DNA from: a virus | Reading direction: 5' to 3' (one strand) | DNA length: 64,000 bases | IMG/VR virus record: IMGVR_UViG_3300045988_174992 | Part shown: positions 1 to 64,000 of the stretch, in pieces | Layout of the letters: each line of letters begins with the position of its first letter | Position numbering within the stretch: position 1 is the first letter of the stretch | Position numbers and translations under genes: made by a program | The notes under the pieces: model-generated | Databases searched by the model: none | Told to the model about the DNA's origin: nothing | The model's input: the letters and a program-made list of their open reading frames with translations, nothing else

Positions 1-71
1 CAACTATCAATATGACAATGAATGCTGATAATATAGCAAAGAAAAAATGAATTGTCAATGGATTGATATAC

Positions 72-431
72 TTATGCATCATATTTAGAAATTTTCTTGT
101 TAGTATAATAAATAAGAATACACATGTTGTGAATAGCTGCTCTTAAATCAAAGCTATGCAATGAATCCGATGATGAACTGTCATCATACAAATCTAATAC
201 ACATGATTCAACAATACAATTTGATGACTCAGCTTCATCAAAAATATTCAGCTTCTTTGATATTCTCCAGATTTTCCATTTGATATCAGATTCTGATAAT
301 CTTGATACTGCATTCAAACAATCATTGATGTTAGGATATAAATAAAGCATCTGTCTTGCTATCCCACCAATAATCTTTTCAATATTATCATTAATCTTAG
401 TATATATAACTTGAGGATTTGTATTTATCAT
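72..431 (-). CDS. hypothetical protein (119 aa)
   Basis: Uninterrupted ORF, co-oriented and tightly packed with neighbours. No motif recognised. Confidence 0.55.
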   Translation of the reverse strand: MINTNPQVIYTKINDNIEKIIGGIARQMLYLYPNINDCLNAVSRLSESDIKWKIWRISKKLNIFDEAESSNCIVESCVLDLYDDSSSSDSLHSFDLRAAIHNMCILIYYTNKKISKYDA

Positions 432-448
432 GATTTTATATTGTTTAA

Positions 449-748
449 TTAGTAACGAATGATTCCGCCAGCTCTTTCAATATCAAAGTTATGTAAAGCC
501 ATCATACCTTTTATTACATTCACAATACCATCTAAAGTCTTCTTATCAAGAAGCATAGTATAGATGACATCTTTTACAGATGGCCATGCATCTCTAGTAA
601 AATATCCATTAAGACCGTTAAAAATATCTTCTACCAACTGATCAAAATTAATAGTAACTACTTCATTGAGGTATTCCTCATTACCATAGTTATTAGCAAC
701 TTCACTGAGAGCTTCTGCAATATGTAACTTAACGAAATCAATAATCAT
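449..748 (-). CDS. hypothetical protein (99 aa)
   Basis: ORF preceded by a promoter motif at 781-812. No motif recognised. Confidence 0.6.
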   Translation of the reverse strand: MIIDFVKLHIAEALSEVANNYGNEEYLNEVVTINFDQLVEDIFNGLNGYFTRDAWPSVKDVIYTMLLDKKTLDGIVNVIKGMMALHNFDIERAGGIIRY

Positions 749-780
749 AATTTTAATATTTAAATGTTTAACTTACGATA

Positions 781-812
781 ATAAGATAGAATAACTTTCA
801 GAAATTTCAAAA
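781..812 (-). promoter_or_regulatory. Bacteroides-type -33/-7 promoter (phage promoter family)
   Basis: Minus strand reads TTTTGAAATTTCTGAAAGTTATTCTATCTTAT, about 30 nt upstream of the ATG at 748. Confidence 0.45.
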
Positions 813-1088
813 TTAGCAATGTAAAACTTCTGAATATTTTACAAGAGCTTCACGATATGCAATCATCTTAGCATCAGAAAAATCTAATACAAAACCAATA
901 AGTGTATCAATATCTTTCTGTTCCATCTTAACAATATTGTTGAGCTTAATTCGATTGCAAATAGAAATACGAAGATATTCAAGAGTGAATTCGTAAATTG
1001 CACTAGGAGAATAAGTTGAGCAGAAATTAGCATTAATCATTGCAAGTTCTGTAGCGTAATCATTCAAAGTCTTTGTCATCATAATCAT
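813..1088 (-). CDS. hypothetical protein (91 aa)
   Basis: ORF preceded by a promoter motif at 1128-1157. Confidence 0.6.
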   Translation of the reverse strand: MIMMTKTLNDYATELAMINANFCSTYSPSAIYEFTLEYLRISICNRIKLNNIVKMEQKDIDTLIGFVLDFSDAKMIAYREALVKYSEVLHC

Positions 1089-1127
1089 AAAATTTTAAAA
1101 ATTAAACTTCTTGTTTTGAACAGATTT

Positions 1128-1157
1128 AATATAGAACAAACCCAGGAAATTTCAAAA
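1128..1157 (-). promoter_or_regulatory. Bacteroides-type -33/-7 promoter (phage promoter family)
   Basis: Minus strand reads TTTTGAAATTTCCTGGGTTTGTTCTATATT. There are 19 nt between TTTG and TATATT. Confidence 0.55.
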
Positions 1158-1184
1158 CAAATGCAAAAAAAGTGAATGACTTTG

Positions 1185-1527
1185 TCATTCACTTGGTATC
1201 AATCCTAATACTTCAAATGTAGGTTTTACACCAGTACCAAGATATTTGTCATATATGTATTTTTCACAATCTTCAAGCTTATCTGTCCATTTTACCCATC
1301 CATATTCATTTCTATCACAGAAATCCCACCAATGAAAAAACAAGAACTTTTTTTCTTTTCTGTACTGCATATTCTTTAATAAGATATGTAGTATCATTGT
1401 AAGTATAATGCTTGAATATTTTTCTTACTACTATACGATATTTTTGTTTCAGTATAGCATCATTTACTGCAGATATGAATTCTCTCTTTTCTGCTTGATC
1501 TAACTTACTTAAATCACCAATCGTCAT
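1185..1527 (-). pseudogene. small gene split between two frames at an A7 run (frameshifted, or needs slippage)
   Basis: The frame starting at ATG 1527 (MTIGDLSKLDQAEKREF...KEYAVQKRKK) and ORF 1185-1397 (...KEKKFLFFHWWDFCDRNEYGW...) overlap at the plus-strand T7 run 1348-1354. Removing one A would fuse them into one ~113-aa protein. Confidence 0.45.
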
Positions 1528-1804
1528 CACTATCATACAATGGGTTATCATAAAAACCAGAATCAGAATAGCTATCAGCATCACTGTCTTCATCATACTC
1601 TGTACAATCAAACCATCCATCTTCTGGCAAATCATTTTCATCAATTACTTCTTCACCATTAGCATAATTCAAATAGCCATTTCGATCTGTTGTCACATAA
1701 TCTCCATTTTCTTGCCATTCTTCAGTTGTATATCTGTTGCCTTTGTTGATGTAAGACTCTTGCAACATTTCTTCTTTAGTCATCAAATCAATTTTCACTT
1801 CCAT
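1514..1804 (-). CDS. hypothetical acidic protein (96 aa, D/E-rich C-terminus ending DSDDDW)
   Basis: ORF whose stop overlaps the next start in ATGACGATTGGTGA. Confidence 0.6.
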   Translation of the reverse strand: MEVKIDLMTKEEMLQESYINKGNRYTTEEWQENGDYVTTDRNGYLNYANGEEVIDENDLPEDGWFDCTEYDEDSDADSYSDSGFYDNPLYDSDDDW

Positions 1805-1883
1805 TAAAATTATATACTTAGATTAAAAATAAGGTTAAATAGTTTCATGAACAATAAAGCAATAATGATTCCAATTGTAAATT

Positions 1884-2057
1884 CTAGTAATATATAATAC
1901 TCCATATATCAAACAAATTATATCTTAATATTACATAAATCATTACATAGATAAAAGAGAATCCTAAGATAAATTTTTCTTGGTACTTTTCTGGTACTGC
2001 AAAGCTTGCAAATACAGCTATTACAGTACCAATCATCATACATAGAATTTCTTTCAT
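1884..2057 (-). CDS. small predicted membrane protein (57 aa)
   Basis: Hand translation gives MKEILCMMIGTVIAVFASFAV...FSFIYVMIYVIL..., ending at TAG 1884-1886. It is below the ORF-track length cut-off. Confidence 0.35.
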   Translation of the reverse strand: MKEILCMMIGTVIAVFASFAVPEKYQEKFILGFSFIYVMIYVILRYNLFDIWSIIYY

Positions 2058-2064
2058 ACAACAT

Positions 2065-2745
2065 TTACTTTTCTACAAGATTGTCAACCATCATTGCTTT
2101 ACCTAGCATAGTATCACCACCAGAAAGTACAGCAGCATCATTATTGATGTTATGCTCAATATTCTGTAGTGCACTAACTGCATCCTTATGTGAATAATAG
2201 ATATTGTTTGTATTGTTTCTGTACAAGTCAGCAACAGGATTCATCCAATAATATGTGCAAGATACCTGACCTTTTGAATTCAAAAACCAATACTTTCTTG
2301 TATTGCAAACAATATCATCTGTATTGACAATCTCCATCTTTCCAGTATTCACATCTCTCACTCCCATTTCTTGGATGAACCTCAAAGGAGCTTTTCCATA
2401 TCCTTTTCGTGGAATAACCACAGTTGGTTCTTTGATAATTTCAACAACACGATTCTTTGTTGGATTGCTGGCTGATACTTCCTTTGCCTTATCTTTATTA
2501 TTTGACAATACAACTAAATCACCTTTAGAATAATTAGACATGTTGAAATTAGTAATTGTCTTCTCAAATAGGCCAATCTTAGCAAGGTCCTCAAAATTAA
2601 TATCCTTAAGACAATCCTTTCTGGTAACACCATATTGATTTGACAAAAATACAATACCATTCACCACATAAACTCTATCATTAACATTAAGCTTAATCAA
2701 TGGATTTGCCTTAACATACTTGTATACATAAACTTGATTCATCAT
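2065..2745 (-). CDS. hypothetical protein (226 aa)
   Basis: Long ORF. The antisense ORFs 2006-2197 and 2303-2533 look spurious. Confidence 0.65.
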   Translation of the reverse strand: MMNQVYVYKYVKANPLIKLNVNDRVYVVNGIVFLSNQYGVTRKDCLKDINFEDLAKIGLFEKTITNFNMSNYSKGDLVVLSNNKDKAKEVSASNPTKNRVVEIIKEPTVVIPRKGYGKAPLRFIQEMGVRDVNTGKMEIVNTDDIVCNTRKYWFLNSKGQVSCTYYWMNPVADLYRNNTNNIYYSHKDAVSALQNIEHNINNDAAVLSGGDTMLGKAMMVDNLVEK

Positions 2746-2761
2746 AATTTTATAATCTTAT

Positions 2762-2995
2762 TTAATTCATGAAATAATAATTCAATACAACATCTCTTGA
2801 GTCCTTCAAGATTTCACTATTTCTGTCACCATGGACAACATAAATTCTCTTATTAGTAAAACCAACAACAGTACCATGTTCAAGGCATTTTCTAGATTCA
2901 CCTGGATCACAAAATACAACTTTATCACCATATTTCAAAGTTGTTCCAAGAAAATCTGTCAAGTTGGTTAAATTCTCTTTATTGTGCTCTTTCAT
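2762..2995 (-). CDS. hypothetical protein (~77 aa)
   Basis: ORF 2762-3040. The internal ATG at 2995 (MKEHNKENL...) avoids most of the overlap with the upstream gene. Confidence 0.5.
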
Positions 2996-3224
2996 AAGTC
3001 TTATCAAAAATATCAGGTTTGCATGGATAAAACTCACCATTTACACCCTTGATAATATAATCATTGATAGATGCTTCCATATCACCTTCTAATGTGTGAA
3101 TTACAAGAGTAGTTCCTTTGTTTTCAACAAGTCTACCCATAAAATTGTCAATCTCAGACAAATTCTTACCATTCCATTGAATTGCCTCAATAATAACTGG
3201 CTTCTTTCTATATTTCATAATCAT
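2979..3224 (-). CDS. hypothetical protein (81 aa)
   Basis: ORF with an N-terminus ([15 protein letters not shown]) typical of small conserved phage proteins of unknown function. Confidence 0.55.
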
Positions 3225-3243
3225 TTGCTTTTATTTATATATT

Positions 3244-3663
3244 TTAGAAATCTAACATTGGGTATGCATCATCTTCAATAATGAAGACTCCAGCACCATT
3301 TTCTCCATAGCTAAGATATGTTTTTGGTATACCGAACTTATCTTTGAGATAATTGATAAATTCATTCTTAAGTTTAAGACCAGAAATAAAATTTCTTTCA
3401 TTAGCTGGAGTATGTAATGGACTTCCACCAATCAAATTTAGTGTTGTCCAATTAGAAATTTGCATTGAATAACCAGTTGGATTAACCAAATACTTATTCT
3501 GTACAACTTTATTGATGAACTCTTCTCTAGTTCCATTGAACTTGAAGATACCTCCACCTTTATGAGATGTTACAGAAACTGGTGCTTCATGCAAATCACC
3601 TCTCTTCATATATCTTGTTGTTGAATTGTAAGTCTTTGCTGTATAAATGTAAACTGTAATCAT
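3244..3663 (-). CDS. hypothetical protein (~139 aa)
   Basis: The track ORF 3244-3717 runs over the promoter motif at 3688-3719. The ATG at 3663 (MITVYIYTAK...) fits better. Confidence 0.55.
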   Translation of the reverse strand: MITVYIYTAKTYNSTTRYMKRGDLHEAPVSVTSHKGGGIFKFNGTREEFINKVVQNKYLVNPTGYSMQISNWTTLNLIGGSPLHTPANERNFISGLKLKNEFINYLKDKFGIPKTYLSYGENGAGVFIIEDDAYPMLDF

Positions 3664-3687
3664 AATTTTTATATTTATTTGACATGA

Positions 3688-3719
3688 ATAATATAGAAAA
3701 AGTGCATAAAATTTCAAAA
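3688..3719 (-). promoter_or_regulatory. Bacteroides-type -33/-7 promoter (phage promoter family)
   Basis: Minus strand reads TTTTGAAATTTTATGCACTTTTTCTATATTATT. Confidence 0.5.
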
Positions 3720-3749
3720 CAAGTTCAAAATTTCATGCACTTTTTAAAA

Positions 3750-3953
3750 TTATCCGTTAAGTTTAATTGTTGTCAAATCATCCCATTCTATAATACCAGC
3801 ATTTACTAAGTCATCTATCAATAGCTTGTTGATTTTCCATCCAGTTCGCATTCCAATTTCAGAAACATCTAAACTATCAGGATATCTCTCTTTACAAAGC
3901 TCTACTATCAATTGCTTTTGTGCTTCTACAGCTTCTTTTCCTCTATTATTCAT
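3750..3953 (-). CDS. hypothetical protein (67 aa)
   Basis: ORF directly downstream of nrdG in the same transcription direction. Confidence 0.5.
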   Translation of the reverse strand: MNNRGKEAVEAQKQLIVELCKERYPDSLDVSEIGMRTGWKINKLLIDDLVNAGIIEWDDLTTIKLNG

Positions 3954-3957
3954 GATT

Positions 3958-4563
3958 TTACTTTATAAATTCTGAATCATCTATAGTACATATCTTATTC
4001 TCTTTAAATGATTTCTGTACATCTATGATTCTCTGATTAGTACTTCCTCTAAATGGTATTGTTATGTTTCTTTTTTCCTTTACATAAGGTCCATCAATTA
4101 TAACATCACAATTCTTAATTACTTCTTTATGAGGATAATTATTCAAATCTTCAATGAAATATCCCGTATAAAGCCAAATACTCTTTTCTGGATATCTCTT
4201 CTTTATATTAGAAAGAAACTTAGCAAGTTCTTCTAATGCTTGTACAGACTGATCTAATGGGTCACCGCCAGAAATTGTTACACCATCAATATGTTCATCA
4301 CCTATCAAATTCAATATCTTGTCTTTATAAGTGATGTTTGTATATGGTACCATATCATCTAACTTATGACCTTGAGCATATTTCCAAGTATGCTTATTCT
4401 GACAACCAGGACATGCATGTGTACATCCAGATACCCATATAGTTACTCTAAAACCAGGACCATTATTGATATCTGGACCAGTAACTGCTATGATATGTAA
4501 GCCGTTAGACTTGTCTATGTGCAAGTTGTTAGACTTGTCTATATGTAAATCTTTTGTTTCCAT
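3958..4563 (-). CDS. nrdG: anaerobic ribonucleotide reductase activating protein (radical SAM)
   Basis: Carries the CxxxCxxC cluster motif in GPGFRVTIWVSGCTHACPGCQNKHTW, followed by ISGGDPL. It lies next to nrdD. Confidence 0.85.
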   Translation of the reverse strand: METKDLHIDKSNNLHIDKSNGLHIIAVTGPDINNGPGFRVTIWVSGCTHACPGCQNKHTWKYAQGHKLDDMVPYTNITYKDKILNLIGDEHIDGVTISGGDPLDQSVQALEELAKFLSNIKKRYPEKSIWLYTGYFIEDLNNYPHKEVIKNCDVIIDGPYVKEKRNITIPFRGSTNQRIIDVQKSFKENKICTIDDSEFIK

Positions 4564-4577
4564 ATTTATAATATAGA

Positions 4578-4605
4578 ATCAGGATGAACTTAAGTTCACC
4601 CTGAT
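4578..4605 (-). other. intercistronic hairpin between nrdD and nrdG (processing or attenuation site)
   Basis: A 12-bp stem with a 4-nt loop. The single A-C mismatch on the plus strand becomes a G-U pair on the minus-strand RNA, so the structure is strand-specific. Confidence 0.4.
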
Positions 4606-4612
4606 TTGATTT

Positions 4613-5656
4613 TTAAATTAGATTTTGTTCTACATGCTTTAATCGTTTAGAAACTTCATCTTGTTTACCTTCATTCATATTGGAAACATCAGTACTAAGG
4701 TAACCAGTGACCATTCTTAGTTCCTCTATGTTATGGCTTCCACAATGTGGGCATGTTCCATTGAAATCACCTTTGCTATGACAATCTCGGCAGTAATCCA
4801 GTGGAAAATGCAAAGAGAAATATGGAAGATCCTTATCCATTGCATAAACCACTAATTCTTCACAAGCATCTATATTGTTAGTTGCTGAACTTGGCATTTC
4901 AACATAAGTGATGCATCCAGCATTACTGAACTTATCTAATTCACTTTCAATATCAATTTTCTTGAAGCAATCAATATCTTTATATACAGGTACATGAGTT
5001 GAATTTGTAAAGAATTTGTTATCATTATCAGTAACACCTTTAACATCATTACCATATTGTGCTCTGAATTTTGTCATTGCTGTCTTACAAAGTGATTCTC
5101 CTGGAGTCAAATATACTCCAAAATTCAACTTATCATTTTTCTTGAATTCTGCACATCTGTCATTGAATAGCTTTTCAATTCTCTTTCCAAGTTCAAGTCC
5201 TTGAGCTTCTGTCTGGTCACACCCAATCAATATTTGCAATGTTTCTGCTAATCCAATTTGTCCGATAGCTAATGTACCATGTTTCATAGCAGATACAGGA
5301 CCTTCTTCATGGATATATCCTACCATTGTATTGTTTGTCCACATGAATGGAGCAGACTTAGAATTCTGGCTGCAAATCAAAGTAAATCTTTCAAGAAGCA
5401 TTTCTCTTGCTTCATGGATCTTCTTATCAAGCAACTTCATGAATGTTTCTACTACATCTTTGCTACCAGATTCTTTTGCCATCATAGCTAAAGTAGGCAT
5501 AATGATAGTAACAGGGCAAATGTTTCCACGACCATCTTTTTGGTTTGCAGATAACATCCAATTGTCTTGTACTTTACCAGTTTCTGCTATCTTTTTAAAT
5601 ATTTCAAAGAAATAATTTGAATCACAATTGATATCATAACCATTATAAGTTCTACA
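4613..5656 (-). CDS. nrdD: anaerobic ribonucleoside-triphosphate reductase, exon 2
   Basis: Starts CRTYNG... The C-terminus has the Zn ribbon CRDC...CPHCGS and the glycyl-radical motif ELRMVTGYLS. Confidence 0.85.
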   Translation of the reverse strand, partial: CRTYNGYDINCDSNYFFEIFKKIAETGKVQDNWMLSANQKDGRGNICPVTIIMPTLAMMAKESGSKDVVETFMKLLDKKIHEAREMLLERFTLICSQNSKSAPFMWTNNTMVGYIHEEGPVSAMKHGTLAIGQIGLAETLQILIGCDQTEAQGLELGKRIEKLFNDRCAEFKKNDKLNFGVYLTPGESLCKTAMTKFRAQYGNDVKGVTDNDNKFFTNSTHVPVYKDIDCFKKIDIESELDKFSNAGCITYVEMPSSATNNIDACEELVVYAMDKDLPYFSLHFPLDYCRDCHSKGDFNGTCPHCGSHNIEELRMVTGYLSTDVSNMNEGKQDEVSKRLKHVEQNLI

Positions 5657-5953
5657 CATCTTATCTGTTATTACTAACAGGACTGACTATATGTTCCTTA
5701 TTATATAAATTGTATTTTCTATATATTAAGGCCTCACGCTCCGAATTGGTGCTTATCTCCAATTCTACTCCCTTACACTCATCAGGGATAGTCGATACAC
5801 CTTTATGACAATTAAAATTGTCAATTTAGCACGGATCTCATCCATCTATTATAAATGGACCTAACCGTTAGCAGCAGCTTATTTATTTTCTTATGCTGCC
5901 ACACCCATTAAGCATGGTTCGAGAGGTTTTAGATGGGCTGTAGTATTGCACTT
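5657..5953 (-). mobile_element. group I self-splicing intron (ORF-less, 297 nt) inside nrdD
   Basis: The conserved NrdD peptide STMG|CRTY is split here. The 5' exon end GAUGGGU (5960-5954) pairs with an internal guide GCCCAUC (5938-5932), giving a U-G wobble at the splice site. The intron ends in G before TGT. A GUAA-tetraloop hairpin lies at 5665-5680. The region is richer in GC than its surroundings. Confidence 0.85.
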
Positions 5954-7408
5954 ACCCATCGTGCTCATCACTTCATATCTAGTGAATTTCTCTGCTGGTT
6001 TTACTTTAATTTCCCAACTATCTTCAATAGAGTCATAATGACCTTCTAATGACAAATAATCTTCATAATCTGGATGTTCTGACAACCATTTAGCAAATGC
6101 ACAGTATGTTGATTTGGAGAAATTGAGCAAATTCTTCAATGCACGATTCTTTTGCTCTCTATCAAATATATTACCTTTCCAGTTAGTACTCCAATCAACA
6201 TTACAATAATTAGGATAATCACGTTGTGTTGTAGATTTCAATGCTAATCTGAACAAATCATAGTTAGGACCAGGATTATTTTTAGAGCCATGAATTTCTT
6301 TACTGTATTGGAATATGCAACATGGGAATATAGCAGTACGATGATACTTACCAGTACCTTCCAATGTCATATTGATTAATGCTCTAATTATTTCACGACC
6401 TTCCTTTAAAGTACATGTACCATAATTGATGCTAGAAAATGGCAGCTGGGCACCACTACGAGATTGCAAACTATTTAGATTATGACTCATTGCTTCAGTA
6501 GCTTGACTTAATTCCTTCAATGTAGAATTCCAAGCCTTCTTCCATATCATTTTCTTCAATGGTTTCAACAATCCAACACCGGTATAAATTCTATCATCAA
6601 CACTTATATGTTTGATTGATTTAGGATCAATGTTAGGTTTAGCCCACTTCATCAATGGAATTCCATCACACCAGTTTTTGTAATGCTTAAAGAAACTCTT
6701 ACGGAAATATGGTATCATTGACCAATCAAGATGTGATGCAGAAATACCACCAAACTGTTCAAGTGATTGTACTTGGAAATTTACAGCTATCAATTGGAAT
6801 GCCGTACTTAATGAATTAGCAGGACGAATATCACACTGTTTCAATGTAATACCATGTTCAAGAAGAATATCAATCGGATCAGTTAAACAATTATGCTGTC
6901 CAACTGCAAAATTTGATAAATCATGCTGATAAACCATATTTCCTTCATGATTCTTTCTTGCCATCTTCGACATGTTGTTTTTCAAAGCATAATCTTTACA
7001 AACAACTGCTCCAGCTTCACCAATACGGCCACTAAAGCTGTTTTCATCAAGATTGGCATTCTGGTTTACTACATTCTTGGCATAAAGTTTTGTAGCAATA
7101 TTCTTAGCAAGCTTTGTATTTGATTCTCGATACCTAGATCTCTCTTCTCGGTAAATGATGAATTGTTCTGCTGCTTCATTCTCTCCTACCGACATGAGGA
7201 AATCTCTCAAGAAATCTTGTACAGTCTCAATATCAACTACATCTTCTTTCATAGTTTCTAACCAAGCTCTTATTGATTCTGTAAACTTACTAATTAGTCC
7301 ATCAGGAACTTCTTTCTTCACTCCATTCTTATATACTTTTTCAAGTGCATGAATTGGTTTGTTAAGATCAAAGCCTTGGACTTTACCATCTCTTTTCTTT
7401 ACTTTCAT
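5954..7408 (-). CDS. nrdD: anaerobic ribonucleoside-triphosphate reductase, exon 1
   Basis: ATP-cone N-terminus (MKVKKRDGKVQGFDLNK...). The track ORF reads 20 codons into the intron before a stop. The exon ends ...YEVMSTMG. Confidence 0.85.
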
Positions 7409-7440
7409 AGTTAATTTATTTCAAAGATCTATTTGTAAAA

Positions 7441-7460
7441 GTGGAGAGTTAGATCTCCAC
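7441..7460 (-). terminator. hairpin followed by a U-run upstream of nrdD
   Basis: Minus strand reads GTGGAGA-TCTAAC-TCTCCAC followed by TTTTAC. Confidence 0.45.
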
Positions 7461-7483
7461 TGTATATTAAAATAACTTCCATA

Positions 7484-7630
7484 TCAAATCACTTGTGGCA
7501 GCTTGTTTGCTACCAATATTCTGTTTGCTTCATCTAATTTCTGTCTTGTCTTTATATATAATCCAAATCCAAGACCAGTAATACTAGAAAGCAATACTAA
7601 TGTCCAAATACTTATTGTAATGTAAAACAT
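7484..7630 (-). CDS. small membrane protein (~48 aa)
   Basis: From ATG 7630 it reads MFYITISIWTLVLLSSITGLGFGLYIK..., with one clear TM helix. The longer track ORF would overlap the upstream gene. Confidence 0.45.
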   Translation of the reverse strand: MFYITISIWTLVLLSSITGLGFGLYIKTRQKLDEANRILVANKLPQVI

Positions 7631-7634
7631 AAAT

Positions 7635-8717
7635 TTATCCTCCGACTGTTTTATTTTTATTCCACTTATTGAACTTAGAATTACTGATAGTAAATCCAGC
7701 AGCACCTGGATGTCCACCTGCTGTCTTTACCAAACTCTTGATCCATCTTCCAAGATTGTATTCTCTATCATCATCTTGTCTTACATTATATACAGAACCA
7801 GACCATTTTCCATTAGGCAAATGTTTGAATACAATAGCATGATCTACTTTATCTGCTACTGATTCGAACATTCTGCTTGATGATGGACCTTGACAGAACA
7901 ATGCAACTGCCTTACGTTCCTTTCCATTGATAATGAACTTCCAATCAAAATCACCGTAGTTGTTTACTAACTGCTTATTCTTATAGTTTTCATAATCAAC
8001 AATACTTTCTGCTTCAAGTACGGTTTCACTAATGAAGTTTCTTCCATAATCAGATTCAGAACCATCATCATACATGATATGCTTTACACAATCATATACT
8101 TTATCAAAATCTAGCTCAAAGTCTCTATTGATTACAAGATTGACACCATAACAATCATCTAATTCAAGACAATACTGATTTGGATGGAAGCTGTCCCAAC
8201 CGGCAAGATATTGGAGCAACTGTGGCATATTACCCTTATTCTGGTTGATTCTAAGTACATCAAACAAATGTTCATAAACCAATCCAATTGTTGAAGTAGT
8301 TGTTGCTCTATATCCAGGTGTATCATCATACCCATGTTGCTTTGCTAATGCTAATGCTGGGCCATGATGGTCAAACCAACTAAAGCCTAAATGGCAATTA
8401 TATGCATCACGCAAGAACTTCATTACTTTCCAATTGTTGAATGAAATATCAAGCATATATACATGTCCAAATTTGGTTACCCAATTATAAGGGCACATAT
8501 CATTATTTCGGTCTTTAGATAAAGTATCTAGCATATTGTAATCTGCACCAAGCAAAGTAACATTTTCCTTCTTAGTCTGTAAATTTTTAGATATGCAATC
8601 AACAATCCAATGATACATCAATGCGGCAGAAAATACACCATCATTATCTTCTTTATGATATACAATCAATACTTTATTTTCATTCTCTTTTGTCAGTTTC
8701 AAAACATTCTTCATCAT
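7635..8717 (-). CDS. DHH/DHHA1-family phosphoesterase (NrnA/RecJ-like)
   Basis: Motifs HKEDNDGVFSAAL, WFDHHGP (the DHH motif) and C-terminal GGHPGAAGF (the DHHA1 GGH motif). Confidence 0.7.
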   Translation of the reverse strand: MMKNVLKLTKENENKVLIVYHKEDNDGVFSAALMYHWIVDCISKNLQTKKENVTLLGADYNMLDTLSKDRNNDMCPYNWVTKFGHVYMLDISFNNWKVMKFLRDAYNCHLGFSWFDHHGPALALAKQHGYDDTPGYRATTTSTIGLVYEHLFDVLRINQNKGNMPQLLQYLAGWDSFHPNQYCLELDDCYGVNLVINRDFELDFDKVYDCVKHIMYDDGSESDYGRNFISETVLEAESIVDYENYKNKQLVNNYGDFDWKFIINGKERKAVALFCQGPSSSRMFESVADKVDHAIVFKHLPNGKWSGSVYNVRQDDDREYNLGRWIKSLVKTAGGHPGAAGFTISNSKFNKWNKNKTVGG

Positions 8718-8959
8718 TAATCTTTATTTAAATTTTTAAACTCTTCTTGAATTACTATTACAACTACATAGGCAAATGCTGTAAACACCATTGATATTAT
8801 CACATAAAATGATGTTGCAAATATGCACATACCCATTTTTTCTTCAACTAAGTTTGTTGCAAAAAAATTCCAAGAAATATAGCATATAACAGCATATACA
8901 ATGCATGGAAGTATTATTGTTCCAATATTACAATCTTGTATTAATTTCATAATTTTCAA
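8717..8959 (-). CDS. small membrane protein (80 aa, 2-3 TM)
   Basis: Hydrophobic ORF. Its start overlaps the upstream stop. Confidence 0.5.
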   Translation of the reverse strand: MKIMKLIQDCNIGTIILPCIVYAVICYISWNFFATNLVEEKMGMCIFATSFYVIISMVFTAFAYVVVIVIQEEFKNLNKD

Positions 8960-9177
8960 ATATCTAATTCTGTAAACATGAATGTCAATATTACAATTAT
9001 GATTATAGTAAATAAAGTCATGAGTACCAAATGGTGAATCATAATTTCTTTACCTGTATATTCAACACCATATTTCAATATAAGCCAAACTATCCCAAAG
9101 AAAATAGAATATAAGATACAAAAAGCTTTATGGGTGAATTTCTTACTCTGAATGAGTTCTCTCATATTCATCATCAC
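8956..9177 (-). CDS. small membrane protein (73 aa, 2 TM)
   Basis: Hydrophobic ORF with a 4-nt overlap with the next gene. Confidence 0.5.
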   Translation of the reverse strand: MMMNMRELIQSKKFTHKAFCILYSIFFGIVWLILKYGVEYTGKEIMIHHLVLMTLFTIIIIVILTFMFTELDI

Positions 9178-9338
9178 TGCTAATCATTAAACAAACTATA
9201 CTAACAAACACAAAAAACAGATATACTAAGATGAATCCTGGAATAGTATTTTCTCCAACATTATTCAATCACATCAATGCTACAATCATCAATGTTGCAA
9301 TGGTATAAGTTTTGAATCCATCTTTCTGTATCTTATCT
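9178..9338 (-). pseudogene. decayed small membrane-protein ORF with an in-frame TGA
   Basis: One frame reads ...FKTYTIATLMIVALM[TGA 9271-9269]LNNVGENTIPGFILVYLFFVFVSIVCLMISS... No good ATG start is present. Confidence 0.3.
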
Positions 9339-9635
9339 CTAAAAAATGTATTTATCGAAATTGTTACCTTCATTTCTTTCTTTTTCATCTAACCATTCTG
9401 TTAATGGAATTCCACCACATATAATGAATCCTACAAATACTAAACTAGCAGAAATCGTTGTCATAAAGATTGACAAACAAAAATCTATAGTTCTGCTAGT
9501 ATTACCCATAAAATAATTGGTCAATGGATAAGACAATATGGCAGAAATCAATGAAATAACACCATAATATCCATATAAACCTAATTCATATATAGTTGGA
9601 ATTTTTCTATTCTTTACTATTGTTGTCTTCATCAT
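9339..9635 (-). CDS. small membrane protein (98 aa, 3 TM)
   Basis: Hydrophobic ORF. Confidence 0.5.
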   Translation of the reverse strand: MMKTTIVKNRKIPTIYELGLYGYYGVISLISAILSYPLTNYFMGNTSRTIDFCLSIFMTTISASLVFVGFIICGGIPLTEWLDEKERNEGNNFDKYIF

Positions 9636-9855
9636 GAATATGCTTAGTAAAATCTACTTCTTCTTTAACATTAGTAATATTCACATCAGTAATCTTAACA
9701 TGCCTAGCAATATTTTTAGCCTCTTGTTCATTAGTGGCAATAATGCTTATAGACAATGGAATTACTCTACTAGTAAACTGACCATATACTGTAATATCAG
9801 CATGTACTTTAAATAGTTTCTTATCTCTTAAGTTTTCTACATTAACATCCACCAT
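9607..9855 (-). CDS. hypothetical protein (82 aa)
   Basis: ORF in the same gene train. Confidence 0.5.
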   Translation of the reverse strand: MVDVNVENLRDKKLFKVHADITVYGQFTSRVIPLSISIIATNEQEAKNIARHVKITDVNITNVKEEVDFTKHIHDEDNNSKE

Positions 9856-9871
9856 AATCTATATATCAAAT

Positions 9872-10069
9872 TTAAAAAATCAAACATAATATGACAAAGA
9901 TAGCTATACACCAGAAAATGAAGCTACCTATTGCCTTCAAAACAAATCCTCCCATGAAAGCAATACTTCCAACAAACAGTTTTATTAATCCTACCACTAT
10001 AAACAGGACAAGTACTGTAATGAAAAGACCTGCTAATAAAGTAATTATTCCAAAAATCAATTCTATCAT
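9872..10069 (-). CDS. small membrane protein (65 aa, 2 TM; holin-like size and topology)
   Basis: Almost entirely hydrophobic, with its own promoter motif at 10091-10124. It lies downstream of the endolysin unit. Confidence 0.5.
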   Translation of the reverse strand: MIELIFGIITLLAGLFITVLVLFIVVGLIKLFVGSIAFMGGFVLKAIGSFIFWCIAIFVILCLIF

Positions 10070-10090
10070 AATTCTATCATTTTTGTTCAG

Positions 10091-10124
10091 ATATAAGATA
10101 GAAAAATCTTGACTGATTTCAAAA
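10091..10124 (-). promoter_or_regulatory. Bacteroides-type -33/-7 promoter (phage promoter family)
   Basis: Minus strand reads TTTTGAAATCAGTCAAGATTTTTCTATCTTATAT. Confidence 0.45.
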
Positions 10125-10136
10125 TTTTATTTAAAT

Positions 10137-10236
10137 AAAAAGTCACACAGGGATGTTAAATCTATTTCAGGTATATAAATATACTCCTAAACAATTTTCC
10201 GCTCCCTGTGTGACCTAGGCGCTTTCCTAGAGAACA
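10137..10236 (-). repeat. GC-rich structured intergenic element, copy 1 of 3 (terminator-like)
   Basis: Starts right after the TGA of gene 10237-10740. It has a small hairpin CTAGG/CCTAG (10215-10230), a 12-bp long-range stem GTCACACAGGGA/TCCCTGTGTGAC (10142-10153 with 10203-10214), and then a U-run on the minus strand. Confidence 0.7.
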
Positions 10237-10740
10237 TCATTTTCTCTTCTTTGGTTGTAATTTTCTATTAACAGGTTTATAAGTACAATTTGTCTTCATC
10301 TTCTTAAGCATTGCAACTTCAACACGTAAGGTCTTTACTTCTTTCATTAATGCAACATTGTCATTATGCAATGAATTGAGTTTAGAAAGTACAACTCTGA
10401 AATTAGCTTTTACAATAGAATCAGAACTCATGCTATTGTGATTGTCATTATTAGTAATGACTGTGGTAATGTTGTTCAGTTTCTTTACACTACATCTACA
10501 GTTAGGATCATGAACAACAAAACTTTCAGTATTGTCATTCTCATCAGATTTTACAATATTGATGAACTTATGGTTTTGATAGTCAAATTCCATCACTTTA
10601 CCTTCTGATGTCAAGGTATCACCTACTATGGCAATATCATTTGATTTACCAGTACATTTGTTGACAACAAGCATGCTTCCTGTAAGAAACAATACAAATG
10701 TTATAGCTGCTATAATAATACTTTTAATATTCACTTTCAT
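10237..10740 (-). CDS. membrane-anchored coiled-coil protein (167 aa; possible spanin-like lysis accessory)
   Basis: N-terminal TM helix (IIIAAITFVLFLTGSMLVV), a C-terminal heptad-like region and a basic tail. It lies directly downstream of the endolysin. Confidence 0.4.
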   Translation of the reverse strand: MKVNIKSIIIAAITFVLFLTGSMLVVNKCTGKSNDIAIVGDTLTSEGKVMEFDYQNHKFINIVKSDENDNTESFVVHDPNCRCSVKKLNNITTVITNNDNHNSMSSDSIVKANFRVVLSKLNSLHNDNVALMKEVKTLRVEVAMLKKMKTNCTYKPVNRKLQPKKRK

Positions 10741-10761
10741 AAATTCAATAATTATAATATT

Positions 10762-11538
10762 CTATACTTCTTCTGTCATTTTATTGTGTTCTGCTTTTCT
10801 TCTGTTCTTATGTCCTGCATAATATATTCTAGAAATGTTAGCAGTTTTAACTGCCTCTATAGCATAAATCAAGTCTTTCTTGTTGATAGCTTTTGTCTTC
10901 TTATCATATCGACATGCCTTCATTCGTTTCCAGAACCTTGTCTTTCTTACACCATCTGGTCCACAATTGTATGTCAATGATGTCAACCCATCAACAAATG
11001 ATTGGGTATAGATAAATCTATGGTCAAGTTCAGAAAGCAATTCTCTTACATGAACATTGAACTTATCCATATCTTTATCAAATAGCTTATCAGCATATTC
11101 TTGACTTATCTTATGTGGAATATTATCTTCATAGATTACATGGCCATAACCTATAGTATATCTCTTTTCACCTTTAAGCTTGTAAGCGGTAAGGACACAA
11201 GATTCATATTTCTTGATGAACTCTTTTCCTTTCTTACTTATACTGGCATTCTTATATGTATAAGTATTAGTATGATGTTCGTGTACATCAGAAGATTTTG
11301 CCATTGTATTGATATCGATAGTCATCATTTCCTCAATACGTTGTACTCTTTCTTCTATAGTAAACGTATCTCTTACTACACTATATAGCTTAATATTCTT
11401 CCAAAGATGGGCACTGTCTTCCTTTTCTTTTATTAATGAATTGATATTAGGACTAGCATTAATGAACATAGGTGGTAATGTTCCAGACAATCCACCTAGA
11501 AATGCAGAACCTACTATCAAATATTTTATCTTCTTCAT
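10762..11538 (-). CDS. GH24 (T4-lysozyme-like) endolysin with an N-terminal hydrophobic signal/anchor
   Basis: KGKEFIKKYESCVLTAYKLKGEKRYTIGYGHV matches the E...YTIG.GH core of phage lysozymes. The N-terminus MKKIKYLIVGSAFLGGLSGTL is a signal or SAR-like segment. Confidence 0.75.
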   Translation of the reverse strand: MKKIKYLIVGSAFLGGLSGTLPPMFINASPNINSLIKEKEDSAHLWKNIKLYSVVRDTFTIEERVQRIEEMMTIDINTMAKSSDVHEHHTNTYTYKNASISKKGKEFIKKYESCVLTAYKLKGEKRYTIGYGHVIYEDNIPHKISQEYADKLFDKDMDKFNVHVRELLSELDHRFIYTQSFVDGLTSLTYNCGPDGVRKTRFWKRMKACRYDKKTKAINKKDLIYAIEAVKTANISRIYYAGHKNRRKAEHNKMTEEV

Positions 11539-11587
11539 TCTTATCTTACTTTAAAGTTAAATATTATACATATTGTTTTAACATCTT

Positions 11588-11619
11588 AAATATAGAACAA
11601 ACATAAAAAAATTCAAAAG
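11588..11619 (-). promoter_or_regulatory. Bacteroides-type -33/-7 promoter (phage promoter family)
   Basis: Minus strand reads CTTTTGAATTTTTTTATGTTTGTTCTATATTT. Positions 11577-11601 are identical to 12548-12572. Confidence 0.5.
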
Positions 11620-11642
11620 AGGAAACCTTTCGATTTCCTCTT
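11617..11642 (-). terminator. rho-independent terminator
   Basis: 9-bp stem AAGAGGAAA/TTTCCTCTT, followed on the minus strand by TTGAATTTTTTT. It lies downstream of gene 11685-12167. Confidence 0.6.
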
Positions 11643-11684
11643 ATATATTGATTATTCTAAATATTATACTATACTTTTTATTAT

Positions 11685-12167
11685 CTATTGCTTTAAAAAT
11701 CCAAGTTCGTAAATCATAGGTCGCATCTTATTAGCAAGTGTACTATAAAGCTCTTTAAACTTGTCCAAATCTTCTTTAGCATATTCCTTAGCAAGAGCTT
11801 TTATCTGGTACCATCCACAATCCCAATTATTTATCTGATATTCAGGATGTTCTGAATTGAACAACTCTCTATATTTGAAAGTCTTTCTGACAATTTCTGA
11901 GGCTTTATCCAAAACTACTTGTGCTTCTGAAGTAAGCGTTATTTCTTGAAGTTTCTTATATACAAATCTATCTGAATCAGTATGAACATCTAAATAACAA
12001 TCGTCATTATTAAATTGATTTGCTAAGTCTTCAATTTCTGACTTTGACATCCAGAAGAATTCGTTTTTGATATCCCAAAGTTTATCGTGATATTTTATAT
12101 TTTTTAATGAAACATCATATCCTCCAAATATTGTTAAAATTAGTGATCTTAATTTACATTGTACCAT
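11685..12167 (-). CDS. hypothetical protein (160 aa)
   Basis: ORF with no recognised motif. Confidence 0.6.
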   Translation of the reverse strand: MVQCKLRSLILTIFGGYDVSLKNIKYHDKLWDIKNEFFWMSKSEIEDLANQFNNDDCYLDVHTDSDRFVYKKLQEITLTSEAQVVLDKASEIVRKTFKYRELFNSEHPEYQINNWDCGWYQIKALAKEYAKEDLDKFKELYSTLANKMRPMIYELGFLKQ

Positions 12168-12315
12168 CCATTGTCATTCCAATCATGAGTGCACCAGTTA
12201 TCAGCAATAGACAACCAATCATGCAAAGCCAATCATTAGATACACGTCTTTCATTGTTTATCATATAAACACCAATACCTAAGAAAATCAATATAATTCC
12301 AATAAAAATCATCAT
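12154..12315 (-). CDS. small membrane protein (53 aa, 2 TM)
   Basis: Hand translation gives MMIFIGIILIFLGIGVYMINNERRVSNDWLCMIGCLLLITGALMIGMTMDGTM. Its stop overlaps the next start. Confidence 0.4.
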   Translation of the reverse strand: MMIFIGIILIFLGIGVYMINNERRVSNDWLCMIGCLLLITGALMIGMTMDGTM

Positions 12316-12346
12316 AATCGTAAATTTTAAAAATTAAACATCTTAT

Positions 12347-12532
12347 TTATAAAGCATGAAAGATAATTACATAAACTATTATCATGAAATTAGGAAATAT
12401 CATTACCAAAAGTTTCAATATATTATATGTTAAATCATCTTCATATTTTGGCTTGTGAGTAAAATTCAATGTAAGAAGAATAATTTCAATAACAAAGAAA
12501 ATTACTAAAAATATAATTGAATTTTTATCCAT
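12347..12532 (-). CDS. small membrane protein (61 aa, 2 TM)
   Basis: Hydrophobic ORF behind the promoter motif at 12559-12588. Confidence 0.5.
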   Translation of the reverse strand: MDKNSIIFLVIFFVIEIILLTLNFTHKPKYEDDLTYNILKLLVMIFPNFMIIVYVIIFHAL

Positions 12533-12558
12533 AATCTATATTTATTATTTAACATCTT

Positions 12559-12588
12559 AAATATAGAACAAATGTAAAAAATTTCAAA
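12559..12588 (-). promoter_or_regulatory. Bacteroides-type -33/-7 promoter (phage promoter family)
   Basis: Minus strand reads TTTGAAATTTTTTACATTTGTTCTATATTT. Confidence 0.5.
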
Positions 12589-12619
12589 TTATTTTTATTA
12601 TATAAAAGCAAACAAAAAA

Positions 12620-13035
12620 ATGATAAGTTTAACAGAATCATTAAATGTATCTTTGAATGAATCAAAGAATTATTCAGTAAAAAGCGTTAAAGCAGAAGAT
12701 GTTGTTACATTCTTAAGATAAAATCCAGAATATTATTTCTATACTAGAGGATTTGGTTCAAACGCGGCACATTATGGTGCAAAAGTAAATTGTTAGATTG
12801 TGAAATCCAATACCAACCTAAAACAAAGAATTGGTATGTATATTCATATTCAAATCAATATACTGGAGGATTTGAAATGGATGATGATAAATCAATTGAC
12901 TCAATTGATAGTTTAGTTTCAGCAATAGATTCTGCAGATAATACGGATATTAAAATAGGTGGAGGTAAATTTGGTATATATGGTGTTAATGGAAATACAC
13001 CTAATGCAAAAATACAATTAAGAAAGAAAAAATAA
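12620..13035 (+). pseudogene. interrupted small gene (in-frame TAA plus a -1 frame change)
   Basis: From ATG 12620: MISLTESLNV...VVTFLR[TAA 12719-12721]NPEYYFYTRGFGSNAAHYGAKVN. The reading then continues only in the frame of track ORF 12790-13035 (LLDCEIQYQPKTKNWYVYSYSNQY...). Confidence 0.4.
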
Positions 13036-13057
13036 AATTAATTTATTATAAATAAAA

Positions 13058-13085
13058 AGAGCGAAATTCCACAGAATTTCGCTCT
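13058..13085. terminator. bidirectional rho-independent terminator
   Basis: 12-bp stem AGAGCGAAATTC/GAATTTCGCTCT, flanked by an A-run on one side and a T-run on the other. It sits between convergent genes. Confidence 0.75.
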
Positions 13086-13101
13086 TTTGTTTTATTCCAA
13101 G

Positions 13102-14202
13102 TTAGAATGGAAGATCATCAGAACCAGCCGTTGGTGTTGATTCTGTTGTATCTGAAGGAGCAGTGGCAGTAGTTGTTGATGCTGTTGTTGTAGTTGATGG
13201 CAATGGATTTGTTGGGTCATTACCAGCAAGAACTACACTAATCCATGCATTGACACGGGCTGTTACTTCAGGTGACCACTCATGGTAACCAAGCTCTTCA
13301 ATTAGATTAGGACAGAAGCTCTTAATCTTCTCGATTACACCATGATACAACTCACGAAGTTTCTTTGTGTTTTCTTCTGCATTGATTTCTGCAAGAGCTG
13401 TAGCACGAAGATCTGGATCCTTCTGCTTCCAAACTTTCTTTGTCATTTCCTCAACATACTGATCAAGAATAGCTTGCTGATCATCATCAAGTAATGGACT
13501 TCCATCAGGATTAGTACAACTAACTACATCATCAGTAAGTTCAGAAGTATTGTAACTAATCTCGCGAGTCTTACGTTCAGGTGCTTTAGGATCATCTGGA
13601 CCTGGTGTTACCTCAAGGTCAATAGCACGACCAAACAAGAAATCCATTACAGGAATACTTGCTTTCTTAGACTCAGGACTTGGAGCCATCTTAGCATTGA
13701 TTGTCTCCCAAATAGCCTTAGGAAGCTTCCAGAACATGTACTTTCCTACAAGATCTGGCTGATTGTTGTCTTCAATAACCTGAATGAGAGCATAACGAGC
13801 ATAACGCTTGTCGAACAAACCACGACCACCTTTATCCTTAGTCAAAGCCTGCTTCTGCATATTCTCATCCTTTGAGAAATGACACTGTTTCCATGCCTTA
13901 AATACTGGGCAATTCTTGTCATTATTTGTCAATGAACTTACGACAGAGAAGAAGCCATTACTATCTTGCAAAGCATAAGACTGCTGTTCAAGAATACTGT
14001 TTCGAAGATCCCATGGATTATAGATAACCTTGATCTGAGAACGATAAACTCCATCTTCTGCCTTAGAAAGAGCTGGCTTTGGGTGATAAATGTTAGGATT
14101 TCCACCTGAAGTCTGCTGTGGTTGCTCTTGATAAACTGTGAGTTGACTTGGATCGAAACCAAGAATGTCATTTTCAATTGAGTTCAAATTTTCGTTTGTC
14201 AT
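13102..14202 (-). CDS. T4 gp32-like single-stranded DNA-binding protein
   Basis: RYALIQVIEDNNQPDLVGKYMFWKLPKAIWETINAKM resembles the T4 gp32 block [37 protein letters not shown] (recalled from memory). Other features: a Cys/His segment NCPVFKAWKQCH, an S/T-rich linker and the C-terminal tip GSDDLPF. Confidence 0.8.
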   Translation of the reverse strand: MTNENLNSIENDILGFDPSQLTVYQEQPQQTSGGNPNIYHPKPALSKAEDGVYRSQIKVIYNPWDLRNSILEQQSYALQDSNGFFSVVSSLTNNDKNCPVFKAWKQCHFSKDENMQKQALTKDKGGRGLFDKRYARYALIQVIEDNNQPDLVGKYMFWKLPKAIWETINAKMAPSPESKKASIPVMDFLFGRAIDLEVTPGPDDPKAPERKTREISYNTSELTDDVVSCTNPDGSPLLDDDQQAILDQYVEEMTKKVWKQKDPDLRATALAEINAEENTKKLRELYHGVIEKIKSFCPNLIEELGYHEWSPEVTARVNAWISVVLAGNDPTNPLPSTTTTASTTTATAPSDTTESTPTAGSDDLPF

Positions 14203-14241
14203 AATTTTACTTTTAAATATTTTGATTAAATTTACTTGTTA

Positions 14242-14263
14242 AAATGTGTGTTGCAACACATTT
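14242..14263 (-). promoter_or_regulatory. 5'-leader hairpin of the SSB gene (possible translational operator)
   Basis: 8-bp palindrome AAATGTGT/ACACATTT. It is followed, toward the ATG at 14202, by about 39 nt of almost pure A/U. Confidence 0.35.
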
Positions 14264-14286
14264 GTTTTATTTTATATCTTACATTT

Positions 14287-14320
14287 ATAATATAGTCAAC
14301 CAATATTATGATTTTCAAAA
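14287..14320 (-). promoter_or_regulatory. Bacteroides-type -33/-7 promoter for the SSB gene
   Basis: Minus strand reads TTTTGAAAATCATAATATTGGTTGACTATATTAT. It overlaps the 3' end of the upstream endonuclease gene. Confidence 0.45.
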
Positions 14321-15384
14321 TAATCAATAAAAAATTCTTTTAATTCTTTTAGAGACCAAAATTCTTTATAATTTAGATTTTCTTCTTTTGCTTTATTTCT
14401 TTTTTCAACATCCCTTTTAGTCCAAGTTTTTATTGCATTATCATAGTACTTTGTTCTTTTTGTTTTCCATTGTTCTAACTTAACTTGATCTTTTATTGAG
14501 CTTGGGTCAAATGGGTGTTTTCCATGGGTCCAGTGGAAGTTGCATTCTATAAACATATCTAAGTCTTCAATATAAAAATCACAATTAAATGGATATCTTG
14601 AACCTCCATTAAATTGTCTAGTTACATCTATATATTGACTTAAAAATTCATATACTTTATCTTCTTCTTTTGATGTATTGAAAGTGTTGTTTTTCCTTTT
14701 TGTATTAATGATTTTATTTTTAATCTCTCCAATATTATTTAGGAAAGATTTCCTAAATTTTGATGTTTTTGAATAATTATCTATTCCATATTTTTTCAAA
14801 CAAGACTCTTTAGATTTTTCTCTAAATTCTTTTGTTTTCATGTATTCATCAACACCATATTTTTTCAAACAAGACTCTTTAGATTTTTCTCTAAATTCTT
14901 TTGTTTTCATGTATTCATCAACACCATATTTTTTCAAACAAGTTTGTTTATATTTTTCTCTATTATTAAAAAATTTTACTCCATATTTTTCTAAACATGT
15001 TTCTTTAATTCTTTTTTGTGATTCTGGATTCTTAGAATTATGGGTATATCCGGTTTTATTGAAATATGTATTTTGTTTCTTTTTTATTATATCTTTATCA
15101 TGTTGAACACATTCTTTACTACAATAGTCATTATAAAACTTATATTTTCTAAACTTTACTGCAACGGGTTTACCACATACTTTACATTTTGGATGTACAC
15201 TAATATTCCAACAAATTCTTAATATAGACTCTTCAAATGATAAAGAATCATCATATCTATCTACAATATATTTATATATTTCTGATTCTTTATCATTTGA
15301 GTATTTTCTTTTCATCTTAGAAGAAACAAATCCATTTTTTGTAAGAAAAATTTTCTTTATCTTTTCATCATTGATTTCTTCCAT
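14296..15384 (-). CDS. free-standing homing-endonuclease-like protein (Zn-ribbon N-terminus, tandem KYG repeats, PD-(D/E)XK/Vsr-like C-terminus)
   Basis: Features: CKVCGK...CSKEC; five or more repeats of the type CL(E/K)KYG(V/I)..(Y/F)...; and a C-terminal FNCDFYIEDLDMFIECNFHWTHG resembling the D...E.K nuclease core. No cellular-type neighbours. Confidence 0.5.
   Translation of the reverse strand: MEEINDEKIKKIFLTKNGFVSSKMKRKYSNDKESEIYKYIVDRYDDSLSFEESILRICWNISVHPKCKVCGKPVAVKFRKYKFYNDYCSKECVQHDKDIIKKKQNTYFNKTGYTHNSKNPESQKRIKETCLEKYGVKFFNNREKYKQTCLKKYGVDEYMKTKEFREKSKESCLKKYGVDEYMKTKEFREKSKESCLKKYGIDNYSKTSKFRKSFLNNIGEIKNKIINTKRKNNTFNTSKEEDKVYEFLSQYIDVTRQFNGGSRYPFNCDFYIEDLDMFIECNFHWTHGKHPFDPSSIKDQVKLEQWKTKRTKYYDNAIKTWTKRDVEKRNKAKEENLNYKEFWSLKELKEFFIDYFENHNIG
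14786..14942. repeat. perfect 69-bp tandem duplication (2.3 copies) inside the endonuclease gene
   Basis: Units start at 14786, 14855 and 14924. They encode the duplicated peptide KKYGVDEYMKTKEFREKSKESCL. Confidence 0.9.
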
Positions 15385-15398
15385 TATTTATCTTTTAC

Positions 15399-15728
15399 TT
15401 ATTTAATTCCTAAAGTATTTGGTACTTTACCATTCGTCAATGGACTAGGACTTTCAATTTTAGCAGTTTGTGTTGTAGGAGAACCAACCGTTATGATTTG
15501 CCCATAAACATCTGCATTTTTGATATAATAATCTATTGCATTTGCCATTCTAACACCAAGAGGTTCTGCAATCATTTTAGTAATAGATTCGCCAAATTCT
15601 TTAGCAGCTTTATTTCCTGATTTAGAAGTACATGGCAATACATGTTTAAAACCTTCTTCTAATGCAGATGGCAAGACCTCTTCAAGAGATCTTGTCAACG
15701 CCTTTTCTAATTCAGATACTACTAACAT
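15399..15728 (-). CDS. hypothetical protein (109 aa)
   Basis: ORF in the gene train. Confidence 0.55.
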   Translation of the reverse strand: MLVVSELEKALTRSLEEVLPSALEEGFKHVLPCTSKSGNKAAKEFGESITKMIAEPLGVRMANAIDYYIKNADVYGQIITVGSPTTQTAKIESPSPLTNGKVPNTLGIK

Positions 15729-15731
15729 AAA

Positions 15732-16148
15732 TTACTTATGATTGTAAATGAATTCCGCAAACTTCTTGTATGATACCTTTGCCATAGGTACCAGCCTTTT
15801 CATGAATGAATTATCTGGAATATTGAGTGATTCCATATACTCATCAACCAACTTATCAATCTGTGAATCTACAGTATTACCAGTAGGTACATTCTTAGGT
15901 TCTGGTTCTGGTGCTGGTGCTTCATGGGTCATATCCCACTTAGCTTGAAGTTCTGCCTTGAAGTTGTCAATGTATTCATCACCAATCAGCAATGTTACAA
16001 AGTCATTATCCTTCAATCTATCAAGAAAATCCATTGTCTCATCAAGCTCTTCCTTTGTAACTTCACTAATATCAACATCATTCAACTTAGCAACATTATC
16101 AGACTCAGTCAACTTTACAACGTCTTCAAAAATATCAAAAATTCCCAT
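15732..16148 (-). CDS. hypothetical acidic protein (138 aa)
   Basis: ORF. The antisense ORFs 15748-16247 are S/L/F-rich and look spurious. Confidence 0.6.
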   Translation of the reverse strand: MGIFDIFEDVVKLTESDNVAKLNDVDISEVTKEELDETMDFLDRLKDNDFVTLLIGDEYIDNFKAELQAKWDMTHEAPAPEPEPKNVPTGNTVDSQIDKLVDEYMESLNIPDNSFMKRLVPMAKVSYKKFAEFIYNHK

Positions 16149-16190
16149 GATTATTTATATTTTATTTATTTATTAATTTTATTTTATCTA

Positions 16191-16562
16191 TTAAAAATCA
16201 GGATCAAGATGTGGATTAGCATGACCAAATGTCACTATACAACATGATTCTCTAGTTGGTATGCCAACCTCTCTCCAAGTACCATTCTTCCTTAATGAAT
16301 ATAATTCTCCATCACGCATGAATTTATTGAATGCTTCATCTGTCAAGTATTCTACTCCATCCTTTTCATATATATACTGATCTTTATTATCTTCAGTAAT
16401 GTCATAAATATTCACAAGACGTACCTTCTTATTACTTATGACAGCTTTGCAACATACAACATATCGATCAGATCCTACATGTAAAGTACCTACCATTCCA
16501 CGTACAGGCAATATTACAGCCTTTTCAGATCCATCCGCTTGCTTAATCTTTATTGTTTCCAT
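16191..16562 (-). CDS. hypothetical protein (123 aa)
   Basis: ORF behind the promoter motif at 16588-16619. Confidence 0.6.
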   Translation of the reverse strand: METIKIKQADGSEKAVILPVRGMVGTLHVGSDRYVVCCKAVISNKKVRLVNIYDITEDNKDQYIYEKDGVEYLTDEAFNKFMRDGELYSLRKNGTWREVGIPTRESCCIVTFGHANPHLDPDF

Positions 16563-16587
16563 TATTTATATTTTAATCATTACAATT

Positions 16588-16619
16588 ATAATATAGAACA
16601 ATCTTTAAATATTTCAAAA
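16588..16619 (-). promoter_or_regulatory. Bacteroides-type -33/-7 promoter (phage promoter family)
   Basis: Minus strand reads TTTTGAAATATTTAAAGATTGTTCTATATTAT. Confidence 0.5.
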
Positions 16620-17042
16620 AATTGAACCTAATAAATTACTAGCCTTCTTTAAATTATATTCATGCACCCAATATTCATTTCTCATATCCATATATACATA
16701 ATATTCTGGATATCCACACTTGTTGAATATTGTAAAAATAATCTTATCTTTACTAAAATCTGGATTCAATTCTGTACTATATCCTTTACCTGGAATTGGG
16801 CATTTCTGTACTCTTACAGTTATATTGATAGGATTATATTGCTTATAAGGCTCTTCCTTGACAATTGCATGAAGTTTGTCATTGTCATCAACATACATTG
16901 ATATGATCTGTGCACCCTTTAATGGTGTTATGACTAAAGTATTTCTACCAGATACAGGATACCATTCAAATTCATAATCGTCAAGATAGAAACCTTCATT
17001 ATGATTCTTTACTGCTTCTTTAATATCATCTATAGTAGCCAT
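16614..17042 (-). CDS. hypothetical protein (142 aa)
   Basis: ORF that abuts the next gene (17043). Confidence 0.6.
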   Translation of the reverse strand: MATIDDIKEAVKNHNEGFYLDDYEFEWYPVSGRNTLVITPLKGAQIISMYVDDNDKLHAIVKEEPYKQYNPINITVRVQKCPIPGKGYSTELNPDFSKDKIIFTIFNKCGYPEYYVYMDMRNEYWVHEYNLKKASNLLGSIF

Positions 17043-17411
17043 TTACTTATAAGAAATATAGTTTGTTGGTTTTGGTTGATTCTTACTATCTCCTGTAATC
17101 ATACCAGACATTGTATGCTTGTTCAATAAGTCAAGTGTTGCATCTGCTATAGCACCTGCATTGTCACCTTTCAATCTTGAAACAGTAATAGTAAAGCACT
17201 TCTTACCCATATTCCATGGGATCATATATGAAATATCAAATCCTCCATCTGCATTCTCCAAACAGATATAATGATGTCCATTTGATAAGATATCCAAATT
17301 CTTCACTGATGTATGGAAACAAGAATCTGTCAATACAAGATTATTGTCAGCTTTAATGATGTAATATGCAAGACAAATTTTTGTCCAAAAATTCTTTAGC
17401 TTATTTAACAT
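17043..17411 (-). CDS. hypothetical protein (122 aa)
   Basis: ORF in the gene train. Confidence 0.6.
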   Translation of the reverse strand: MLNKLKNFWTKICLAYYIIKADNNLVLTDSCFHTSVKNLDILSNGHHYICLENADGGFDISYMIPWNMGKKCFTITVSRLKGDNAGAIADATLDLLNKHTMSGMITGDSKNQPKPTNYISYK

Positions 17412-17422
17412 ATTTTAATATT

Positions 17423-18184
17423 TTAACTGTATTTCAAACTTGGCATTTCTACAATGTTGCCTTTCTTCTCCAACTCCTTCTGTTTTCCATAAATCTGTTC
17501 CTTAGTGAGATCTGCCTCAATAATAGTATTTGGATCAATAATAGTAAGTACATAAGGATTCTTAGAGTACTCTGCAACTGGTACCTTAACTTTCTTGAAT
17601 GACAAAGACTTATATGATTCTCTTACATAGGTTTCAAAGTATTCAACAATGTTGAATTCCATTTTACCTTCCTGTAATACAATACAAAACTTATGGTTCT
17701 TAACATCAAGAAGATCTGACAAATTCTCCCATTCAAGCATATCTAAGAAATCAGAAGTTTCATAATGCTTAGGTCCATCAATCTGAGTAGCTTCATATAC
17801 TGAATTACCAGAAAAATCTTTTCCTTTATATCTGATTTCATCCCAAATAGTAAGGTCTTCTGGTGTTTCAATATTGTTATCCATCATCCATTCAATCAAT
17901 CGTGACAATGGTCGATAATCATCAGAATTTGTTGGGATATCATAATTCATTACAAAGTTGAATGGATAGCATCCTAATTTCATTGCGATCTCTCTTCGAA
18001 TATCAGAAGATAAGAATTCACAATCTCTTTGTGACAATCTTCCATAAACATTCTTTCCCATATCACAACAAATAGAATGTGCAGCAATTGTATGCCTTCC
18101 GATAGCATATCTCATTGCCATCCATGTCAAATCATGTTCATATTCAGACATATATTTTGGTGACTTGTTACATCTTCGTACCAT
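17423..18184 (-). CDS. hypothetical protein (253 aa)
   Basis: Long ORF with no recognised motif. Confidence 0.65.
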   Translation of the reverse strand: MVRRCNKSPKYMSEYEHDLTWMAMRYAIGRHTIAAHSICCDMGKNVYGRLSQRDCEFLSSDIRREIAMKLGCYPFNFVMNYDIPTNSDDYRPLSRLIEWMMDNNIETPEDLTIWDEIRYKGKDFSGNSVYEATQIDGPKHYETSDFLDMLEWENLSDLLDVKNHKFCIVLQEGKMEFNIVEYFETYVRESYKSLSFKKVKVPVAEYSKNPYVLTIIDPNTIIEADLTKEQIYGKQKELEKKGNIVEMPSLKYS

Positions 18185-18186
18185 AA

Positions 18187-18510
18187 TTACTTTCTTTTTA
18201 GACGATTAACCATATTCTTTACTTGATTTAACTGTTCCTTCTGTGCAGCTCTATTAAGAGAATCAGACTTAGTTTGCTGACGGTTGAATTCTGACAACAT
18301 ACCATTCTTATCTGCTAAATTTGCAATAGTAACATTCAATGACTTGATAGAATCTGTCATTACTTTGTTCAAACTATCTTTATATACAATTTCTTGATTA
18401 GCTTTGTTTAATTTTGATCCTCTATTGCAACTTACCGTACATTTGTTCATTCCAAACAATATCAATAGTACAATCAAAATTTCTTTCCAATTTTTCTTTA
18501 ACTTGTTCAT
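18187..18510 (-). CDS. membrane-anchored coiled-coil protein (107 aa)
   Basis: N-terminal TM helix (ILIVLLILFGM) followed by a polar helical region. Confidence 0.55.
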   Translation of the reverse strand: MNKLKKNWKEILIVLLILFGMNKCTVSCNRGSKLNKANQEIVYKDSLNKVMTDSIKSLNVTIANLADKNGMLSEFNRQQTKSDSLNRAAQKEQLNQVKNMVNRLKRK

Positions 18511-18776
18511 TTTAATATATTGACTTCATTTAAATTTACTGTAAGATCAGCATCAGGCAAACGTTCTTCATTGATGAATCCACATCTTGTATAGACTTTG
18601 TCATAGATATCATCATCTTCACAATCAGTAGAAATATCAATCACATATTGTTTATTCAAATCATCTAATTGAACTTCTTTTGATGTTACATCAAGTACAT
18701 TCAATTGATATTTGGAACATATACCTAATACTTCTTCCTTACACTTTTCTATATCTCTTATCTTTGCTGATGCCAT
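18507..18776 (-). CDS. hypothetical protein (89 aa)
   Basis: ORF with a 4-nt overlap with the next gene. Confidence 0.55.
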   Translation of the reverse strand: MASAKIRDIEKCKEEVLGICSKYQLNVLDVTSKEVQLDDLNKQYVIDISTDCEDDDIYDKVYTRCGFINEERLPDADLTVNLNEVNILK

Positions 18777-18803
18777 TTCTATTTTCTATTTAAGAATAAA
18801 ACA

Positions 18804-19124
18804 TTAGTCTTTTACATCATAGTTGTCAAAGTAGATAAATACTACTTCATGGTTTCTTCTGCACTTTTTATTTGCATAGAACATTCCTTCCAACTGAGCA
18901 ATAAACTTCTTTGCTTTCTTATTTGAAAGTGTCTGAGGATTTGTAACAGTTACCAAAACTGAATAAGTGTTGTCAGTTTCATCTGTTGCATTATCACAAA
19001 CTTCATATTCATAAGAAGGTACAAATCCAACTTCTACTTCTGTCAACTTGATACCCATCTTATTAGCGAAGTGACGTACTGTATTCTCGATTTTATTTGC
19101 TGAAGTGTTCATGTTTCTTTCCAT
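18804..19124 (-). CDS. hypothetical protein (106 aa)
   Basis: ORF behind the promoter motif at 19157-19186. Confidence 0.55.
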   Translation of the reverse strand: MERNMNTSANKIENTVRHFANKMGIKLTEVEVGFVPSYEYEVCDNATDETDNTYSVLVTVTNPQTLSNKKAKKFIAQLEGMFYANKKCRRNHEVVFIYFDNYDVKD

Positions 19125-19156
19125 TTTGATTATTATAATTATTATTTTTACATAAT

Positions 19157-19186
19157 AAATATAGAATTTCTTTCTTAAATTTCAAT
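19157..19186 (-). promoter_or_regulatory. Bacteroides-type -33/-7 promoter (phage promoter family)
   Basis: Minus strand reads ATTGAAATTTAAGAAAGAAATTCTATATTT. Confidence 0.4.
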
Positions 19187-19191
19187 AAAAT

Positions 19192-19662
19192 ATGATAATT
19201 TTTTCACAATATATATCAGAATCTTTGGAAATTGACTTGGGTTTCATCTTTGAAGCTAACAAGAAAATTTGGCCATTAAGGGATAAGAAGACAGGTACAT
19301 TCAAATATTCCCCAATAAGCATAATGACTGGAGATCATGTTGAAGATAGAAAATCAGAAAGAAAAGTTGATGATTCTGAAATCATAGATGCTATAATGGG
19401 TGCCAAATCAGATATATTAGGTATGTTGAAAGATGGTAAATTGAAAGTATCCCATTATGGTGAAAAGAAACCTATGACTTTTGTAATAATGGATGCAAGA
19501 AAAAACAAAAACTTGCCATTGACTGTTGTAGGGTTTGTTTCTTGGGCTGATCCTAAATTCAAGAAATGTAATGTAATAATCAAGACTGTAGGTAAGTATT
19601 CTAATTTTTCAAGTATCATGAGAAAAGATTCTGATAAAGAAAAACATATTCAATTGTATTAA
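19192..19662 (+). CDS. hypothetical protein (156 aa), possibly with a DUF4258/BrnT-like toxin-fold domain
   Basis: This is the only plus-strand gene in a minus-strand region. The segment GDHVEDRKSERKVDDSEIIDAIMGA...LTVVGFV...VIIKTV resembles the H...R..eRgi...ei pattern of DUF4258. Confidence 0.35.
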   Translation: MIIFSQYISESLEIDLGFIFEANKKIWPLRDKKTGTFKYSPISIMTGDHVEDRKSERKVDDSEIIDAIMGAKSDILGMLKDGKLKVSHYGEKKPMTFVIMDARKNKNLPLTVVGFVSWADPKFKKCNVIIKTVGKYSNFSSIMRKDSDKEKHIQLY

Positions 19663-19687
19663 TTTATTTAATCTTATATACGAACAA

Positions 19688-19710
19688 AGCCAGGTCTATA
19701 GACCTGGCTT
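19688..19710. terminator. bidirectional rho-independent terminator
   Basis: AAGCCAGGTC-TATA-GACCTGGCTT followed by TTTGTTT. It sits between convergent genes. Confidence 0.7.
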
Positions 19711-19744
19711 TTTGTTTAGCAATCATCAGAGGATTTATTTAATG

Positions 19745-20875
19745 TTACTTCTCTGTTGTAACAATTCGATTCAAATCAAGGTTATCAGGAGAGAACTTAT
19801 TTACAGGACCAGCACCAATAGTCTTAATTTTTGATGCATCAACACCTGCCTTGATAAGTGCATTCTTAACTGCTACTGCTCGCTTAAGTGAAAGCTCTTT
19901 ATTATATCTAGTAGAACCTTCAGTAGAAGCATATCCAGTTACCTTAATAGTACCATCAACATCTTTCAATGCATCAGCGATATCATAGATATTTGCCATA
20001 GATGTTGATTCAATCTTAGCAGTACCCTTCTTAAACTGAACCTTTGGATAAACCATCTTAGTAACTTCATTAGTCTCAATCAAAGTATTTGTCTTTGTAA
20101 GAGAATCATGCATTACCTCAATAGTTGCATTAGCATCATTAAGACTCTTCTGAAGTGTATTGATCTTTCCATTCAACATATCAACCTCTGCCTGATCATA
20201 AAGCTTAGCCTTGTTGAAAAATCGAGTGCCGTTACTTGTCTTGAAGTGATATACAATACCAGCAGTAACTTGTCCAATAGCACGTTCTGTATTGAATGAA
20301 CCTGTACCACTCAAATCATATACAACTGCTGGTCGCAAAGCAATAGTCCATGCATCTGTTACATTATAATTCAGATTAAGACCAGCCTTAACAAGCAAAG
20401 CATTGTACTCATTATGTAAAAGGAAACCGTAACCAGGACCTGCATTAGCTTCTACTTCAAACTTACGTGGCTTACCATTATACTTCCAAATAGCATTAGT
20501 AAGATTTACACGACCTGTCAAATAAGTTGAAATTCCATCAAATGTATTTGCACAATGAAAATGCGTTACCGGTTTTGACCAATTACTAAGTCCATTGATA
20601 TTTGTATTACCCTCAAGTGTTACACCAAATACTGGAGTAATCTCCTTATTGATAACAATACCGGCTACAGCACCCTGTGGCCAATTCCACTGATTGAGAT
20701 TAGTCTCAACACCACCAACTACACCAGCAGAAACATTGTCTGTGAACTTAGAACTACCGGAATAGTTAGACTGTGTCTGAGCATTAACACTAAATACTGC
20801 TGTCAAAGCCAGCAACATTGTCAAAATAAACTTCTTCATTTTTCTTTTAATTTTACTTTTTAAATTATTAAACAT
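19745..20875 (-). CDS. OmpA-family outer-membrane protein (signal peptide, beta-rich N-domain, coiled coil, OmpA_C peptidoglycan-binding domain)
   Basis: The C-terminal TGYASTEGSTRYNKELSLKRAVAVKNALIKAGV is the OmpA_C signature. The signal peptide is MKKFILTMLLALTAVFSVNAQ (likely true start ATG 20839). Confidence 0.8.
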   Translation of the reverse strand: MFNNLKSKIKRKMKKFILTMLLALTAVFSVNAQTQSNYSGSSKFTDNVSAGVVGGVETNLNQWNWPQGAVAGIVINKEITPVFGVTLEGNTNINGLSNWSKPVTHFHCANTFDGISTYLTGRVNLTNAIWKYNGKPRKFEVEANAGPGYGFLLHNEYNALLVKAGLNLNYNVTDAWTIALRPAVVYDLSGTGSFNTERAIGQVTAGIVYHFKTSNGTRFFNKAKLYDQAEVDMLNGKINTLQKSLNDANATIEVMHDSLTKTNTLIETNEVTKMVYPKVQFKKGTAKIESTSMANIYDIADALKDVDGTIKVTGYASTEGSTRYNKELSLKRAVAVKNALIKAGVDASKIKTIGAGPVNKFSPDNLDLNRIVTTEK

Positions 20876-20892
20876 TTATACTTAAATAAAAT

Positions 20893-20920
20893 GGATATGA
20901 GAATCAATTGATTCTCATCC
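20893..20920 (-). terminator. hairpin overlapping the stop of gene 20904-21266
   Basis: 9-bp palindrome ATGAGAATC-AATT-GATTCTCAT. A U-rich tract follows on the minus strand. Confidence 0.4.
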
Positions 20921-21266
20921 ATTCTAAGAGCTTCTCTCTAAAATCCTTGCTTAGATACGGTACATGAAACTTCTGTGATGGGTATTTCCACCAAAGCATG
21001 ATTCCATCTTCATAATTCTCTGAAGGTGCAATAATAAGATTGGACTTATTGATAGACATCACAGAATCTATGAAATCAATATACTTCTGTTCATTATCAT
21101 AGAAGTACCAATACTTTTCATCGTTATCCATTGATGTCCACCAATCATGAGCGACATCTTTTGGATTTGGATTTCCTTCCATATTGTTTGAATAGAAAGA
21201 AAGAAATTTACCAAAGTTGAAAGTTTTTGCACCTAAAGCCATAATCAAAATAATTAAATTAAACAA
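20904..21266 (-). CDS. hypothetical protein (120 aa)
   Basis: ORF behind the promoter motif at 21282-21312. Confidence 0.55.
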   Translation of the reverse strand: MFNLIILIMALGAKTFNFGKFLSFYSNNMEGNPNPKDVAHDWWTSMDNDEKYWYFYDNEQKYIDFIDSVMSINKSNLIIAPSENYEDGIMLWWKYPSQKFHVPYLSKDFREKLLEWMRIN

Positions 21267-21281
21267 TTAAAATTAACATTT

Positions 21282-21312
21282 ATAATATAGAACTAATCAA
21301 GAATATTTCAAA
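21282..21312 (-). promoter_or_regulatory. Bacteroides-type -33/-7 promoter (phage promoter family)
   Basis: Minus strand reads TTTGAAATATTCTTGATTAGTTCTATATTAT. Confidence 0.5.
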
Positions 21313-21395
21313 TATTTTTTCACTTATTTTTGAAAATTAATTTCTTCACATCTTATTTGACTATATGTACTAACAATTTGGCAAATACAAATTGA

Positions 21396-21995
21396 CTAAA
21401 TGGCATTATCATGCTCTAATTTCCATTTAGGTGTTTCTTCAATAAATGTTGACACAAAATCATCTAATATATCTTCTGGTGTATCTGTATTGTCAATCAA
21501 CTTTACAATATCATCAGATTTCTTATATTCATTGAATAAACTTAAAATATTATCAATTTCCTTTTCTGTAAAATCTTGATTTTCTTTCAACAAATTTACT
21601 CGATCTTTATACTCTTCTGGATTTCTCCAAAGCATAATGTAATTAGTCAATTTGAAGTTTGCTTCAATTTCTCTACCAAAATACTTTTCTACCACATGTT
21701 CACGATCAAATAAATCTGCAAATACATTATCAGTAAGCAAAAGACGATCCATTACAATTGGTCTATCAGTACCATTCAACTTTGCCATTGTATATAAGTC
21801 ATCAAGTACTTTACGAATTGTTTTTCTAATCCACTCTTCAAATTTTTGTGGATTTTTATAATCTACTCTTTCTTTTTCTGCTGATACTGGATTATATACT
21901 AAAAAATCATCAAATCTATTCTTCAAATTTTCTAATAATGTTCCTTTGCCAGTCCTATCACAACCCTCAAGAACTATAATGCGAATTTTTTCCAT
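21396..21995 (-). CDS. tmk: thymidylate kinase-like dNMP kinase
   Basis: P-loop in IIVLEGCDRTGKGTL (compare the Tmk pattern EG.DG.GKST) and a following DR motif (MDRLLL). Confidence 0.65.
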   Translation of the reverse strand: MEKIRIIVLEGCDRTGKGTLLENLKNRFDDFLVYNPVSAEKERVDYKNPQKFEEWIRKTIRKVLDDLYTMAKLNGTDRPIVMDRLLLTDNVFADLFDREHVVEKYFGREIEANFKLTNYIMLWRNPEEYKDRVNLLKENQDFTEKEIDNILSLFNEYKKSDDIVKLIDNTDTPEDILDDFVSTFIEETPKWKLEHDNAI

Positions 21996-22120
21996 TTTTA
22001 TTTACAAACATAAATGTATTTATTACCATCAGTAGATGATTGATATTTATATTCAGGAATATGTGTTTTATTTTCTATCCACTTCATGTTTAATCAGTTT
22101 AAATATATTTTATATATAAA

Positions 22121-23350
22121 TTAGAATTTTGGCATATATTTTTCATACTTTTCAAATACAAATCTACGTTGTCTTTGAACAATCTCTCTATATAATGGTT
22201 CATTATTTTCTACTTTCTTAAGCTTATCAGCATAATCTTGTCCATTCTTACAATATGTATGTTCATATAACCAATCATCACACAATTCATGATTTGGATC
22301 AAAAGCTTCATCTACAAAACATACAATATCCATAAGCATCAAATCAAACCACCTTGGAGATATCTGATTACCTAATATACATTTGTTATGTGTTATCAAC
22401 GAAGACTTAGCATTTGATGGAACAAATTCCAACAAATCACGATAAGGCATATTTTTTACAAGCTCAATATCATGGTCAAAATCTATATGTTTAAAGAAAT
22501 TCTTATTACCTCCTTTAATTACTAAAAATGGTTTGTCAACTTTACTGTAAAATTCTTCTGTTCTAGCTATTCTATCTGAATCTTTAATATATCCATAATA
22601 GCAAGCAGAATACTTCTTATCATCAAAATCATAATTTCTCATTCTCAAATCCAAATCATCATTTAATGTGATGTAATAGTAAACATTAAAATTGAACCAA
22701 GACTTTGGCAATATCTTTATTCTATTCTCTTTAACATATTTATCATAATCTAATCCACAAAATGCTAAATCAAAATCATTTTCTATATTGCATATATCAT
22801 CATATCTAGATTCTAATAAAGATATTTCGTTTGCATAATTGTTTTCATTTATTCCATGGTTCCATGATGTTTTTAAATCTTTCTTTATAGCATGGCGATA
22901 AGTATGATGTCTAAAAAACCAAAGATTATATACTTCTGGATCATCATTAATGAATATAATTTTGTCATTTTGACCTTTTGATTTCCACCATTCATATATT
23001 CTATTCATACAAAATGGAAATGTCATAATAGCCATACCACCAAAATTATTTGTTTGAGCAGGAACAACCCACATATCATTTATATGATAATCTAGTAGCA
23101 AGTCTTTCTTTTCAATTCCATATATCAATGGACAATCTTTCAGTATGTTATTATATTTTTCACCGGAATTAGACAATGATGTTGCTAAAACATATACTTT
23201 ATCATATTTCAAAAACTCCGTCAAATATTTCCAATAATGATATACATTATACATTGTAATGTTATCTCTATTCACAAGTATATGTCTTACTGGTAATGTT
23301 ATACATGCTATTCTGCCCTTTCCATTAGGTTCTTCTATATGTTTAATCAT
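22121..23350 (-). CDS. T4 beta-glucosyltransferase (BGT)-like DNA glycosyltransferase
   Basis: Block-wise resemblance to T4 BGT as I recall it: VVPAQTNNFGG vs VVNSSINFFGG; KIIFINDDPEVY vs KIYYLFTDIRLPF; CYYGYIKDSDR vs VIYGGSFRSGQR; ISPRWFDLMLMDIVCFVDEAFDPNH vs ITLRVWETMASDAVMLIDEEFDTKH. Confidence 0.6.
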   Translation of the reverse strand: MIKHIEEPNGKGRIACITLPVRHILVNRDNITMYNVYHYWKYLTEFLKYDKVYVLATSLSNSGEKYNNILKDCPLIYGIEKKDLLLDYHINDMWVVPAQTNNFGGMAIMTFPFCMNRIYEWWKSKGQNDKIIFINDDPEVYNLWFFRHHTYRHAIKKDLKTSWNHGINENNYANEISLLESRYDDICNIENDFDLAFCGLDYDKYVKENRIKILPKSWFNFNVYYYITLNDDLDLRMRNYDFDDKKYSACYYGYIKDSDRIARTEEFYSKVDKPFLVIKGGNKNFFKHIDFDHDIELVKNMPYRDLLEFVPSNAKSSLITHNKCILGNQISPRWFDLMLMDIVCFVDEAFDPNHELCDDWLYEHTYCKNGQDYADKLKKVENNEPLYREIVQRQRRFVFEKYEKYMPKF

Positions 23351-23406
23351 AAAATACTGTATCTCAACTTATTTCTAAGTTAAAAATACAGTATTAATTT
23401 TATGAT

Positions 23407-24000
23407 TTACTTATAGATTTCAAGTTCATCTTTATCCATCAGCATTAGTTGATATAATATATCTGCAAATCCTCCATGTCCACCTTGATATTTAGAAACA
23501 TAGTGAAAAAATTGCTTTATATATTCAAAGCAATTATCTGTAGTAGCACATATATTTGCTTTTGATGCGGCATTCAAATCACTTGGACTATCACCAATAA
23601 AAGCAACAATGTATCCAGCATCTCTGCATTTCCTAACCATTTCTTCTCTTTCTTTTGAATTTGCATTTGTAGCATGTAACATGAAAGAATTACTTATTCT
23701 TCTATCTGTAATATTACCTCCAGTCTTATCATCTGTTACGAATAAGAATTCCCATCCAAGATCCTTAGCAATATTAAATAATTCCTTATCATGGCAACCA
23801 TAAGTCTTGAATCGTTTTCTGTTTTCATCATAAGTCATATTTCCATCTGTCAATATGCCATCACAATCAGAAATTATGATTTTCTTCATATTGATATATT
23901 CTAAGGTATGCTTGGACTTAAAATAATCAGCCCAAGTCAAACCTTCTTTCAATATTATTCTTGATGTTTTGAATTTACTTTTTTCCATTAGTACATTCAT
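23407..24000 (-). CDS. KdsC-type HAD-IIIA sugar-phosphate phosphatase
   Basis: Motif I in IISDCDGILTDG, plus the C-terminal FIGDSPSDLNAA. The true start may be the internal MKKIIISD. Confidence 0.65.
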   Translation of the reverse strand: MNVLMEKSKFKTSRIILKEGLTWADYFKSKHTLEYINMKKIIISDCDGILTDGNMTYDENRKRFKTYGCHDKELFNIAKDLGWEFLFVTDDKTGGNITDRRISNSFMLHATNANSKEREEMVRKCRDAGYIVAFIGDSPSDLNAASKANICATTDNCFEYIKQFFHYVSKYQGGHGGFADILYQLMLMDKDELEIYK

Positions 24001-25447
24001 TAATTATATTAGACAATCCAGAAATAGCATACTCAAATACAATATTCAATTTCATAATATCTTTTGCAAAGATTGGAAGCATACTAAGCAAATGAAGATA
24101 AATAGCTGTTTCAATAAACACATCACAATCTTCTATTTTTGGAAGTTCATCTACTTTATATGTCATTTCCTTTCTCAAAGCATCATCCAATCCAATCTCT
24201 ACCATATAAGCTTCTGATTGGTCAACAATTGGATGACAGAAAAATGATCCATTTCTTCTTGATATTGGATTATACAGTTTAATATCTCCAGTCATATTTA
24301 CAAGAACATTATGCGAATTGATGTTTCCATGAGTCAGTACCCATTCATCATTCGCTAAACCATCTATGAGAATATCACATGCATTATCTATAAGTGTTTG
24401 AATTTCTGCAAATGTTATGTTATTTTCAAAAAGCCTACGTGTATCACAAATTCCCTTCAATGGTTTACCATTATATTCTTCTAACAGAAATTTTACTGAA
24501 TATGACAATGGCACATCTACTTTATATCTTACAAAATCATTTAAAAGATTGGTAAGATTTATCTTTGATGCATGTGTATATCCTTCAAGATTATGCATAT
24601 CACAAGCATATCCATCTTCTGTCTTACTTACTGGCATATCTACAACATAATCACTAATTCCAGGATTATAAGATAAGAAAGAAGTCCAATCATACTGATA
24701 GTTCAAATGCTCATTTGTTTTTGATACGTATTGCATAGATTCTTTATCAGTATATGAAACCTCCATATCAGTAGGTAAAACCAAATCTTTCTGATAAGAA
24801 GTTGACATGATCTTCTTATATTCTGATAATGACTTATATTCAGTTATTTTTGTATTGATATTTGATTCAACAAAAGTAATCATACCATCATTTACTTTTT
24901 CTTGAATAATATCAATCAAATCTTTATTTTCATCACATGGCTTAGTTGGAATAACCTCTGAAATATCTTTGATCCAAAAAATACCTGGAACATTTCCATC
25001 ATAAGCAAATGATCTGTTTACAATCTTACCATCTTCTATATTATATCGATATTTTGCATCATTTACAGTAAAAATCACACAATTGTCTTTATCTTCAATT
25101 TTTCTATCCAATTTGAATTCATCATTATCAAACAAAATATCTGACCAGAAAAACAAAACATTCTTCTTTGGAAGCCAATCATATACAGAAGCTAAAGTAT
25201 TGCCTGAACCATTAGTATTGTTTGATACAATCACATCAACATTAAGATGATTGATTTCAATATAAGCTTTCATGATATTTGCAAACTTTTTATTTACAAC
25301 AATACTTATTGTATTTGCTTCATCAAAATAATCTAATTGCTTAATCAAAATTGGTGTTCCATCTTTTGATGGTAACAATATTTTAGGAAAACAAGAAAGT
25401 TCATTAAATCTGGTCTGTAATCCACCAGCTACTATTACAACATTCAT
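23975..25447 (-). CDS. bifunctional sugar-1-phosphate nucleotidyltransferase / kinase-like protein
   Basis: The N-terminal VVIVAGGLQTRF...PKILLP is the NTP-transferase G-loop. The C-terminal LTHGNINSHNVLVN...DIKLYNP resembles the APH/choline-kinase catalytic loop, but the usual Asp is Asn. Confidence 0.6.
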   Translation of the reverse strand: MNVVIVAGGLQTRFNELSCFPKILLPSKDGTPILIKQLDYFDEANTISIVVNKKFANIMKAYIEINHLNVDVIVSNNTNGSGNTLASVYDWLPKKNVLFFWSDILFDNDEFKLDRKIEDKDNCVIFTVNDAKYRYNIEDGKIVNRSFAYDGNVPGIFWIKDISEVIPTKPCDENKDLIDIIQEKVNDGMITFVESNINTKITEYKSLSEYKKIMSTSYQKDLVLPTDMEVSYTDKESMQYVSKTNEHLNYQYDWTSFLSYNPGISDYVVDMPVSKTEDGYACDMHNLEGYTHASKINLTNLLNDFVRYKVDVPLSYSVKFLLEEYNGKPLKGICDTRRLFENNITFAEIQTLIDNACDILIDGLANDEWVLTHGNINSHNVLVNMTGDIKLYNPISRRNGSFFCHPIVDQSEAYMVEIGLDDALRKEMTYKVDELPKIEDCDVFIETAIYLHLLSMLPIFAKDIMKLNIVFEYAISGLSNIINECTNGKK

Positions 25448-25459
25448 ATTTTATCTTTT

Positions 25460-26572
25460 TTATAAATTATTAATATTAATATAGAAACATCTATCACATG
25501 ATTTCATATTATATGAATTCATATCATATTGTTCCTTTGTTATGGCAAATTGACATCTTGCTTTTGGTGACATCATTTCCCATAAAGTTGCATGATTTAT
25601 GAAGTCTAAATCTTCAAAATAAGGAACAACCACATATTCTGATGACAACATAGTGAAATGTGTATTTCTATCAGTTGGTAATTTGATGAAAACAACATTT
25701 GAATTGAATTTCTTTTTCAAATCTTCCATAGCACCACTGTTGTTTGGATCTGTATAATACACAATAACTACATCGGCATAGTCATAATTGATATATGAAA
25801 TGACATCATCCACTTTATACCCTTCATCAGTCAATCTATAAGGAATATAATAAATAGAATAAGTACCTGTATCAAGACTATTAACTGTTTTAATAGTATC
25901 TTTCAATCCAAAATCTGTCATATAATCAAAATATTTCAGATTACGGTCAACCATCATATAATAAGGGTATATTGAACAATTTGGTAATGAAAATTTCTTT
26001 AATTGTGTTGGACTTTCTACAATTGACCAATCAGAAAGTTGAAACAATTTAGTATTCAAAATGTCATATCCCTCTAAGAAATTTCTTGTATGTTCATTAT
26101 CAATCTTACAAACTGGGCACCAGAAAACCTTTTCAAGTCTTCTAAACCAATATTGATCGCACAATAGATTTCCTAAGAATTGACTTTCAAATATTACAAT
26201 ATTAAAATCATTACCATTATCTGGATTGTTTATAAGTTCAAACAATTCCATTTCCATCTTACCCACAACATCATAATCACTTCTTTGTTCACCTGCATGC
26301 TTACCAAAATTATCTGACCAAATGATTTTAATGTTATCATTGTCTTTTATCCAACTATCAACAATATCATGTGATTCATTATTTTTTGGAAGCAATATTG
26401 TTAAACTTTTGAAATTCTTATGATGTTCAAAAAATGTAATGAAACGTACTACATTTCCATCACTATCTAAATTATACTTATTAGTCTCTCTATTAATAGA
26501 AGATATAATAGGTATGTACAAGATATTCTTATCTTGCATGTGATCGTCTACAAATTTCTTATCTATTGTCAT
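25460..26572 (-). CDS. hypothetical protein (370 aa), possible second glycosyltransferase
   Basis: The start ATG at 26572 overlaps the upstream stop (ATGACAATAGATAA). The operon position suggests a role in the sugar pathway, but no firm motif was found. Confidence 0.3.
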   Translation of the reverse strand: MTIDKKFVDDHMQDKNILYIPIISSINRETNKYNLDSDGNVVRFITFFEHHKNFKSLTILLPKNNESHDIVDSWIKDNDNIKIIWSDNFGKHAGEQRSDYDVVGKMEMELFELINNPDNGNDFNIVIFESQFLGNLLCDQYWFRRLEKVFWCPVCKIDNEHTRNFLEGYDILNTKLFQLSDWSIVESPTQLKKFSLPNCSIYPYYMMVDRNLKYFDYMTDFGLKDTIKTVNSLDTGTYSIYYIPYRLTDEGYKVDDVISYINYDYADVVIVYYTDPNNSGAMEDLKKKFNSNVVFIKLPTDRNTHFTMLSSEYVVVPYFEDLDFINHATLWEMMSPKARCQFAITKEQYDMNSYNMKSCDRCFYININNL

Positions 26573-26882
26573 GATCCTTTTCTTGCAATTTACATGATAC
26601 TTCATGAATAATATTGAATATGCTATCAATAAGATAGTCAAATTCTTCTTTATATTCACTACAAAGCCTTGAACCTTCTAATTGCTTATGTACATTTTTC
26701 ATTACATGATTCCATCTGTCTGGTTGTACAATAGGTTCACATGCTTTCTTCTTAACTCTTCCTATCAATATAGCATTATTCATTCTAGAAATCAAGAGGT
26801 TAACCAATGATCGGTCACCTCTTGTAATTTCTGCTCTACATGATTTGAGAAGTTTCAAATCCGAGTTAGTTATGTTAGTCAT
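26559..26882 (-). CDS. hypothetical protein (107 aa), translationally coupled to the U32-family gene
   Basis: The start ATG at 26882 overlaps the upstream stop (ATGACTAA). The longer track ORF 26559-27014 overlaps the U32 gene and is not credible. Confidence 0.5.
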   Translation of the reverse strand: MTNITNSDLKLLKSCRAEITRGDRSLVNLLISRMNNAILIGRVKKKACEPIVQPDRWNHVMKNVHKQLEGSRLCSEYKEEFDYLIDSIFNIIHEVSCKLQEKDHDNR

Positions 26883-28020
26883 ACAAATTATGTTCTTTAG
26901 CAAATTGTTCACAATAACGACAAGAATAACCACATTCATGGTTTTCACATTCCCATCCATTTCCATCCATCCACTTATTGATGAATCCATCAAGTTTCTT
27001 ATTTGGAATATCAATATCTGTTTTAGACTTCAATTCTGTCTTACCATCATAAATCGAGGAAAGAGGTTTCCATAATCCGAGAAGATTTCCATCATAAGTT
27101 TCTGACATATAAGCATTCATTATATATTCAAGATACTCAGTTGTTCCTGTTCTTCCTGATAACTTAAAATAATTTACTCCTGTTTTTTCTCGATAAATTT
27201 TCTGATCCTCTGGTCTAATCCATCGCATTCTTAGCCAAGCTTCTGGAGTAGATGAACGTGCAGACATACAATAACCCATTGGATAATTATTGTAAGACAT
27301 ACTATCCTCTTTTGTTTTGTTACATGCATGACAAAGATAACAAGAATCTCTGAATACACAATGAGTAGCATAATGATTTCCATTTGCATCTACTCCGGCA
27401 ACACCACAAAATTCATTTGCCATACATTCTAATATGCAACCATTTCTATCACAATAATCTTGTGCTTTAATCAAAAATTCCTTATTACGATTCTTAAGAA
27501 TTGAATTACAGAACTTATTTACTCCAAATGTTTCATGATAATACTTCAACTGGGTTACAGTATCAATATGAGAAATACATGACATCTCAATTTCAATATC
27601 CGATACTTCTCTAATAAAAAGCAACATCATTGGATTTGCCACAGTAATACGTACTACACCAATATTTTCAAGCCATTTTACAAGATCCTGAATATCCTTC
27701 TTATGATTCAACATCTCTATCTTTGAACCATAAGGTTGAATTGAATTCATTGTATAGTTGAATGCAATATTGTTATTCTTCAACTTCTTTACATAATTTG
27801 CAAAGAATTCTTTATCAATATCTGGCAATCTCCAACCTGGTCTTGCAGTTACTGCTTCATTACTTGCATCAGATCCAAAAAATTCTACAATCTGTGACTT
27901 ACCCTTATATTTCTTATTCAACTCTACAGCAACATCAATCAATTTAGGATCGAAATTACAACCTACTTTATAAAAGTTCATGTTCTTGTTACTGTAATCA
28001 AAATTAGGTTTCCAACTCAT
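26875..28020 (-). CDS. peptidase-U32-family Fe-S enzyme (RlhA/TrhP/UbiU-like)
   Basis: Blocks VRITVANPMMLLFIRE, IEMSCISHIDTVTQLKYY and NYFKLSGRTGTTEYLEYIMNAY match the U32 pattern as I recall it from E. coli YegQ (...DALIMSDPGLIMLVRE, IHLSVQANAVN, LKIEGRTKS.YY). It also has the Cys cluster ECMANEFCGV...HCVFRDSCYLCHAC and a C-terminal CENHECGYSCRYC. Confidence 0.6.
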   Translation of the reverse strand: MSWKPNFDYSNKNMNFYKVGCNFDPKLIDVAVELNKKYKGKSQIVEFFGSDASNEAVTARPGWRLPDIDKEFFANYVKKLKNNNIAFNYTMNSIQPYGSKIEMLNHKKDIQDLVKWLENIGVVRITVANPMMLLFIREVSDIEIEMSCISHIDTVTQLKYYHETFGVNKFCNSILKNRNKEFLIKAQDYCDRNGCILECMANEFCGVAGVDANGNHYATHCVFRDSCYLCHACNKTKEDSMSYNNYPMGYCMSARSSTPEAWLRMRWIRPEDQKIYREKTGVNYFKLSGRTGTTEYLEYIMNAYMSETYDGNLLGLWKPLSSIYDGKTELKSKTDIDIPNKKLDGFINKWMDGNGWECENHECGYSCRYCEQFAKEHNLYD

Positions 28021-28054
28021 ATTTACTTCTTTCTTTTTAATTAAACTTATTAAT

Positions 28055-28089
28055 GATAATATAGTAATTAGACTAAAACAGGTTCAAAC
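28055..28089 (-). promoter_or_regulatory. Bacteroides-type -33/-7 promoter of the U32/glycosyltransferase operon
   Basis: Minus strand reads AGTTTGAACCTGTTTTAGTCTAATTACTATATTATC (21-nt spacer). The -33 box lies in the loop of the upstream hairpin. Confidence 0.45.
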
Positions 28090-28106
28090 TATTGTCTGAA
28101 CCTGTT
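28077..28106 (-). terminator. hairpin at the end of gene 28089-28337
   Basis: 10-bp stem AACAGGTTCA/TGAACCTGTT, followed by TTTTAG on the minus strand. Confidence 0.45.
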
Positions 28107-28337
28107 ATTAAAATCTTGCATATTCATTGCTAATACTTCTGCTGTCTTAGTAGATTGCATTATGTAAACTGCTTTACCAGAAAATGCATCTGCTGCTACT
28201 GTTTTCAGGTGCCAAATTACCCCAGTTTCTATTTCAGTATAATTTGGACATGTCTGATGATATATCCATAATGAAATTAAACTAATAAAACACGCACCTA
28301 ACAGTATTCCTAATAAGATTAATCCAACTTCTGCCAT
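28089..28337 (-). CDS. small membrane protein (82 aa, N-terminal TM)
   Basis: ORF beginning MAEVGLILLGILLGACFISLISLWIY... Confidence 0.5.
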   Translation of the reverse strand: MAEVGLILLGILLGACFISLISLWIYHQTCPNYTEIETGVIWHLKTVAADAFSGKAVYIMQSTKTAEVLAMNMQDFNNRFRQ

Positions 28338-28342
28338 ATATA

Positions 28343-28852
28343 TTAATTAAATGTAAATTCCATTTCATAATAAGGATAGAATTTTTCTGACAATGACATT
28401 CCATTTCCTTCTTTAATAGACATTCTCTTACCACTAAGTCTCTTATAAAGTACTCTACCATCATTAAGGTGAACAGTAACATCAGTATAGTGATTCCATA
28501 TCTTACCATTAAGTATTGAATGGAATTTTACCTCTTTTACAGTTCCATAAGTAGTCTTTGACAACTTAACATCAGTATTGATTGTAGAATCACCTGTAAG
28601 TGAATATTCAACTACTGTCATTGTACCATTCTTATGTACATACTCATTTCTAATGAATGAAGTAGGTGTTATACAGCAGAAGTAAATTCCTACTAAACAT
28701 ACAATGATAATAGCTAAACTTCCAAAGAAACCTTTCTTATCATATCTGATATCATTCACAATATCAAAATTGCTTTCACTAAATGTTGAGTAAATGCAAT
28801 ATCCAAAGAACAAGCAAACTGATAACAATATTAAAATAATATCAATAACCAT
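28343..28852 (-). CDS. membrane protein (~169 aa, 2 TM plus a soluble domain)
   Basis: The track ORF begins at a TTG (28861). The ATG at 28852 (MVIDIILILL...) is the likely start. It lies behind the promoter motif at 28881-28910. Confidence 0.55.
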   Translation of the reverse strand: MVIDIILILLSVCLFFGYCIYSTFSESNFDIVNDIRYDKKGFFGSLAIIIVCLVGIYFCCITPTSFIRNEYVHKNGTMTVVEYSLTGDSTINTDVKLSKTTYGTVKEVKFHSILNGKIWNHYTDVTVHLNDGRVLYKRLSGKRMSIKEGNGMSLSEKFYPYYEMEFTFN

Positions 28853-28880
28853 AATAATCAAATTTTTAAATTAACATTAT

Positions 28881-28910
28881 TAATATAGAATCTTTATAGA
28901 AAATTTCAAT
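28881..28910 (-). promoter_or_regulatory. Bacteroides-type -33/-7 promoter (phage promoter family)
   Basis: Minus strand reads ATTGAAATTTTCTATAAAGATTCTATATTA. Confidence 0.4.
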
Positions 28911-29199
28911 TTAATTGCATCTTTTTACTTAAAATTCTCTGATAGATACTATACCTTACTTCTATACTAGCTAAGTTTAATTTTATATTTGATTCACGTT
29001 CTGATGCAGACAATGGCCTTTCTGATATGTATGGCACAGTCAAGTCATAATCAAATGTATACCAAGTCTTCCAAAGAAACTTGTGCTTCTTCTTATATAT
29101 AGCCCATTTGATATATACAGTAGTTTCTTCTGTTGGAGGAAACCCTACTTTTATATTTACTGGTCTACTATCTCTTTCTATTTCTACTATTCTACTCAT
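28906..29199 (-). CDS. hypothetical protein (~97 aa)
   Basis: The ATG at 29199 (MSRIVEIERD...) lies just downstream of the promoter motif. The track N-terminal extension overlaps that motif. Confidence 0.5.
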   Translation of the reverse strand: MSRIVEIERDSRPVNIKVGFPPTEETTVYIKWAIYKKKHKFLWKTWYTFDYDLTVPYISERPLSASERESNIKLNLASIEVRYSIYQRILSKKMQLN

Positions 29200-29203
29200 A
29201 TTT

Positions 29204-29238
29204 ATAATATAGTAAAGTATGTATAAACTTTTCAAAAG
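29204..29238 (-). promoter_or_regulatory. Bacteroides-type -33/-7 promoter in the divergent region
   Basis: Minus strand reads CTTTTGAAAAGTTTATACATACTTTACTATATTAT. Confidence 0.4.
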
Positions 29239-29267
29239 TATTTTTACATATATAAGATTTATTCAAT

Positions 29268-30341
29268 TTGAAAATGAAGTACAATGGAACAAACTACATT
29301 ACTGAACTGAAATCTATAGAATATATAGTAGAGAAGAACAGTAACAGTAAAGTAGAAAATCATACACAATTTACTAAGCTTAAGAAAGTAGAAAGAATAA
29401 TATTGATAGGTGAACTTTACTTGAATTCAGTAAAGATGCTTAAGAGAGATAAGATAAAAGTAGAATATGCAGATCCAACTAAGCTCAATTTTTCTTTCAA
29501 AGATGATAAGGTACATATATACAGTGGAGAGAAAGATTTACCTGATATAGTACTTACTAAAGCAGATTCTAAGAATACCATAGTATTGATGCGTAGTGGA
29601 TATACTAAGGAAGTGATAGCAGCTTTACTTGATGCCATCCAAGAATTAGATATACTGATATTGAACAACCAAGAAGCAGTAGCTATGTCATCTGACAAAT
29701 ATGCAACTGCATGTTTCTTGACAAAATCAGAACTTCCACAGCCAAAGTATGTACTTGCAACTTCTAGTGATATAGATAAAGAAGATCATAAGAAGCTAGA
29801 TGAAAAGCTAAAGCAACTCTATGGTAAGCTGGATGACGAATTAAAGTATGTTTGCAAGATATTGAATGGTCATGGTGGTAAAGGTGTATTTTGCTGTCGC
29901 GGAAAAAACATTGTATCTATATTGCAATGTTTGTTCAAACTGAAAGAAAACTGCCCTATACTCATACAAGACTTTCAAGAAATAAAAGATGGTGATATCA
30001 GAGCTCATGTACTTACATTGAATGGAAAGCAAAAGATATTGTCTTCTATCATGAGAAAGAAGGGAAAGGATTTCCGAACTAATCTCAGTCTTGGGTGTGA
30101 TATGGAAGATAATTACAAGATGACTCCAGAACAAGAAAAACTAGCTTTAGATGCTGCTAAAGCATCTGGATTGGAATGGTGTGGTGTAGATATGCTGCCA
30201 TTACAGAATGGAAATACTATAATAGTAGAATTGAATGGTGCACCAGGACCAAGTTCACCTATCAATGATCCTAACATAGAAGAAAATAATTTTAAGTTCT
30301 TCGAAAAGCTAGTAGAAGCTATAAATGAACTTTGTAAATAA
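29268..30341 (+). CDS. RimK-family ATP-grasp ligase (paralog 1)
   Basis: KILNGHGGKGVFCC, IQDFQEIKDGDIRAHVL, DFRTNLSLGC and GVDMLPLQNGNTIIVELNGAPG match the RimK pattern (GS.G.GV, iQeyi...g.DiR, fRsN...GG, GVD......V.EvN.sPG). Confidence 0.8.
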   Translation: MKMKYNGTNYITELKSIEYIVEKNSNSKVENHTQFTKLKKVERIILIGELYLNSVKMLKRDKIKVEYADPTKLNFSFKDDKVHIYSGEKDLPDIVLTKADSKNTIVLMRSGYTKEVIAALLDAIQELDILILNNQEAVAMSSDKYATACFLTKSELPQPKYVLATSSDIDKEDHKKLDEKLKQLYGKLDDELKYVCKILNGHGGKGVFCCRGKNIVSILQCLFKLKENCPILIQDFQEIKDGDIRAHVLTLNGKQKILSSIMRKKGKDFRTNLSLGCDMEDNYKMTPEQEKLALDAAKASGLEWCGVDMLPLQNGNTIIVELNGAPGPSSPINDPNIEENNFKFFEKLVEAINELCK

Positions 30342-32091
30342 AATGGAAAAGGAATATAAGAATATAGAAAATGCAAACATAAATGAAGCAATGGCGCTTC
30401 TGAAAAATGATACCAAGTTAGAGATAAAGAATGTAATATGCTTCTATGTTGGAGAAAATAAAGTAAAGAGCTATGATGAGGCAGTAAAAGAAAAAGAAGA
30501 AGATTGGTCTTATCAAGACTATTTGACTATTTGCTGTCATAAGAGAAAGCTGAATCTTGTATGGTTGAATAAAGCTACGGTACGATTTACCTATTCTAAT
30601 CATATCATATCTATAGATGATGATATAACAGATATGCATTTCTCATTGAAGCATTCTAATATTCATGATACTATCATATTTCAAGGTCAGGCCAATGATG
30701 ACAATAAGAAAAACTATATTGGATTGATGAGAGCATTTGAATATGAAGGTTTCTTCATGCTGAATACTATAGATGAAATCATCATAGCATCTGACAAGTA
30801 TCTTGCATCTAACTTGCTAGCCAAAGAGAATATTCCACAACCTGGATATGTATTGATAACAAAAGAATTGATGGAAGACTTGAATACTGAATGCCATGAT
30901 ACTAGAGAAAGTTTCTGGAAGATGCTTGATTCTATTTATAAAGATAATGAGAACATAAATGAACTGAAAGAAAACAGGCAATATGTAGTAAAGATATTGA
31001 ATGGCAGTCTTGGTATTGGTGTATTCATTTGTAATCATGATGAAATAGAAGGAATACTGCAAGCAATGTTTACTGTTGACAAAGAAGCAGAATTCATCAT
31101 ACAAGAATATAAAGAGAATACTGGAGACATTCGTGTACATGCATTTTCTGTTGATGGTGCCAATTATGAGATACTTGCTTGCATGAAACGTGATAAGATA
31201 AGTGGTGACTTCAGAAGCAATGTTTCATTAGGAGCTAAGACTGAAGAATATCAGATGACAGACAAACAAAAAGAAATTGCATTGAAGGTCGCTAAGCTTT
31301 CTGGATGCAGATGGGTTGGTATTGACTTGATGGCTTGTACTGATGGAGACTTTGTTATAGAATACAATTCAAGTCCTGGTGTTCAAGGAATATCCCAACA
31401 AATCAAGCATAACATGTTTGATATTGTGATAGATAAGATAGAAGCATACATGAAGAATAATGCTATATATTATACTGATGACTTTGAATTTGGTCAAGAC
31501 AAAGGCAGATGCTTTACATCATACAATAAAGACACTATTCTTGAACTTTGGGAGCATGATTGGTCATTCATATCTAGCAAGAGACAAGAAGTAATGTACA
31601 ACTGCTTACTTATGCAACCAGGTCTTTTCTATAAGATACATGGTAAAGACAAACCAGAATATGGATTAGATTGCTCTGGATACATCAAATATGTAATGAA
31701 GAAGGCATTGAATGTAAAGACACCTAACATGTGTGTTGACTTCTTCACTATATTTACTGATAATGATTGGGAAAGAATATCTGTTGATGATCTTAAGCCT
31801 GGTGATATAGGTGTAAAGAATGAATCTACTATATTGAATCACTGTGGTATATATGCAGGTGCAGGAAAATGGTTTGATACTTCTTATCTTTATGGAGTAC
31901 AATTATCTGACTATTCACACTTCAAATACTTCTTTAGAATAAAGAATATAGATACTGATGCTTTGGGAGAAAAGACTGATCATTTAGTAAGAAAACTCAT
32001 TTCTTCTGGTGTATTGCCAAGACCAGAAGATGAAATAACTGTTGCTCCATCCACTATTGGTGACCCATTAGTAGTATCAATAGATTCATAG
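30325..32091 (+). CDS. RimK-family ATP-grasp ligase (paralog 2) fused to a C-terminal NlpC/P60 cysteine peptidase
   Basis: ATP-grasp blocks: KILNGSLGIGVFIC, IIQEYKENTGDIRVHAF, DFRSNVSLGA and GIDLMACTDGDFVIEYNSSPG. NlpC/P60 blocks: YGLDCSGYIKYVM...LKPGDIG...NHCGIYAG. The start may be the ATG at 30343. Confidence 0.8.
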   Translation: MNFVNKMEKEYKNIENANINEAMALLKNDTKLEIKNVICFYVGENKVKSYDEAVKEKEEDWSYQDYLTICCHKRKLNLVWLNKATVRFTYSNHIISIDDDITDMHFSLKHSNIHDTIIFQGQANDDNKKNYIGLMRAFEYEGFFMLNTIDEIIIASDKYLASNLLAKENIPQPGYVLITKELMEDLNTECHDTRESFWKMLDSIYKDNENINELKENRQYVVKILNGSLGIGVFICNHDEIEGILQAMFTVDKEAEFIIQEYKENTGDIRVHAFSVDGANYEILACMKRDKISGDFRSNVSLGAKTEEYQMTDKQKEIALKVAKLSGCRWVGIDLMACTDGDFVIEYNSSPGVQGISQQIKHNMFDIVIDKIEAYMKNNAIYYTDDFEFGQDKGRCFTSYNKDTILELWEHDWSFISSKRQEVMYNCLLMQPGLFYKIHGKDKPEYGLDCSGYIKYVMKKALNVKTPNMCVDFFTIFTDNDWERISVDDLKPGDIGVKNESTILNHCGIYAGAGKWFDTSYLYGVQLSDYSHFKYFFRIKNIDTDALGEKTDHLVRKLISSGVLPRPEDEITVAPSTIGDPLVVSIDS

Positions 32092-32128
32092 ATTCACTAG
32101 GAAAGTACCTAGAATGTTTAGGAAGTGG

Positions 32129-32170
32129 AAAATGCTTCAGACTTAAGTCTGAAGCATTTTTTGTTTTTTT
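32129..32170 (+). terminator. strong rho-independent terminator
   Basis: 14-bp stem AAAATGCTTCAGAC-TTAA-GTCTGAAGCATTTT followed by TTGTTTTTTT. Confidence 0.85.
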
Positions 32171-32233
32171 CTAGTTAACTCTTAAAAGATATTCAATTGA
32201 TGATATTTTTACTTAAGCATATATCTAACTTAC

Positions 32234-34069
32234 ATGAAAAGCAACACAATCATAATAAATGGAGACAAATATTTAGTGGAAATGATTGATTCTGATATAA
32301 TTTCTACTAAACAGTATGTTGCATTCAGAAATAATGATGTCATAAATGACATGACTGTAGATACAGATATATACTTAGCTCCAATAGATAGGGATATCCC
32401 TATTATATGGCCATCTACTAACACAACGGGAATTCCATTGATGTCAACAAATTCTGATGCATTTTCAGAATCTATTAAAAATGAATATGATAATCCAACG
32501 CCAGCAAGAATTATTCCTAAATATTATTCTACATGGCGTTGGCGTAGATATTCATTCAGCATATTGCTTGATGAAGATCTATATATAAAGAATGTTAAAA
32601 CAATAAAGCTTAGAATATGGCACCCAACAACTGATTTGAATCGTGATATGATATTGTATGTTGATAGTTGGGTAAATTCTTTACATATCCATTGGTATTG
32701 CGATATAATACAACGTGAAGATAAGCATACAGGTAAAGAAAGACGACTAAATCAAGATATATACAATGAGTATTTTGAGGTAGAAATTCCTGACTTTAGA
32801 GACGTCTTATATGGGTCTACATATATAGAAGAACCATCATTGATATTTAGAAATGAATATTCTAAAAATAAGATAAAATATGCTGAAGAACTTATTCCAG
32901 TTAGAGCCATCCATAAAGATACAGATTATAAAGTATATGAAGAGTTAGAAGAACCAGAAGATGGATGTATTCAATTGGCAGATATGAACTTACTGTTGCA
33001 TTATTGGAAATATCATAAGGAAGATGATGGAACAGAAATGAAGGAGTATGTTGAAAATCCATACTCTATTCCTGAAATGATTTCACTAAATGTAACTTTA
33101 TATCCATGGAAATCAATATCGGATAATGGAATATTTACTATAAACAAATATGCTAAACCTGCTTCTTGCTATTTTGTTGATGACTTTAAAATGTCAATAA
33201 AAGCATCATTTGAATTCATAAATGGTACAATATCAGTAGTTGGTAGATTTTGCTATCCAGAATCATTTTCTTCTATAGAATCTGCTTGGCAAAGAATATA
33301 TAGTACTGACTTTTCTAAATATAAGTCATTATCAGAAAAGGCCAAAGATTATGAAGATTTGAAAGAAATTTTGGGTGATAGCTTAGAAATGGTAAAATAC
33401 ACATGTATTGTTTCTTCTGACTATCTATCAAAAAACATAATACATGAAGAAATATCATATTCTGATAGGGTTGATGACTTTTCGTTTCCTATGAAAGACC
33501 TGTTTTCTAAATGGTCACAAGTACCAGATAATGTTTATGTAAGACTCATAATGGAAGACAGAGCTATTGGTAAGAACTGTTCTTCTCCTACTGTATTATT
33601 TACCAAAGACAAATTGAAATATACAATAAATGAACAACAGTATACTAGATTGTCTATAAAGAAAAAAGAAACAGATATTGATGATATGAATAAAGAGAAT
33701 TTCAACTTCATAAGCAATATGAATTGTCGTATAGTAAAGAGTAATGATGACAAACAGCAAATACAAAAGAATTCTGTTCAACCAAGAATAATTTACAAAC
33801 CAATATTCTTTAAAGTTCAGGATTTGCAGAATATAGTATTGCGTTCAAACATGTCACAAAACATTGGAATATCATTATCTTCTTATGTAAACAAAGTAGA
33901 TGAATTCATATTGTCAATAGGAGAAAACAAGTGGCATGAAAGTTCAAGAACATCTTCATTTGTCATATTCAATGTAAATTCCAAACTTATAAAAGAAGCA
34001 ACTGGAAAATATGATATTCTTACTTCTGATAATGAATATCTGTCTACAGGAAATTATACCATAGAATAA
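32234..34069 (+). CDS. virion/baseplate-module protein of unknown function (611 aa)
   Basis: Large ORF immediately upstream of the gp25-like and J-like baseplate genes. Confidence 0.5.
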   Translation: MKSNTIIINGDKYLVEMIDSDIISTKQYVAFRNNDVINDMTVDTDIYLAPIDRDIPIIWPSTNTTGIPLMSTNSDAFSESIKNEYDNPTPARIIPKYYSTWRWRRYSFSILLDEDLYIKNVKTIKLRIWHPTTDLNRDMILYVDSWVNSLHIHWYCDIIQREDKHTGKERRLNQDIYNEYFEVEIPDFRDVLYGSTYIEEPSLIFRNEYSKNKIKYAEELIPVRAIHKDTDYKVYEELEEPEDGCIQLADMNLLLHYWKYHKEDDGTEMKEYVENPYSIPEMISLNVTLYPWKSISDNGIFTINKYAKPASCYFVDDFKMSIKASFEFINGTISVVGRFCYPESFSSIESAWQRIYSTDFSKYKSLSEKAKDYEDLKEILGDSLEMVKYTCIVSSDYLSKNIIHEEISYSDRVDDFSFPMKDLFSKWSQVPDNVYVRLIMEDRAIGKNCSSPTVLFTKDKLKYTINEQQYTRLSIKKKETDIDDMNKENFNFISNMNCRIVKSNDDKQQIQKNSVQPRIIYKPIFFKVQDLQNIVLRSNMSQNIGISLSSYVNKVDEFILSIGENKWHESSRTSSFVIFNVNSKLIKEATGKYDILTSDNEYLSTGNYTIE

Positions 34070-34072
34070 AAC

Positions 34073-34426
34073 ATGGAAATAGATCTTGCATTAGATAATA
34101 GTAAAGTAATAGAATCACCTTTTGATGCTGCTATACAAGAATTAGATTTGTTGCTTGGAACAAATTGCACCGAAGTTTTAGGAAACCCTGGATTTGGAGT
34201 AAACATGGAACAGTTCTTATGGCAAATGACCCCATCTCCAATGGAAGTACAATCATATATACAGAGAAAGATAATAGAAAATACCTATTGGTGCAATAAG
34301 TTAAATGTAAGCATAGAAGTAAACGTCATAAAAGGATCTTTACGTGATATATATGAAGTTAAGATTGGATTGAAAGCACCAAATACTGGTAATCTAGTTA
34401 AAGAAAAGAAATATCAATACAGATAA
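34073..34426 (+). CDS. baseplate wedge protein, GPW/gp25 family
   Basis: 117 aa. LLLGTNCTEVLGNPGFGVNMEQFLWQ fits the gp25/W pattern (...G..p..P.FG..l...lf). It is followed by a J-like gene. Confidence 0.6.
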   Translation: MEIDLALDNSKVIESPFDAAIQELDLLLGTNCTEVLGNPGFGVNMEQFLWQMTPSPMEVQSYIQRKIIENTYWCNKLNVSIEVNVIKGSLRDIYEVKIGLKAPNTGNLVKEKKYQYR

Positions 34427-36079
34427 ATGAGACTATTTGAAATATTAAAGACATCTTATGAGAATTTTTCTGAAACCATGCAGGATTTTCTCAACAAATC
34501 ATTTGGTGGTTTAGGACAAGCATATTCCCAATCATCAATATTTGGATCCGTATTAGAAGGAATAAAGGGTGTCATGCAAAATATGATGTTCTACATAGAA
34601 GATGCTATGACAGAACAGAATATATTTACTGCTACTAGAAAGAAGTCAATATACAGCTTAGCAAAAATAAGTGGATATGATGCATATTATGGTGCCGCTG
34701 CTTCAGGTACTGTGCTCATTTCTAATAAGATATCTAATTCAACTGATAAGATAGTTATAGAAGATGAATGCCAGTTGATGAATGATTCAACTGGTGTAAC
34801 ATATTCTGTTGATTTACCTGTTGATTCCATGGTAATAGATATGAGTAAACCATTAGTTACACATTCTATATCTATTTTACAAGGTACATGGAAAAGAGCA
34901 ACTGCTACAGCTAAAGGAGAACCATTAGAAACAATAGAAGCAGAAGTAAATAGCTTGTATGACATCAATCACATGAAAGTATATGTAAATGGAGAAAGAT
35001 GGTCAATATCAAGTTGTTTGTATGATATGATAGAAGATGAACATAGTTGTGTAGTAAAGAATGGTTATGATGGTGGATTCTCTGTTATGTTTGGTAATGG
35101 ATATCATGGACACAATTTAAGTGAAGGTGACCAAATAACTGTAAAATACATATCTCATGATGGAAGTCTTGGAAATATTTCACCATCAGATGATGTTACT
35201 TTGAAATTCAAATCTTCTGTAAGAAATTCTATTGGAGATTTAGTAGAAGCTAATGACTTGTTGAATATCACAATAACAAGCTATATATGTGGAGGTACAG
35301 ATGCTGATACTATTGCAAATGTAAAAGAATTAGTTGGTATGAATTCTAGATCTTTAGTATTGGCAAGTGAAGACAATTTCAAGATGTTCCTAAAGAGATT
35401 TTCGTTTGTTGGACAATTCAATTTGATGTCATCTAGAAATTCTACAAAGATAACTTGTATTGCATTTTCTAAATTCAAAGATCACTTATCTACTCCAAGT
35501 GATTATTTGGAATTAAGTAAAGAATCTATGCTATTGACTGATAATCAAAAATCCATGATTATTCAAGCTTTAGAACAATCAAACAAAGCTTTTGTTGGTA
35601 CTTCCCTTGCTTTTGTAGATCCAATAATAAGAAGATACTCTATCATGTGCTATATAAAGCTATCAACATCTACAATAAAAGATTCTATAAAAAACAGCAT
35701 AACTAATGTAATATCTAATTATTTCATGTCATTACCTACTGATACGTTGTTCATAAGTAAATCTGAATTGATATCGTATGTTACAGAAAATACTAATGGA
35801 TTGCTTAGCTTTGACTTGGATTTCATATCAGAAGCAGATGAGATAGCTAGATACAGGGGTTATTGGTATAAGAAAGAACTTCATTTTACATCATCTAAAG
35901 ATTTAAGTTATGTTGATGTAAGAACAATATATGATAAGTCAGATATGATTGGATTGGACGAAGTTGGAAATATAAGACTTAAGACAAATCTAGAAATGCC
36001 AATTATCCATAAATGTACTATGACTTATGATGACATGACACAACAGCAAGTAGAACCAATACAGTTCTTCTTCTTATAA
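34427..36079 (+). CDS. baseplate J-like protein (P2 gpJ / T4 gp6 family)
   Basis: Size, position after the gp25-like gene, and the characteristic ICGGTDADTIANVKEL segment (compare GG.d.E....lR). Confidence 0.6.
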   Translation: MRLFEILKTSYENFSETMQDFLNKSFGGLGQAYSQSSIFGSVLEGIKGVMQNMMFYIEDAMTEQNIFTATRKKSIYSLAKISGYDAYYGAAASGTVLISNKISNSTDKIVIEDECQLMNDSTGVTYSVDLPVDSMVIDMSKPLVTHSISILQGTWKRATATAKGEPLETIEAEVNSLYDINHMKVYVNGERWSISSCLYDMIEDEHSCVVKNGYDGGFSVMFGNGYHGHNLSEGDQITVKYISHDGSLGNISPSDDVTLKFKSSVRNSIGDLVEANDLLNITITSYICGGTDADTIANVKELVGMNSRSLVLASEDNFKMFLKRFSFVGQFNLMSSRNSTKITCIAFSKFKDHLSTPSDYLELSKESMLLTDNQKSMIIQALEQSNKAFVGTSLAFVDPIIRRYSIMCYIKLSTSTIKDSIKNSITNVISNYFMSLPTDTLFISKSELISYVTENTNGLLSFDLDFISEADEIARYRGYWYKKELHFTSSKDLSYVDVRTIYDKSDMIGLDEVGNIRLKTNLEMPIIHKCTMTYDDMTQQQVEPIQFFFL

Positions 36080-36091
36080 AATATATAGATA

Positions 36092-37012
36092 TTGAATGCT
36101 ATGACAGTAGAAGAACTGAAAAAATCATCACCAGTTTTAGTAAATAGAGATGTATGGGAAAGAATAAAAAATGAAAATTCATCTGTTGGAGAGACCTCTG
36201 ATAAGATAAATTTCACAGCAATACATCTTTATTACAAATCAATAAATGAAGTAGAGTATTCATTGTTGAATAATGCTGCTAAAGATTGTTGCTATCGAAT
36301 ACCAGATAACCTTAAAGAACTTGATGGATATCTGCTTTTTGTAGGAGATTTAGATAATATAGATGACTATTGGAAAGAACAAATAGAAAATCTTAAGAAG
36401 AATGATCTTTTGATAGAATTAGAAGTTTCTGAAAAGATATTTGAAAATGATTATTTTGAAAAGTATACTAGGCAAATAAAGAGGTTAGATATCACTTATG
36501 TCGTACATTGGAAAAATCTAGTAAAGTTTTCTAAACCATTAGGTATACCAGTAATAGATACATTAAAAGGGTTATCTGAAGATATTTTAGGATCAGAAGA
36601 TAAGACAATAGTAAATTCTAAAGTAGAAGAATTGAAATCTATTTATCTAGATCCATTGATATATAAAGTAAGTTTCCCATTAATCAATAAGAAAGTACCT
36701 TCTAATTTACTTGACATAATATCTTATGGATGCAAGAAACATGATATAGATAAACTGAAACATTATTCATATAGATATTCATATAGAGATGGGAATACAG
36801 AAAAGATATATATACTTGCAATAGTAGATAAGCTTAGTGATAATATATGTACTATAAGATTCCAATCAGAAAAATTAAATGACAAAGATCATTATCTATA
36901 TTTTAATTATGAACTGTTTGAATATTTAGGAAATAAAAAGGTTATAAAGAAAATATATGACAATTCTGAATATTGGACAGAAAAGACAAAATCAGATTTA
37001 ATAAGTAAATAG
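36092..37012 (+). CDS. hypothetical structural-module protein (306 aa)
   Basis: ORF following the J-like gene. Confidence 0.5.
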   Translation: MNAMTVEELKKSSPVLVNRDVWERIKNENSSVGETSDKINFTAIHLYYKSINEVEYSLLNNAAKDCCYRIPDNLKELDGYLLFVGDLDNIDDYWKEQIENLKKNDLLIELEVSEKIFENDYFEKYTRQIKRLDITYVVHWKNLVKFSKPLGIPVIDTLKGLSEDILGSEDKTIVNSKVEELKSIYLDPLIYKVSFPLINKKVPSNLLDIISYGCKKHDIDKLKHYSYRYSYRDGNTEKIYILAIVDKLSDNICTIRFQSEKLNDKDHYLYFNYELFEYLGNKKVIKKIYDNSEYWTEKTKSDLISK

Positions 37013-37014
37013 AA

Positions 37015-37914
37015 ATGGTAGGATTAGAAGGTTACATATTTGAGAATGCAAGAACAACCCATTCTAATAAAGAACGTAAAGAAGAATTAGAAAAGTGGCT
37101 TAAAGGAAAGAAATATCCTGATTATGTAAAGATACTCAACAAAATGCTTGATGATCCAAAAGCTAAGACTTTGCTTGAGGATGGCTTTGGTGGTGATTTA
37201 GGAGATACAAAGTTTGTATTTAAAGTAAAGCTTATCAAGCCATTAAAATTAAGACCAACACAAAATGAGATAGATGTTGATAAATCTGTAAAACATAGCC
37301 TTACTAATTCTGATAATATGAAAGATTTGTTTAAAGATGAAATCATTACTGCCGGCATGCCATTAGTAACATTTAGAGGTAATTATGTTATAGATGGTCA
37401 TCACCGTTGGTCAGAATGTGCTATGATTAATCCTGAAGGAAAGATGGTATGTTTTGATTATGATGCTGATATAAGCCCTATCCAAATGTTGAAAGCTGTA
37501 CAAGGTAATATTGCAGCTGCTTTAGCAGTTAGAGATGAAGATCCTGAAATACCATCAGGAAAGACAAATGGTCCTAATTTATATGATAAAGAATGGGATA
37601 GAGAAAAGATTCATGAATATGTAGATGATAAATTGCGAGAAGAACCTGCAAAAATCTTTTTACAGAAAATGAATATTGATACAGATAAAGGTGAAGATAT
37701 AAGAAAGAAAGCATTACAAGTTATCTGTGATAATATTTGGAATGTAAAGATAAACAATTATCCAGAAGATAATGCCCCATCTAGAGGTGAAATGCCACAA
37801 ACAGATAAAGCAGGTCAACAAAAAGGTTCTAAACCAAGTAGTTATCCCGATAAAGAAGGTTCTGCTTTAAATAGAATGAAAAATGGAAAATTTGATAGTG
37901 GTGCTATTAAATAA
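37015..37914 (+). CDS. ParB/Srx-fold (ParB-like nuclease domain) protein
   Basis: LKLRPTQNEID... followed by FRGNYVIDGHHRWSE (the DGHHR motif of the ParB N-terminal domain). The C-terminal tail is disordered and K/G/S-rich. Confidence 0.55.
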   Translation: MVGLEGYIFENARTTHSNKERKEELEKWLKGKKYPDYVKILNKMLDDPKAKTLLEDGFGGDLGDTKFVFKVKLIKPLKLRPTQNEIDVDKSVKHSLTNSDNMKDLFKDEIITAGMPLVTFRGNYVIDGHHRWSECAMINPEGKMVCFDYDADISPIQMLKAVQGNIAAALAVRDEDPEIPSGKTNGPNLYDKEWDREKIHEYVDDKLREEPAKIFLQKMNIDTDKGEDIRKKALQVICDNIWNVKINNYPEDNAPSRGEMPQTDKAGQQKGSKPSSYPDKEGSALNRMKNGKFDSGAIK

Positions 37915-37955
37915 ATCATATTTTTATCTATAAAGATATCTTTAGAATAAATAAA

Positions 37956-38156
37956 ATGAAAAGTTTATTAGAATCATTAAACGATGCTTTAGTTTTTGAA
38001 GAAGAAGCTGAAGTATTTGTTGTAAAGGATAAGGATGATGGTACTATCATTACTGTTTGCGACACTGAAGCTCAAGCTAAGAAAGCTGTAGCAGATGCAG
38101 AAAATGGAAACAACTATGAAGTTGTAAAAGATAAAAAATCAAATTACGTAAAATAA
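37956..38156 (+). CDS. hypothetical protein (66 aa)
   Basis: Short acidic ORF between the ParB-like and AAA+ genes. Confidence 0.45.
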   Translation: MKSLLESLNDALVFEEEAEVFVVKDKDDGTIITVCDTEAQAKKAVADAENGNNYEVVKDKKSNYVK

Positions 38157-38160
38157 AGAT

Positions 38161-39804
38161 ATGTCATTTTTAGATTTTGTAAAGCATAAAGATATGATGA
38201 ATGAGAATGCTCAATGGATAAATGAAGCATTCAAAGAGAAAGATTATAATAAAGCAAAGAAGGCAATTCTCAGTATATTGAAAAAAGAAATTACTGTAGG
38301 AAATGTATACTACTTAGGTGTATATGATTTAAAAGTTGATGGCAATGATTGTAGTTCAGCAATGTATGTTGTAGTAGATAAGGATGATGTATCAATGAAA
38401 TCATCATTTAGCATCAACTTTTTGAAGAGTGGACAATCTATGGTACCTTATTCAATTATTTTCTTTGATAAATCTTATTGTACATCAATGTTATGGGGCA
38501 ATGTTTCAAATTATACAGCTAAGGCACAACTTGAAATCAAGATGATGGGTGCTAGCATTGTTTATTATATTCCAGTAATTGCAAATGTAATAAACAGTGG
38601 TAAGTTTGATATTTCATCAGAAGAAGCAGTAAAGCTTGGGCGTAAAGTATATGATACCAAGAATGAATGTGTTTCTTGGGATATGTATTTTGGTGCCCAG
38701 AAATATCATATTTATGAAGGAATTTCTGAAGATAAGGTTATTGAAAAATTCCATTTAAATCTTGGTCATAAATACAAGAAAGTTGATGATACATATCAAT
38801 GGATAAATGAAACAGAGCTTGAAGATCGTAAGAAAGAAGTATATGCTAAGATGAAAGAAAATACTGATCCAGATGTTGGTAAAGCTCTCTATAAAGAATA
38901 TCGCCAGATATTGAATGCTATTAAAGGTGGTGCAACATCTTTGGAAGATCTTGAATGTTCTGTGAAGAAAAATGTTTCAGTATCATCTAGTATTCCTGGT
39001 GCTGCAGAAGCACAAAAGAAGATTGAGATAGCTAAGTCAGATCCTAAGACGGCATTCAAGGAAATGCAGATGTATGTTAAGATGGTTATCAAAGGAATTC
39101 AACCTGCTGTAATTCTTTGTGGTGCACCTGGTGTTGGTAAGACTTATCGTATCATGCAACAATTGAAAGCTGCTGGATATACTATGAATGGTGATAATGT
39201 AATCAAAGGTAAGTGTTCTCCACGTCAGCTTTATTTAACACTTTATAACAATAAAAGTAAAGGTGATATTGTTGTTATCGATGATGCGGATTCGTTAGTA
39301 GGACCAAAGGCACCTGAGGATAGCATTAATATTCTTAAAGCTGCATTAGATTCCACTGCTGATGATGAAGGTCGTCTTGTATCATATAAGATTTCTGGTG
39401 AACTTAAGGATGATGAAGGTGTTCCAGTTCCTAAGTCCCATTACAACAAGTGCGGTGTTATTGTAATCACAAACTATAATGTTGGTCAAATTGATACCGC
39501 TCTTAGAAATAGAGCATTCACCCAGTCACTTGAATTCTCTGTATCAGATTTGCTTGGTATTGTAAGAGATTTGATGCCAAAGATTGAACCAGAACATCTT
39601 TCAATGTCATCTAAAGCTAAAGCAATGAATTTCCTTGAAAAGTTAGTAGAAGATAAGGAACCAATTGAAGTGAGTATAAGGTCATTTATTACTTGCTCGA
39701 GGATTTATGAAAATGCTGAAGATGAAGAAGAATTGAAGCTCTGTGAGAAAATGATCAGAGAGCAAATGCGTAATCAATCCCTTCGAGGAGGAAAGAAATT
39801 TTAA
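38161..39804 (+). CDS. AAA+ ATPase (547 aa)
   Basis: Walker A in ILCGAPGVGKTY, Walker B in IVVIDDADS, and sensor/Arg in VIVITNYN...ALRNRAF. Confidence 0.7.
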   Translation: MSFLDFVKHKDMMNENAQWINEAFKEKDYNKAKKAILSILKKEITVGNVYYLGVYDLKVDGNDCSSAMYVVVDKDDVSMKSSFSINFLKSGQSMVPYSIIFFDKSYCTSMLWGNVSNYTAKAQLEIKMMGASIVYYIPVIANVINSGKFDISSEEAVKLGRKVYDTKNECVSWDMYFGAQKYHIYEGISEDKVIEKFHLNLGHKYKKVDDTYQWINETELEDRKKEVYAKMKENTDPDVGKALYKEYRQILNAIKGGATSLEDLECSVKKNVSVSSSIPGAAEAQKKIEIAKSDPKTAFKEMQMYVKMVIKGIQPAVILCGAPGVGKTYRIMQQLKAAGYTMNGDNVIKGKCSPRQLYLTLYNNKSKGDIVVIDDADSLVGPKAPEDSINILKAALDSTADDEGRLVSYKISGELKDDEGVPVPKSHYNKCGVIVITNYNVGQIDTALRNRAFTQSLEFSVSDLLGIVRDLMPKIEPEHLSMSSKAKAMNFLEKLVEDKEPIEVSIRSFITCSRIYENAEDEEELKLCEKMIREQMRNQSLRGGKKF

Positions 39805-39840
39805 CTTTTATTAACAATTAATTAAATAATTTAACATAAG

Positions 39841-39884
39841 TGTTGTCTATTTTCTTTTATAAGAAGAATTTAGACAACATTTTG
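39841..39884 (+). terminator. hairpin followed by a T-run after the AAA+ gene
   Basis: TGTTGTCTA...TAGACAACA (9-bp stem with an internal sub-stem) followed by TTTTG. Confidence 0.5.
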
Positions 39885-39934
39885 TATATTGATAAAATGC
39901 ATACTATTTTTAATAAACTTACAGAACATTAAGA

Positions 39935-40468
39935 ATGAAAAGCTTAAGTGATTTGATTTTAGAAGCAGAAGATCAACAAAATAACAATCAGAATAATGAT
40001 CAGCAAAATAATGACCAAAATCAACAAGATAATAAAAACAAATCTGTAAAAGGTGATGCTGGTACATTCAAGCAATGGCCAGCTTTTGAAACAACTGTTA
40101 AAGGATGGATTAAAGTCATGTCTGGTCAAGAAGAAGCAAAAGATAGTTTCTTCGATGGTGGTTTCTTAGTACCAAATAGTATAGCTGGATGTGTTACAAA
40201 TACACAGGCTAAGACTGCAACATTAACTAAGCAACTTGATTCTACTTGTAAAGTTTTGATAACAGAATTTTCGTCTGATTTCAGTTTCTTGTTAGATAAT
40301 TTGAAACCTTATGGATATCAATCATCTGGTTGGTCTAAGACAAAAGGTCCAAAGATTGCAGATATCATTAAATCTATGAAGGCTGAAGCTAAATCAGGTA
40401 ATTCTGAAGAAAACAAAAATAATGACAATAAAGACAATGGAAACAGTAATAATGGAGGTACCATGTAA
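39935..40468 (+). CDS. hypothetical protein with N/Q/D-rich low-complexity termini (177 aa)
   Basis: ORF with QQNNNQNNDQQNNDQNQQDNKNK at the N-terminus and NKNNDNKDNGNSNNGG at the C-terminus. Confidence 0.55.
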   Translation: MKSLSDLILEAEDQQNNNQNNDQQNNDQNQQDNKNKSVKGDAGTFKQWPAFETTVKGWIKVMSGQEEAKDSFFDGGFLVPNSIAGCVTNTQAKTATLTKQLDSTCKVLITEFSSDFSFLLDNLKPYGYQSSGWSKTKGPKIADIIKSMKAEAKSGNSEENKNNDNKDNGNSNNGGTM

Positions 40469-40562
40469 TCAAACAACCAATACTTATTGTGAAGGAATGG
40501 TAACAGAAGATTCCAAGAAAAAGAAAACAACAAATGATATAATTTCAGATTAAGGTGATCCA

Positions 40563-40844
40563 ATGAAACAGATAAATGAATATCTTGAGAAACCTATAAA
40601 TGAATCTCAAGTTTATGATGACATCATTAATTCACTTCAAGAATCTAAAGAACAAGGTAAACCTATAGAAGAAGGACTTTTTACAGGTTTATTTGCTGGT
40701 GCTGCGGCTTTTACTGTTGGCCCTACAATAATGAAAGCCGTTGCTAATGTTCTTGGAATTGATTTGAAGGGTCCATTAGGTAGTTTAATGACAAGTCGAT
40801 TGATTTTAACTGCAGTTGGAGCAAAATTGGGATACCGTATTTGA
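40563..40844 (+). CDS. hypothetical Gly/Ala-rich hydrophobic protein (93 aa)
   Basis: ORF containing GLFTGLFAGAAAFTVGPTIMKAVANVLG. Confidence 0.5.
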   Translation: MKQINEYLEKPINESQVYDDIINSLQESKEQGKPIEEGLFTGLFAGAAAFTVGPTIMKAVANVLGIDLKGPLGSLMTSRLILTAVGAKLGYRI

Positions 40845-40860
40845 TATCCCAATTTTATTT
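40829..40860 (+). terminator. hairpin followed by a T-rich tract at the end of the plus-strand block
   Basis: GGGATA-N10-TATCCC followed by AATTTTATTTTT. Confidence 0.45.
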
Positions 40861-40896
40861 TTACTTTATTCCTTGAACATAACCAAGTGATGTTCA

Positions 40897-42225
40897 TTAT
40901 TTTAGATATTTTAATTCTTTCAAATACTTTGTACAAATTGCATTTCCATAAAGATAAGCAATTACACTCTTCATTGGATCATTTATGATATATGAAGTCA
41001 ATTTCATCCAAATAATACCAACGATAATCTTTATATTTGTATCAATTGGCATATCATCCAAATCAATTTGTGTAATTGAAGAAAAATCACCGGATGGATA
41101 TTTCAATTTAAGATTCATACCATCAGAATAATCAATTTCTTCAATTGTAACATAAGGAGCACTATTGAATCTTGAATATCCATTAAGTCCATAGCAGAAT
41201 TTTGCAATATCATATTCTGCCATTCCTAATCCAATTGTCTTAAGGTTTCCAAAATATCCACGTGGATCAATAAAGATTACATTACCATCTTTATCAATCA
41301 TTGTATTATCTGTATTTGGATCACCGTGACAAAGGCATGCATTGAAATTGACTTCATTATTCTCATACCATTTCTTTAATGCATCCATCAATACATTAAA
41401 ATGTGTTGTAATTGGCATGTAATCAATACATCTTACTTCAGTTTCCTCAATGAAATAATCAATCAGTTTCTTACATGGATTTACTCTAGTATATACTTTT
41501 CCAATTAATTCATTATAGAATGCTCTTCTGATATCTTCATCTTCATCATCTACATCTATATCAACATCATTAATAGTATGTAAAGCTTTGATTACATTAG
41601 AAATCAATTTCTTAAAATCTCCATTTTTGTAATACCATTCTTGTGCTGTTACTCCATCGATTTTATTCAAAATCAATTCATGTTTGTTTTCATCATATCC
41701 TTGTTTTCCACACAAACATGGTATATTGCTATATCTGTCATAGAAATCATTTTCAATCTTTTGTAATTTGATAGCATCTTCTGTTTTTGCAATCTTAATT
41801 ACTTTATCATCTTCAATTTTAATCTGATTGAAATATCTGCATGTATTTTTAGTTGACAAATCCCTAAGATATTTCTTTTGGTCAAATTCATCTCTAATAC
41901 CTCTATCCCAACATTCAATAGAAAAAGTTTTTGTCAAATCACCCATCCTATCAATTTCAGAAATTACATGTACTCTATCATAATATTCTCTATTATGGCA
42001 AAGAAATGAATTTAACAACTCAGCATATTCATGAAATGCCTCATAAACATAAATATCACCATCATATTTATCAAGCAACTCATCAATTTTTCTTTCAATT
42101 ATAGTTTTTTCTCCATCTGTAACCAAGTAAAATGGAAAAACCAACTCTAAATTAAGCTCCATATAATGGCTTTCTGGATAATGTGACTGAACAACAAATA
42201 AACAATTCTTTTTCATTTTCATCAA
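40897..42225 (-). CDS. protein-kinase-fold small-molecule (sugar/choline-type) kinase
   Basis: CLCHGDPNTDNTMIDKDGNVIFIDPRGYFG is the canonical H.D....N ... D catalytic and Mg-binding pattern of APH/choline-kinase-like enzymes. The ~130-aa N-terminal domain is unknown. Confidence 0.6.
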   Translation of the reverse strand: MMKMKKNCLFVVQSHYPESHYMELNLELVFPFYLVTDGEKTIIERKIDELLDKYDGDIYVYEAFHEYAELLNSFLCHNREYYDRVHVISEIDRMGDLTKTFSIECWDRGIRDEFDQKKYLRDLSTKNTCRYFNQIKIEDDKVIKIAKTEDAIKLQKIENDFYDRYSNIPCLCGKQGYDENKHELILNKIDGVTAQEWYYKNGDFKKLISNVIKALHTINDVDIDVDDEDEDIRRAFYNELIGKVYTRVNPCKKLIDYFIEETEVRCIDYMPITTHFNVLMDALKKWYENNEVNFNACLCHGDPNTDNTMIDKDGNVIFIDPRGYFGNLKTIGLGMAEYDIAKFCYGLNGYSRFNSAPYVTIEEIDYSDGMNLKLKYPSGDFSSITQIDLDDMPIDTNIKIIVGIIWMKLTSYIINDPMKSVIAYLYGNAICTKYLKELKYLK

Positions 42226-42240
42226 TTTTAAATCAATACT

Positions 42241-42272
42241 AATATAGACTAGTTTCTTAAGGTATTCAAAAG
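42241..42272 (-). promoter_or_regulatory. Bacteroides-type -33/-7 promoter inside the 3' end of the SIS gene
   Basis: Minus strand reads CTTTTGAATACCTTAAGAAACTAGTCTATATTAG. Confidence 0.4.
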
Positions 42273-42902
42273 ATTAGTGACTTTTGATTGTAATGTTCCG
42301 GATGGATGACTCTTTTGTAATCTTTCACACATTTTTACTATGCCAAGCTCTTCTGATTTGAATGCACCAGATATAGCTGTGGACATTACTGCTTCAAATA
42401 TTATGTTTGATGTAGCCGGTACAATCCCAAATCCATCCAACTCTCCTGGATCTGTTTTTATATGACAGATGAAATCAATATCTTTGCATGACCTTACTTT
42501 ATTCAATTGCATTTCATTTGACATGCAAATCATTACAACTTTGCATTTTGGACGCAATTGTTTCATGTATTTAAACAACACATAAAGTTCATTTGAACAC
42601 CCGGATTTTGACATGGCGATCAACAAAGATGGTTTGTCAACTGAAATAGGTCCTAAATCCCCATGTCCTGCTAAGCATGCATCTATGAATTGTCCATCAA
42701 CCATTATTGATTTCAATGTAGCAGCATTCTTTTGTGCTATATATCCTGGCTTACCTATTCCTGTAATATATATTGTTTGATTGTCTAATATAGCTTCTTT
42801 AATCATATCAGAAAGAATGTTTATGTTTTTCATGGACCCAACGTCATTCCTCATTGTATTTAATGAAGCCAAGCAATCATTTATGAAATCGAAATTTATC
42901 AT
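42249..42902 (-). CDS. SIS-domain sugar-phosphate isomerase, KdsD/KpsF (arabinose-5-phosphate isomerase) type
   Basis: ITGIGKPGYIAQKNAATLKS matches G.GKSG.I..K.aaT, and AMSKSGCSNEL matches S.SG.T.E. There are no CBS domains. Confidence 0.65.
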   Translation of the reverse strand: MINFDFINDCLASLNTMRNDVGSMKNINILSDMIKEAILDNQTIYITGIGKPGYIAQKNAATLKSIMVDGQFIDACLAGHGDLGPISVDKPSLLIAMSKSGCSNELYVLFKYMKQLRPKCKVVMICMSNEMQLNKVRSCKDIDFICHIKTDPGELDGFGIVPATSNIIFEAVMSTAISGAFKSEELGIVKMCERLQKSHPSGTLQSKVTNLLNTLRN

Positions 42903-43018
42903 AAAATTATTTTATTTTTAAACAACTAAGAATTAAATATTGTACTTTAATAAAATAGAAATTAAGTGTTTCGGTTTCATCCGAACCTATTCATAAATAA
43001 ATTATACCAAAAACTAAA

Positions 43019-44299
43019 ATGAATCTAAATTTGATTAAAGGCCTTCAATTTGCTGAAAAGCTCAACATGACAGAGGCTATTACCGAGTCGGGTAAGGAAT
43101 TCTTGAAATCTTATCGTGGCTATCTTTACACAAATCCAGCAAGCTATGGCCTTGTCAATGGTTTCATATCTGAAGCATGCAACCATAAGTATGACAATGG
43201 CATTGCTTCTATTTTAGAGTCAGTTCTGAAGTATGTAACAGAAAACAAGATAAGTTGGAAGATTGCAAGTGCATGTGAGATCATTGAAAACTCTAATGAT
43301 CCTTATGGTTATATTGCTAAGGAAGGTTGCAAGACAGCAGAAAAGCTTCTTGAAATGAATGAACCAGAAGTAGTACAGTATATTAAGGCTGGAGCACTAA
43401 AATCTATCCAGTACATTCCAGAATTCAGAAACATTTGTAAAGAGGTATATGGTACAATGCATGTTGATGAAGTACGTACACAACAATATTCACTCATCAA
43501 TCCATTGTCTTATGCCATTGTAAATGAAGATGAAACCTGGTTCTGTGTAAATGGTCTTACTTATTGTATTAAAGAAGGTAAAGTAGAAAATAAGATGTGT
43601 GAAGATCAAACTTTCAACACTATCAACTATCTTCTTCCTAACTTTGAAAAGGTAGATGAAAGTCTTGTGTTTACTTGGACTCCTAACTTTGGTGAAAAAC
43701 CATTTACTTTTGTTCTTGCTGAATCTGGTATTCAACTTAAGAAGGATGGTATTGTAGATGAATCATTCAACAATACAGTAGACTTTAAAGTTTATTGTGA
43801 CAATCTTTCTACTACAATGTTTGGTGTCACTAAGACTAACTTCATGAATATAGTAGCGAATGTTGCTACTGTACAAGAAGGTATGGACAACATTTGTGAA
43901 GTAGATAATGCCAAGATTCTTGAATGTGCAGATGGCAGCATTGCTACAATTGTAGAAGCTAAAGAAAATGTTGCACTGACTTGGAATCGTAGTGCACAAG
44001 TAAAGTGTAATGAATGCCAGAATTTTGAATACATGCATGAAGCATTGGATCAAATTAAGGCTTTGACTAACATCAATCTTCGTGAAAACTATCAAGCTCG
44101 TATTGATGAAGATTTGAAGAAAGAAGACCCAGATTCTTATGCTCAGATTCATGAACAACTGCAAGCAAATAAAGATGCAAAGATTGAATCTCGTCGTATG
44201 AAGATACAGCAACTTGCAGAATCTTATAAGAATGATCCTACAAAGATTGCTATTCTTTCTACATTAAGTAAAGAACTTGCAATGCTTGAAAACAAATAA
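43019..44299 (+). CDS. hypothetical protein (426 aa), probably abundantly expressed
   Basis: Isolated plus-strand gene with a strong terminator and a C-terminal coiled-coil-like region. No motif recognised. Confidence 0.6.
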   Translation: MNLNLIKGLQFAEKLNMTEAITESGKEFLKSYRGYLYTNPASYGLVNGFISEACNHKYDNGIASILESVLKYVTENKISWKIASACEIIENSNDPYGYIAKEGCKTAEKLLEMNEPEVVQYIKAGALKSIQYIPEFRNICKEVYGTMHVDEVRTQQYSLINPLSYAIVNEDETWFCVNGLTYCIKEGKVENKMCEDQTFNTINYLLPNFEKVDESLVFTWTPNFGEKPFTFVLAESGIQLKKDGIVDESFNNTVDFKVYCDNLSTTMFGVTKTNFMNIVANVATVQEGMDNICEVDNAKILECADGSIATIVEAKENVALTWNRSAQVKCNECQNFEYMHEALDQIKALTNINLRENYQARIDEDLKKEDPDSYAQIHEQLQANKDAKIESRRMKIQQLAESYKNDPTKIAILSTLSKELAMLENK

Positions 44300-44320
44300 G
44301 ATATAAAATAATATAAAAGA

Positions 44321-44359
44321 AAAGAGAACTTTCAATTGAAGGTTCTCTTTTTTGTTTTT
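44321..44359. terminator. bidirectional rho-independent terminator
   Basis: AGAGAAC...GTTCTCT stem, flanked by A-rich sequence on one side and T-rich (TTTTTTGTTTTT) on the other. Confidence 0.75.
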
Positions 44360-44376
44360 CATAGCTTAAACTTAAA

Positions 44377-44470
44377 TTGTGTCAGGGACGTTGAAATTGT
44401 CTTAGCTGATAGAATATACTGAAGCATATTTTTCCGCTCCCTGTGTGACCCAGGCGCCATCCTGGAGAAT
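44377..44470 (-). repeat. GC-rich structured intergenic element, copy 2 of 3 (degenerate distal arm)
   Basis: Starts directly after the TAA of gene 44471-44845. The core TCCGCTCCCTGTGTGACCCAGGCGC lies at 44433-44457. The small hairpin is CCAGG/CCTGG (44450-44465). Confidence 0.65.
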
Positions 44471-44845
44471 TTATAGACAATCTCGTAAATCATTAAAGAA
44501 TTCTGTAACAAAAATACCTGCATCATCAAGATCATCCTTAAAAGAATATATGATAGAACGATTTGTCAATGCTGGATCATGTGAAACTAGATAAATAGGA
44601 CATTCCTTAATAGGATACATTTCTACTGTTCCATCTGTAAAACATACACCATAGATTCTTTCTGACTTATCACCTAACAAATTATATAGCTTTTGCAAAT
44701 CTTCTGGTGTAGTTATCTCAAAAATATCCTTTAGCAAATCAATCTTGATAGTAGTATTACGACTATGATAACCTGTACCATACCATAAAATTGCTTGCAA
44801 TACCAATTCTAGATTGAACTTATCTAATTCTGTACAATTCTTCAT
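44471..44845 (-). CDS. hypothetical protein (124 aa)
   Basis: ORF in the gene train. Confidence 0.55.
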   Translation of the reverse strand: MKNCTELDKFNLELVLQAILWYGTGYHSRNTTIKIDLLKDIFEITTPEDLQKLYNLLGDKSERIYGVCFTDGTVEMYPIKECPIYLVSHDPALTNRSIIYSFKDDLDDAGIFVTEFFNDLRDCL

Positions 44846-44865
44846 GTTCTATTTTTTAATTTACT

Positions 44866-45117
44866 TTATACAAAATAAAAATCTCTATATGTTACATCAT
44901 AAGTATTTCCATCTACCTTCAAATAGAATGACATTGAACCATCATTTACATAATCTGTATAGGTTTCACATCCTTCTAAAATACCAGTAACATCATTAGT
45001 AATGAACTCCTTGCCATTCCACTCTTCATTTACTTTCTTTATAGTAACTGCACGTCCAATGTTTGGATTTACTGCATCAGTGAAAATTTTTTCTACATTT
45101 AAAATATTCATAATCAT
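44866..45117 (-). CDS. hypothetical protein (83 aa), paralog of 45205-45447
   Basis: Roughly half of the residues appear identical to the neighbouring gene (judged by eye): ...NPNIGRAVTIKKVNEEWNGKEFI...MSFYLKVDGNTYDVTYRDFYF. Confidence 0.6.
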   Translation of the reverse strand: MIMNILNVEKIFTDAVNPNIGRAVTIKKVNEEWNGKEFITNDVTGILEGCETYTDYVNDGSMSFYLKVDGNTYDVTYRDFYFV

Positions 45118-45150
45118 AAAAAATTAAAGTTCTACATTCATTAACATTAT

Positions 45151-45180
45151 GAATATAGAACTTTTATTATTTATTTCAAA
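45151..45180 (-). promoter_or_regulatory. Bacteroides-type -33/-7 promoter (phage promoter family)
   Basis: Minus strand reads TTTGAAATAAATAATAAAAGTTCTATATTC. Confidence 0.5.
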
Positions 45181-45204
45181 TTATTTTGAATATTTTTGAA
45201 TTTA

Positions 45205-45447
45205 TTATATAGGAAAATAGAAATCTCTATCTGTTACATCATAAATATCTCCATTTACCTTCAAGTAAAATGACATTGGCCCTTTACCAACATGATCTTT
45301 ATAGGTGTTGCATTCCTCTAAAATACCAGTAACATCTTCATTATGAATAAACTCTTTACCAAACCATCCTTCTTTTGCATTTTTAATTGTAACAGTATGA
45401 CCAATGTTTGGTTTTACTAAAATATTGAAAATTTCTGTTATATTCAT
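45205..45447 (-). CDS. hypothetical protein (80 aa), paralog of 44866-45117
   Basis: The ATG at 45447 (MNITEIFNILVKPNIGHTVTIKNAKEGWFGKEFI...) matches the paralog's N-terminus. The longer track ORF overlaps the upstream gene. Confidence 0.6.
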   Translation of the reverse strand: MNITEIFNILVKPNIGHTVTIKNAKEGWFGKEFIHNEDVTGILEECNTYKDHVGKGPMSFYLKVNGDIYDVTDRDFYFPI

Positions 45448-45457
45448 ATCAAAATCT

Positions 45458-46483
45458 TTAGAAAAAATTATATCCTTGAATTTCTTTATATTTGTAATGT
45501 TGTTCATCATCAGAAGCTTTATGGCCAATTTCATATAGAAATAAAGAATTTTTATCCATGGATTTCCATTTGTCAATATCAATATAGCCCAAAACTGATC
45601 CTATAAAGATTGATGGATCTTTAGTGTATTCAAGCATTTCATTTGTCCATATTGTTTCTACAATATTCATCAAATGATCTGACTTTATTTTCTTATGCAA
45701 TTCAAGATAATGTTCTTTTTCCTTCTCTCTTTCTCGATACTTCTTGACAGTAATAGTTACAAAATCATTGTAGTTCAATCTAGAATCACCAAACTTACTT
45801 AATTTATGACCATTATCAAATTCAACATCAACACACTTATACCAAGCATGTGGCAATCCTCCAATATAGTCAATATATTTTCTACCTTCATTGATATTGT
45901 AAGTGTTGATCAGATTTCCAAACACAATATCATCACAAATTGTTTGATAAGCAAAATAAATACCATTCTTTATGATAGCTTTATCATATACTTCCTTACT
46001 TGTAAGAATTCCATTTCCTCTTGGGTATATGCAAAGTGGATAAGGACAACAAGCTTCAGATAGAGAATACAAATCAGAACCATAAGTGATTTTTGGATCA
46101 GCATGATTCAATGTGAAATCATTCAAAACTCTGATATTTATATAAGTACTTGTATTAGTTCTGAATATCCAATCTGGAGAATACTTGTCTGCAATAAACC
46201 TATATGCCATCCAAGTTTTCTTAAATGTATATTGCATATCATCTTCACAGGCAAGATGCAAATACCAAACATTTTCATGATCTTTATATTGATTGAATTC
46301 AGATTTCATATATGATCCACCATCATAATACACAATATTAACATTCTCTGGGAGCTCTTTAGCCCAGGTCTCTAAAGCAAGGTCAAACTCATCTTGGAAA
46401 GTGAATCCTTTACAAATTTCAGCATTAGCTCCCATCACTAATATGAATAATTTAGGAGCATATTTTAATTGATTTTCTGTCAT
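45458..46483 (-). CDS. hypothetical protein (341 aa), possible GT-A (Fringe/GT31-like) glycosyltransferase
   Basis: The layout LFILVMGA...ETWAKE...ACEDDMQYTFKKTWMAYRFI...DWIFRTNTSTYINIRVL resembles Fringe-like transferases, but the second DDD motif is replaced by NTS. Confidence 0.3.
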   Translation of the reverse strand: MTENQLKYAPKLFILVMGANAEICKGFTFQDEFDLALETWAKELPENVNIVYYDGGSYMKSEFNQYKDHENVWYLHLACEDDMQYTFKKTWMAYRFIADKYSPDWIFRTNTSTYINIRVLNDFTLNHADPKITYGSDLYSLSEACCPYPLCIYPRGNGILTSKEVYDKAIIKNGIYFAYQTICDDIVFGNLINTYNINEGRKYIDYIGGLPHAWYKCVDVEFDNGHKLSKFGDSRLNYNDFVTITVKKYREREKEKEHYLELHKKIKSDHLMNIVETIWTNEMLEYTKDPSIFIGSVLGYIDIDKWKSMDKNSLFLYEIGHKASDDEQHYKYKEIQGYNFF

Positions 46484-46484
46484 A

Positions 46485-47168
46485 TTAAATATGATTTAGT
46501 TTTTCATCTTCTGCAGCATATTTTATTGCTAGTTTCTTAAACTTCTGAATATCTTCTTCTGTAAGTTTCTCATCTACATTGTGATTGTAGAAAAGATGAT
46601 TTCCCATCATTATCTTTGTATGCTTATGGCCCTTGATATCTCTTGTATAGAAATATCCATCTTCTTTCTTATCATAGAATTTCTTAGGATCCATGATAGC
46701 TTCTGCCGCCTCTATTGGGATAGGTAATGCACCACAACGTAATGCAAATGTTGCAGCTTTTGAAGAGAATTCACCCCATACATTTCTTTCCATTCTCTTG
46801 AAATCTTCTATCAATATCTTCTTCAGATATTCTGAATTTCCTTCTGATGCAGCTACTGCAACTAACTTTCTACCCCTATTCTTTGTTCTGTCATTCAAAT
46901 AAACATCTGAACCAGCATTAGGATGTCTCTTATCAGCATATAATGCAACAGCAACTATCTTACCTTCATTTCTGTATAACTTAGCAAAATCTGCTTTATT
47001 TACAATATCTTCTTTCTTCTCAATTCCAGAGCAACCACCAATATCTATATATCCATATTCTATAATTGCAAACATATCATCCCCATATTTATTAACCAAT
47101 TTAGATACTGATTCTTTATCTGTTCCTGTAATATAATGCTCTTCAATATACTGAGTTAATTTCTTCAT
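46485..47168 (-). CDS. hypothetical protein (227 aa)
   Basis: ORF. A weak GNAT-like pattern (RGRKLVAVAA...ATFALRCGALPI) is not sufficient for a call. Confidence 0.55.
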   Translation of the reverse strand: MKKLTQYIEEHYITGTDKESVSKLVNKYGDDMFAIIEYGYIDIGGCSGIEKKEDIVNKADFAKLYRNEGKIVAVALYADKRHPNAGSDVYLNDRTKNRGRKLVAVAASEGNSEYLKKILIEDFKRMERNVWGEFSSKAATFALRCGALPIPIEAAEAIMDPKKFYDKKEDGYFYTRDIKGHKHTKIMMGNHLFYNHNVDEKLTEEDIQKFKKLAIKYAAEDEKLNHI

Positions 47169-47809
47169 GGTATAACCATTGTATTTTTATAAAAATTGTT
47201 TGCTTTAGGAATAATTGTATTTATTAAATTATTATATGCTGGTAATATATATTTTGCCTTTTCATCATCATTTAACTGATGTTTACCATTAGGAACAATA
47301 TATTTAGTCAAAATATTTTTGTGAAACTCTGTAGGTAATACTTTTGTTCTCTTTATTACTTCATCATCATCACTCCATACCAATACAGAATAATATCCAT
47401 CTTCAGCATCATCCCACCGATAACCAGTCCAATATTCATCAGTTTCAAATAATGGATGATCTTCAGAATACTTTACAAGATTTTCTACAATATGACTATC
47501 ATGATTTGAAACATAATCCACAACCTGCTCTAATGTAGAATCAGTTATTGGGTTAATGAGAATGCTTGGTAATGAACAAATGCTTGCAACATGCATAGCA
47601 TACCACCCACCAAGACTTGATCCAATCACAATATCAATATCCAACTCTTCTACTAAAGAGCATAAATATGGAATAGAATTTTCTGGATCCGACTGAACAT
47701 ATCCAAAACTATATACAACCGTATTAGGTAGATTATTTTTCAACCATTTGCATGTACTAGATTTTGGTGAACTACCATAACCATAGATATATAATACTTT
47801 CTTTTTCAT
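47165..47809 (-). CDS. alpha/beta-hydrolase-fold esterase (YqiA-like)
   Basis: VLYIYGYGSSP at the N-terminus and the nucleophile elbow IGSSLGGWYA (GxSxG). Confidence 0.6.
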   Translation of the reverse strand: MKKKVLYIYGYGSSPKSSTCKWLKNNLPNTVVYSFGYVQSDPENSIPYLCSLVEELDIDIVIGSSLGGWYAMHVASICSLPSILINPITDSTLEQVVDYVSNHDSHIVENLVKYSEDHPLFETDEYWTGYRWDDAEDGYYSVLVWSDDDEVIKRTKVLPTEFHKNILTKYIVPNGKHQLNDDEKAKYILPAYNNLINTIIPKANNFYKNTMVIP

Positions 47810-47815
47810 ATTAAA

Positions 47816-48622
47816 TTAAAGTGACAATGAAGTGAATGGGTAAGGTTTGAATGATGTAACATATTCAATTTCTGTTGTTTTAAACACCTTATCAAGCATT
47901 CTGAAGTAAGGTACTCCAATTACTCTTGCACAAGCAGTTCTCTTATTGAACTTACCTTCAAATTTACCATCACAATATCCACCAATTCTTGACTTTCCAG
48001 TATCAACACACCAACATTTATTGTCTGCACCTAATCTAATCAATGAATAAGAACATTCAGCTTCTATCGTATTATTTACTTCATCAACATATAATGGCTG
48101 TACATAACACTCAGCTCTATGACATCTCTTTGGTTTATATCTGTCACCGTTCCAGTATCCATCGGGATAAGACCAAGTTGATGTATGTACTTTGAATATT
48201 CTTTTCTTATCTGCATCCCAATAGAATTCCCAGAATTGTTTTGGATTAATCCAATTGAATATCTTATCACTATCTTTATATTCATCAGTAACATCCGTCA
48301 AGACCATTTCATAAATCTTATCTATTGACTCCCAATGAACATCATCTTCTCTTGGATCATATTCACCTAATTCATTTAGTGAAATGATATGGTAAATTGG
48401 TTCAGGATCAGTAATGTTACAACCTTTCTTGAGAAATGGAGCAACTGCTGTAATAATGAATCTACCACTTCCACCTCCATACATAATAGAATTACACTCA
48501 TAGATATGGCCTACCTTCAAGAATTCTAATGGTTTCTGAAAATTCAAATAATTCTGATATTCTGTTTCAAGAATCTTATTTAACTTCGGTGAACTTTCTT
48601 TAATAAAAGACAAAAAATCCAT
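47816..48622 (-). CDS. hypothetical protein (268 aa)
   Basis: ORF behind the promoter motif at 48668-48697. Confidence 0.6.
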   Translation of the reverse strand: MDFLSFIKESSPKLNKILETEYQNYLNFQKPLEFLKVGHIYECNSIMYGGGSGRFIITAVAPFLKKGCNITDPEPIYHIISLNELGEYDPREDDVHWESIDKIYEMVLTDVTDEYKDSDKIFNWINPKQFWEFYWDADKKRIFKVHTSTWSYPDGYWNGDRYKPKRCHRAECYVQPLYVDEVNNTIEAECSYSLIRLGADNKCWCVDTGKSRIGGYCDGKFEGKFNKRTACARVIGVPYFRMLDKVFKTTEIEYVTSFKPYPFTSLSL

Positions 48623-48667
48623 ATTTATTCTGTTTTTAAATTCAACTTATGAAATAATTTACAAAAT

Positions 48668-48697
48668 AAATATAGATTTTTTATATGAAATTTCAAA
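48668..48697 (-). promoter_or_regulatory. Bacteroides-type -33/-7 promoter (phage promoter family)
   Basis: Minus strand reads TTTGAAATTTCATATAAAAAATCTATATTT. Confidence 0.5.
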
Positions 48698-48700
48698 CTT

Positions 48701-49053
48701 TCAAGCTATTTCTTTAGCAAAAGCTATAGCCATCTTCTTACAATCATCTAATGTTTTTGCTTCTAATGGACCATTCTCTTGCTTTAGTGTTTCATATCCA
48801 ACTTTACCAGGACCAGATTTAACCCCAATCTTAAATCCATATATAGCTCGATGGCTCCATCCATACCAAGCTTGTTCCTTTTCAGAAAATCCAATTTGAT
48901 TTACCTTAGAACTTGGACTTATCTTTTCTGGTACAATACCATGCTTATTGAAAACTTCTGCAATGGAGATTGTTCATCCCCTTCAACTACAATATCATTA
49001 AATATCATAGTTGCCTTCATTTCATTTAATTTTACAAGTGTTGTAAGTTTCAT
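48701..49053 (-). pseudogene. frameshift-interrupted small gene
   Basis: From ATG 49053: MKLTTLVKLNEMKATMIFNDIVVEGDEQSP..., which stops after ~44 codons. The -1 frame continues IAEVFNKHGIVPEKISPSSKVNQIGFSEKEQAWYGWSHRAIYGFKIG...AKEIA to TGA 48703-48701, with no start codon of its own. Confidence 0.45.
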
Positions 49054-49060
49054 GAATATT

Positions 49061-50941
49061 TTAGCTATAGAATTTGAATCTCTTTTGTGTTTCCAACGGG
49101 ATTGAAGACTTCATCTGATAAAACCAAAAGTTAAAACTACCATCCAATATATACGTCTGACACCAATCACCATCATATCTTACACCTCTACCAATACTTT
49201 GAATAATAGTTCGTAATGTTTCATTTTGATACCATCCATCATATAAGTCCTTCTTACGTTGAACTAGTCTGGATCCAAGATATGGATATGGCATCTTAAT
49301 CATAATGATGAATCTGCATTCATCTCCTGGCAAATCAATACCTTCATTCAATGTTGGTCCAACTAATATTGTATCAGAATCAGTATTCTTATGGTAATCT
49401 ATCAAATCTCTCTTTTCTTTTGCATCATTGTACAAAAGCATTCTATCCTTCAAATCCTGTGGAGCTTCTTCATATATCTTCTTTGCAAGATCATAAGTCC
49501 AAGTCTGGATTATTCCTTTCTTATTCTTATATCTGTTACAAAGTTCATAAGTAGCAGATTGTACATGTGGGAAACTTTCATCTTTGAATTTCTGACTCAT
49601 TTTCCATCTTGAAAGAACATATATAGGACTGTTTGTAAAATCAAATAATGATGGAAGATTATCCTCTAATGGATCAACAATACCAAGATTTTCAGAAAAA
49701 CTATCCATATTTCCTATAGTGGCAGAAGTCATAACAATATGTTCTGGACCTTGCAACAAAAATGCTTGTGCAATATAATCTTCTTTTGCACATTGTAAGT
49801 CAATAGTCTTTTCCTTTTTCTTAGCAATCTTTCCTGTTTTATGATTGAAAATTTCTATAGTATGTTCATTTGGTGTTACAACAACATAATCCTTATTTTC
49901 TTCTACAGCAACAATATTGAAGTAATTTTTAAGCATAGTTTCATGCCTCTTTTGCCATTCACATTCTTCATATACTTCATATTCTGTACTTGAAACATAA
50001 CCTTTTCCTTTGATGTTTGCAGAAAGTTTTTCCATTATCTTATCTACAACACCATTAAACATGCTAATCTTATATGCATATTCTTTTATTCTATCAAGAA
50101 CAGTATTGTCATTACATTCATATATAGAATTGAACAGAGCCTCAAGATTATCCTTCAACTGATTATGTGAACAAGCAATATCTGTTGAAAGACTTGACAA
50201 TTCTTCTTGCCATTCATCAGCAAACATATCATTGTTCAAACTTATTGCATAATCATATATATGTAATAATTTAGAAAGATTTGTATCTCTTAATTGAGGA
50301 CAATATGAACCCTGAAGCAAATTAGGAATATTGTGACACTCATCACAAAATACAATAGGACGAACATACCAAGCATTTGGATTTACTTCTATATGCCCAG
50401 CTACTGCTCTAAAGTACATCTGATAAGTCATAATTGTTATATCAGATCGCATTGCTTGCTTTCTTGCCTTAATATAAGGACACCATCTTGCACAATCATA
50501 TCCACAATCATCAGCTAATTCTGGATTAATCAAAGTTTTCCAAGAAATCTTAGCTATCTTACATTCTCCTTTATTTACTTCTTTGTTGTTTTTCTGACAA
50601 ACATAATTTGCAGATCCTTTTATTCTTCCAATCTTATGCTTCAGCTTTTCATGTGAATCAATGAAATCATCATATTGTTTCCACAAAGAAAGATCTGAAC
50701 AAAGCAGAAAACTCTTCTTGTTGTAACATTCTGCAAGTACTAATGCAGATATTATTAAAATTATTGACTTACCAGTACCAGTAGGTGCTTGAACCAAATG
50801 GGTCTGGTGATTGCTTTTCTCTTCTATGCAATTACGTACTATCTTTGCAATAATTTCAAGTTGATTTTCTCTAAACTTAAAATCATTACCAAGTACTTCT
50901 TTTGCTATATTTTCTATATTATATTCTATCTCATTTATCAT
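49061..50941 (-). CDS. DinG/XPD(Rad3)-family Fe-S helicase
   Basis: Walker A in VQAPTGTGKS, DECH box in VFCDECHN, a Cys cluster (CQKNN...ECKI...CGYDCARWCPY), and C-terminal motifs TSATIGN, NEGIDLPGDE and QSIGRGVR. Confidence 0.8.
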   Translation of the reverse strand: MINEIEYNIENIAKEVLGNDFKFRENQLEIIAKIVRNCIEEKSNHQTHLVQAPTGTGKSIILIISALVLAECYNKKSFLLCSDLSLWKQYDDFIDSHEKLKHKIGRIKGSANYVCQKNNKEVNKGECKIAKISWKTLINPELADDCGYDCARWCPYIKARKQAMRSDITIMTYQMYFRAVAGHIEVNPNAWYVRPIVFCDECHNIPNLLQGSYCPQLRDTNLSKLLHIYDYAISLNNDMFADEWQEELSSLSTDIACSHNQLKDNLEALFNSIYECNDNTVLDRIKEYAYKISMFNGVVDKIMEKLSANIKGKGYVSSTEYEVYEECEWQKRHETMLKNYFNIVAVEENKDYVVVTPNEHTIEIFNHKTGKIAKKKEKTIDLQCAKEDYIAQAFLLQGPEHIVMTSATIGNMDSFSENLGIVDPLEDNLPSLFDFTNSPIYVLSRWKMSQKFKDESFPHVQSATYELCNRYKNKKGIIQTWTYDLAKKIYEEAPQDLKDRMLLYNDAKEKRDLIDYHKNTDSDTILVGPTLNEGIDLPGDECRFIIMIKMPYPYLGSRLVQRKKDLYDGWYQNETLRTIIQSIGRGVRYDGDWCQTYILDGSFNFWFYQMKSSIPLETQKRFKFYS

Positions 50942-50959
50942 GTTATTAAGATAGAAACA

Positions 50960-51574
50960 TTATCGATTCTTTTCAAACCAATCCATTGCATATTTTGCCA
51001 TTCCTTCACTGTCGCAAACATCGTCGATTTTTGGTAAATCAAAATCTGGAAATGAACCTTTGAATGTTGAAATCATCAATTGCTTATTTGCATTTCCAGA
51101 TCCTGTGTAAAACCTTTTTACTTCAGCAGGTGGTGTTACAAGAAGAGTACCAACAACAGTATGATGATGCAATCTGTCTCTTATCAGATAGTTCAATCCA
51201 GCAAGATCCATTACTGCAGCACTATGAATGGAACCATAAGATATTCCTTCCATACATATTGTTACTGAGTCAATAGTACTAGTTTTTCTGAATTGCTGTA
51301 ACAATTCTTCTATAATATTATATATTGTGTCTGCAATTGTTGACAAGTTGTGTGCTTTTGCTAGCTCACGTTCATGTGCATTATTTGTATCTTTTACATT
51401 TTCTTTTTGATATAAACAATATTCAAAAATTTCGGAATTATTTGATTGGGCATTCTTTTCTTTCTTTGTAAGCTTATCTCCTTTTATTATGAAAAATCTA
51501 CAGAAACCAGTATCAGTTCTTATTGTCATACCAGTACTGTTGATTGATGGATCAATTCCTATAAAAACATTCAT
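50960..51574 (-). CDS. RuvC-like Holliday junction resolvase
   Basis: VFIGIDPSINSTGM (first catalytic Asp), ICMEGISYG (Glu), and C-terminal DDVCDSEGMAKYA (Asp pair). Confidence 0.65.
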   Translation of the reverse strand: MNVFIGIDPSINSTGMTIRTDTGFCRFFIIKGDKLTKKEKNAQSNNSEIFEYCLYQKENVKDTNNAHERELAKAHNLSTIADTIYNIIEELLQQFRKTSTIDSVTICMEGISYGSIHSAAVMDLAGLNYLIRDRLHHHTVVGTLLVTPPAEVKRFYTGSGNANKQLMISTFKGSFPDFDLPKIDDVCDSEGMAKYAMDWFEKNR

Positions 51575-51613
51575 GAAATCAATTTACATATTTACTTATA
51601 AATAAAAATGTGC

Positions 51614-51644
51614 AAATATATAAATTGATTTCATGAATTTCAAA
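51614..51644 (-). promoter_or_regulatory. Bacteroides-type -33/-7 promoter (phage promoter family)
   Basis: Minus strand reads TTTGAAATTCATGAAATCAATTTATATATTT. Confidence 0.45.
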
Positions 51645-51665
51645 TTAAAAAATGTTAATTTAATT

Positions 51666-52037
51666 TTAGTCTTCAATTTTGAATGACCATTGCAACATAA
51701 ACCAAGAACTCTCTCGTTCTGCACGATACTTTGGCAATTTCATTCTCTTCATAATTACAGGGATAAGATGCTCTTCTCTCCATTTGTTATGCTGGATTGT
51801 AGTCCAAGTATGTTTCTGGAACCAATCTCTATCGGTTTTGCATTCAGTAAGTAACTGTTCTTCAGGTCTTGTATCTCCAATATATCTGAACATATCAATT
51901 ACTAAAGAATATACTAATGCTGGACTGTTTCTACCATTCAATGTACAAGATTCCCATCTATCTAATTTTCCATTCAACATTTCATCAAATGTAAACAAAC
52001 TTACATTTTCAAACTTCTTTCGATCCTCACGTTTCAT
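51666..52037 (-). CDS. hypothetical protein (123 aa)
   Basis: The minus-strand ORF has a normal protein composition and a promoter. The equally long antisense ORF 51679-52053 is S/L/F-rich. Confidence 0.6.
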   Translation of the reverse strand: MKREDRKKFENVSLFTFDEMLNGKLDRWESCTLNGRNSPALVYSLVIDMFRYIGDTRPEEQLLTECKTDRDWFQKHTWTTIQHNKWREEHLIPVIMKRMKLPKYRAERESSWFMLQWSFKIED

Positions 52038-52064
52038 ATTATTTCTTATTTAAATTGTTCATTT

Positions 52065-52096
52065 ATATGATAGAAATTAGTTTAGAAAATTTCAAA
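52065..52096 (-). promoter_or_regulatory. Bacteroides-type -33/-7 promoter (phage promoter family)
   Basis: Minus strand reads TTTTGAAATTTTCTAAACTAATTTCTATCATAT. Confidence 0.45.
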
Positions 52097-52105
52097 AAAT
52101 ATAAT

Positions 52106-52224
52106 AAAAGTCACACAGGGACGTTTACAATATAGCAGGTTATAAATTATACTTGTAAACAACTATCCGCTCCCTGTGTGACCCAGGCGCTTAACAGGAG
52201 AACCCTGTGTATACCTAGTGAATA
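52106..52224 (-). repeat. GC-rich structured intergenic element, copy 3 of 3 (best-formed)
   Basis: Starts directly after the TGA of gene 52225-53079. It has an outer 12-bp stem (52110-52121 with 52171-52182), an inner 8-bp stem GTTTACAA/TTGTAAAC (52123-52130 with 52153-52160), an extra hairpin ACAGG/CCTGT (52194-52208), and a U-run on the minus strand. Confidence 0.7.
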
Positions 52225-53079
52225 TCATTGTTCTATTGGTGAACCATCATAATCAATATATGTTTTAGAATTGTCAAATGGTCCACAATCATCATTTAAT
52301 TTTGGATCATGATTCAAATCAAGATTATCTGTTGTATTGCCATTTACTGATATACTAGAATAAGGGTAATTCTTAAATCCAGTATCTTCTTTCTTTTTAA
52401 TGATTATGCTTTCTTCTATAGGTTTGTCAAATGGTTGTTCTTCTTCAAATCTGTTGTTAGTATCTGTTTGAATGAATTGGTAGTCAAAGTTAGAATACTT
52501 AAATACACATCTGAATGTAGCAGATTGTGCCAATGTCTGGGTATAGTCAAATTGCAACATATCTACCCCATCTATAACTGGATGATCTAATACAATTCTA
52601 GAATAAACACAGCCATTTTCATTTAAAAGATCAACATTAAAGCTATAGTCAAGATTCTTATCTAAATTTTCTGTATCTCTACAATATTGATAGCAAAAAC
52701 TTTCAAACAATAAAAAATAGTTTACATATCCTAAAGTATGTCTGAAATCTATGTTCAATGTATGGTCAACTAATGCAGCTGGACTAGCAACGCTTCTGTA
52801 ATTTACATCACTAGCACCACCTTGCATCCAATTTTGTTCAGTTCTTCCTGGAAGCCTTACTGGGTTACCGTGATTAGTTTGCTGTTGTGCAACAGTACCA
52901 GATGAGAATCCAAGTACTTCTACTTTCTGTATTGTCTCATTCAAGAATTCTATTGGTTTTGTTATGAAACTATGAGAATCTTTCAGTATCTTAGTGTATT
53001 TTTCTTGTATCTCATCTGGAATGAATTCATCTGGCAATATCAATCTGAATCCATCTCTATTTCCTGATAATGAAAACAT
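52225..53079 (-). CDS. tail-tube-family protein (T4 gp19/gp48/gp54-like) downstream of the tape measure gene
   Basis: Supported by its position, its N-terminus MFSLSGNRDGFRLILPDEF, and a C-terminal ATFRCVFKYSNFDY resembling the TFEVTLALDYW end of T4 tube-family proteins (from memory). Confidence 0.4.
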   Translation of the reverse strand: MFSLSGNRDGFRLILPDEFIPDEIQEKYTKILKDSHSFITKPIEFLNETIQKVEVLGFSSGTVAQQQTNHGNPVRLPGRTEQNWMQGGASDVNYRSVASPAALVDHTLNIDFRHTLGYVNYFLLFESFCYQYCRDTENLDKNLDYSFNVDLLNENGCVYSRIVLDHPVIDGVDMLQFDYTQTLAQSATFRCVFKYSNFDYQFIQTDTNNRFEEEQPFDKPIEESIIIKKKEDTGFKNYPYSSISVNGNTTDNLDLNHDPKLNDDCGPFDNSKTYIDYDGSPIEQ

Positions 53080-53100
53080 ATTTAAATATTATGAATGTTT

Positions 53101-56100
53101 TTATTCGGTAGATTGTGTTTTACTATTTAATGGATTATCTCCTGCTGGTGTTTCATCTCTTTCAGCACTATTTTGACCATTACCTGTAGAAGTATCACTA
53201 TATTGCATATTTGGATTTTCTGTATCTTGAACTTGCTTTACATTTACTTCTACTGGTTTGTTCAACAATGTACTGATCTTAGAAATAGAATCCTTTATAG
53301 CAGCATGACGTTTCTTTTGCATCTCATCAGCTTGATTTATAGTCTTAGCAGATATCTTAAGCTCTCTTACAAGCTTATCCAATACAACAGCTAGCTTATT
53401 TGCTAAAGTATTTGTTAATTTGTCAAGACCACCTAATCTTCTAGCCATTTGATCTAAAGCAGTTATCAAGTTAGTCATAGTTTGTGCTTTTGCCACATCT
53501 AAAGTATTTATAGATCTAGTAAACTTAGATACATCTTGAGTTTCTGTTCTGAACTGTGATGTATTCTTTACTTTACTTATTTCTACATTTATACCTTTTA
53601 CGGCATTTATTACATTGTCATATTTAGAAGTATCCTTTGGAGCTTTATCATAAACATCAAACAACATCTTCATTCCATTATAATAATCCACCATCATAGG
53701 TCCAAACATCAATATGTTCTTAGATAAACCTTTAGAATCCAAATTAACAAATGTCTCTGATATTCCTCTGACCATCTCTTTAGGTATGTCAGAGAGTGAT
53801 ATCACTATGCTTGCAGCATTGGCTTTAGTCTCTTTCTCTAACTTCTGTTTGAATTTAATTATCTTCTTATAAGATTTTATAGCATCATTCAGTATATCAG
53901 TATATATATCAAACTGGTTTTGTATAGAAGAAAATTCATCATCTTTCAAATTAGGCATCTTCTGAATAGCTCTAGACATGCTAAATGGAAGTTGTGTTAA
54001 AACAGCATCTACTATCTTATTTAATCCATGTATATCATCTTCCTTTCCAAATTTAGATTTTAATTTAAATATGTCACTATAAGAAGATACTATGTTATTC
54101 AAAAGCTCAGTATAAGAACTATAGCTAGAAGATATCTTCTCAATGTTATCTTTTGCATCTTCAAAGAATGGTTTGAGTTCTTCTTGATTCTCATCCATTG
54201 TTGCTTTCATTACAGCATTAGGAACAGAACTTATCATTAAAGAGATAATAGCTGAAAGATTATTCATCTTAGGTTTATCCAACTTTAAGTCAAGTATAGA
54301 TTTTATAGATTTTATATTTTCTGCAATTAATTTATCTAAACCACCTAAACAGTTCTTTACCTTAGCAAATGGACTAGTACTTCCATCATGATTAAGCCAT
54401 CCAGAATCTTCAAACCAAACTTTATTATGTGGATCATCATATACAGCCATTACAGCTGCTGGTATGCAAGACATCAAAGCTGTTACGTTATTATATACAG
54501 TTCCTCCAAGTCTTAATGATTCTATTGGTATTTTTTCATATTGACCTTTAAGAAGCTTTCCATTTGAATCATACTTTTGTATTCTTAAATCAGCCACATC
54601 TTTCACACCTTTAGCGGTTTCAGACATTAATGATCCAATTCCCTTCAATGCTGTAACTATTTGCGAAAATCTAGAACAAGTTCCGTCTTTAAACACAATA
54701 GATTGATCTTCAAACATCCACTCAGCATTAGGATTGTCTTTAAGAGCCAGAATAGAATTTCCAAGACATGACACTATACGTTGAGTATTTTCTGCAGCAT
54801 TCTTGAAATCCTTAAAACCAAGTGGTCTTGTTCCTTTCTGTTTTCCATCAGCTCCATATATAGGTATTCTTAAGTCAGCCATATCTTTGACACCTTTAGC
54901 TATATTAGATATCATTTTTCCTAAGCCTGTACAACCAGTAACAATACGACCAAATGGAGTTTTTACTCCTATCATATTTCCAAGCCAACCACTATCAAAC
55001 ATTCCTTCAGGAGCTTTATTATATAAATCTAATAATGCATATCCTAAGGTTGTAACAATTTTAGATATATTTTCAGCTGCATTAGTAAAATCAGGTTCTG
55101 TTAAATTACGATATCCTACTTTGTCTGTTCCTTTATAAATAGGTATCTTTAACTCTGCCATATCTTTAACACCTTCTGCTATCTTAGCAATCATCTTACC
55201 CATTCCAGTACATGATTTCACTACTCTAGTGAATGGTGTGTCCATACCTAAGAAGTCTCCAAGCATTCCATTAGAGAATATGGTAGGATTTTCTTTGTAT
55301 ATATCTAAGATAGTTCCACCTATTATAGTAACAATAGTTTTTATATTCTCTGCAGCATCTGTGAAATCAGCATCTGTCAAATTTCTTCTTCTTATTATCT
55401 TTCCTCCTTCTCCATATATAGGTATAGAAAGATTAGCATAGTCTTTAATTCCTTCTGATAACATAGACATCATGTGTCCTAAACTAGCAATAGTTCCAGA
55501 TGCAGCAACTATCATCATATCAAGCAATGGATTCATAAATGGTTTGAGTTCCCAAACTATGCTTAGCATGGCTTTAATATCATCTGTTATAATAGAAGTG
55601 TCAACTCTTTCAAGCTTAGAAGCCATATCCATTACCTTTATTATCTCTTGCATGGCTTTTCCTGCTAATAAGACGCATCCAATGATTCCAGCTAAAGCGG
55701 CTTCACCAGCCGCTAAAGCCAAACCTCCTAAACCACCAGTTCCAGCTGATAGATATCCAAGACCTATTACTCCACCAGCAAATGCCAATAGTACTGCTAT
55801 TGTAATTCCTATAGTACCCAATAGTCCACCCCAGTCACTTCCTATATTATCTCGGAGTTTTACTATCTCCATCATTGCATATCCTGACAATCCAATACAT
55901 ACAATAACTCCTAATAAAGCTAAAGCCCCCGTTTTAAGGTTTCTTTTTACCTTGCTGAGCATTCCTAGTATGAACGACATTCCACCTACTAGCAAGAGTT
56001 CTAAACCTAAGAACTTTAGTATGTTGATATCTAAGTCTGGGTAGTTCATCAATAACATTCCACCGGTAAGCAATGCTATAGAAGAGACTAATACTAAAGC

Positions 56101-59100
56101 AGATAATGCATATCCTAGGAATAATGTCTTCTCATTGATTATTTTTCCAGCAAATCCATAAGCTAATGTTATTCCAGCTACAAAACCACCTAATATTCCA
56201 GCAAATGATATAGTAGCAACTGCCATATTAGGTATCATCATAAACAATCCACCAACCAATAAGGTTGCTGCTGATAGCACAACTAAATTAGAGAATTCAT
56301 GTGCCATGATTAATCCCTTTTCTCCTTTAAGTATCTTATTAGCGCCATAGTAAGCTAATGATATTCCACCCAAGAATAAACCTAATGTAAGAGTAAATCC
56401 TATAGCAGACCAGAACATTCCATCTATATTCATAATCTTGGCACCTAACAAAAGTATAGCTCCAGATATTCCAACCAGAATTGCAAAATTCTTAGCATCA
56501 TCTATGGCTTTTTCTGTGGTTTGGGTAATACCTAACTTACCACCTAACTTACCACTTATATAATTAGCTGCAAAATCTCCGCCAGAGTATGCTAATTTCA
56601 TTAAGAAGATAAATATTCCAAGTTCAAAAGCAAACAATAAAGCAGTTCCAAACAGAATTGGATGTTTAGTCATATATACAGTTGGAAGAAGTAATGTCAA
56701 TCCAGCTATACCTATCAACCAAGCAAATTCTTCTGCTGATGAGATAGTTTCTTCTATCATATTGCTAGCTATTGTATAAGCACCTATAACACCAGTTATC
56801 AGTAGAGTTAATGAAAATGCAAACCCAATTACACTTCCTGTTGGAAGGAATTTATTGACCATAGCACCAAAAGCTAGTATAAAACCAGATTTTACAATTA
56901 AATTTATAAATGAATCTGATATTTCTATGGTTCTCTCTATCCTCTCACTAGCTAGAGTATAAGCAAAAGTAACAGCGCCGATAAATGCTGCTAGAGAAAG
57001 TGTGAAAAGAAAAGAATTCTCAAAGATACCTGGTATCATCATAACAGCAGCACCTATTAAAAGAGTAGCTCCGGACAAATATATTAACCTTGTTACTTTC
57101 TCAGTTTGCTTAAGAGCTTCATCCATTCCTTTAGTAGCAAGATTGTAAGCACCTATCACACCAAGTATGAATGTTCCTAAAGCAAATGTAAATCCAAGTA
57201 TTTCAGGCATTCTTTGAAGAACAAGCTTTCCTATGAATGCACCAGCTAACATTGTTGCCGATGCTATAGCTACAACAATACCTATGTTTTTAAGTCTATT
57301 AAAGAAGTCATCATTTATTTCTATTCCATTCAGAGTATCTATCATCTTACCTACTGCTACAGCAGATAATTGCATAGACTTAAATCCTAATATTGATAAA
57401 GGTGCAGTTATACCCATTACTGATCCAAGCATAGACACTATAGTGAGTTTTTCTACTAATTTCTCTATATTGTCTATTTTCTTCAAATCTTCTTGGTTTA
57501 TATCAAGGCCATCAGATTGAATTCTCTTTATCAAACTCTTCAAATTAGTAAGTACTTTCTTATACTCTTTTATTCCATCTTGTCCCTTACTAGCAAACAA
57601 TCCTCCTATAGCAGCTAAAAATGAGAGTTTACTAAGGCTTTCTACTATTTTCTGACAACTTTCTATCTTAGATACATCATCTTTAGAAGCTGTTAATGGA
57701 TTCTTCTTGTTATTTATGTTGTTGACTAAATACTTGAGTTGAGTAACCATAGTCTTCATATTTGACACTCCTTCTTTTCCTTTGTCAACAAACATTCCTG
57801 CTATAGTACTAACAATTGCAATCTTTCCTAAATTTAGAATAACATCCTCACAATTTTTCATTATGTTAGGAACTGATTCATCATTAATAGCAGAATCTTG
57901 CATTGTGAATATTTTCTGTCCTAAGAAGTCAAGCTTATCTAAGAAAACTAAAGCATCAGATATACCAACTATTCCATTTTTACTTACTTTAGATATCATG
58001 TTTGCTACACTCATCATGATAGTAAGTTGAATTAAAGTCTTTGTAGCACTCTTTATGTCTTTAGAAGTTGACTCATTGGCCGAAAGTCTTTGTACAACTT
58101 GCATAATAAATGAAAGCTTACCATTATCACCTATTAGTTTTGTGAGTTCATCATTATTTATCTTAGAAAGAGACTTTATTATATTCATATAAAGCCAAGT
58201 AGTACCTAAAGCATAAGTTGCTATCAACTGGGTATAGGCAACATCTTTAAACTTTACATCATTACCAATAGTGCTAATATCTTCTACTATATCTTCTATG
58301 GCTCTAAGAGAAGAGTTATTCTTTCCAACAACATTATTCTTAAATATTTCATCTCCAAGTTCTTTTACTTGTAATGTAAGATATGCAATAGGCCCTTTTG
58401 TATCGTATATTCTAAGAAGTGACCAAAGAGCCATCTGAGTCTTCATTATCTTAGTTCTGTCTACATTTGTGTTTTCTCCTAAAGAAACTAATGACTCTAT
58501 AAATTTAGATAAAGCACCTACTGATTTGAATCCACCCTGTCCTGCTTCTTTTGATCTAGCTACTATATTCTCTATGATAGCAGAAATCAATCCCTTAGAA
58601 GTGATACCAATACCTGTGAGAATATTAGATTTTGTTGTCATCCAATATATAGAACGAAGATTCTTCTTCAAAGTTTTCATCTTCTGTTTGTCTATTTCTC
58701 CAATAGAAGGAATAGCATTCATTAATTCAACTACATTTGACAACTGAGACATAGTTTTCTTGGAGTCTATAGATGCAGAATTTATAGCATCACAAAGTTT
58801 AAGGAAGTCATTTGTCAACAACTTGTTGACTTTAGATATTTTTTTCTTAAGGTTATCTATATCTATTTTTGATATACTTTTGTCTATTCCTGTAAGATAT
58901 TGCACTATGTTTTGATCTTTAACTTCATACTTTACTTTAGAAACACTATTTAATGCATCTGACAAAGTTTTCAAAGCTTCCAAAGAATCATTTCCAAAAT
59001 TCAAGTCATCTATTTTTACTTTTATATTATTTAAGTCAACAGAATTAACTTGATTATTAGTATTGCTAGTTAAAACCTTTATTATATTGTCTGATGCAAT

Positions 59101-59619
59101 TTTGTTTGAATTTTCTATTGTGTATCTTAATAGATCTAATTGTTTACTATAATCAGGTATATTTATGACAGGTTTTATTTCAGGTACTTCTACATTCTGT
59201 GATTTTTCCTTTTTTAATTTCTGTTCATTAAAATTAGTCACAATAACTTGCATGCCATCAGATGTCAATATCTTATTTGTATTTTTAATATTTTCAGATA
59301 TTGATTTAGCAAACTGCTGAATATTTGTTTGCTTGGAAGAATAAGATTGATTTTTTGATATGGATTGACCACCAGAAACAAAAGACATTAATGACTTATC
59401 ACTTTCTGAAAGAAGAAGCTGGCTTGGATCAACTAAACCATCAAATATTGCATCTATTCCAGAATAGATCTTATCTATATGATTATTTATATCCTTAGCT
59501 ACGTTTTCTATAATTGAAGATAAGTCACCAGTAATAGAATTATTGTCTTTTTGTGGTATACCTCCAGGTAAGTTTACTCCTTTACTTCTACGTACTGACT
59601 CATCTGATATTTTTGCCAT
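53101..59619 (-). CDS. tail tape measure protein (2172 aa)
   Basis: Giant ORF with helical/coiled N- and C-terminal regions, a long internal block of paired hydrophobic helices, and four ~93-aa tandem repeats (...GVKDMA(E/D)L(K/R)IPIY...NAAEN...). Confidence 0.75.
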   Translation of the reverse strand: MAKISDESVRRSKGVNLPGGIPQKDNNSITGDLSSIIENVAKDINNHIDKIYSGIDAIFDGLVDPSQLLLSESDKSLMSFVSGGQSISKNQSYSSKQTNIQQFAKSISENIKNTNKILTSDGMQVIVTNFNEQKLKKEKSQNVEVPEIKPVINIPDYSKQLDLLRYTIENSNKIASDNIIKVLTSNTNNQVNSVDLNNIKVKIDDLNFGNDSLEALKTLSDALNSVSKVKYEVKDQNIVQYLTGIDKSISKIDIDNLKKKISKVNKLLTNDFLKLCDAINSASIDSKKTMSQLSNVVELMNAIPSIGEIDKQKMKTLKKNLRSIYWMTTKSNILTGIGITSKGLISAIIENIVARSKEAGQGGFKSVGALSKFIESLVSLGENTNVDRTKIMKTQMALWSLLRIYDTKGPIAYLTLQVKELGDEIFKNNVVGKNNSSLRAIEDIVEDISTIGNDVKFKDVAYTQLIATYALGTTWLYMNIIKSLSKINNDELTKLIGDNGKLSFIMQVVQRLSANESTSKDIKSATKTLIQLTIMMSVANMISKVSKNGIVGISDALVFLDKLDFLGQKIFTMQDSAINDESVPNIMKNCEDVILNLGKIAIVSTIAGMFVDKGKEGVSNMKTMVTQLKYLVNNINNKKNPLTASKDDVSKIESCQKIVESLSKLSFLAAIGGLFASKGQDGIKEYKKVLTNLKSLIKRIQSDGLDINQEDLKKIDNIEKLVEKLTIVSMLGSVMGITAPLSILGFKSMQLSAVAVGKMIDTLNGIEINDDFFNRLKNIGIVVAIASATMLAGAFIGKLVLQRMPEILGFTFALGTFILGVIGAYNLATKGMDEALKQTEKVTRLIYLSGATLLIGAAVMMIPGIFENSFLFTLSLAAFIGAVTFAYTLASERIERTIEISDSFINLIVKSGFILAFGAMVNKFLPTGSVIGFAFSLTLLITGVIGAYTIASNMIEETISSAEEFAWLIGIAGLTLLLPTVYMTKHPILFGTALLFAFELGIFIFLMKLAYSGGDFAANYISGKLGGKLGITQTTEKAIDDAKNFAILVGISGAILLLGAKIMNIDGMFWSAIGFTLTLGLFLGGISLAYYGANKILKGEKGLIMAHEFSNLVVLSAATLLVGGLFMMIPNMAVATISFAGILGGFVAGITLAYGFAGKIINEKTLFLGYALSALVLVSSIALLTGGMLLMNYPDLDINILKFLGLELLLVGGMSFILGMLSKVKRNLKTGALALLGVIVCIGLSGYAMMEIVKLRDNIGSDWGGLLGTIGITIAVLLAFAGGVIGLGYLSAGTGGLGGLALAAGEAALAGIIGCVLLAGKAMQEIIKVMDMASKLERVDTSIITDDIKAMLSIVWELKPFMNPLLDMMIVAASGTIASLGHMMSMLSEGIKDYANLSIPIYGEGGKIIRRRNLTDADFTDAAENIKTIVTIIGGTILDIYKENPTIFSNGMLGDFLGMDTPFTRVVKSCTGMGKMIAKIAEGVKDMAELKIPIYKGTDKVGYRNLTEPDFTNAAENISKIVTTLGYALLDLYNKAPEGMFDSGWLGNMIGVKTPFGRIVTGCTGLGKMISNIAKGVKDMADLRIPIYGADGKQKGTRPLGFKDFKNAAENTQRIVSCLGNSILALKDNPNAEWMFEDQSIVFKDGTCSRFSQIVTALKGIGSLMSETAKGVKDVADLRIQKYDSNGKLLKGQYEKIPIESLRLGGTVYNNVTALMSCIPAAVMAVYDDPHNKVWFEDSGWLNHDGSTSPFAKVKNCLGGLDKLIAENIKSIKSILDLKLDKPKMNNLSAIISLMISSVPNAVMKATMDENQEELKPFFEDAKDNIEKISSSYSSYTELLNNIVSSYSDIFKLKSKFGKEDDIHGLNKIVDAVLTQLPFSMSRAIQKMPNLKDDEFSSIQNQFDIYTDILNDAIKSYKKIIKFKQKLEKETKANAASIVISLSDIPKEMVRGISETFVNLDSKGLSKNILMFGPMMVDYYNGMKMLFDVYDKAPKDTSKYDNVINAVKGINVEISKVKNTSQFRTETQDVSKFTRSINTLDVAKAQTMTNLITALDQMARRLGGLDKLTNTLANKLAVVLDKLVRELKISAKTINQADEMQKKRHAAIKDSISKISTLLNKPVEVNVKQVQDTENPNMQYSDTSTGNGQNSAERDETPAGDNPLNSKTQSTE
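54290..55450 (-). repeat. four tandem ~280-bp (~93-aa) coding repeats within the tape measure gene
   Basis: The repeat anchors IPIYGEGGK, IPIYKGTDK, IPIYGADGK and IQKYDSNGK recur at about 55420, 55140, 54860 and 54580. Confidence 0.7.
56040..57215 (-). repeat. about six tandem ~60-65-aa two-helix hydrophobic modules within the tape measure gene
   Basis: The recurrent pattern is [hydrophobic helix]-...(I/L)G(A/V)...AY.LA...-polar linker-[hydrophobic helix], e.g. FALGTFILGVIGAYNLATKG, FSLTLLITGVIGAYTIASNM and FTLTLGLFLGGISLAYYGANK. Confidence 0.55.
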
Positions 59620-59664
59620 GTTAATTATTTGATTTCTTACTTTTATTTCTTATATAAAAATTAA

Positions 59665-59690
59665 AAGGGAAGAACTATAGTTCTTCCCTT
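59665..59690 (-). terminator. strong rho-independent terminator after the BACON-repeat gene
   Basis: 11-bp stem AAGGGAAGAAC-TATA-GTTCTTCCCTT, followed by TTTAATTTTT on the minus strand. Confidence 0.8.
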
Positions 59691-59715
59691 CATATATATT
59701 ATTTCATTATAAAAA

Positions 59716-62700
59716 CTATCCATTATAATAAGATTTACCATAACAATACAAGTGAACTGTTTTCTCAGTACCACCAGTGATATTGTTTTTAACATTTGCA
59801 GTTGATATATTAGGTATTGTAAGTTTATATGTATATTTTGCATCACCTTTATTTGTTCCACTTGTACCTATTACTGCCGTTAATTTTTTTGATGTACTGT
59901 TCAAAATAGAAGAAATAGGATAATCTGAAGTGATATCTTTTACTTTGGATCCAGATTTAGCTGTGACTTTATAATTATCGATCCAAGCAGATGTATTATA
60001 AGTTTTATCATTATCAAATGCTGTTATCGTTTTATCATCACTACATCTAAATTCACCTTCAAATACAATATCTGTTGCAAGAATCTTTGTCGACCAAGTA
60101 ATGGTATCAGAGGATTCTTCTGTATCAAACCACATTACTGTTACCTTACATGAAATACTTTCTGTATAATCTGTTTTGGACATCTTTGGGGTAACAACCC
60201 AATTAATTAATGTTGCTGTACTACCATTATCCCATTCGTTATCAGGGTATCCAACTATAATATTATGTTCTACTAAATGTCCATCATGACCTTCATTCTG
60301 ATAATATTTATCAGAAGTAAAAACACCTTCATCATAAGCATAAACACTATCTTTCATACCTTTTACATAAGCCTTTAATTTCCATTTTGCTGTAATAGAT
60401 CCTGAAACAGATGGACATACAATATATGTCCTTCTTGTATCTAAACCACTAATTTTTTCAGGTATTTCCTTATCCATATGTAATGTATTATTACTTAAAA
60501 CAAGATTCCTACTGATAACTTCTTTAATACTGTTATAAAAACCAGGATTTCCTACAACAATAGTAGGACCATATTTATACCAATTTTTATACATTGTATT
60601 TGGGTCTGACCCATCACCATGTAAATCTGACTCGGTAACTTCTATAAAATAATCAGATTTAGAATAATCTACTCTTATATTAGTTTCGTCATACTTTATT
60701 GATTTAGAACCAAAACCATTATTTCCATCTGTTCTTTCTACATATACACTATTATCATTTCCAGCATATCCTCCAGTATTTGATTCAACTTTATAATATA
60801 CTAATGATGAATCATAACTTGGCTTACCTCTTGTGATTTTAAATGGATTATCAAATAATCCTACACCATTCCTTTTTTCAACAGATGGAGAAGATGCCGT
60901 AGCAGAAGCAGCATTACCACTAACATTTATGGATAATTTAGAAGATTCTGATGATATTTCTGTCCAATCTCCATTTGCTGTGGATCTAGAATACCATTTT
61001 ATTGATGGTGTTACTGTTGAATCTCCTGGTATACTGACTGTAATCTTATCTTTGTTTAAACTATATTTTCCAAGATTTGTACCAGTGGCATTTAATGTTA
61101 AGCCTACATCAACAGAACTATTTGCTTTCCACCATAAAGTTTCTGCATTATCATTTGTGGTAATTGTTAATTTATCATTAGAACCATTCTTTTCTGCAGT
61201 AAAACTACTAATAATATTGTTTGTATGACCAGTGGTACCTCTTGGAATATTTAAGCTATGAGTTTTAGTATCTGATATAGATAATGATGTACCTATCAAG
61301 TTTACATATTTATTATTAACCGCATTTGGATTAGTATAAGATAATGAAACTGTACAATTTATTGTTTCACCACTTTGTGAAAATCCTGATATAGTTGTTT
61401 TTTCTAAAGTAGTTTTAGAATCTGAACTTTTTAATGTAACACTAGCATTTCTACTAACAGCCTCATGAGCTTTACTAATCTTTACATCATATATATTACT
61501 ATTAGTTGTATCAGTAACTGTAATTTCATCAACAGATGTTCTGTTAGGATCAGCATTTAAAGTCATCTTGTTTGGATTATACCGAGTATAATTACTATAG
61601 TCATTATAATTGAATGTACAACTATTTGTCACGGTAAGCCAATCCGATGATGATACACCAGATATTGTCAATGGATTATAGGTCATTTCTGATCCTTGAG
61701 GAATTCCAGCTTGAGTAACTGTTATTTCTGAACTGTTTACATTAGTAATCTGCTTACTATTTTGTGTAGTATCAGGTGTAAACTTCAGTTTCCATTTTAT
61801 ATCATCTACTTTCTTAGAATATCCTGGAATAAATGTAAGAGTTTCTGGATATAATGATATAAGACTTTTAGATTCTCCTGAAATTCCAAATGTTTTATTT
61901 GCAGATTCTTCTACTTTTATTTTACCAGAAACTGATATGTTAGTTAAAGAAGCAGATATGGTACCAAATCTATAGCCAAATTCATTATTTCCTTTACTTA
62001 ATGTTACGTTGCTTAAGCTTGTTGAATAATCATTAGAGGATAATTGTCTTATCTTGAATGATGCTGGATTACTTTGATCTATTTTATCTGTTTGTGGGTT
62101 TTCACATGTTATTGACAATTTACCAACAACAGTAGGGTTTGGTATCCAACTAGACCCAGCTTGTGTAACCGTTGTATCTATAGAAGGATTTGAAACATTA
62201 AAGTTAGTATAATAATTACCGGATACTTTAGTATTTACAGTTATATTTCGATCACTCGTATTGACGGCTGGCGTCATAGATAAACCACTAATGTTAAATG
62301 TTCCAGTTTTATATATTGGCTTTGGATTATTTATGCTTGATATAGATGGGGTACCAGTTATACTACCAATTGTACCACTATTATCTTTAACTGTAATTAT
62401 ATATTTATTTTGATAAGAATATTGTTGGTAACCATTATTATCTTTTTTAGCATTAACAGTAGTAGACACTATTCTTGTACCAGAAACATATTCAGAACCT
62501 GATGTTATTTTCCAAGAATAAGTCAATTCTGGATCTTTAGGATCATCTATGGTGCCACCGTCTTGGTAAATAGTAAATGACCCTGATAGTGTACCAGAAT
62601 TACCACTAGAAGAAGTGTTATAATCTGTTAATGAATAAGTTATAGTAGCATTTCTTGGATTTGAAGTAGAATTTGACTTATCTGTATTTGTTGTTACAAA

Positions 62701-63549
62701 TGCTTTACCATTATTATCAGAAGTAAATGTTACAGATCCTGCATGAGTATTAGATATAGAATTTCCATTAGAATCCTTATCTATATTGTAGTGAACTGTA
62801 TGTTTACCTGATATATCACCATATAATACTGACGGAGAATTGTCACTTATTATAAGATAATGGGCATTGCTACCAGTAGAGATATCTCCTGATGAAGAAG
62901 TAATAGATATGTTGTTACTTGTACTCCCATTTGCCGTTTGAAAAGATACCCAATTTACTGGAGAGTTTGCTGTGAATACAGTATAAGGAGCATCATAGTT
63001 ATAATATCCTTGAGCAACACCCTTTATTTGTTTGTTATCTCCTGCGAAAGAAGATGCGGTATTGAATACAACTTCTTTATTATTATTCCCATCTAATCCA
63101 TTTACTCTTATATTAGCATCAAAATAACGTAAACCAGCTAAGATTCTAGAAGGATTGAAATTGTTAGTTCCCTTTAATTGATGACTAGTAGAAGTATATG
63201 TTACTGGATTGTTAGATTTACCTTCTGTACCACCGTTAAACCAACTTAGCAACCCATAATTAAGAGAAGTTGTTTTTATTGGATGAGTACCAACATTTGA
63301 CTTGAGTTTCCAATCTATTCTATAAGTTTTACTTGTACTATTTATGACTTTATCATAATTGACACTATTGTTGTGTGTCTTAGAATAATCAGAATTTGAA
63401 GAAAATCCTGTATTGGATATAGTAATATTATTTGCACCAACAGTATTAACTACTCTAGCTAATGCATCAATAGCTGGTTGACCATTCATTGTAAATGGTA
63501 AATTTTTGTTAGAATCTCTAAATTTTGGGTTGCCATATTCTGTTGCCAT
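59716..63549 (-). CDS. large virion surface/fibre protein with multiple BACON-like Ig repeats (1277 aa)
   Basis: S/T/N-rich. The repeat ends match the BACON pattern (N..R.a.itv...i.v.Q.G): NPRNATITY...FTIYQDGG, SDRNITVNT...TTVTQAGS, SEITVTQAGI and VSRNASVTL...ISGFSQSGE. A DWLTVTN motif is also present. Confidence 0.55.
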   Translation of the reverse strand: MATEYGNPKFRDSNKNLPFTMNGQPAIDALARVVNTVGANNITISNTGFSSNSDYSKTHNNSVNYDKVINSTSKTYRIDWKLKSNVGTHPIKTTSLNYGLLSWFNGGTEGKSNNPVTYTSTSHQLKGTNNFNPSRILAGLRYFDANIRVNGLDGNNNKEVVFNTASSFAGDNKQIKGVAQGYYNYDAPYTVFTANSPVNWVSFQTANGSTSNNISITSSSGDISTGSNAHYLIISDNSPSVLYGDISGKHTVHYNIDKDSNGNSISNTHAGSVTFTSDNNGKAFVTTNTDKSNSTSNPRNATITYSLTDYNTSSSGNSGTLSGSFTIYQDGGTIDDPKDPELTYSWKITSGSEYVSGTRIVSTTVNAKKDNNGYQQYSYQNKYIITVKDNSGTIGSITGTPSISSINNPKPIYKTGTFNISGLSMTPAVNTSDRNITVNTKVSGNYYTNFNVSNPSIDTTVTQAGSSWIPNPTVVGKLSITCENPQTDKIDQSNPASFKIRQLSSNDYSTSLSNVTLSKGNNEFGYRFGTISASLTNISVSGKIKVEESANKTFGISGESKSLISLYPETLTFIPGYSKKVDDIKWKLKFTPDTTQNSKQITNVNSSEITVTQAGIPQGSEMTYNPLTISGVSSSDWLTVTNSCTFNYNDYSNYTRYNPNKMTLNADPNRTSVDEITVTDTTNSNIYDVKISKAHEAVSRNASVTLKSSDSKTTLEKTTISGFSQSGETINCTVSLSYTNPNAVNNKYVNLIGTSLSISDTKTHSLNIPRGTTGHTNNIISSFTAEKNGSNDKLTITTNDNAETLWWKANSSVDVGLTLNATGTNLGKYSLNKDKITVSIPGDSTVTPSIKWYSRSTANGDWTEISSESSKLSINVSGNAASATASSPSVEKRNGVGLFDNPFKITRGKPSYDSSLVYYKVESNTGGYAGNDNSVYVERTDGNNGFGSKSIKYDETNIRVDYSKSDYFIEVTESDLHGDGSDPNTMYKNWYKYGPTIVVGNPGFYNSIKEVISRNLVLSNNTLHMDKEIPEKISGLDTRRTYIVCPSVSGSITAKWKLKAYVKGMKDSVYAYDEGVFTSDKYYQNEGHDGHLVEHNIIVGYPDNEWDNGSTATLINWVVTPKMSKTDYTESISCKVTVMWFDTEESSDTITWSTKILATDIVFEGEFRCSDDKTITAFDNDKTYNTSAWIDNYKVTAKSGSKVKDITSDYPISSILNSTSKKLTAVIGTSGTNKGDAKYTYKLTIPNISTANVKNNITGGTEKTVHLYCYGKSYYNG

Positions 63550-63559
63550 TTTTAAAATA

Positions 63560-63928
63560 CTAATTCTTTTTTTCTGTAGTATATCTTTCTTGTCTCATAT
63601 ACCCAGGACATGTATCTTTATTTATATTTACTTTTACAGTAAGATTTATGTTCCAAGGAGTTGTAGACCTCATTCTCTTTATTCTGAATGTTGTTGAAAC
63701 ATCACAGAATTCTGCATTTGATGGTGTATCTATATTACTTTCTGATTGGGACATATAACCAGATTGTGCCCAGTTCTTCCCATCTATTCCAACTATATCA
63801 GAATCATTTTTCTTATTGTTTGGATTTGTCGAGTTGTTATAATCATCTGAAGTGTAACCTACATAATATTTCTCTATTGGATAATTTGTATTGTTATCTT
63901 CATTATTTATATATTTAGGGTATAGCAA
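63560..63928 (-). CDS. hypothetical protein (122 aa)
   Basis: ORF abutting the BACON-repeat gene, likely part of the same late operon. Confidence 0.5.
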   Translation of the reverse strand: MLYPKYINNEDNNTNYPIEKYYVGYTSDDYNNSTNPNNKKNDSDIVGIDGKNWAQSGYMSQSESNIDTPSNAEFCDVSTTFRIKRMRSTTPWNINLTVKVNINKDTCPGYMRQERYTTEKKN

Positions 63929-64000
63929 TATTCTTATTATCTTATCAGCAGATTTCCCATTAGCTATTTGTACTCCATAATTAGATAAGAATCTATTTCT

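Follow-up and report, generated by a model that had tools for sequence, protein, structure and literature searches.

An approximately 100-nt, GC-rich element that recurs in the 64,000-nt window (the whole stretch of viral DNA analysed here) is a new, clade-specific, multi-copy long-hairpin module located at operon ends in uncultivated human-gut jumbo phages. Members of the family share a common plan, in which a small 5' hairpin (P1) and a GC-rich long-range stem of 11-12 bp (P2) are combined with an AT-rich, partly paired interior and usually a T-run. In the reading that we favour, to which we attach about even confidence, the element would act in one direction as a portable module, either a long-hairpin terminator or an RNA 3' end, with copies kept uniform by gene conversion.

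The exact 18-mer GGTCACACAGGGAGCGGA was found three times in the window, on the minus strand each time (10198-10215, 44433-44450 and 52166-52183), and the dinucleotide-shuffled window contained no match to it even when up to three mismatches were permitted (0 expected); the three copies are genuine and chance is excluded. In the alignment of the window copies, the surrounding 25-mer core GCGCCT(A/G)GGTCACACAGGGAGCGGA was identical at 24 of 25 positions, which confirmed the three GC-rich intergenic sites with a near-identical core described in the initial annotation. Each copy begins shortly after the stop codon of a minus-strand open reading frame (ORF), namely 2 nt past the TGA at 10237-10239 (copy 1), 1 nt past the TAA at 44471-44473 (copy 2) and 2 nt past the TGA at 52225-52227 (copy 3), and the three upstream ORFs are mutually unrelated. 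The features are as follows:

10133-10236, minus strand: copy 1, whole element, T-run included, starting 2 nt past the TGA of a 167-aa ORF
10215-10230, minus strand: copy 1, P1 hairpin CTAGG-AAAGCG-CCTAG
10198-10222, minus strand: copy 1, GC-rich core GCGCCTAGGTCACACAGGGAGCGGA, made up of the 3' strand of P1, the 5' arm of P2 (10203-10214) and GCGGA
10142-10153, minus strand: copy 1, 3' arm of P2, TCCCTGTGTGAC, with the T-run next to it at 10133-10141
10095-10122, minus strand: family promoter after copy 1, TTGAAA-16-TATCTT, in the form TTGAAAT-N12-TTCTAT
32090-32181, plus strand: decayed fourth relative, adjoining the TAG of a plus-strand 588-aa ORF
44377-44470, minus strand: copy 2, whole element, 1 nt past the TAA of a 124-aa ORF
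44450-44465, minus strand: copy 2, P1
44433-44457, minus strand: copy 2, core
44318-44353, no single strand: ordinary two-way terminator hairpin, distinct from copy 2 and lying between it and a convergent 426-aa gene, 16 pairs, T-runs on both sides
52101-52224, minus strand: copy 3, whole element, 2 nt past the TGA of a 284-aa tube-like gene
52194-52222, minus strand: copy 3, extra 5' modules TTCACTAGG and ACACAGGG-TTC-TCCTGT
52166-52190, minus strand: copy 3, core
52171-52182 and 52110-52121, minus strand: copy 3, arms of P2
52101-52109, minus strand: copy 3, T-run
52067-52095, minus strand: family promoter after copy 3, TTGAAA-17-TATCAT

With covariance model (CM) R1, copy 1 scored 106 bits (at 10140-10237), and copies 2 and 3 scored 89.6 bits each. 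The 5-bp hairpin that had been described is present in copies 1 and 2 (CTAGG/CCTAG and CCAGG/CCTGG) and, with an extra hairpin inserted, in copy 3. The 12-bp long-range stem (GUCACACAGGGA/UCCCUGUGUGAC) was borne out for copy 1 (MFE -37.6 kcal/mol, z = -5.7 relative to shuffles) and copy 3 (z = -4.05), but not for copy 2, in which P2 is reduced to 6 bp (CAGGGA/UCCCUG), the 3' arm TCCCTG at 44383-44388 is followed by ACACAA rather than a T-run, and the fold was no better than shuffles (z = -1.3). As the initial annotation had stated, a U-tract directly follows the 12-bp P2 of copies 1 and 3 only (TTTTTATTT and TTTTATTAT, respectively). Two of its statements required amendment. The count of three holds for full copies, but the plus strand also carries the decayed fourth relative (CM score 29.3 bits, rough E about 1e-4). 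The start directly at a stop codon, given as 0-1 nt away, holds for the window copies at a distance of 1-2 nt (1-14 nt at the other copies read), but it is not universal, as 9 of 42 copies across the family are inverted. A CM built from the family alignment A2 (88 unique copies) retrieved nothing in the window beyond the three copies and the plus-strand relic.

The promoters directly after copies 1 and 3, which had also been pointed out, belong to a motif family (TTGAAA-16/17-TATCTT/TATCAT) with 13 minus-strand matches compared to 0.7 expected. Downstream of copy 2 lies the convergent gene, with a separate ordinary two-way terminator in between. The copies are accordingly located at transcription-unit ends, the nine inverted family members being the exceptions. 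A simple consensus terminator scan did not call copies 1 and 3 because their enclosed interior exceeds the loop limit of the scan; instead of the compact 3-8 nt loop of an intrinsic terminator, P2 encloses approximately 50 nt, and this interior folds as an extended hairpin. Most other operon ends in the window carry short ordinary terminators. The element also contains promoter-like hexamers on its antisense strand, namely TTGAAA-18-TATACT (44391-44420) and TTTACA-18-TATACT (52124-52153); they were rejected as a functional feature, their spacing being broken in the sister family described below (TTGAAA-N12-TATAAT). The idea that the element embeds a late promoter of T4 type (TATAAATA) or a sense promoter was likewise rejected, as the commonest allele has no such sequence and the scan found none.

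Scans with the exact core revealed 37 loci in IMG/VR, all of which stem from a single sample and lie on about 8 contigs (167-294 kb). Human-gut metagenomes contributed a further 62 loci, and two metagenome-assembled genomes (MAGs) from the gut, labelled 'uncultured Romboutsia', another 14. The flanks of the MAG loci are identical to those on the phage contigs, so these loci are probably phage contigs placed in the Romboutsia bin and provide a mere hint of the host. Each genome carries some 9-10 copies, and a 294-kb contig has about 8-9 exact cores. The family is confined to a single clade of human-gut jumbo phages with contigs of 167-294 kb, and its copies sort into about ten orthologous sites. 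Neither the region nor the element had a DNA match among GenBank phages, and the nearest cultured phages, at approximately 27% protein identity, are the jumbo phages Tenacibaculum PTm1 and Sphingomonas PAU. The whole window had no Rfam match at gathering thresholds, the self-cleaving ribozymes (hammerhead, twister, hairpin, HDV-like, pistol and hatchet) included, and permissive searches (E up to 10) around copy 1, copy 3 and one sister copy returned only MALAT1, miRNA and snoRNA noise, chiefly microRNA-precursor models, in agreement with the earlier failure to recognise an RNA family and with no support for the catalytic RNA that had been proposed. ARAGORN detected 0 tRNA or tmRNA genes in the window.

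The A2 alignment is nearly gap-free and contains the conserved blocks TTCNCC, RGCGCCTGGGTCACACAGGGAGCGGA, AGTATAWTY and ATTTTAACGTCCCTGTGTGA, and the pairing of P1 is retained across copies through U-A, U-G and C-G changes. The copies in A2 were gathered by requiring the core, so the invariance of the core is partly an artefact, and column-based covariation on the window family alone is uninformative, the 5' arm being fixed by the mode of collection. Copies located by way of their flanks or of the neighbouring protein showed the core variants CACATAGGAAGCGGA, GGGAGCAGA and GGGAACGGA, to which four of eight genomes add CAGTTGGCGGA, CGGTTGGCGGA and CAGTGAGCGGA behind the tube-like gene; the variants GTTGG, GGTGG, GTGAG and GGAAG were accompanied by no consistent compensation. 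An invariant core was thus not upheld once the sampling bias was removed. The 5' modules occur in tandem, with 1-3 repeats, in L155, L164, L198, L199 and copy 3.

With respect to gene context, 33 of the first 42 copies follow a same-strand gene, with an estimated start at most 60 nt from the stop codon and mostly within about 10 nt. The nine inverted copies are at two sites, between opposite-strand genes and, according to ORF maps, inside long co-directional gene arrays; they retain the consensus core and the T-run in the element's own orientation. An intact P2 with at least six T in the next 8 nt was found in 46 of 88 unique copies, and where P2 is broken (types GACACAA, at site b, and TAGTGAA, at site f) the T-run is missing and the downstream flank reads as a separate hairpin terminator. 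This pattern is what a one-directional terminator under selection would be expected to show. Predicted folds are more stable for the sense strand than for its complement in 67 of 88 and in 10 of 14 copies, mismatches in P2 are G-T/G-U in 23 cases versus A-C in 6, and the T-run is on the sense side, so that the evidence leans weakly to sense RNA over DNA. Template switching in palindromic DNA can, however, swap arms as well, and this requires no selection at the RNA level.

Graded relatives were sampled through homologues of the 284-aa tube-like protein, at the same genomic site. At 79-98% protein identity the same element occupies the site (with core variants seen at 79-81%), and at 63% identity the arms read CCTAG/CTAGG, but AGCGGA and TGTATATTTTATCAG persist. 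At 56-58% identity, the site carries a homologous multi-copy sister family, with P1 of the form CCAG-GAGTCG-CTGG, a junction GCGAAAT and an apical hairpin with a GATATAAATTATAT loop, followed by ATTTTCAA and then AAATTT or a T-run. Seven sister copies were found in a 148-kb contig. Their gene context is biased in the same way: of 15 sister copies, 11 come after a gene on their own strand and two are inverted, and many are at convergent junctions. At 50-57% identity, unrelated perfect long hairpins of 17-20 bp or ordinary terminators were found at the site; one relative (L257) has a separate terminator after its long hairpin, and the hairpin of the L248 type occurs only once in its genome, so multi-copy long hairpins are not general.

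The arms of P2 read TCACACAGGGA/TCCCTGTGTGA in the window family and CGCTGGCGGCC/GGCCGCCAGCG in the sister family, pairing at 11 of 11 positions in both, with 9 of the 11 pairs changed on both sides. A CM built from the window family only nevertheless matched sister members from end to end, with scores of 19-29 bits. This arm swap, together with the full-length detection, indicates that the GC clamp, the extended hairpin and a few interior motifs have been maintained in the long term, while the stem sequence itself has not. The covariance-model check that had been proposed, built from the window family, recovered the window copies, the fourth relic and sister members. The interior motifs GCGRAAA, RRTATAAATTATAW and AWTTTY are common to both families despite the full replacement of the stem, which a terminator alone does not predict. 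A kink-turn at the junction of P2 and interior was considered and rejected, as the required G-A pairs are absent. The two subfamilies, with their full stem swap and conserved loop motifs, represent an RNA or cis-element family of a large group of uncultivated human-gut jumbo phages that is absent from Rfam.

About 15 interior alleles are shuffled among the sites: one allele was found in 12 flank clusters, and up to four alleles were found at single sites. Chimeric junctions, in which the upstream flank of one site is joined to the downstream flank of another, were also observed (for example, L207). Flank-joining BLAST identified no empty site among more than 110 loci, every gap being occupied by an element or a core variant. 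The shuffled alleles indicate gene conversion, and from this shuffling and the absence of empty sites it follows that the copies are old and fixed and repeatedly swap sequence. Since exchange alone can keep a shared core, the argument from conservation to a special ligand or catalysis is weakened. The initial annotation had judged the conservation to be far greater than a terminator requires and had proposed a protein-binding or catalytic RNA or a DNA-level recognition site; this loses force with alleles shuffled between sites, a core that varies where it is not required and a sister stem that is wholly replaced. The copies further record frequent exchange between dispersed 100-nt repeats, along with module exchange, in these genomes.

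In the proposed mechanism, RNA transcribed from the upstream gene would fold P1 and then one long imperfect hairpin, whose base would be the 11-12 bp GC-rich P2 clamp with the U-run immediately after it. We infer that RNA polymerase terminates, and that RNA 3' ends lie, at the U-runs, so that the message would end in a highly stable 3' hairpin, and a phage promoter would restart transcription downstream. The terminator cassette, sometimes with its promoter, may have spread by duplication in an ancestral jumbo-phage genome, and frequent recombination or gene conversion between copies would have produced their uniformity; the GC-rich core would then look over-conserved because of this copy-to-copy recombination. 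Inverted copies would not terminate in the local gene direction and would therefore be tolerated inside operons, and sense copies would survive at operon ends only. The earlier alternative of an elaborated terminator or an RNA processing and stabilising module fits the location at unit ends, the link of stem and T-run in the 46 copies and the terminator-type hairpins at the same site in distant relatives. Like intrinsic terminators, especially long or branched non-canonical ones, the element has a stem with a GC-rich base and a U-run immediately behind it, stands at transcription-unit ends and would act in one direction; it differs in the approximately 50 nt enclosed as an extended imperfect hairpin, the extra 5' hairpin, the multiple copies with a near-identical 25-nt core and conserved interior motifs, and the lack of a U-run in some copies. 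If the elements are simply terminators, they mark operon boundaries and would aid transcription-unit annotation in these genomes. Observations against this reading include the 5' arm kept at site b without its partner, the interior motifs shared by families with different stems, the inverted copies that retain core and T-run, and the short terminators used elsewhere.

A conditional terminator, or a cis-target of a clade-specific factor, is an unlikely but still appreciable alternative. A protein of the phage or the host would recognise P1 and the core in the RNA, or a ribosome stopping 1-2 nt upstream would sense them, and an alternative pairing that ties up the 5' arm of P2 would compete with the P2 terminator, so that read-through at about ten operon ends could be switched during infection. 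In keeping with this, RNAalifold placed a local hairpin inside the core (G16-C37, C17-G36, which is U-G in 16 sequences, C19-G34, C20-G33, U21-G32 and G23-C30), to the exclusion of P2, and 5' halves folded into stable alternatives at -9 to -18 kcal/mol in the window family and -16 to -23 kcal/mol in the sister family, with pairings including GCCGCCAG:CUGGCGGC (sister family) and UCCCCUGU:ACAGGGA. In the window family, however, these alternative hairpins are weak, with one-sided changes only (C to U, giving U-G), and full-length folds far favour P1 and P2 over any alternative. The short distance from the stop codon, the use of one stem sequence throughout a clade and another throughout its sister, and the core kept at site b, where the 5' arm GTCACAC is intact across clades despite the loss of its pairing partner, are consistent with a reading factor; against it stand the core variants without consistent compensation, the truncated copies, in which the core adjoins a terminator without overlapping it, and the sufficiency of gene conversion for uniformity. 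Pfam scans of 30 proteins from the window, which covers only about a quarter of the genome, yielded no candidate factor, including no CAT/PRD or ANTAR-like antiterminator protein. The RAT/antiterminator systems (BglG/SacY/LicT) and attenuators resemble the element in having a conserved segment of about 25-30 nt that overlaps the 5' arm of a terminator and can form an alternative hairpin, but they lie in 5' leaders rather than at 3' ends of genes, the alternative hairpin is weak in the window family, and there is no sequence similarity.

A more specific form of this alternative, which we consider rather improbable, is a clade-specific code in which a co-evolving phage factor or the terminating ribosome would read P1 and the core, an antiterminator-like pairing would oppose P2, and about ten operon boundaries would switch together. 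Such a code, if true, would explain one stem sequence per genome and another in the sister clade, and would mirror, on the side of terminators, the pairing of phage-specific promoters with RNA polymerases; more generally, elements read by a factor would constitute a new genome-wide timing switch at terminators.

Processing offers a further explanation, which we regard as doubtful: an imperfect duplex of approximately 30-40 bp would be cut by host RNase III or another double-strand-specific nuclease, separating cistrons and leaving protective hairpins, with termination secondary. Precedents are the R-sites of T7 and, in the early mRNA of Bacillus phage SP82, the conserved Bs-RNase III sites. 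In both cases a phage genome has several homologous hairpins of conserved sequence, which lie between cistrons, contain internal loops and leave stabilising 3' hairpins. The element resembles these sites in copy number, conservation, position between cistrons and internal loops, but its hairpin is longer and has a GC clamp, and its U-runs and following promoters point to termination. The predicted duplex would suit such a nuclease, as MFE folds stack P2, P2a and P3 to approximately 30 bp (at least about 20 bp being the criterion), and in some alleles GGGAGCGGAAAA pairs perfectly with UUUUCCGCUCCC to give one continuous duplex (L006:54-151 and L181). A processing hairpin would also work in the inverted copies inside co-directional operons, the microRNA-precursor-like Rfam noise is that of generic long hairpins, and in L257 the long hairpin and the terminator are separate. 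The link between intact stem and T-run and the position before promoters nevertheless favour termination, and RNase III needs no such sequence conservation.

A DNA-level repeat is distinctly improbable as an explanation, whether as a selfish palindrome of the MITE/ERIC/Correia kind, a recombination 'boundary sequence' for module exchange or an oriented roadblock or operator. It would account for a multi-copy imperfect palindrome with an AT-rich centre that occurs in both orientations, for the tandem 5' modules, the alleles shuffled between sites and the chimeric flanks, and the antisense promoter-like hexamers would fit it, but their spacing fails in the sister family. The lack of empty sites among the more than 110 loci also argues against mobility, as do sites that are orthologously fixed down to 56% protein identity. 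The arms of P2 are not terminal, P1 lying outside them, no terminal inverted repeats or target duplications were seen in the aligned flanks, orientation is biased to transcription and linked to the T-run, and no transposase or repressor was identified. The REP/BIME, ERIC, Neisseria Correia and pneumococcal BOX/RUP repeats are comparable as multi-copy imperfect palindromes of approximately 100 nt, intergenic near stop codons and in both orientations, which are co-transcribed, form RNA hairpins, in some cases act as terminators or RNase III substrates and evolve in concert; the element differs from them in its phage genome, its roughly ten orthologously fixed sites without presence/absence polymorphism, the lack of terminal repeats at its true ends and of target duplications, and its strong orientation bias. 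Stoperators of mycobacteriophage L5 and Cluster A phages are similar in that a single conserved, asymmetric sequence recurs many times in the short gaps between genes, next to gene ends and oriented to transcription. They form no hairpins, however, and are DNA sites of 13 bp that the immunity repressor binds, whereas the element is a hairpin-forming unit of 100 nt. Strings resembling the integron attC motifs (R'' RYYYAAC 5' and R' GTTRRRY 3') occur in some copies only and in the wrong order.

A family of small RNA genes or ribozymes, that is, a discrete RNA of approximately 100 nt, derived from a 3' UTR or from its own promoter, whose core would serve as a trans-acting seed or decoy or would self-cleave, is very improbable, for although a 5' hairpin, a conserved segment and a terminator are laid out as in bacterial small RNAs and a TATAAT lies 8 nt upstream of the element at inverted site g, there is no Rfam family or ribozyme match, the core is buried in P2, no sequence in the window is complementary to the 18-mer at 15 or more of its 18 nt, the TATAAT overlaps the ribosome-binding region of the neighbouring gene and no convincing promoter was called at inverted site h. 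Own promoters for the inverted copies were accordingly not convincing. Resemblances to twister (AAGCGCC/GGAG), the hairpin ribozyme (GUAUAUUAC) and, in the sister family, the hammerhead (GAUGA..GAAA) had no model support, and in the last case the variation GAATGCC breaks the box. The loose pattern GCGCC-N11-GGGAGCGGA returned random GC-rich matches only. Coding was also rejected, as read-through frames differ between copies and an ATG-led frame of 21 codons in the sister family is missing in several copies.

Besides full copies, reduced forms of the element were observed. In a truncated type, P1 and the core (CAGGAAGCGGA) are followed by an ordinary terminator that replaces the interior and the 3' arm, and in decayed relics an ordinary terminator stands where P2 was. 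In the fourth relative in the window, P1 reads ATTCACTAGGAAAGTACCTAG, the core has decayed (..AGGAAGTGGAAAATG) and the terminator is of the ordinary kind (GCTTCAGACTTAAGTCTGAAGC with a T-run); in its orthologue in L030 the decay is more advanced.

Sites matching one phage promoter family, with the consensus TTGAAA(T)-N12-13-(G)TTCTAT(A/C)TT, were detected 13 times in the window against 0.7 expected, 13/13 on the minus strand, and the element, the ~100-nt GC-clamped hairpin module at gene ends, precedes only two of them.

Promoter-family consensus matches in the window
786-810, 1131-1155, 3693-3717, 10098-10122, 12563-12587, minus strand, matches 1-5
16593-16617, 19161-19185, 21287-21311, 28885-28909, 45155-45179, minus strand, matches 6-10
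50951-50976, 52070-52095, 53924-53949, minus strand, matches 11-13

Further operon ends at 39805-39934 (+) and 14203-14295 (-) carry long-range-stem hairpins with AT-rich interiors, an example of such a stem being TGTTGTCTA and TAGACAACA separated by 25 nt and followed by TTTTG, which suggests that this phage habitually uses long-loop terminators. In related genomes, many element copies are flanked by a second small repeat, composed of a AGTTCTTGAACAGAACT hairpin, often followed by GAAAGAGATGTTCATTA, together with GTTCAAGAACTTAAGTTA; a search of the 64-kb window did not detect this repeat.

Example sites of the second small repeat in related loci
L023:10225-10260
L019:8060-8100
L034:9150-9175

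Element-bearing contigs were also present in two 'uncultured Romboutsia sp.' GTDB MAGs, CALFLM01 and CALESE01 (loci L147-L160). Their element flanks are the same as those in phage contigs, and they are therefore probably phage contigs placed in the MAG bins, providing the sole hint of a host.

The nrdD gene, which encodes anaerobic ribonucleotide reductase, is divided into two minus-strand ORFs (5891-7408 and 4613-5659), one containing the ATP-cone and NRDD profile positions 2-251 and the other NRDD positions 271-562. A predicted group I intron separates the two ORFs, the same arrangement as in the T4 nrdD (sunY) intron.

5664-5923, minus strand, putative group I intron between the two nrdD ORFs

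The Rfam Intron_gpI match covered the full length of the model (30.2 bits, E = 6e-6), with a score below the gathering score of 50.

At 29268-32091 (+), two neighbouring genes encode RimK-like ATP-grasp proteins, of which the second also carries a fused NlpC/P60 peptidase domain, and the decayed fourth element copy lies directly 3' of this pair.

Follow-up and report, generated by a model that had tools for sequence, protein, structure and literature searches.

A jumbo phage operon that may make glycosylated 5-hydroxycytosine DNA by an oxygen-independent route

Gene clusters for arabinosyl-5-hydroxycytosine have been described in RB69 (Mosigvirus), Acinetobacter phage DLP3, E. coli phage HY126 (the Afh genes), and Serratia phages LC53 and 92A1 (PMC13326640). 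A sequence-only reading of the DNA studied here had named arabinosyl-hmC as the modification of RB69-like coliphages; the actual base is arabinosyl-5-hydroxycytosine (PMC13326640). Because the RB69 base is of the 5hoC type, the acceptor in the present operon is likely, by analogy, to be 5hoC rather than hmC. The known ThyA-type 5hodCMP synthase is flavin- and O2-dependent. The functions characterised so far in the U32 family are exclusively O2-independent, prephenate-requiring hydroxylations, among them those at C5 of cytidine (RlhA) and C5 of uridine (TrhP) (PMC10990095; PMC5727448; PMC6599085). The U32 protein of RB69, gp50, was labelled "sugar or heterocycle reductase" by Lee et al. (PMC13326640).

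The operon described here is carried by a 277-kb jumbo phage from a human gut metagenome. We inspected a 64-kb window of this genome and 10 kb beyond it (approximately 74 kb). The operon is related to the arabinosyl-5-hydroxycytosine system reported in 2025-2026; it is not an hmC system. We propose, with a probability of roughly 0.55, that the operon and a distant isomerase/kinase pair make glycosylated, most likely arabinosylated, 5-hydroxycytosine DNA via O2-independent hydroxylation by U32 and chorismate mutase in this jumbo phage, whose host would be an anaerobic gut bacterium. The substrates known for U32 enzymes are RNA and a quinone; DNA and deoxynucleotides are not known among them. 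If the proposal is true, this is an oxygen-independent route to the sugar attachment point, undescribed so far for DNA.

Gene content and layout of the operon

The operon consists of six minus-strand genes (28020 to 22121) that are translationally coupled, and a thymidylate-kinase-like gene is also present. Every one of these ORFs was found in the ORF list of the window where it had been placed earlier (Table 1), and an independent gene caller returned the same genes on the source contig, with the sole exception of a HAD start 12 nt later. The start/stop overlaps ATGACTAA at 26882-26875 (U32 and 107-aa genes) and ATGACAATAGATAA at 26572-26559 (107-aa and 370-aa genes) were confirmed, as was the gene overlap at 23975-24000 (490-aa and 197-aa genes).

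Table 1. Positions and supporting matches of the features in the window
Feature	Length	Position	Strand	Evidence
NrdD (split into two ORFs) and activase NrdG (context only)		3958..7408	-	NRDD E 2.6e-70 and 2.9e-47; Fer4_12 E 5.6e-41
Thymidylate-kinase-like nucleotide kinase	199 aa	21396..21995	-	phrog_761 thymidylate kinase E 7e-10
T4 beta-glucosyltransferase-family (GT63) DNA glycosyltransferase, GT409	409 aa	22121..23350	-	hhalign vs BGT family
KdsC/KDN-9-P-type HAD phosphatase	197 aa	23407..24000	-	NCBIfam KDN-9-P phosphatase E 1.4e-15, KdsC E 1e-9; both below curated cut-offs
Sugar-1-phosphate nucleotidyltransferase with degenerate kinase-like domain, NT490	490 aa	23975..25447	-	phrog_4098 positions 3-191
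GT-B glycosyltransferase, p370	370 aa	25460..26572	-	AF2 model pLDDT 92; Foldseek; hhalign
AroQ-type chorismate mutase	107 aa	26559..26882	-	Pfam CM_2 50.6 bits (cut-off 27); NCBIfam chorismate mutase models also match
U32-family Fe-S protein	381 aa	26875..28020	-	Pfam Peptidase_U32 24.2 bits (cut-off 22.4); phrog_5757 E 1.5e-111
Terminator-like hairpin, 13 bp then UUUUAG		28077..28106	-	-19.7 kcal/mol, z -5.7; 0/200 shuffles fold as well
Kinase kin442, AfhE kinase-domain homolog as separate gene	442 aa (TTG start)	40897..42225	-	phrog_4098 positions 153-505, E 6e-55
Arabinose-5-phosphate isomerase, SIS domain	217 aa	42249..42902	-	phrog_5670 arabinose 5-phosphate isomerase E 4.6e-23

A hairpin lies upstream of the operon, directly after the stop codon of an 82-aa ORF, and its 3' arm contains the TTTG that had been taken as the -33 element of a -33/-7 promoter. 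The terminator scan did not flag this hairpin. A sigma-70 scan did not rise above the level of shuffles (67 vs 60.7 +/- 7.3), with Bacteroidota-type promoters outside the tool's coverage. The hairpin resembles a terminator for the upstream gene and a boundary upstream of the operon, which fits an independent transcription unit starting there. The genes lack Shine-Dalgarno sites; therefore, the suggested Bacteroidota host is plausible, at least as a Bacteroidota-like one. The anaerobic ribonucleotide reductase NrdD and its activase NrdG mark an anaerobic replication niche.

The last gene of the operon encodes a T4 BGT-like enzyme. Profile-profile alignment of the GT409 and BGT families (hhalign, 99.96%, E 4.3e-39) covers residues 13-409 of GT409 and 1-351 of BGT, with the catalytic Asp and the UDP-binding Arg residues kept, and it recovered the four collinear blocks recognized earlier (NNFGG/NFFGG, FINDD/LFTD, YYGYIKDSDR/IYGGSFRSGQR, and SPRWFD.../TLRVWE...). 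A PDB search with GT409 gave 1bgt as the only significant match. The 370-aa protein, thought possible as a second transferase, has a GT-B model with Foldseek matches to LmbT, MshA, BshA, and sucrose-phosphate synthase, and it aligns with the T4-like AraT1 family (hhalign, 97.4%, E 1.2e-11, 278 columns). In RB69-type phages, its homolog is the base-proximal arabinosyltransferase 1 (RB69 gp46:47, DLP3 gp79). The Tmk-like kinase is the counterpart of RB69 gp45, DLP3 gp78, and RL38J1 gp214, and its HMM matches every cluster class.

The isomerase and kin442 genes are located 13 kb away from the operon, and their matches place them in the same pathway, as had been suggested. The isomerase resembles that of Mosigvirus (E 1.6e-10), and kin442 matches AfhE residues 165-507 (E 7e-30) and the Pfam APH domain, with an intact HGDPNTDN..IDP motif; we propose that it is the arabinose-5-P 1-kinase. 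The N-terminal part of NT490 is a homolog of the AfhE N-terminal domain (residues 4-155, E 5e-11; the PDB nucleotidyltransferase 6jq8 also matches). Its kinase loop reads HGNINSHN..YNP instead of HGD..IDP. The 197-aa HAD protein had no match to the gp51-type HAD HMM, and we propose it as an Ara-1,5-P2 5-phosphatase, a non-orthologous replacement of AfhF/gp51. The AfhE kinase and nucleotidyltransferase, encoded here by two genes, agree with the published NDP-arabinose route (PMC13326640), as do the isomerase and the HAD phosphatase. Of the sugar route drawn earlier, this enzyme set holds; the free-sugar intermediate does not, given the analogy with AfhE/AfhF, by which the route would run from A5P through Ara-1,5-P2 and Ara-1-P to NDP-Ara.

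These gene identities support the reading as a DNA sugar-hypermodification operon. The operon was said to be built around the BGT-like enzyme, and the family assignment is correct, but the gene is not central because it is absent from locus L007 and from cluster classes C and D. The core is better described as U32, chorismate mutase, the AraT1-like glycosyltransferase, and the Tmk-like kinase, the set that related phages conserve, with the BGT-like gene as an addition to it.

Distribution of U32, chorismate mutase, and the ThyA homolog

The U32 protein is 46% identical to the Mosigvirus protein and is an ortholog of RB69 gp50. U32, which had been singled out in a gene combination taken as undescribed, is not special to this phage, since RB69-type clusters conserve it (222 GenBank phage records). 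Its relationship to the cellular enzymes is very remote in sequence: a four-sequence profile of E. coli UbiU, UbiV, RlhA, and TrhP aligned at 89.6% and E 1.9e-6 (hhalign), whereas the single sequences gave E values of approximately 0.02, with RlhA as the longest alignment, and a PDB sequence search with the phage protein had no match. The invariant cysteines are C205, C221, C227, C251, and those of a C-terminal CX4CX3CX2C motif.

The 107-aa protein, previously labelled unknown, is a chorismate mutase, and its gene is start/stop-coupled to both neighbours. The EcCM residues R11, R28, K39, R51, S84, and Q88 are retained, and D48 and E52 are replaced by Gln and Trp. E52 is a catalytic-site residue; thus, the enzyme may be impaired or repurposed. 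Shikimate-pathway genes recur beside U32: DAHP synthase::chorismate mutase fusions in L007 and L020-L023, DAHPS in L031, and, nearby, chorismate mutase with shikimate dehydrogenase in L012. In 13 of 16 T4-like loci, a small CM_2 ORF (38-48 bits, cut-off 27) separates U32 from the ThyA homolog, and the same ORF occurs in 51 GenBank phages, all of facultative anaerobes. Phage chorismate mutase is missing from class D clusters and Mosigvirus.

All 16 enterobacterial T4-like loci have a ThyA homolog adjacent to AraT1 and U32, at most 1.5 kb from U32; of the 18 non-enterobacterial loci with a p370-type glycosyltransferase, none has one there or within +/-10 kb. The thymidylate-synthase-type hydroxymethylase and the dCTPase that had been named earlier as genes to search for were not found: there is no ThyA homolog in the 64-kb window or 10 kb beyond (approximately 74 of 277 kb), and no dCTPase or dCMP deaminase in the window. 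AraT1 occurs in 57 phages of the aerobe Acinetobacter, at most 3 of which have U32; the locus of Acinetobacter phage Maestro has none, and Dhakavirus JS10 also does without it. Therefore, U32 is dispensable where a ThyA homolog exists. This distribution of the ThyA homolog, the recurrent adjacency of U32 to chorismate mutase, DAHPS, or shikimate dehydrogenase, and the near absence of U32 from Acinetobacter phages are new.

Proposed pathway and alternatives

From the observed gene identities, homologies, synteny, and co-occurrence, we infer a pathway in which U32 and chorismate mutase form a prephenate-dependent, O2-independent C5 hydroxylase. The phage chorismate mutase would convert host chorismate into prephenate. 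U32 would then hydroxylate C5 of a deoxycytidine nucleotide without O2, with prephenate as the oxygen donor, probably at the nucleotide rather than the DNA level, standing in for the flavin/O2 ThyA-type 5hodCMP synthase of RB69-type phages. The Tmk-like kinase would phosphorylate the modified dNMP for incorporation into DNA. NDP-arabinose, the presumed sugar donor, would be made from ribulose-5-P by the SIS isomerase, kin442 (1-kinase), the KdsC-type HAD protein (5-phosphatase), and NT490 in turn. On the DNA, p370 would place the base-proximal sugar, and GT409 would presumably add a second sugar or else modify a subset of sites.

A less probable but serious alternative keeps the same glycosylation module and assigns the synthesis of 5hoC or 5hmC to a thymidylate-synthase-family enzyme in the remaining 200 kb, with U32 and chorismate mutase serving a sugar or heterocycle redox step of the kind suggested for RB69 gp50, or acting only as a backup. 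The gene of a ThyA-, ThyX-, or TET-type enzyme may lie there, since the inspected stretch is 74 of 277 kb. In T4, the BGT family acts on 5hmC, all 5hoC phages that have been studied by experiment rely on a ThyA homolog, gp50 is annotated as a reductase by Lee et al., and JS10 and the Acinetobacter phages dispense with U32. However, the contrast between 16/16 T4-like loci and 0/18 p370-type loci argues against this alternative, an O2-dependent flavin hydroxylase would fail in a strict anaerobe, and a sugar redox role leaves the recurrent shikimate-pathway linkage (chorismate mutase, DAHPS, and shikimate dehydrogenase) unexplained.

A role of U32 and chorismate mutase in tuning translation, by hydroxylation of host or phage RNA (tRNA ho5U34 or rRNA ho5C, like TrhP and RlhA), with an unrelated DNA glycosylation cassette merely next to them, is improbable. 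The nucleic-acid U32 enzymes characterised so far do act on RNA, and RlhA gave the longest single-sequence alignment, but the genes are start/stop-coupled with the AraT1-like glycosyltransferase, and their synteny with DNA-modification genes is invariant in over 35 loci, which belong to very different lineages of phages. Moreover, in L046 and L050, U32 adjoins deoxynucleotide enzymes (a MazG::Tmk fusion and a dCMP-deaminase-like gene) without sugar genes, and the window contains no tRNA genes. It is very improbable that the genes are a moron, an auxiliary cassette that makes capsule, LPS, or Kdo-type sugars for the host. Envelope glycan pathways do typically contain KdsC-like and KdsD-like domains as well as generic GT-B folds, but GT409 is a full-length member of a DNA-specific family, p370 is homologous to phage AraT1, the kinase and nucleotidyltransferase match the phage-specific AfhE family phrog_4098, and the unit includes a nucleotide kinase and no flippase, polymerase, or lipid-carrier genes.

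Comparison with known systems

The proposed hydroxylase shares the U32 domain with RlhA (23S rRNA ho5C2501), TrhP (tRNA ho5U34), and UbiU/UbiV (anaerobic ubiquinone), as well as a link to chorismate/prephenate supply. In the invariant Fe-S-region Cys cluster, its RDSCYL and NYPMGYC resemble GRCYLS and GYPT-LC of UbiU. It differs from these enzymes in an extra invariant C-terminal CX4CX3CX2C motif, in a presumed deoxynucleotide or DNA substrate, and in having chorismate mutase encoded beside it. TrhO/TrhP and UbiIHF/UbiUV are O2-dependent/O2-independent pairs, and the ThyA homolog and U32 would fit as a corresponding pair.

GT409 has equivalents of the NFFGG motif, Asp100, R195, R269, and E272 of T4 BGT (GT63; PDB 1BGT), the latter four being D137, R260, R333, and D336. 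It exceeds T4 BGT by 58 aa, contains insertions in its N-terminal half, and has K256 at the R191 position. Unlike T4 BGT, which uses 5hmC, its acceptor is likely 5hoC or a sugar already on 5hoC.

The RB69, DLP3, HY126, and LC53/92A1 clusters have in common with the present one an AraT1-type base-proximal glycosyltransferase, AfhE-type kinase and nucleotidyltransferase, an arabinose-5-P isomerase, a HAD phosphatase step, a Tmk-like kinase, and U32 (RB69 gp50). In contrast to them, the present cluster, the window, and the 18 related loci are without a ThyA-type 5hodCMP synthase; U32 is coupled to a chorismate mutase of its own; AfhE is divided between two genes, one for an NTase-pseudokinase and the other for the kinase; a KdsC-type phosphatase stands in place of the gp51/AfhF type; and the second transferase is of the BGT family instead of GT4-like. 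The carriers also differ, a 277-kb human-gut jumbo phage vs 170-kb T-even phages of Proteobacteria. The glycosyl-5hoC system of Rhizobium phage RL38J1 (Pootjesviridae) uses a ThyA homolog and hexoses, and neither U32 nor chorismate mutase was reported there, unlike in the present operon.

Operon layout and genome setting

The six minus-strand genes and the thymidylate-kinase-like (Tmk-like) gene that follows them form a real DNA hypermodification operon, a variant of the arabinosyl-5-hydroxycytosine system. The sequence-only reading had described seven minus-strand ORFs, with stop and start codons overlapping at two of the junctions. These ORFs are present, the gene caller applied to the source contig gives the same genes, and both overlaps, ATGACTAA and ATGACAATAGATAA, were found in the sequence. 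A hairpin at 28077-28106 (-19.7 kcal/mol, z -5.7) parts the operon from the upstream gene. A promoter scan with the sigma-70 consensus, which may not be that of the host, gave no signal above shuffled sequences.

Genes of the operon and of the associated isomerase/kinase pair, with their assignments
Gene product	Position	Strand	Assignment	Profile match
U32 protein	26875-28020	minus	U32-family Fe-S protein	
CM (107 aa)	26559-26882	minus	AroQ chorismate mutase	Pfam CM_2, 50.6 bits (cut-off 27)
p370	25460-26572	minus	GT-B transferase, AraT1 homolog	
NT490	23975-25447	minus	AfhE nucleotidyltransferase domain and probable pseudokinase domain	phrog_4098 positions 3-191, E 2e-27
HAD197	23407-24000	minus	KdsC/KDN-9-P-like phosphatase, not of the gp51/AfhF type	
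GT409	22121-23350	minus	T4 BGT-family glycosyltransferase	
Tmk-like	21396-21995	minus	Tmk-like kinase	
kin442	40897-42225	minus	separate AfhE kinase-domain gene	phrog_4098 positions 153-505, E 6e-55
SIS217	42249-42902	minus	arabinose-5-P isomerase	phrog_5670, E 4.6e-23

The source contig, ERZ919512 k127_125124, comes from a human-gut metagenome and is 276,731 bp long; the window is its segment 201,096-265,095 in reverse orientation. IMG/VR has further contigs of 148-294 kb, some near-identical and others related, such as IMGVR_UViG_3300045988_170375; the element is therefore a jumbo phage. The operon variant is known from metagenome contigs alone, with no isolate. Megablast with the operon and tblastn with p370 and the jumbo-type CM found no match among 50,697 phage records; therefore, the variant is absent from isolated phages.

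The window also codes for a gp32-like SSB, a lysozyme, a baseplate protein, and the anaerobic ribonucleotide reductase NrdD/NrdG. NrdD lies in two ORFs about 230 nt apart, one with the ATP-cone and the N-terminal half (5891-7408) and the other with the C-terminal half and the glycyl-radical domain (4613-5659), and the NrdG activase gene adjoins them (3958-4563). This arrangement could be a split gene or an intron or intein remnant. Two adjacent RimK-like ATP-grasp genes at 29268-32091 diverge from the operon, and the second is fused to an NlpC/P60 domain; in the related locus L012, the U32 gene is also accompanied by a RimK-like gene, DUF7487, and an OmpA-like gene. Divergent from the isomerase/kinase pair is a 426-aa ORF (43019-44299, plus strand) with no match in Pfam or PHROG. 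Two giant ORFs are located at 53101-59619 (2172 aa) and 59716-63549 (1277 aa), and the latter has no PHROG match. DnaK (HSP70) and DnaJ homologs are encoded just outside the window start (L052, 11374-14461). No tRNA genes were found across the 64-kb window.

A Shine-Dalgarno-like motif precedes only one of the 49 window genes (background 6%). This scarcity fits a Bacteroidota-like host and argues against the Firmicutes bins of the relatives, whose placement in Romboutsia and Erysipelotrichales MAGs probably reflects base composition. A search with the OmpA-like gene returned only phage contigs binned as Romboutsia and weak Bacteroidota matches.

Two glycosyltransferases and the predicted supply of NDP-arabinose

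DNA containing glycosyl-5-hydroxycytosine was first described in 2025-2026. In RB69, DLP3, and their relatives, C is replaced by arabinosylated 5-hydroxycytosine (5hoC) (PMC13326640). A homolog of thymidylate synthase (the ThyA homolog, or 5hodCMP synthase) hydroxylates dCMP in these phages; it binds flavin, uses O2 as indicated by 18O2 labelling, and carries the diagnostic residue D169N (PMC13326640). UDP-arabinose is supplied by an isomerase, AfhE, and AfhF (PMC13326640).

The base-proximal arabinosyltransferase of these systems, AraT1 (RB69 gp46:47, DLP3 gp79), has its counterpart in p370. Alignment of p370 with the T4-like AraT1 family by hhalign gave 97.4% and an E of 1.2e-11 over 278 columns. 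The AF2 model of p370, which has 45 homologs, adopts a GT-B fold (pLDDT 92), and Foldseek matched it to GT-B transferases, among them LmbT, MshA, BshA, and sucrose-phosphate synthase. In the study of Lee et al., the RB69, DLP3, and RL38J1 enzymes that add the base-proximal sugar gave the same structural templates (PMC13326640). The AraT1-family member of the arabinosyl-5hoC cluster is thereby present as p370. A relationship of p370 to T4 beta-glucosyltransferase (BGT) was tested and rejected.

GT409 can be assigned to the GT63 (T4 BGT) family. The GT409 and BGT families were aligned by hhalign at 99.96% and E 4.3e-39 over 359 columns, a full-length match that covers both Rossmann-like halves, and T4 BGT was the sole significant match in a profile search of PDB sequences. 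When 1.84 billion proteins were searched exhaustively by HMMER, 66 matched GT409; they take in full-length intermediates as well as genuine homologs of BGT, which reach E 2.8e-50 against the T4 enzyme. In the aligned columns, D100, R195, R269, and E272 of BGT correspond to D137, R260, R333, and D336 of GT409, of which the first three are invariant or nearly so in the family; E272 is thus replaced by Asp, and R191 by Lys (K256). The catalytic base and the UDP-binding residues are thus kept apart from these two conservative changes, and the sequence blocks that the sequence-only reading had matched with BGT proved correct. The family assignment rests on HMMER and hhalign. An AF2 model built from 6 close sequences was discarded (pLDDT 41), as the close homologs were too few to make it usable. 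The putative activity of GT409 is sugar transfer onto a modified cytosine in duplex DNA.

The predicted NDP-arabinose supply set is complete. It consists of the isomerase, the AfhE kinase and nucleotidyltransferase, and a phosphatase of a different, KdsC-like HAD subfamily. The AfhE family is divided between kin442 and NT490. The C-terminal domain of NT490 (23975-24880) has the motif HGNINSHN..YNP, compared with HGDPNxxN..IDP in AfhE and kin442. Its catalytic Asp residues are replaced, and an active second kinase was rejected for this reason; the domain is a probable pseudokinase, with the separate kin442 as the likely active enzyme. Against the NCBIfam models for KdsC/KDN-9-P phosphatases, HAD197 scored 57.8 bits (cut-off 180) and 37.6 bits (cut-off 107); it is therefore related to this subfamily, below the equivalog and subfamily cut-offs, and is not an equivalog.

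The U32 protein, its chorismate mutase, and related loci

The U32 protein scored 24.2 bits against Pfam PF01136 (cut-off 22.4), and a homolog from a related locus (L049) scored 40.2 bits. Alignment with the four E. coli paralogs by hhalign (89.6%, E 1.9e-6) is marginal at the sequence level, and the family profile found nothing significant among PDB sequences. Four Cys residues (C205, C221, C227, and C251) are invariant in the homologous segment. C227 and C251 correspond to C176 and C232 of UbiU; the spacing of C205 and C221 differs, and the mapping is partial. The kinship of the phage protein with the characterised U32 enzymes is remote. It is 46% identical to an RB69-type 'peptidase', which was found in 222 phage records.

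We know of no in vitro reconstitution of the hydroxylase activity of a U32 protein, and of no biochemical context other than prephenate-dependent hydroxylation in which such a protein requires a chorismate mutase. The U32 proteins UbiU/V, RlhA, and TrhP are needed for O2-independent hydroxylations in which prephenate is the oxygen donor, and RlhA and TrhP hydroxylate C5 of pyrimidines (PMC10990095). For gp50, the U32 protein of RB69, one published table gives only the label 'sugar or heterocycle reductase'; the same study cites RNA hydroxylation by RlhA and TrhP without linking it to gp50, and mentions neither chorismate, prephenate, nor U32 (PMC13326640). A full-text literature search, with He et al. 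2026 and Mahler et al. 2025 outside its range, found no link of U32, prephenate, or chorismate mutase to phage DNA modification.

The 107-aa CM retains six of the eight active-site residues of E. coli chorismate mutase (EcCM; R11, R28, K39, D48, R51, E52, S84, and Q88). The two changes, D48 to Q and E52 to W, are conserved across the jumbo-phage copies. The residues that correspond to EcCM R51/E52 are R-W in the jumbo type, R-L or R-Y in the fusion types, and I-E in the T4-like type. E52 of EcCM contacts the C4 hydroxyl of the substrate. The work on U32 enzymes used C4-18O-shikimate for labelling and proposed that the donated hydroxide is released by prephenate (PMC10990095). The CM with the E52-to-W change may pass prephenate straight to the U32 protein.

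The comparison covered 38 IMG/VR loci centred on U32 homologs, others centred on p370 homologs, and, as references, those of Mosigvirus, Acinetobacter phage Maestro, and Dhakavirus JS10. Six-frame ORFs from every locus were scored with purpose-built HMMs. Four gene-order classes were distinguished.

Gene-order classes of the related loci
Class	Loci	Gene order	ThyA homolog	Chorismate mutase
A, enterobacterial T4-like	16 loci	AfhE - gp51-type HAD - U32 - small ORF - ThyA homolog - AraT1 - Tmk	16/16	small ORF is CM_2 in 13/16 (Pfam 38-48 bits)
B, this phage and relatives	window, L003-L009	U32 - CM - p370 - NT490 - HAD - GT409 - Tmk	absent	present
C	L020-L023	p370 - isomerase - AfhE - Tmk - DAHPS::CM - HAD - U32	absent	as fusion
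D	L010, L024-L027, L047	p370 - isomerase - AfhE - HAD - U32	absent	absent

The conserved core consists of U32, an AraT1-like transferase, and a Tmk-like kinase, and CM or other shikimate-pathway genes stand alongside U32 in most classes. The operon of L007 (class B) has shrunk to U32, a DAHP synthase (DAHPS)::CM fusion (11118-12236), p370, and Tmk. Such fusions also adjoin U32 in L020 (8399-9430), L021 (8323-9384), and L023 (7290-8354). L031 has the order Tmk - U32 - DAHPS with a stand-alone DAHP synthase (9384-10130), and L012 combines U32, CM, Tmk, and p370 with a shikimate dehydrogenase domain protein (15309-16031) and an RmlC-like gene. In T4-like phages of facultative anaerobes (L032-L048), a CM_2 ORF of 79-107 aa lies between the U32 and 5hodCMP synthase genes (around 11100-11900 in each). 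This ORF, invariably flanked by the genes for U32 and the ThyA homolog, was found in 51 GenBank phages that infect facultative anaerobes, including Enterobacter phage Entb_45, Serratia phage LC53, and Shewanella phage Thanatos. Mosigvirus has an unrelated 79-aa ORF (hyp143) at this position; it was rejected as a divergent CM because it gave neither a Pfam match nor an alignment.

Some loci differ in other respects. In L025 (2591-4408), L026 (5318-7003), and L027 and L047 (5237-7054), the p370-type and Tmk-like HMMs match one stop-to-stop ORF of about 600 aa, possibly a transferase::kinase fusion. An insertion of about 1.2 kb (12558-13786) separates the p370 and NT490 homologs in L005. L046 (7607-11095) and also L050 encode a PRA-PH/MazG::Tmk-like fusion, a SAM methyltransferase, a dCMP-deaminase-like protein, and U32 without sugar genes; by analogy with the conversion of ho5U to mo5U in tRNA, their product might be a 5-methoxy-pyrimidine in DNA.

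HMM and tblastn searches for the ThyA family gave a best E of 0.9 in the 64-kb window, 10 kb beyond it, and 18 p370-type loci (the genome is 277 kb), and the positive controls reached E 1e-132. No dCTPase was found in the window. In the clusters without a nearby ThyA homolog, U32 is the sole candidate hydroxylase. AraT1 was found in 57 phages of the strict aerobe Acinetobacter and U32 in at most three of them, and both the Maestro locus and Dhakavirus JS10 are without U32; U32 is optional where the O2-dependent enzyme occurs.

A proposed O2-independent route to 5-hydroxycytosine

The known phage hydroxylase depends on O2, which an obligate-anaerobe host cannot supply; therefore, an O2-independent alternative is proposed. 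The linkage with CM, the C5 precedent of RlhA and TrhP, and the distribution of U32 lead us to suggest that U32 and CM would together constitute an O2-independent 5-hydroxylase that supplies the glycosylation pathway. For the need of the phage U32 protein for prephenate and its independence of O2, we propose as a genomic proxy its repeated adjacency to CM, DAHPS::CM fusions, and shikimate dehydrogenase. The linkage with Tmk-like kinase, MazG, and deaminase genes favours a deoxynucleotide over DNA as the probable substrate. We consider it about as likely as not that the phage U32 proteins, with their CM partners, hydroxylate C5 of deoxycytidine nucleotides or of DNA with prephenate and without O2; they would be the first enzymes of this kind.

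The identity of the base and of the sugar is inferred, as is the order in which the two transferases act, and O5-glycosylated cytosine would be expected in place of C in the virion DNA of this phage. The BGT-family second transferase, the split AfhE, and the different phosphatase are new in this operon, and its most important new feature is the U32/CM module that takes the position of the O2-dependent hydroxylase in the cluster. A phage of gut anaerobes with the full glycosylation machinery and with U32/CM, in which no O2-dependent enzyme was found in the window or in 10 kb beyond it, points to an anaerobic route to 5hoC. Such a route would explain O5-glycosylated DNA in phages of strict anaerobes and, to judge from L046, possibly O5-methylated DNA too. 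It would extend the chemistry of prephenate as an oxygen donor beyond RNA and quinones to DNA precursors. The DNA of abundant gut jumbo phages is predicted to be resistant to restriction enzymes, CRISPR, and standard sequencing chemistry.

If the proposal is correct, a conserved gene without a function in hundreds of T-even-like phages would gain a role, and RB69 gp50 and the small CM ORFs of T4-like phages would form the anaerobic twin of the O2- and flavin-dependent 5hodCMP synthase. The pair of the ThyA homolog and U32 would then parallel the O2-dependent and O2-independent pairs of cellular enzymes, TrhO/TrhP and UbiIHF/UbiUV.

Follow-up and report, generated by a model that had tools for sequence, protein, structure and literature searches.

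A phage U32-family protein coupled to a chorismate mutase as a likely oxygen-independent module for cytosine hydroxylation in DNA hypermodification

What is a gene of the peptidase U32 family doing beside a DNA glycosyltransferase gene in a phage of the human gut? The window analysed here, 64,000 nucleotides in length, belongs to the 276,731-bp genome of a giant gut phage from a human-gut metagenome, a phage known from metagenomes only. A sequence-only reading of the window had proposed that the U32 protein is an O2-independent hydroxylase which makes the acceptor hydroxyl for a 5-hydroxypyrimidine O-glycoside, and every computational test run supported this inference. As that reading also claimed, a class III (anaerobic) ribonucleotide reductase is encoded (3958..7408, minus strand; Pfam NRDD, ATP-cone, Gly_radical and Fer4_12), with NrdD split into two ORFs (5891-7408 and 4613-5659) and the activase NrdG at 3958-4563. 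Its description of the U32 gene as the first of the operon could not be established, as three small ORFs precede the gene on the same strand. Scans of the window gave no Rfam matches at gathering thresholds, and promoters and terminators at shuffle level only.

The 381-aa product of 26875..28020 (minus strand) is a divergent, phage-type U32-family protein, an assignment made from sequence and resting on Pfam, PHROG, fold and motifs. The ORF was confirmed, and the U32 blocks quoted in the earlier reading, VRITVANPMMLLFIRE, IEMSCISHIDTVTQLKYY and NYFKLSGRTGTTEY, are all present together with both cysteine clusters; the family hallmark takes the form K286-x-x-G-R290. The suggested Pfam check upheld U32 membership, though the match to Peptidase_U32 (PF01136) is partial and marginal, covering only aa 109-170 and lying just over the cut-off (24.2 bits, E 2.3e-5, against 22.4 bits). 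For orthologues the score rises to 42 bits, spanning profile positions 2-192 of 233, most of 120 metagenomic relatives carry a precomputed PF01136 match, and PHROG 5757 'peptidase' matches the full length of the protein (E 1.5e-111). The names given in databases are 'peptidase', 'collagenase' or 'protease'. Using hhalign, FKLSGRTGTTEY was aligned onto LKIEGRTKSFYY of TrhP and FKIEGRYKDMSY of RlhA, the latter being the best E. coli match (E 1.5e-4, 206 columns). No long hhalign alignment was obtained against the single E. coli UbiU, UbiV and TrhP sequences, only short matches of low probability, and the phage U32 family profile found no relevant match among PDB sequences. This profile gave 1400 matches in 1.84 billion representatives, leaving the bulk of cellular U32 proteins out of reach. 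Structure gave the same answer: an AF2 model (pLDDT 84.5, pTM 0.88) gave 5D88, the U32 protein Mk0906, as its top Foldseek match in the PDB (E 4.4e-7, TMt 0.67), and model and match together satisfy the U32 TIM-barrel fold. 5D88 is reported to be the sole solved U32 structure.

Cysteine conservation was counted across 131 diverse members of the family. C205, C221 and C251 are ~100% conserved, position 227 is Cys in 72 members and His in 58, and the C-terminal C358, C363, C367 and C370 are at least 95% conserved. C200, C230 and C233, likewise quoted in the earlier reading, are lineage-specific. The conservation suggests two putative metal sites, C205/C221/C227/C251 and C358/C363/C367/C370, for which there are no cluster-binding data. 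The spacing at the first is CX15CX5CX23C in the phage protein whereas the U32 family has CX6CX15CX3/4C.

The stop codon of the U32 gene overlaps the ATG of a 107-aa ORF (26559..26882, minus strand) by 8 nt (ATGACTAA), and the translational coupling previously proposed for this pair held. The same reading had called the 107-aa protein unknown, which did not hold. It is a chorismate mutase of the AroQ type (type II), a prephenate-generating enzyme, with catalysis inferred from the sequence. The CM_2 profile (PF01817) matches at 50.6 bits (cut-off 27; E 2.4e-13) over all of its positions (1-80 of 80), and 13 NCBIfam chorismate mutase models also match, every one under its cut-off. The EcCM residues R11, R28, K39, S84 and Q88 are conserved and R51 is retained, while E52 is replaced by W. 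The mutase stop codon in turn overlaps the ATG of a 370-aa glycosyltransferase gene by 14 nt, so that the three genes are, judged by these overlaps, translationally coupled. Prephenate is the established oxygen donor for UbiU/V and is required by TrhP and RlhA, and none of the U32 proteins has so far been shown to hydroxylate in vitro (PMC10990095).

Further genes for prephenate supply were found in related loci. DAHP synthase-chorismate mutase fusions adjoin U32 in L008, L012, L035 and L037 (the U32 protein of L008 is 83% identical to that of the window), the two enzymes are separate genes in L039, and L035/L036 carry the whole shikimate pathway. A reading of the DAHP_synth_1 genes as KDO8P synthases was disfavoured, the fusion to chorismate mutase and the full shikimate set making DAHP synthase the better reading. 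A CmoA/Cx-SAM role for prephenate was likewise set aside, there being no CmoA-like methyltransferase among the window ORFs scanned. The DAHP synthase and shikimate genes of the relatives fit a stoichiometric use of prephenate, each genome copy containing about 85,000 cytosines. The dependence of the phage U32 protein on prephenate is nevertheless an inference with genomic support only, namely the coupled mutase and these genes in relatives. It counts against the proposal that the chorismate-mutase-like proteins of T4-like phages are without R51.

The 370-aa protein (25460..26572, minus strand) has no Pfam match. It was reached by jackhmmer from the SF, AM101 and RL38J1 glycosyltransferases at E about 1e-75, and profile-profile hhalign gave a probability of 99.6% (E 5.5e-24, 302 columns). 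Its family, which includes RB69 gp46:47, DLP3 gp79 / AM101 gp73 and RL38J1 gp215, is that of the base-proximal DNA glycosyltransferases specific to glycosyl-5-hydroxycytosine (5hoC) systems; membership is shown and activity is inferred from it. Next to it on the minus strand, as are all the genes that follow, lies a 490-aa protein with a sugar-1-phosphate nucleotidyltransferase domain (23975..25447) resembling the N-terminal domain of AfhE / RB69 gp52:53. NCBIfam nucleotidyltransferase models match its aa 1-127, PHROG 4098 matches too, and tblastn with aa 4-155 of the SF NT/kinase gave E 1e-10. A HAD phosphatase like KdsC and KDN-9-P phosphatase (23407..24000) matches NF058599 (E 1.4e-15) and KdsC models, all under cut-off. 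Its only jackhmmer links were with HADs from U32-only clusters, the SF and AM101 HADs not being reached, and it is probably a functional counterpart of AfhF / RB69 gp51, not an orthologue. A second, 409-aa glycosyltransferase-like protein (22121..23350; Glyco_trans_1_2, E 0.0016; PHROG 7922 beta-glucosyltransferase, E 1e-7) is confined to the window lineage by jackhmmer and could possibly add a further sugar. The thymidylate-kinase-like (TMK-like) nucleotide kinase at 21396..21995 (PHROG 761, E 6.9e-10) is of the RB69 gp45 family, which jackhmmer found in almost every locus and which is near-universal in 5hoC clusters.

Two more genes of the sugar branch sit 14 kb away from the U32 operon. An arabinose-5-phosphate-isomerase-like SIS protein (42249..42902), homologous to RB69 gp55, was found by tblastn with the SF isomerase (E 3.5e-11; Pfam SIS 21.7 bits, under cut-off). 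The other encodes an APH-fold kinase (40897..42225; Pfam APH 24.3 bits), found with aa 195-507 of the SF NT/kinase (E 1.5e-29) and homologous to the kinase domain of AfhE / RB69 gp52:53, the arabinose-5-P 1-kinase of the published pathway (PMC13326640). The NDP-arabinose branch is thus represented by isomerase, kinase and nucleotidyltransferase, and the identity of the sugar is merely inferred because the phosphatase is a different, KdsC-like HAD. DNA carrying arabinosyl- and hexosyl-5hoC was published in 2025-26, with the pathway given by the RB69 and DLP3 cluster (PMC13326640). No GenBank phage matched the operon by megablast. By homology the operon is a version of the arabinosyl-5hoC cluster of RB69 and DLP3, though the content of the DNA is itself inferred.

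In RB69 and DLP3 the hydroxyl is introduced by a ThyA homolog, the 5hodCMP synthase, recognised by a D169N signature. No such homolog was found in the 64-kb window, nor in its left flank, which showed only DnaK/DnaJ, nor within +-10 kb of the cluster in related contigs; ~201 kb of the 277-kb genome lie outside the scan. None of 54 5hodCMP-synthase loci in IMG/VR is on a U32-only contig, in a scan resting on two peptide motifs, and the sole ThyA near a U32-only cluster (in L037) is canonical (D169, N177). ThyA-family genes adjoin glycosyltransferase-1 in 61 of 64 loci, and in the window lineage it is U32-chorismate mutase that occupies this position. This suggests that the pair has replaced the ThyA-type synthase at the slot, which we consider likely without being able to exclude a ThyA-type gene elsewhere in the genome. 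Within the window there is no hydroxylase candidate other than U32.

A set of 53 dereplicated loci was used to examine co-occurrence. Of the 24 loci with U32, 20 also have chorismate mutase, against none of the 29 without U32 (Fisher p = 5e-11). The two genes are always on the same strand and are adjacent in 38 of 43 loci, and a CM_2 protein is also found in Shewanella phage Thanatos (TH1_066). The ThyA homolog is present in 374 GenBank phage records, 57 of them from Acinetobacter and 20 from Rhizobium phages, and 222 records have U32, all those listed being phages of Enterobacterales or Shewanella. Phages of strict aerobes have the ThyA homolog only (AM101 has no U32 or chorismate mutase within +-20 kb) and T4-like phages of facultative anaerobes have U32 and the ThyA-type enzyme together. 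Mosigvirus (the RB69 group) and Marfavirus carry U32 without chorismate mutase, and in E. coli Dhakaviruses the cluster is present without U32, which must therefore be dispensable there. The distribution between phages of strict aerobes and those of Enterobacterales or Shewanella fits the proposed anaerobic route through U32; the Mosigvirus, Marfavirus and Dhakavirus cases count against it.

We propose that U32 and its coupled chorismate mutase form an O2-independent, prephenate-dependent module for hydroxylation of cytosine at C5 in DNA hypermodification. What the data show directly is which families the proteins belong to, how the genes are coupled and arranged, and how they are distributed among phages; the chemistry, the base, the sugar and whether the substrate is a nucleotide or DNA are inferred, and on this footing the proposal is likely. 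It is strengthened by the identity of the chorismate mutase, the 5hoC-specific glycosyltransferase family and the ThyA synthase missing from the window. The human-gut source of the phage and its class III reductase also speak for it. Host chorismate would be converted to prephenate by the mutase, and the U32 Fe-S enzyme would use prephenate as hydroxyl donor to place OH on cytosine C5, the substrate most likely being dCMP and the product 5-hydroxy-dCMP. The TMK-like kinase and host kinases would then give the triphosphate for incorporation at replication. The 370-aa glycosyltransferase would put the first sugar on the 5-OH of the DNA, probably arabinofuranose judging by the isomerase, kinase, phosphatase and nucleotidyltransferase genes, and the 409-aa protein may extend the chain. 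The module would stand in for the FMN/O2-dependent ThyA-type synthase of RB69 and DLP3, and in T4-like phages of facultative anaerobes the two would be anaerobic and aerobic isozymes. On balance we lean, with less assurance, towards the bolder reading that here, for the first time, a prephenate-dependent hydroxylase acts on DNA precursors (or on DNA), as an anaerobic isozyme of 5hodCMP synthase. Against the proposal, there is no biochemistry or genetics, and U32 enzymes are known to act on rRNA, on tRNA and on a prenylated quinone precursor but neither on deoxynucleotides nor on DNA. The marginal Pfam score of the window protein, its divergent cysteine spacing and the failure of the family profile to reach most cellular U32 proteins also weigh against it.

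The most serious rival keeps the chemistry and moves it to the polymer, U32 hydroxylating cytosines in replicated phage DNA instead of dCMP. The characterised nucleic-acid U32 enzymes, RlhA and TrhP, all act on polynucleotides, the closest E. coli relative of the phage protein is the one that makes 5-hydroxycytidine, and the window yielded neither a dCTPase nor a dNMP kinase. However, U32-chorismate mutase fills the slot of a mononucleotide-level enzyme, every U32-only cluster keeps the TMK-like nucleotide kinase, and dUTPase and dCMP deaminase genes surround some of these clusters, and we consider action on the polymer unlikely. Still less probable is that the pair modifies RNA (ho5U34 in tRNA or ho5C in rRNA) so as to adjust translation, with the DNA-modification genes mere neighbours. 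The nucleic-acid functions of U32 proteins linked by experiment are indeed on RNA. Against this, a tRNA scan of the window came back empty, glycosyltransferase-1 and the TMK-like kinase stay syntenic with the pair across several divergent phage lineages, and the pair is translationally coupled into the glycosyltransferase; moreover, catalytic amounts of prephenate would suffice, leaving phage DAHP synthase and whole shikimate pathways unexplained.

A role for U32 on the sugar branch or on another heterocycle, not as a base hydroxylase, gains some support from Table 1 of Lee et al., where RB69 gp50 is listed as 'sugar or heterocycle reductase' (PMC13326640), and from RB69-type phages, whose ThyA homolog alone is enough for 5hoC in E. 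coli. It is very unlikely given that Acinetobacter phages make the same arabinosyl-5hoC without U32, that U32-only clusters would be left with no hydroxylase, and that the coupling to chorismate mutase, DAHP synthase and shikimate genes would go unexplained. A true collagenase-type peptidase, with the mutase an unrelated auxiliary metabolic gene (AMG) for aromatic amino acids, can be all but discounted. It is favoured by the database names and by a rumen virome paper placing chorismate mutase among amino-acid AMGs, but none of the characterised U32 proteins of this type is a protease, conservation extends to the metal-ligand cysteines, and co-occurrence with chorismate mutase is strict, with overlapping reading frames.

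Returning to the hydroxylation module, the phage protein shares with RlhA, TrhP, UbiU and UbiV the U32 domain, TIM-barrel, K-x-x-G-R motif, cysteines in an equivalent region and a genomic link to prephenate, and RlhA too hydroxylates cytosine at C5. It differs in forming a separate compact subfamily (about 360 aa) without the Peptidase_U32_C domain, with spacing CX15CX5(C/H)X23C and an extra invariant C-terminal CX4CX3CX2C, and in lying in a phage DNA-modification operon where it would act on a deoxynucleotide or on DNA and the stoichiometric demand would be on the scale of the genome. The Straboviridae protein RB69 gp50 (NP_861740; PHROG 5757) is orthologous: it lies in the same cluster, shares the invariant cysteines and is 45-49% identical along its whole length. 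In RB69-type phages it coexists with a ThyA-type synthase, whereas the window protein is coupled to chorismate mutase and has no such companion within the window. Beyond its Table 1 label no role is assigned to gp50 in the literature searched, which did not include He 2026 or Mahler 2025. The ThyA-homolog synthases with D169N (RB69 gp48, DLP3 gp80 and RL38J1 gp216) share with U32 the proposed product, 5-hydroxy-dCMP, and the position by glycosyltransferase-1 and the TMK-like kinase, yet are unrelated in fold and chemistry, using FMN and O2 (18O2 is incorporated) rather than Fe-S and prephenate. The likely, though inferred, relationship is one of apparent non-orthologous displacement. The E. 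coli pairs UbiI/H/F and UbiU/V, and TrhO and TrhP, follow the same logic of an O2-dependent and a U32/prephenate enzyme for one product; here the enzymes are phage-encoded and serve DNA hypermodification, and phages of strict aerobes and of gut anaerobes keep one arm each. The CmoA/CmoX carboxymethylcytosine pathway of Synechococcus phage S-B43 is also a prephenate-dependent DNA modification borrowed from RNA-modification enzymes, but converts prephenate to Cx-SAM and involves no U32 protein and no hydroxylation. The type of modification foreseen in the earlier reading is by now a known product class, glycosylated 5hoC; novelty of the route held, the U32/prephenate route alone being new and seemingly undescribed. 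No paper tying a phage U32 protein or chorismate mutase to DNA hydroxylation was found in the literature searched (He 2026 Nat Chem Biol and Mahler 2025 Cell Host Microbe not covered).

Glycosylated 5hoC is a newly recognised anti-restriction DNA modification whose sole known biosynthesis requires O2, yet many of its carriers, among them RB69-like coliphages and the present gut jumbo phage, multiply in anoxic guts. The U32/prephenate route, if true, would resolve this paradox and would add DNA to RNA and quinones as targets of prephenate-dependent hydroxylation. The use of one prephenate per cytosine would explain the chorismate mutase, DAHP synthase and complete shikimate pathway in gut phages, and would account for the presence of 'aromatic amino acid' auxiliary genes in gut and rumen viromes. 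A soluble nucleotide substrate would provide the first tractable in vitro hydroxylase assay for U32 chemistry, and the route would be relevant to phage therapy and engineering in anaerobic conditions.

The 381-aa product of the ORF at 26875..28020(-) is placed in the U32 family by its motifs, by PF01136, by PHROG 5757 and by its predicted fold. The U32 motif blocks and Cys clusters picked out in the sequence-only reading held, all being present in this ORF. The PF01136 profile was matched above cut-off but only marginally and in part (24.2 bits, cut-off 22.4, aa 109–170 only). Orthologues matched it at 42 bits with most of the profile covered, a precomputed PF01136 match was present in most of 120 metagenomic relatives, and the protein belongs to PHROG 5757 over its full length (E 1.5e-111). 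Using hhalign, the FKLSGRTGTTEY block was aligned to the LKIEGR block of TrhP and RlhA, and RlhA, the 5-hydroxycytidine synthase, gave a 206-column alignment (E 1.5e-4). E-values from small local databases are indicative only. The best PDB match of the AlphaFold model (pLDDT 84.5, pTM 0.88) was 5D88, the sole solved U32 structure (E 4.4e-7, TMt 0.67), the other matches being generic TIM barrels.

An exhaustive profile search returned 1400 representatives at 50% clustering, 247 of them at E<=1e-30, and showed that the phage U32 type is a sizeable subfamily of its own, which stays apart from most cellular U32 proteins. Conservation was counted over a diverse set of 131 full-length members. C205, C221 and C251 were essentially invariant. 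Position 227 held Cys in 72 members and His in 58, as one would expect at a metal-binding site, though this is inferred from sequence alone without metal-binding data. The C-terminal CX4CX3CX2C motif was at least 95% conserved and the hallmark residues K286 and R290 were invariant. The Cys spacing is unlike the CX6CX15CX3/4C published for the family (PMC6747719).

The adjacent 107-aa protein (26559..26882(-)) had been read as an unknown. This failed, as the protein is an AroQ chorismate mutase. It matched PF01817 over its full length (E 2.4e-13) and 13 NCBIfam chorismate mutase models, all under their curated cut-offs, and the E. coli chorismate mutase (EcCM) residues R11, R28, K39, R51, S84 and Q88 are kept. 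The small ORF is already named 'chorismate mutase' in some GenBank records. The U32 stop and the ATG of this ORF share 8 nt, and its own stop runs 14 nt into the next gene, past that gene's ATG. Prephenate is the product of chorismate mutase. Labelling has established that UbiU/V take their oxygen from prephenate, and TrhP and RlhA require it (PMC10990095). Chorismate-mutase-like proteins of ∼80 aa in T4-like phage loci (L002 9134-9391, L017 11131-11403, L024 11161-11400) have neither EcCM Arg51 nor the helix 2-3 segment; they could be weaker enzymes or prephenate-binding partners. No chorismate-mutase-like ORF was found at the U32 locus of Mosigvirus (the RB69 group) or Marfavirus.

The U32 protein was found by tblastn in 222 GenBank phages (45–49% identity), those listed all having Enterobacterales or Shewanella as hosts, and arabinosyl-5-hydroxycytosine DNA is now known from these phages (Lee et al., NAR 2026, PMC13326640). 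In the published 5-hydroxycytosine (5hoC) pathway, 5hodCMP comes from a ThyA homolog, RB69 gp48, which uses FMN, incorporates 18O2 and has the signature D169N; the sugar is made by an arabinose-5-P isomerase, an AfhE-type kinase/nucleotidyltransferase and the AfhF phosphatase, and DNA is the substrate of the glycosyltransferases (PMC13326640). The U32 orthologue RB69 gp50 appears there only as a table entry, 'sugar or heterocycle reductase', and prephenate, chorismate and U32 are not mentioned.

On homology, the window holds counterparts of the pathway genes, the ThyA homolog excepted. These are the 370-aa base-proximal glycosyltransferase, glycosyltransferase-1 (25460-26572(-); jackhmmer E ∼1e-75, hhalign probability 99.6%), a nucleotidyltransferase-domain protein (23975-25447(-)), a KdsC-like HAD phosphatase (23407-24000(-)), a second glycosyltransferase (22121-23350(-)), a TMK-like kinase (21396-21995(-)), an AfhE-kinase homolog (40897-42225(-)) and an arabinose-5-P isomerase homolog (42249-42902(-)). 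The HAD of U32-only clusters (that of the window was compared with L001 7566-7952) is KdsC / KDN-9-P-phosphatase-like and shows no relation to the AfhF-type HAD found in RB69 and Acinetobacter phages. It is the second pathway component to be replaced by a non-orthologous one, and this leaves it possible that the sugar is something other than arabinose.

No ThyA-family gene was detectable in the 64-kb window, ∼201 kb of the phage genome lying outside the scan. The exact U32 protein was found on a 276,731-bp human-gut contig, k127_125124 of ENA ERZ919512, and related IMG/VR contigs (148–294 kb) carry the same U32-chorismate mutase-glycosyltransferase operon with no ThyA found within ±10 kb of it. 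A motif-based IMG/VR scan with the 5hodCMP-synthase profile gave 54 loci, including the T4-like contigs which also have U32; no U32-only contig was among them. A ThyA-family gene adjoins glycosyltransferase-1 in 61 of 64 loci whereas in the window lineage U32-chorismate mutase adjoins it instead. The sole ThyA close to a U32-only cluster, at the related locus L037, has D169 and N177 and is a canonical thymidylate synthase.

Co-occurrence was classed in 53 dereplicated locus groups, which are not phylogenetically independent and of which only flanks were examined. The D169N-type ThyA homolog occurred alone in 25 groups, with U32 and chorismate mutase in 12 and with U32 but without chorismate mutase in two (Mosigvirus, Marfavirus). 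U32 and chorismate mutase without a 5hodCMP-type ThyA were seen in eight groups, U32 alone in two, and a canonical-type D169 ThyA without U32 or chorismate mutase in four (L090-L095). Thus chorismate mutase was present in 20/24 groups with U32 versus 0/29 without (Fisher p = 5e-11, kinship ignored).

In four related loci, L008 (U32 83% identical), L012, L035 and L037, a chorismate mutase fused to DAHP synthase lies directly beside U32; in a fifth, L039, the two are separate genes. L035 (ENA ERZ920188 scaffold_349) and L036 (ERZ27280567 k141_715825), with U32 70% identical, encode at 9000-19300, besides the DAHP synthase-chorismate mutase fusion, a DHQ synthase, a shikimate kinase, a fused DHQase-EPSP synthase, a chorismate synthase and a shikimate dehydrogenase. 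From gene content this appears to be a complete phage-borne shikimate route to prephenate beside U32. An investment of this size fits a co-substrate used stoichiometrically; there are ∼85,000 cytosines per genome copy at 30.6% GC. Between U32 and the TMK-like kinase of L035 (12364-13194) lies a 276-aa protein with weak DndB / GmrSD_N-like matches (E ∼1e-3 to 2e-4), conceivably an anti-defence or DNA-modification-sensing component.

Elsewhere in the window, the anaerobic RNR gene nrdD (4613-7408(-)) is in two ORFs of 505 aa and 348 aa with ∼230 nt between them (5660-5890), where no Rfam intron family was found at gathering thresholds; an intron, a split gene or a pseudogene are each possible. 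Divergent from the U32 block are two adjoining RimK-type ATP-grasp ligase genes (29268-32091(+)), the second fused to an NlpC/P60 peptidase domain. HSP70/DnaK-like and DnaJ-like chaperones lie just outside, beyond window position 1 on the same contig (L097 11691-14778). Two giant ORFs at 53101-63549(-) (2172 aa and 1277 aa) had no Pfam match at all, and the exact 1277-aa product had no record in the contig index searched. Some features point weakly to a Bacteroidota host, though the host is not determined: an OmpA-domain protein and a faint match of GldM type (19745-20875(-) and 50960-51574(-)), and in relatives the position of chorismate mutase at the C-terminal end of DAHP synthase.

In the proposed route, chorismate mutase would turn chorismate into prephenate and U32 would oxidise cytosine at C5, capturing the hydroxyl freed on prephenate decarboxylation, a mechanism proposed in PMC10990095, while electrons would exit via the putative Fe-S site or sites of U32. 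The 5hodCMP would then be phosphorylated and built into DNA at replication, and its 5-OH glycosylated by glycosyltransferase-1. Since the ThyA slot is replaced and the kinase retained, we lean towards a nucleotide-level substrate, but direct action on DNA is not excluded. Base, sugar and chemistry are all inferred, without experiments. Glycosylated 5hoC is an already known product class; neither the U32/prephenate route nor what the chorismate mutase, DAHP synthase and shikimate genes mean in phages was described in the literature searched, which did not include He et al. 2026 or Mahler et al. 2025.

The ThyA homolog occurs in 374 phage records of GenBank, 57 of which are from Acinetobacter phages and 20 from Rhizobium phages, and neither host was represented among U32 carriers in the GenBank listing. 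Phage AM101 has the cluster with U32 and chorismate mutase absent within ±20 kb. As a counter-example, E. coli Dhakaviruses lack U32, which indicates that U32 is accessory where the ThyA homolog exists. Inferences about host and oxygen are drawn from the human-gut origin of the sample and from the class III RNR. The phyletic pattern resembles the UbiIHF/UbiUV and TrhO/TrhP pairs of an O2 enzyme versus a U32 enzyme: only the O2 enzyme is found in phages whose hosts are strict aerobes, both are often present where the hosts are facultative anaerobes, and in the gut phage U32 alone was seen in the regions examined.
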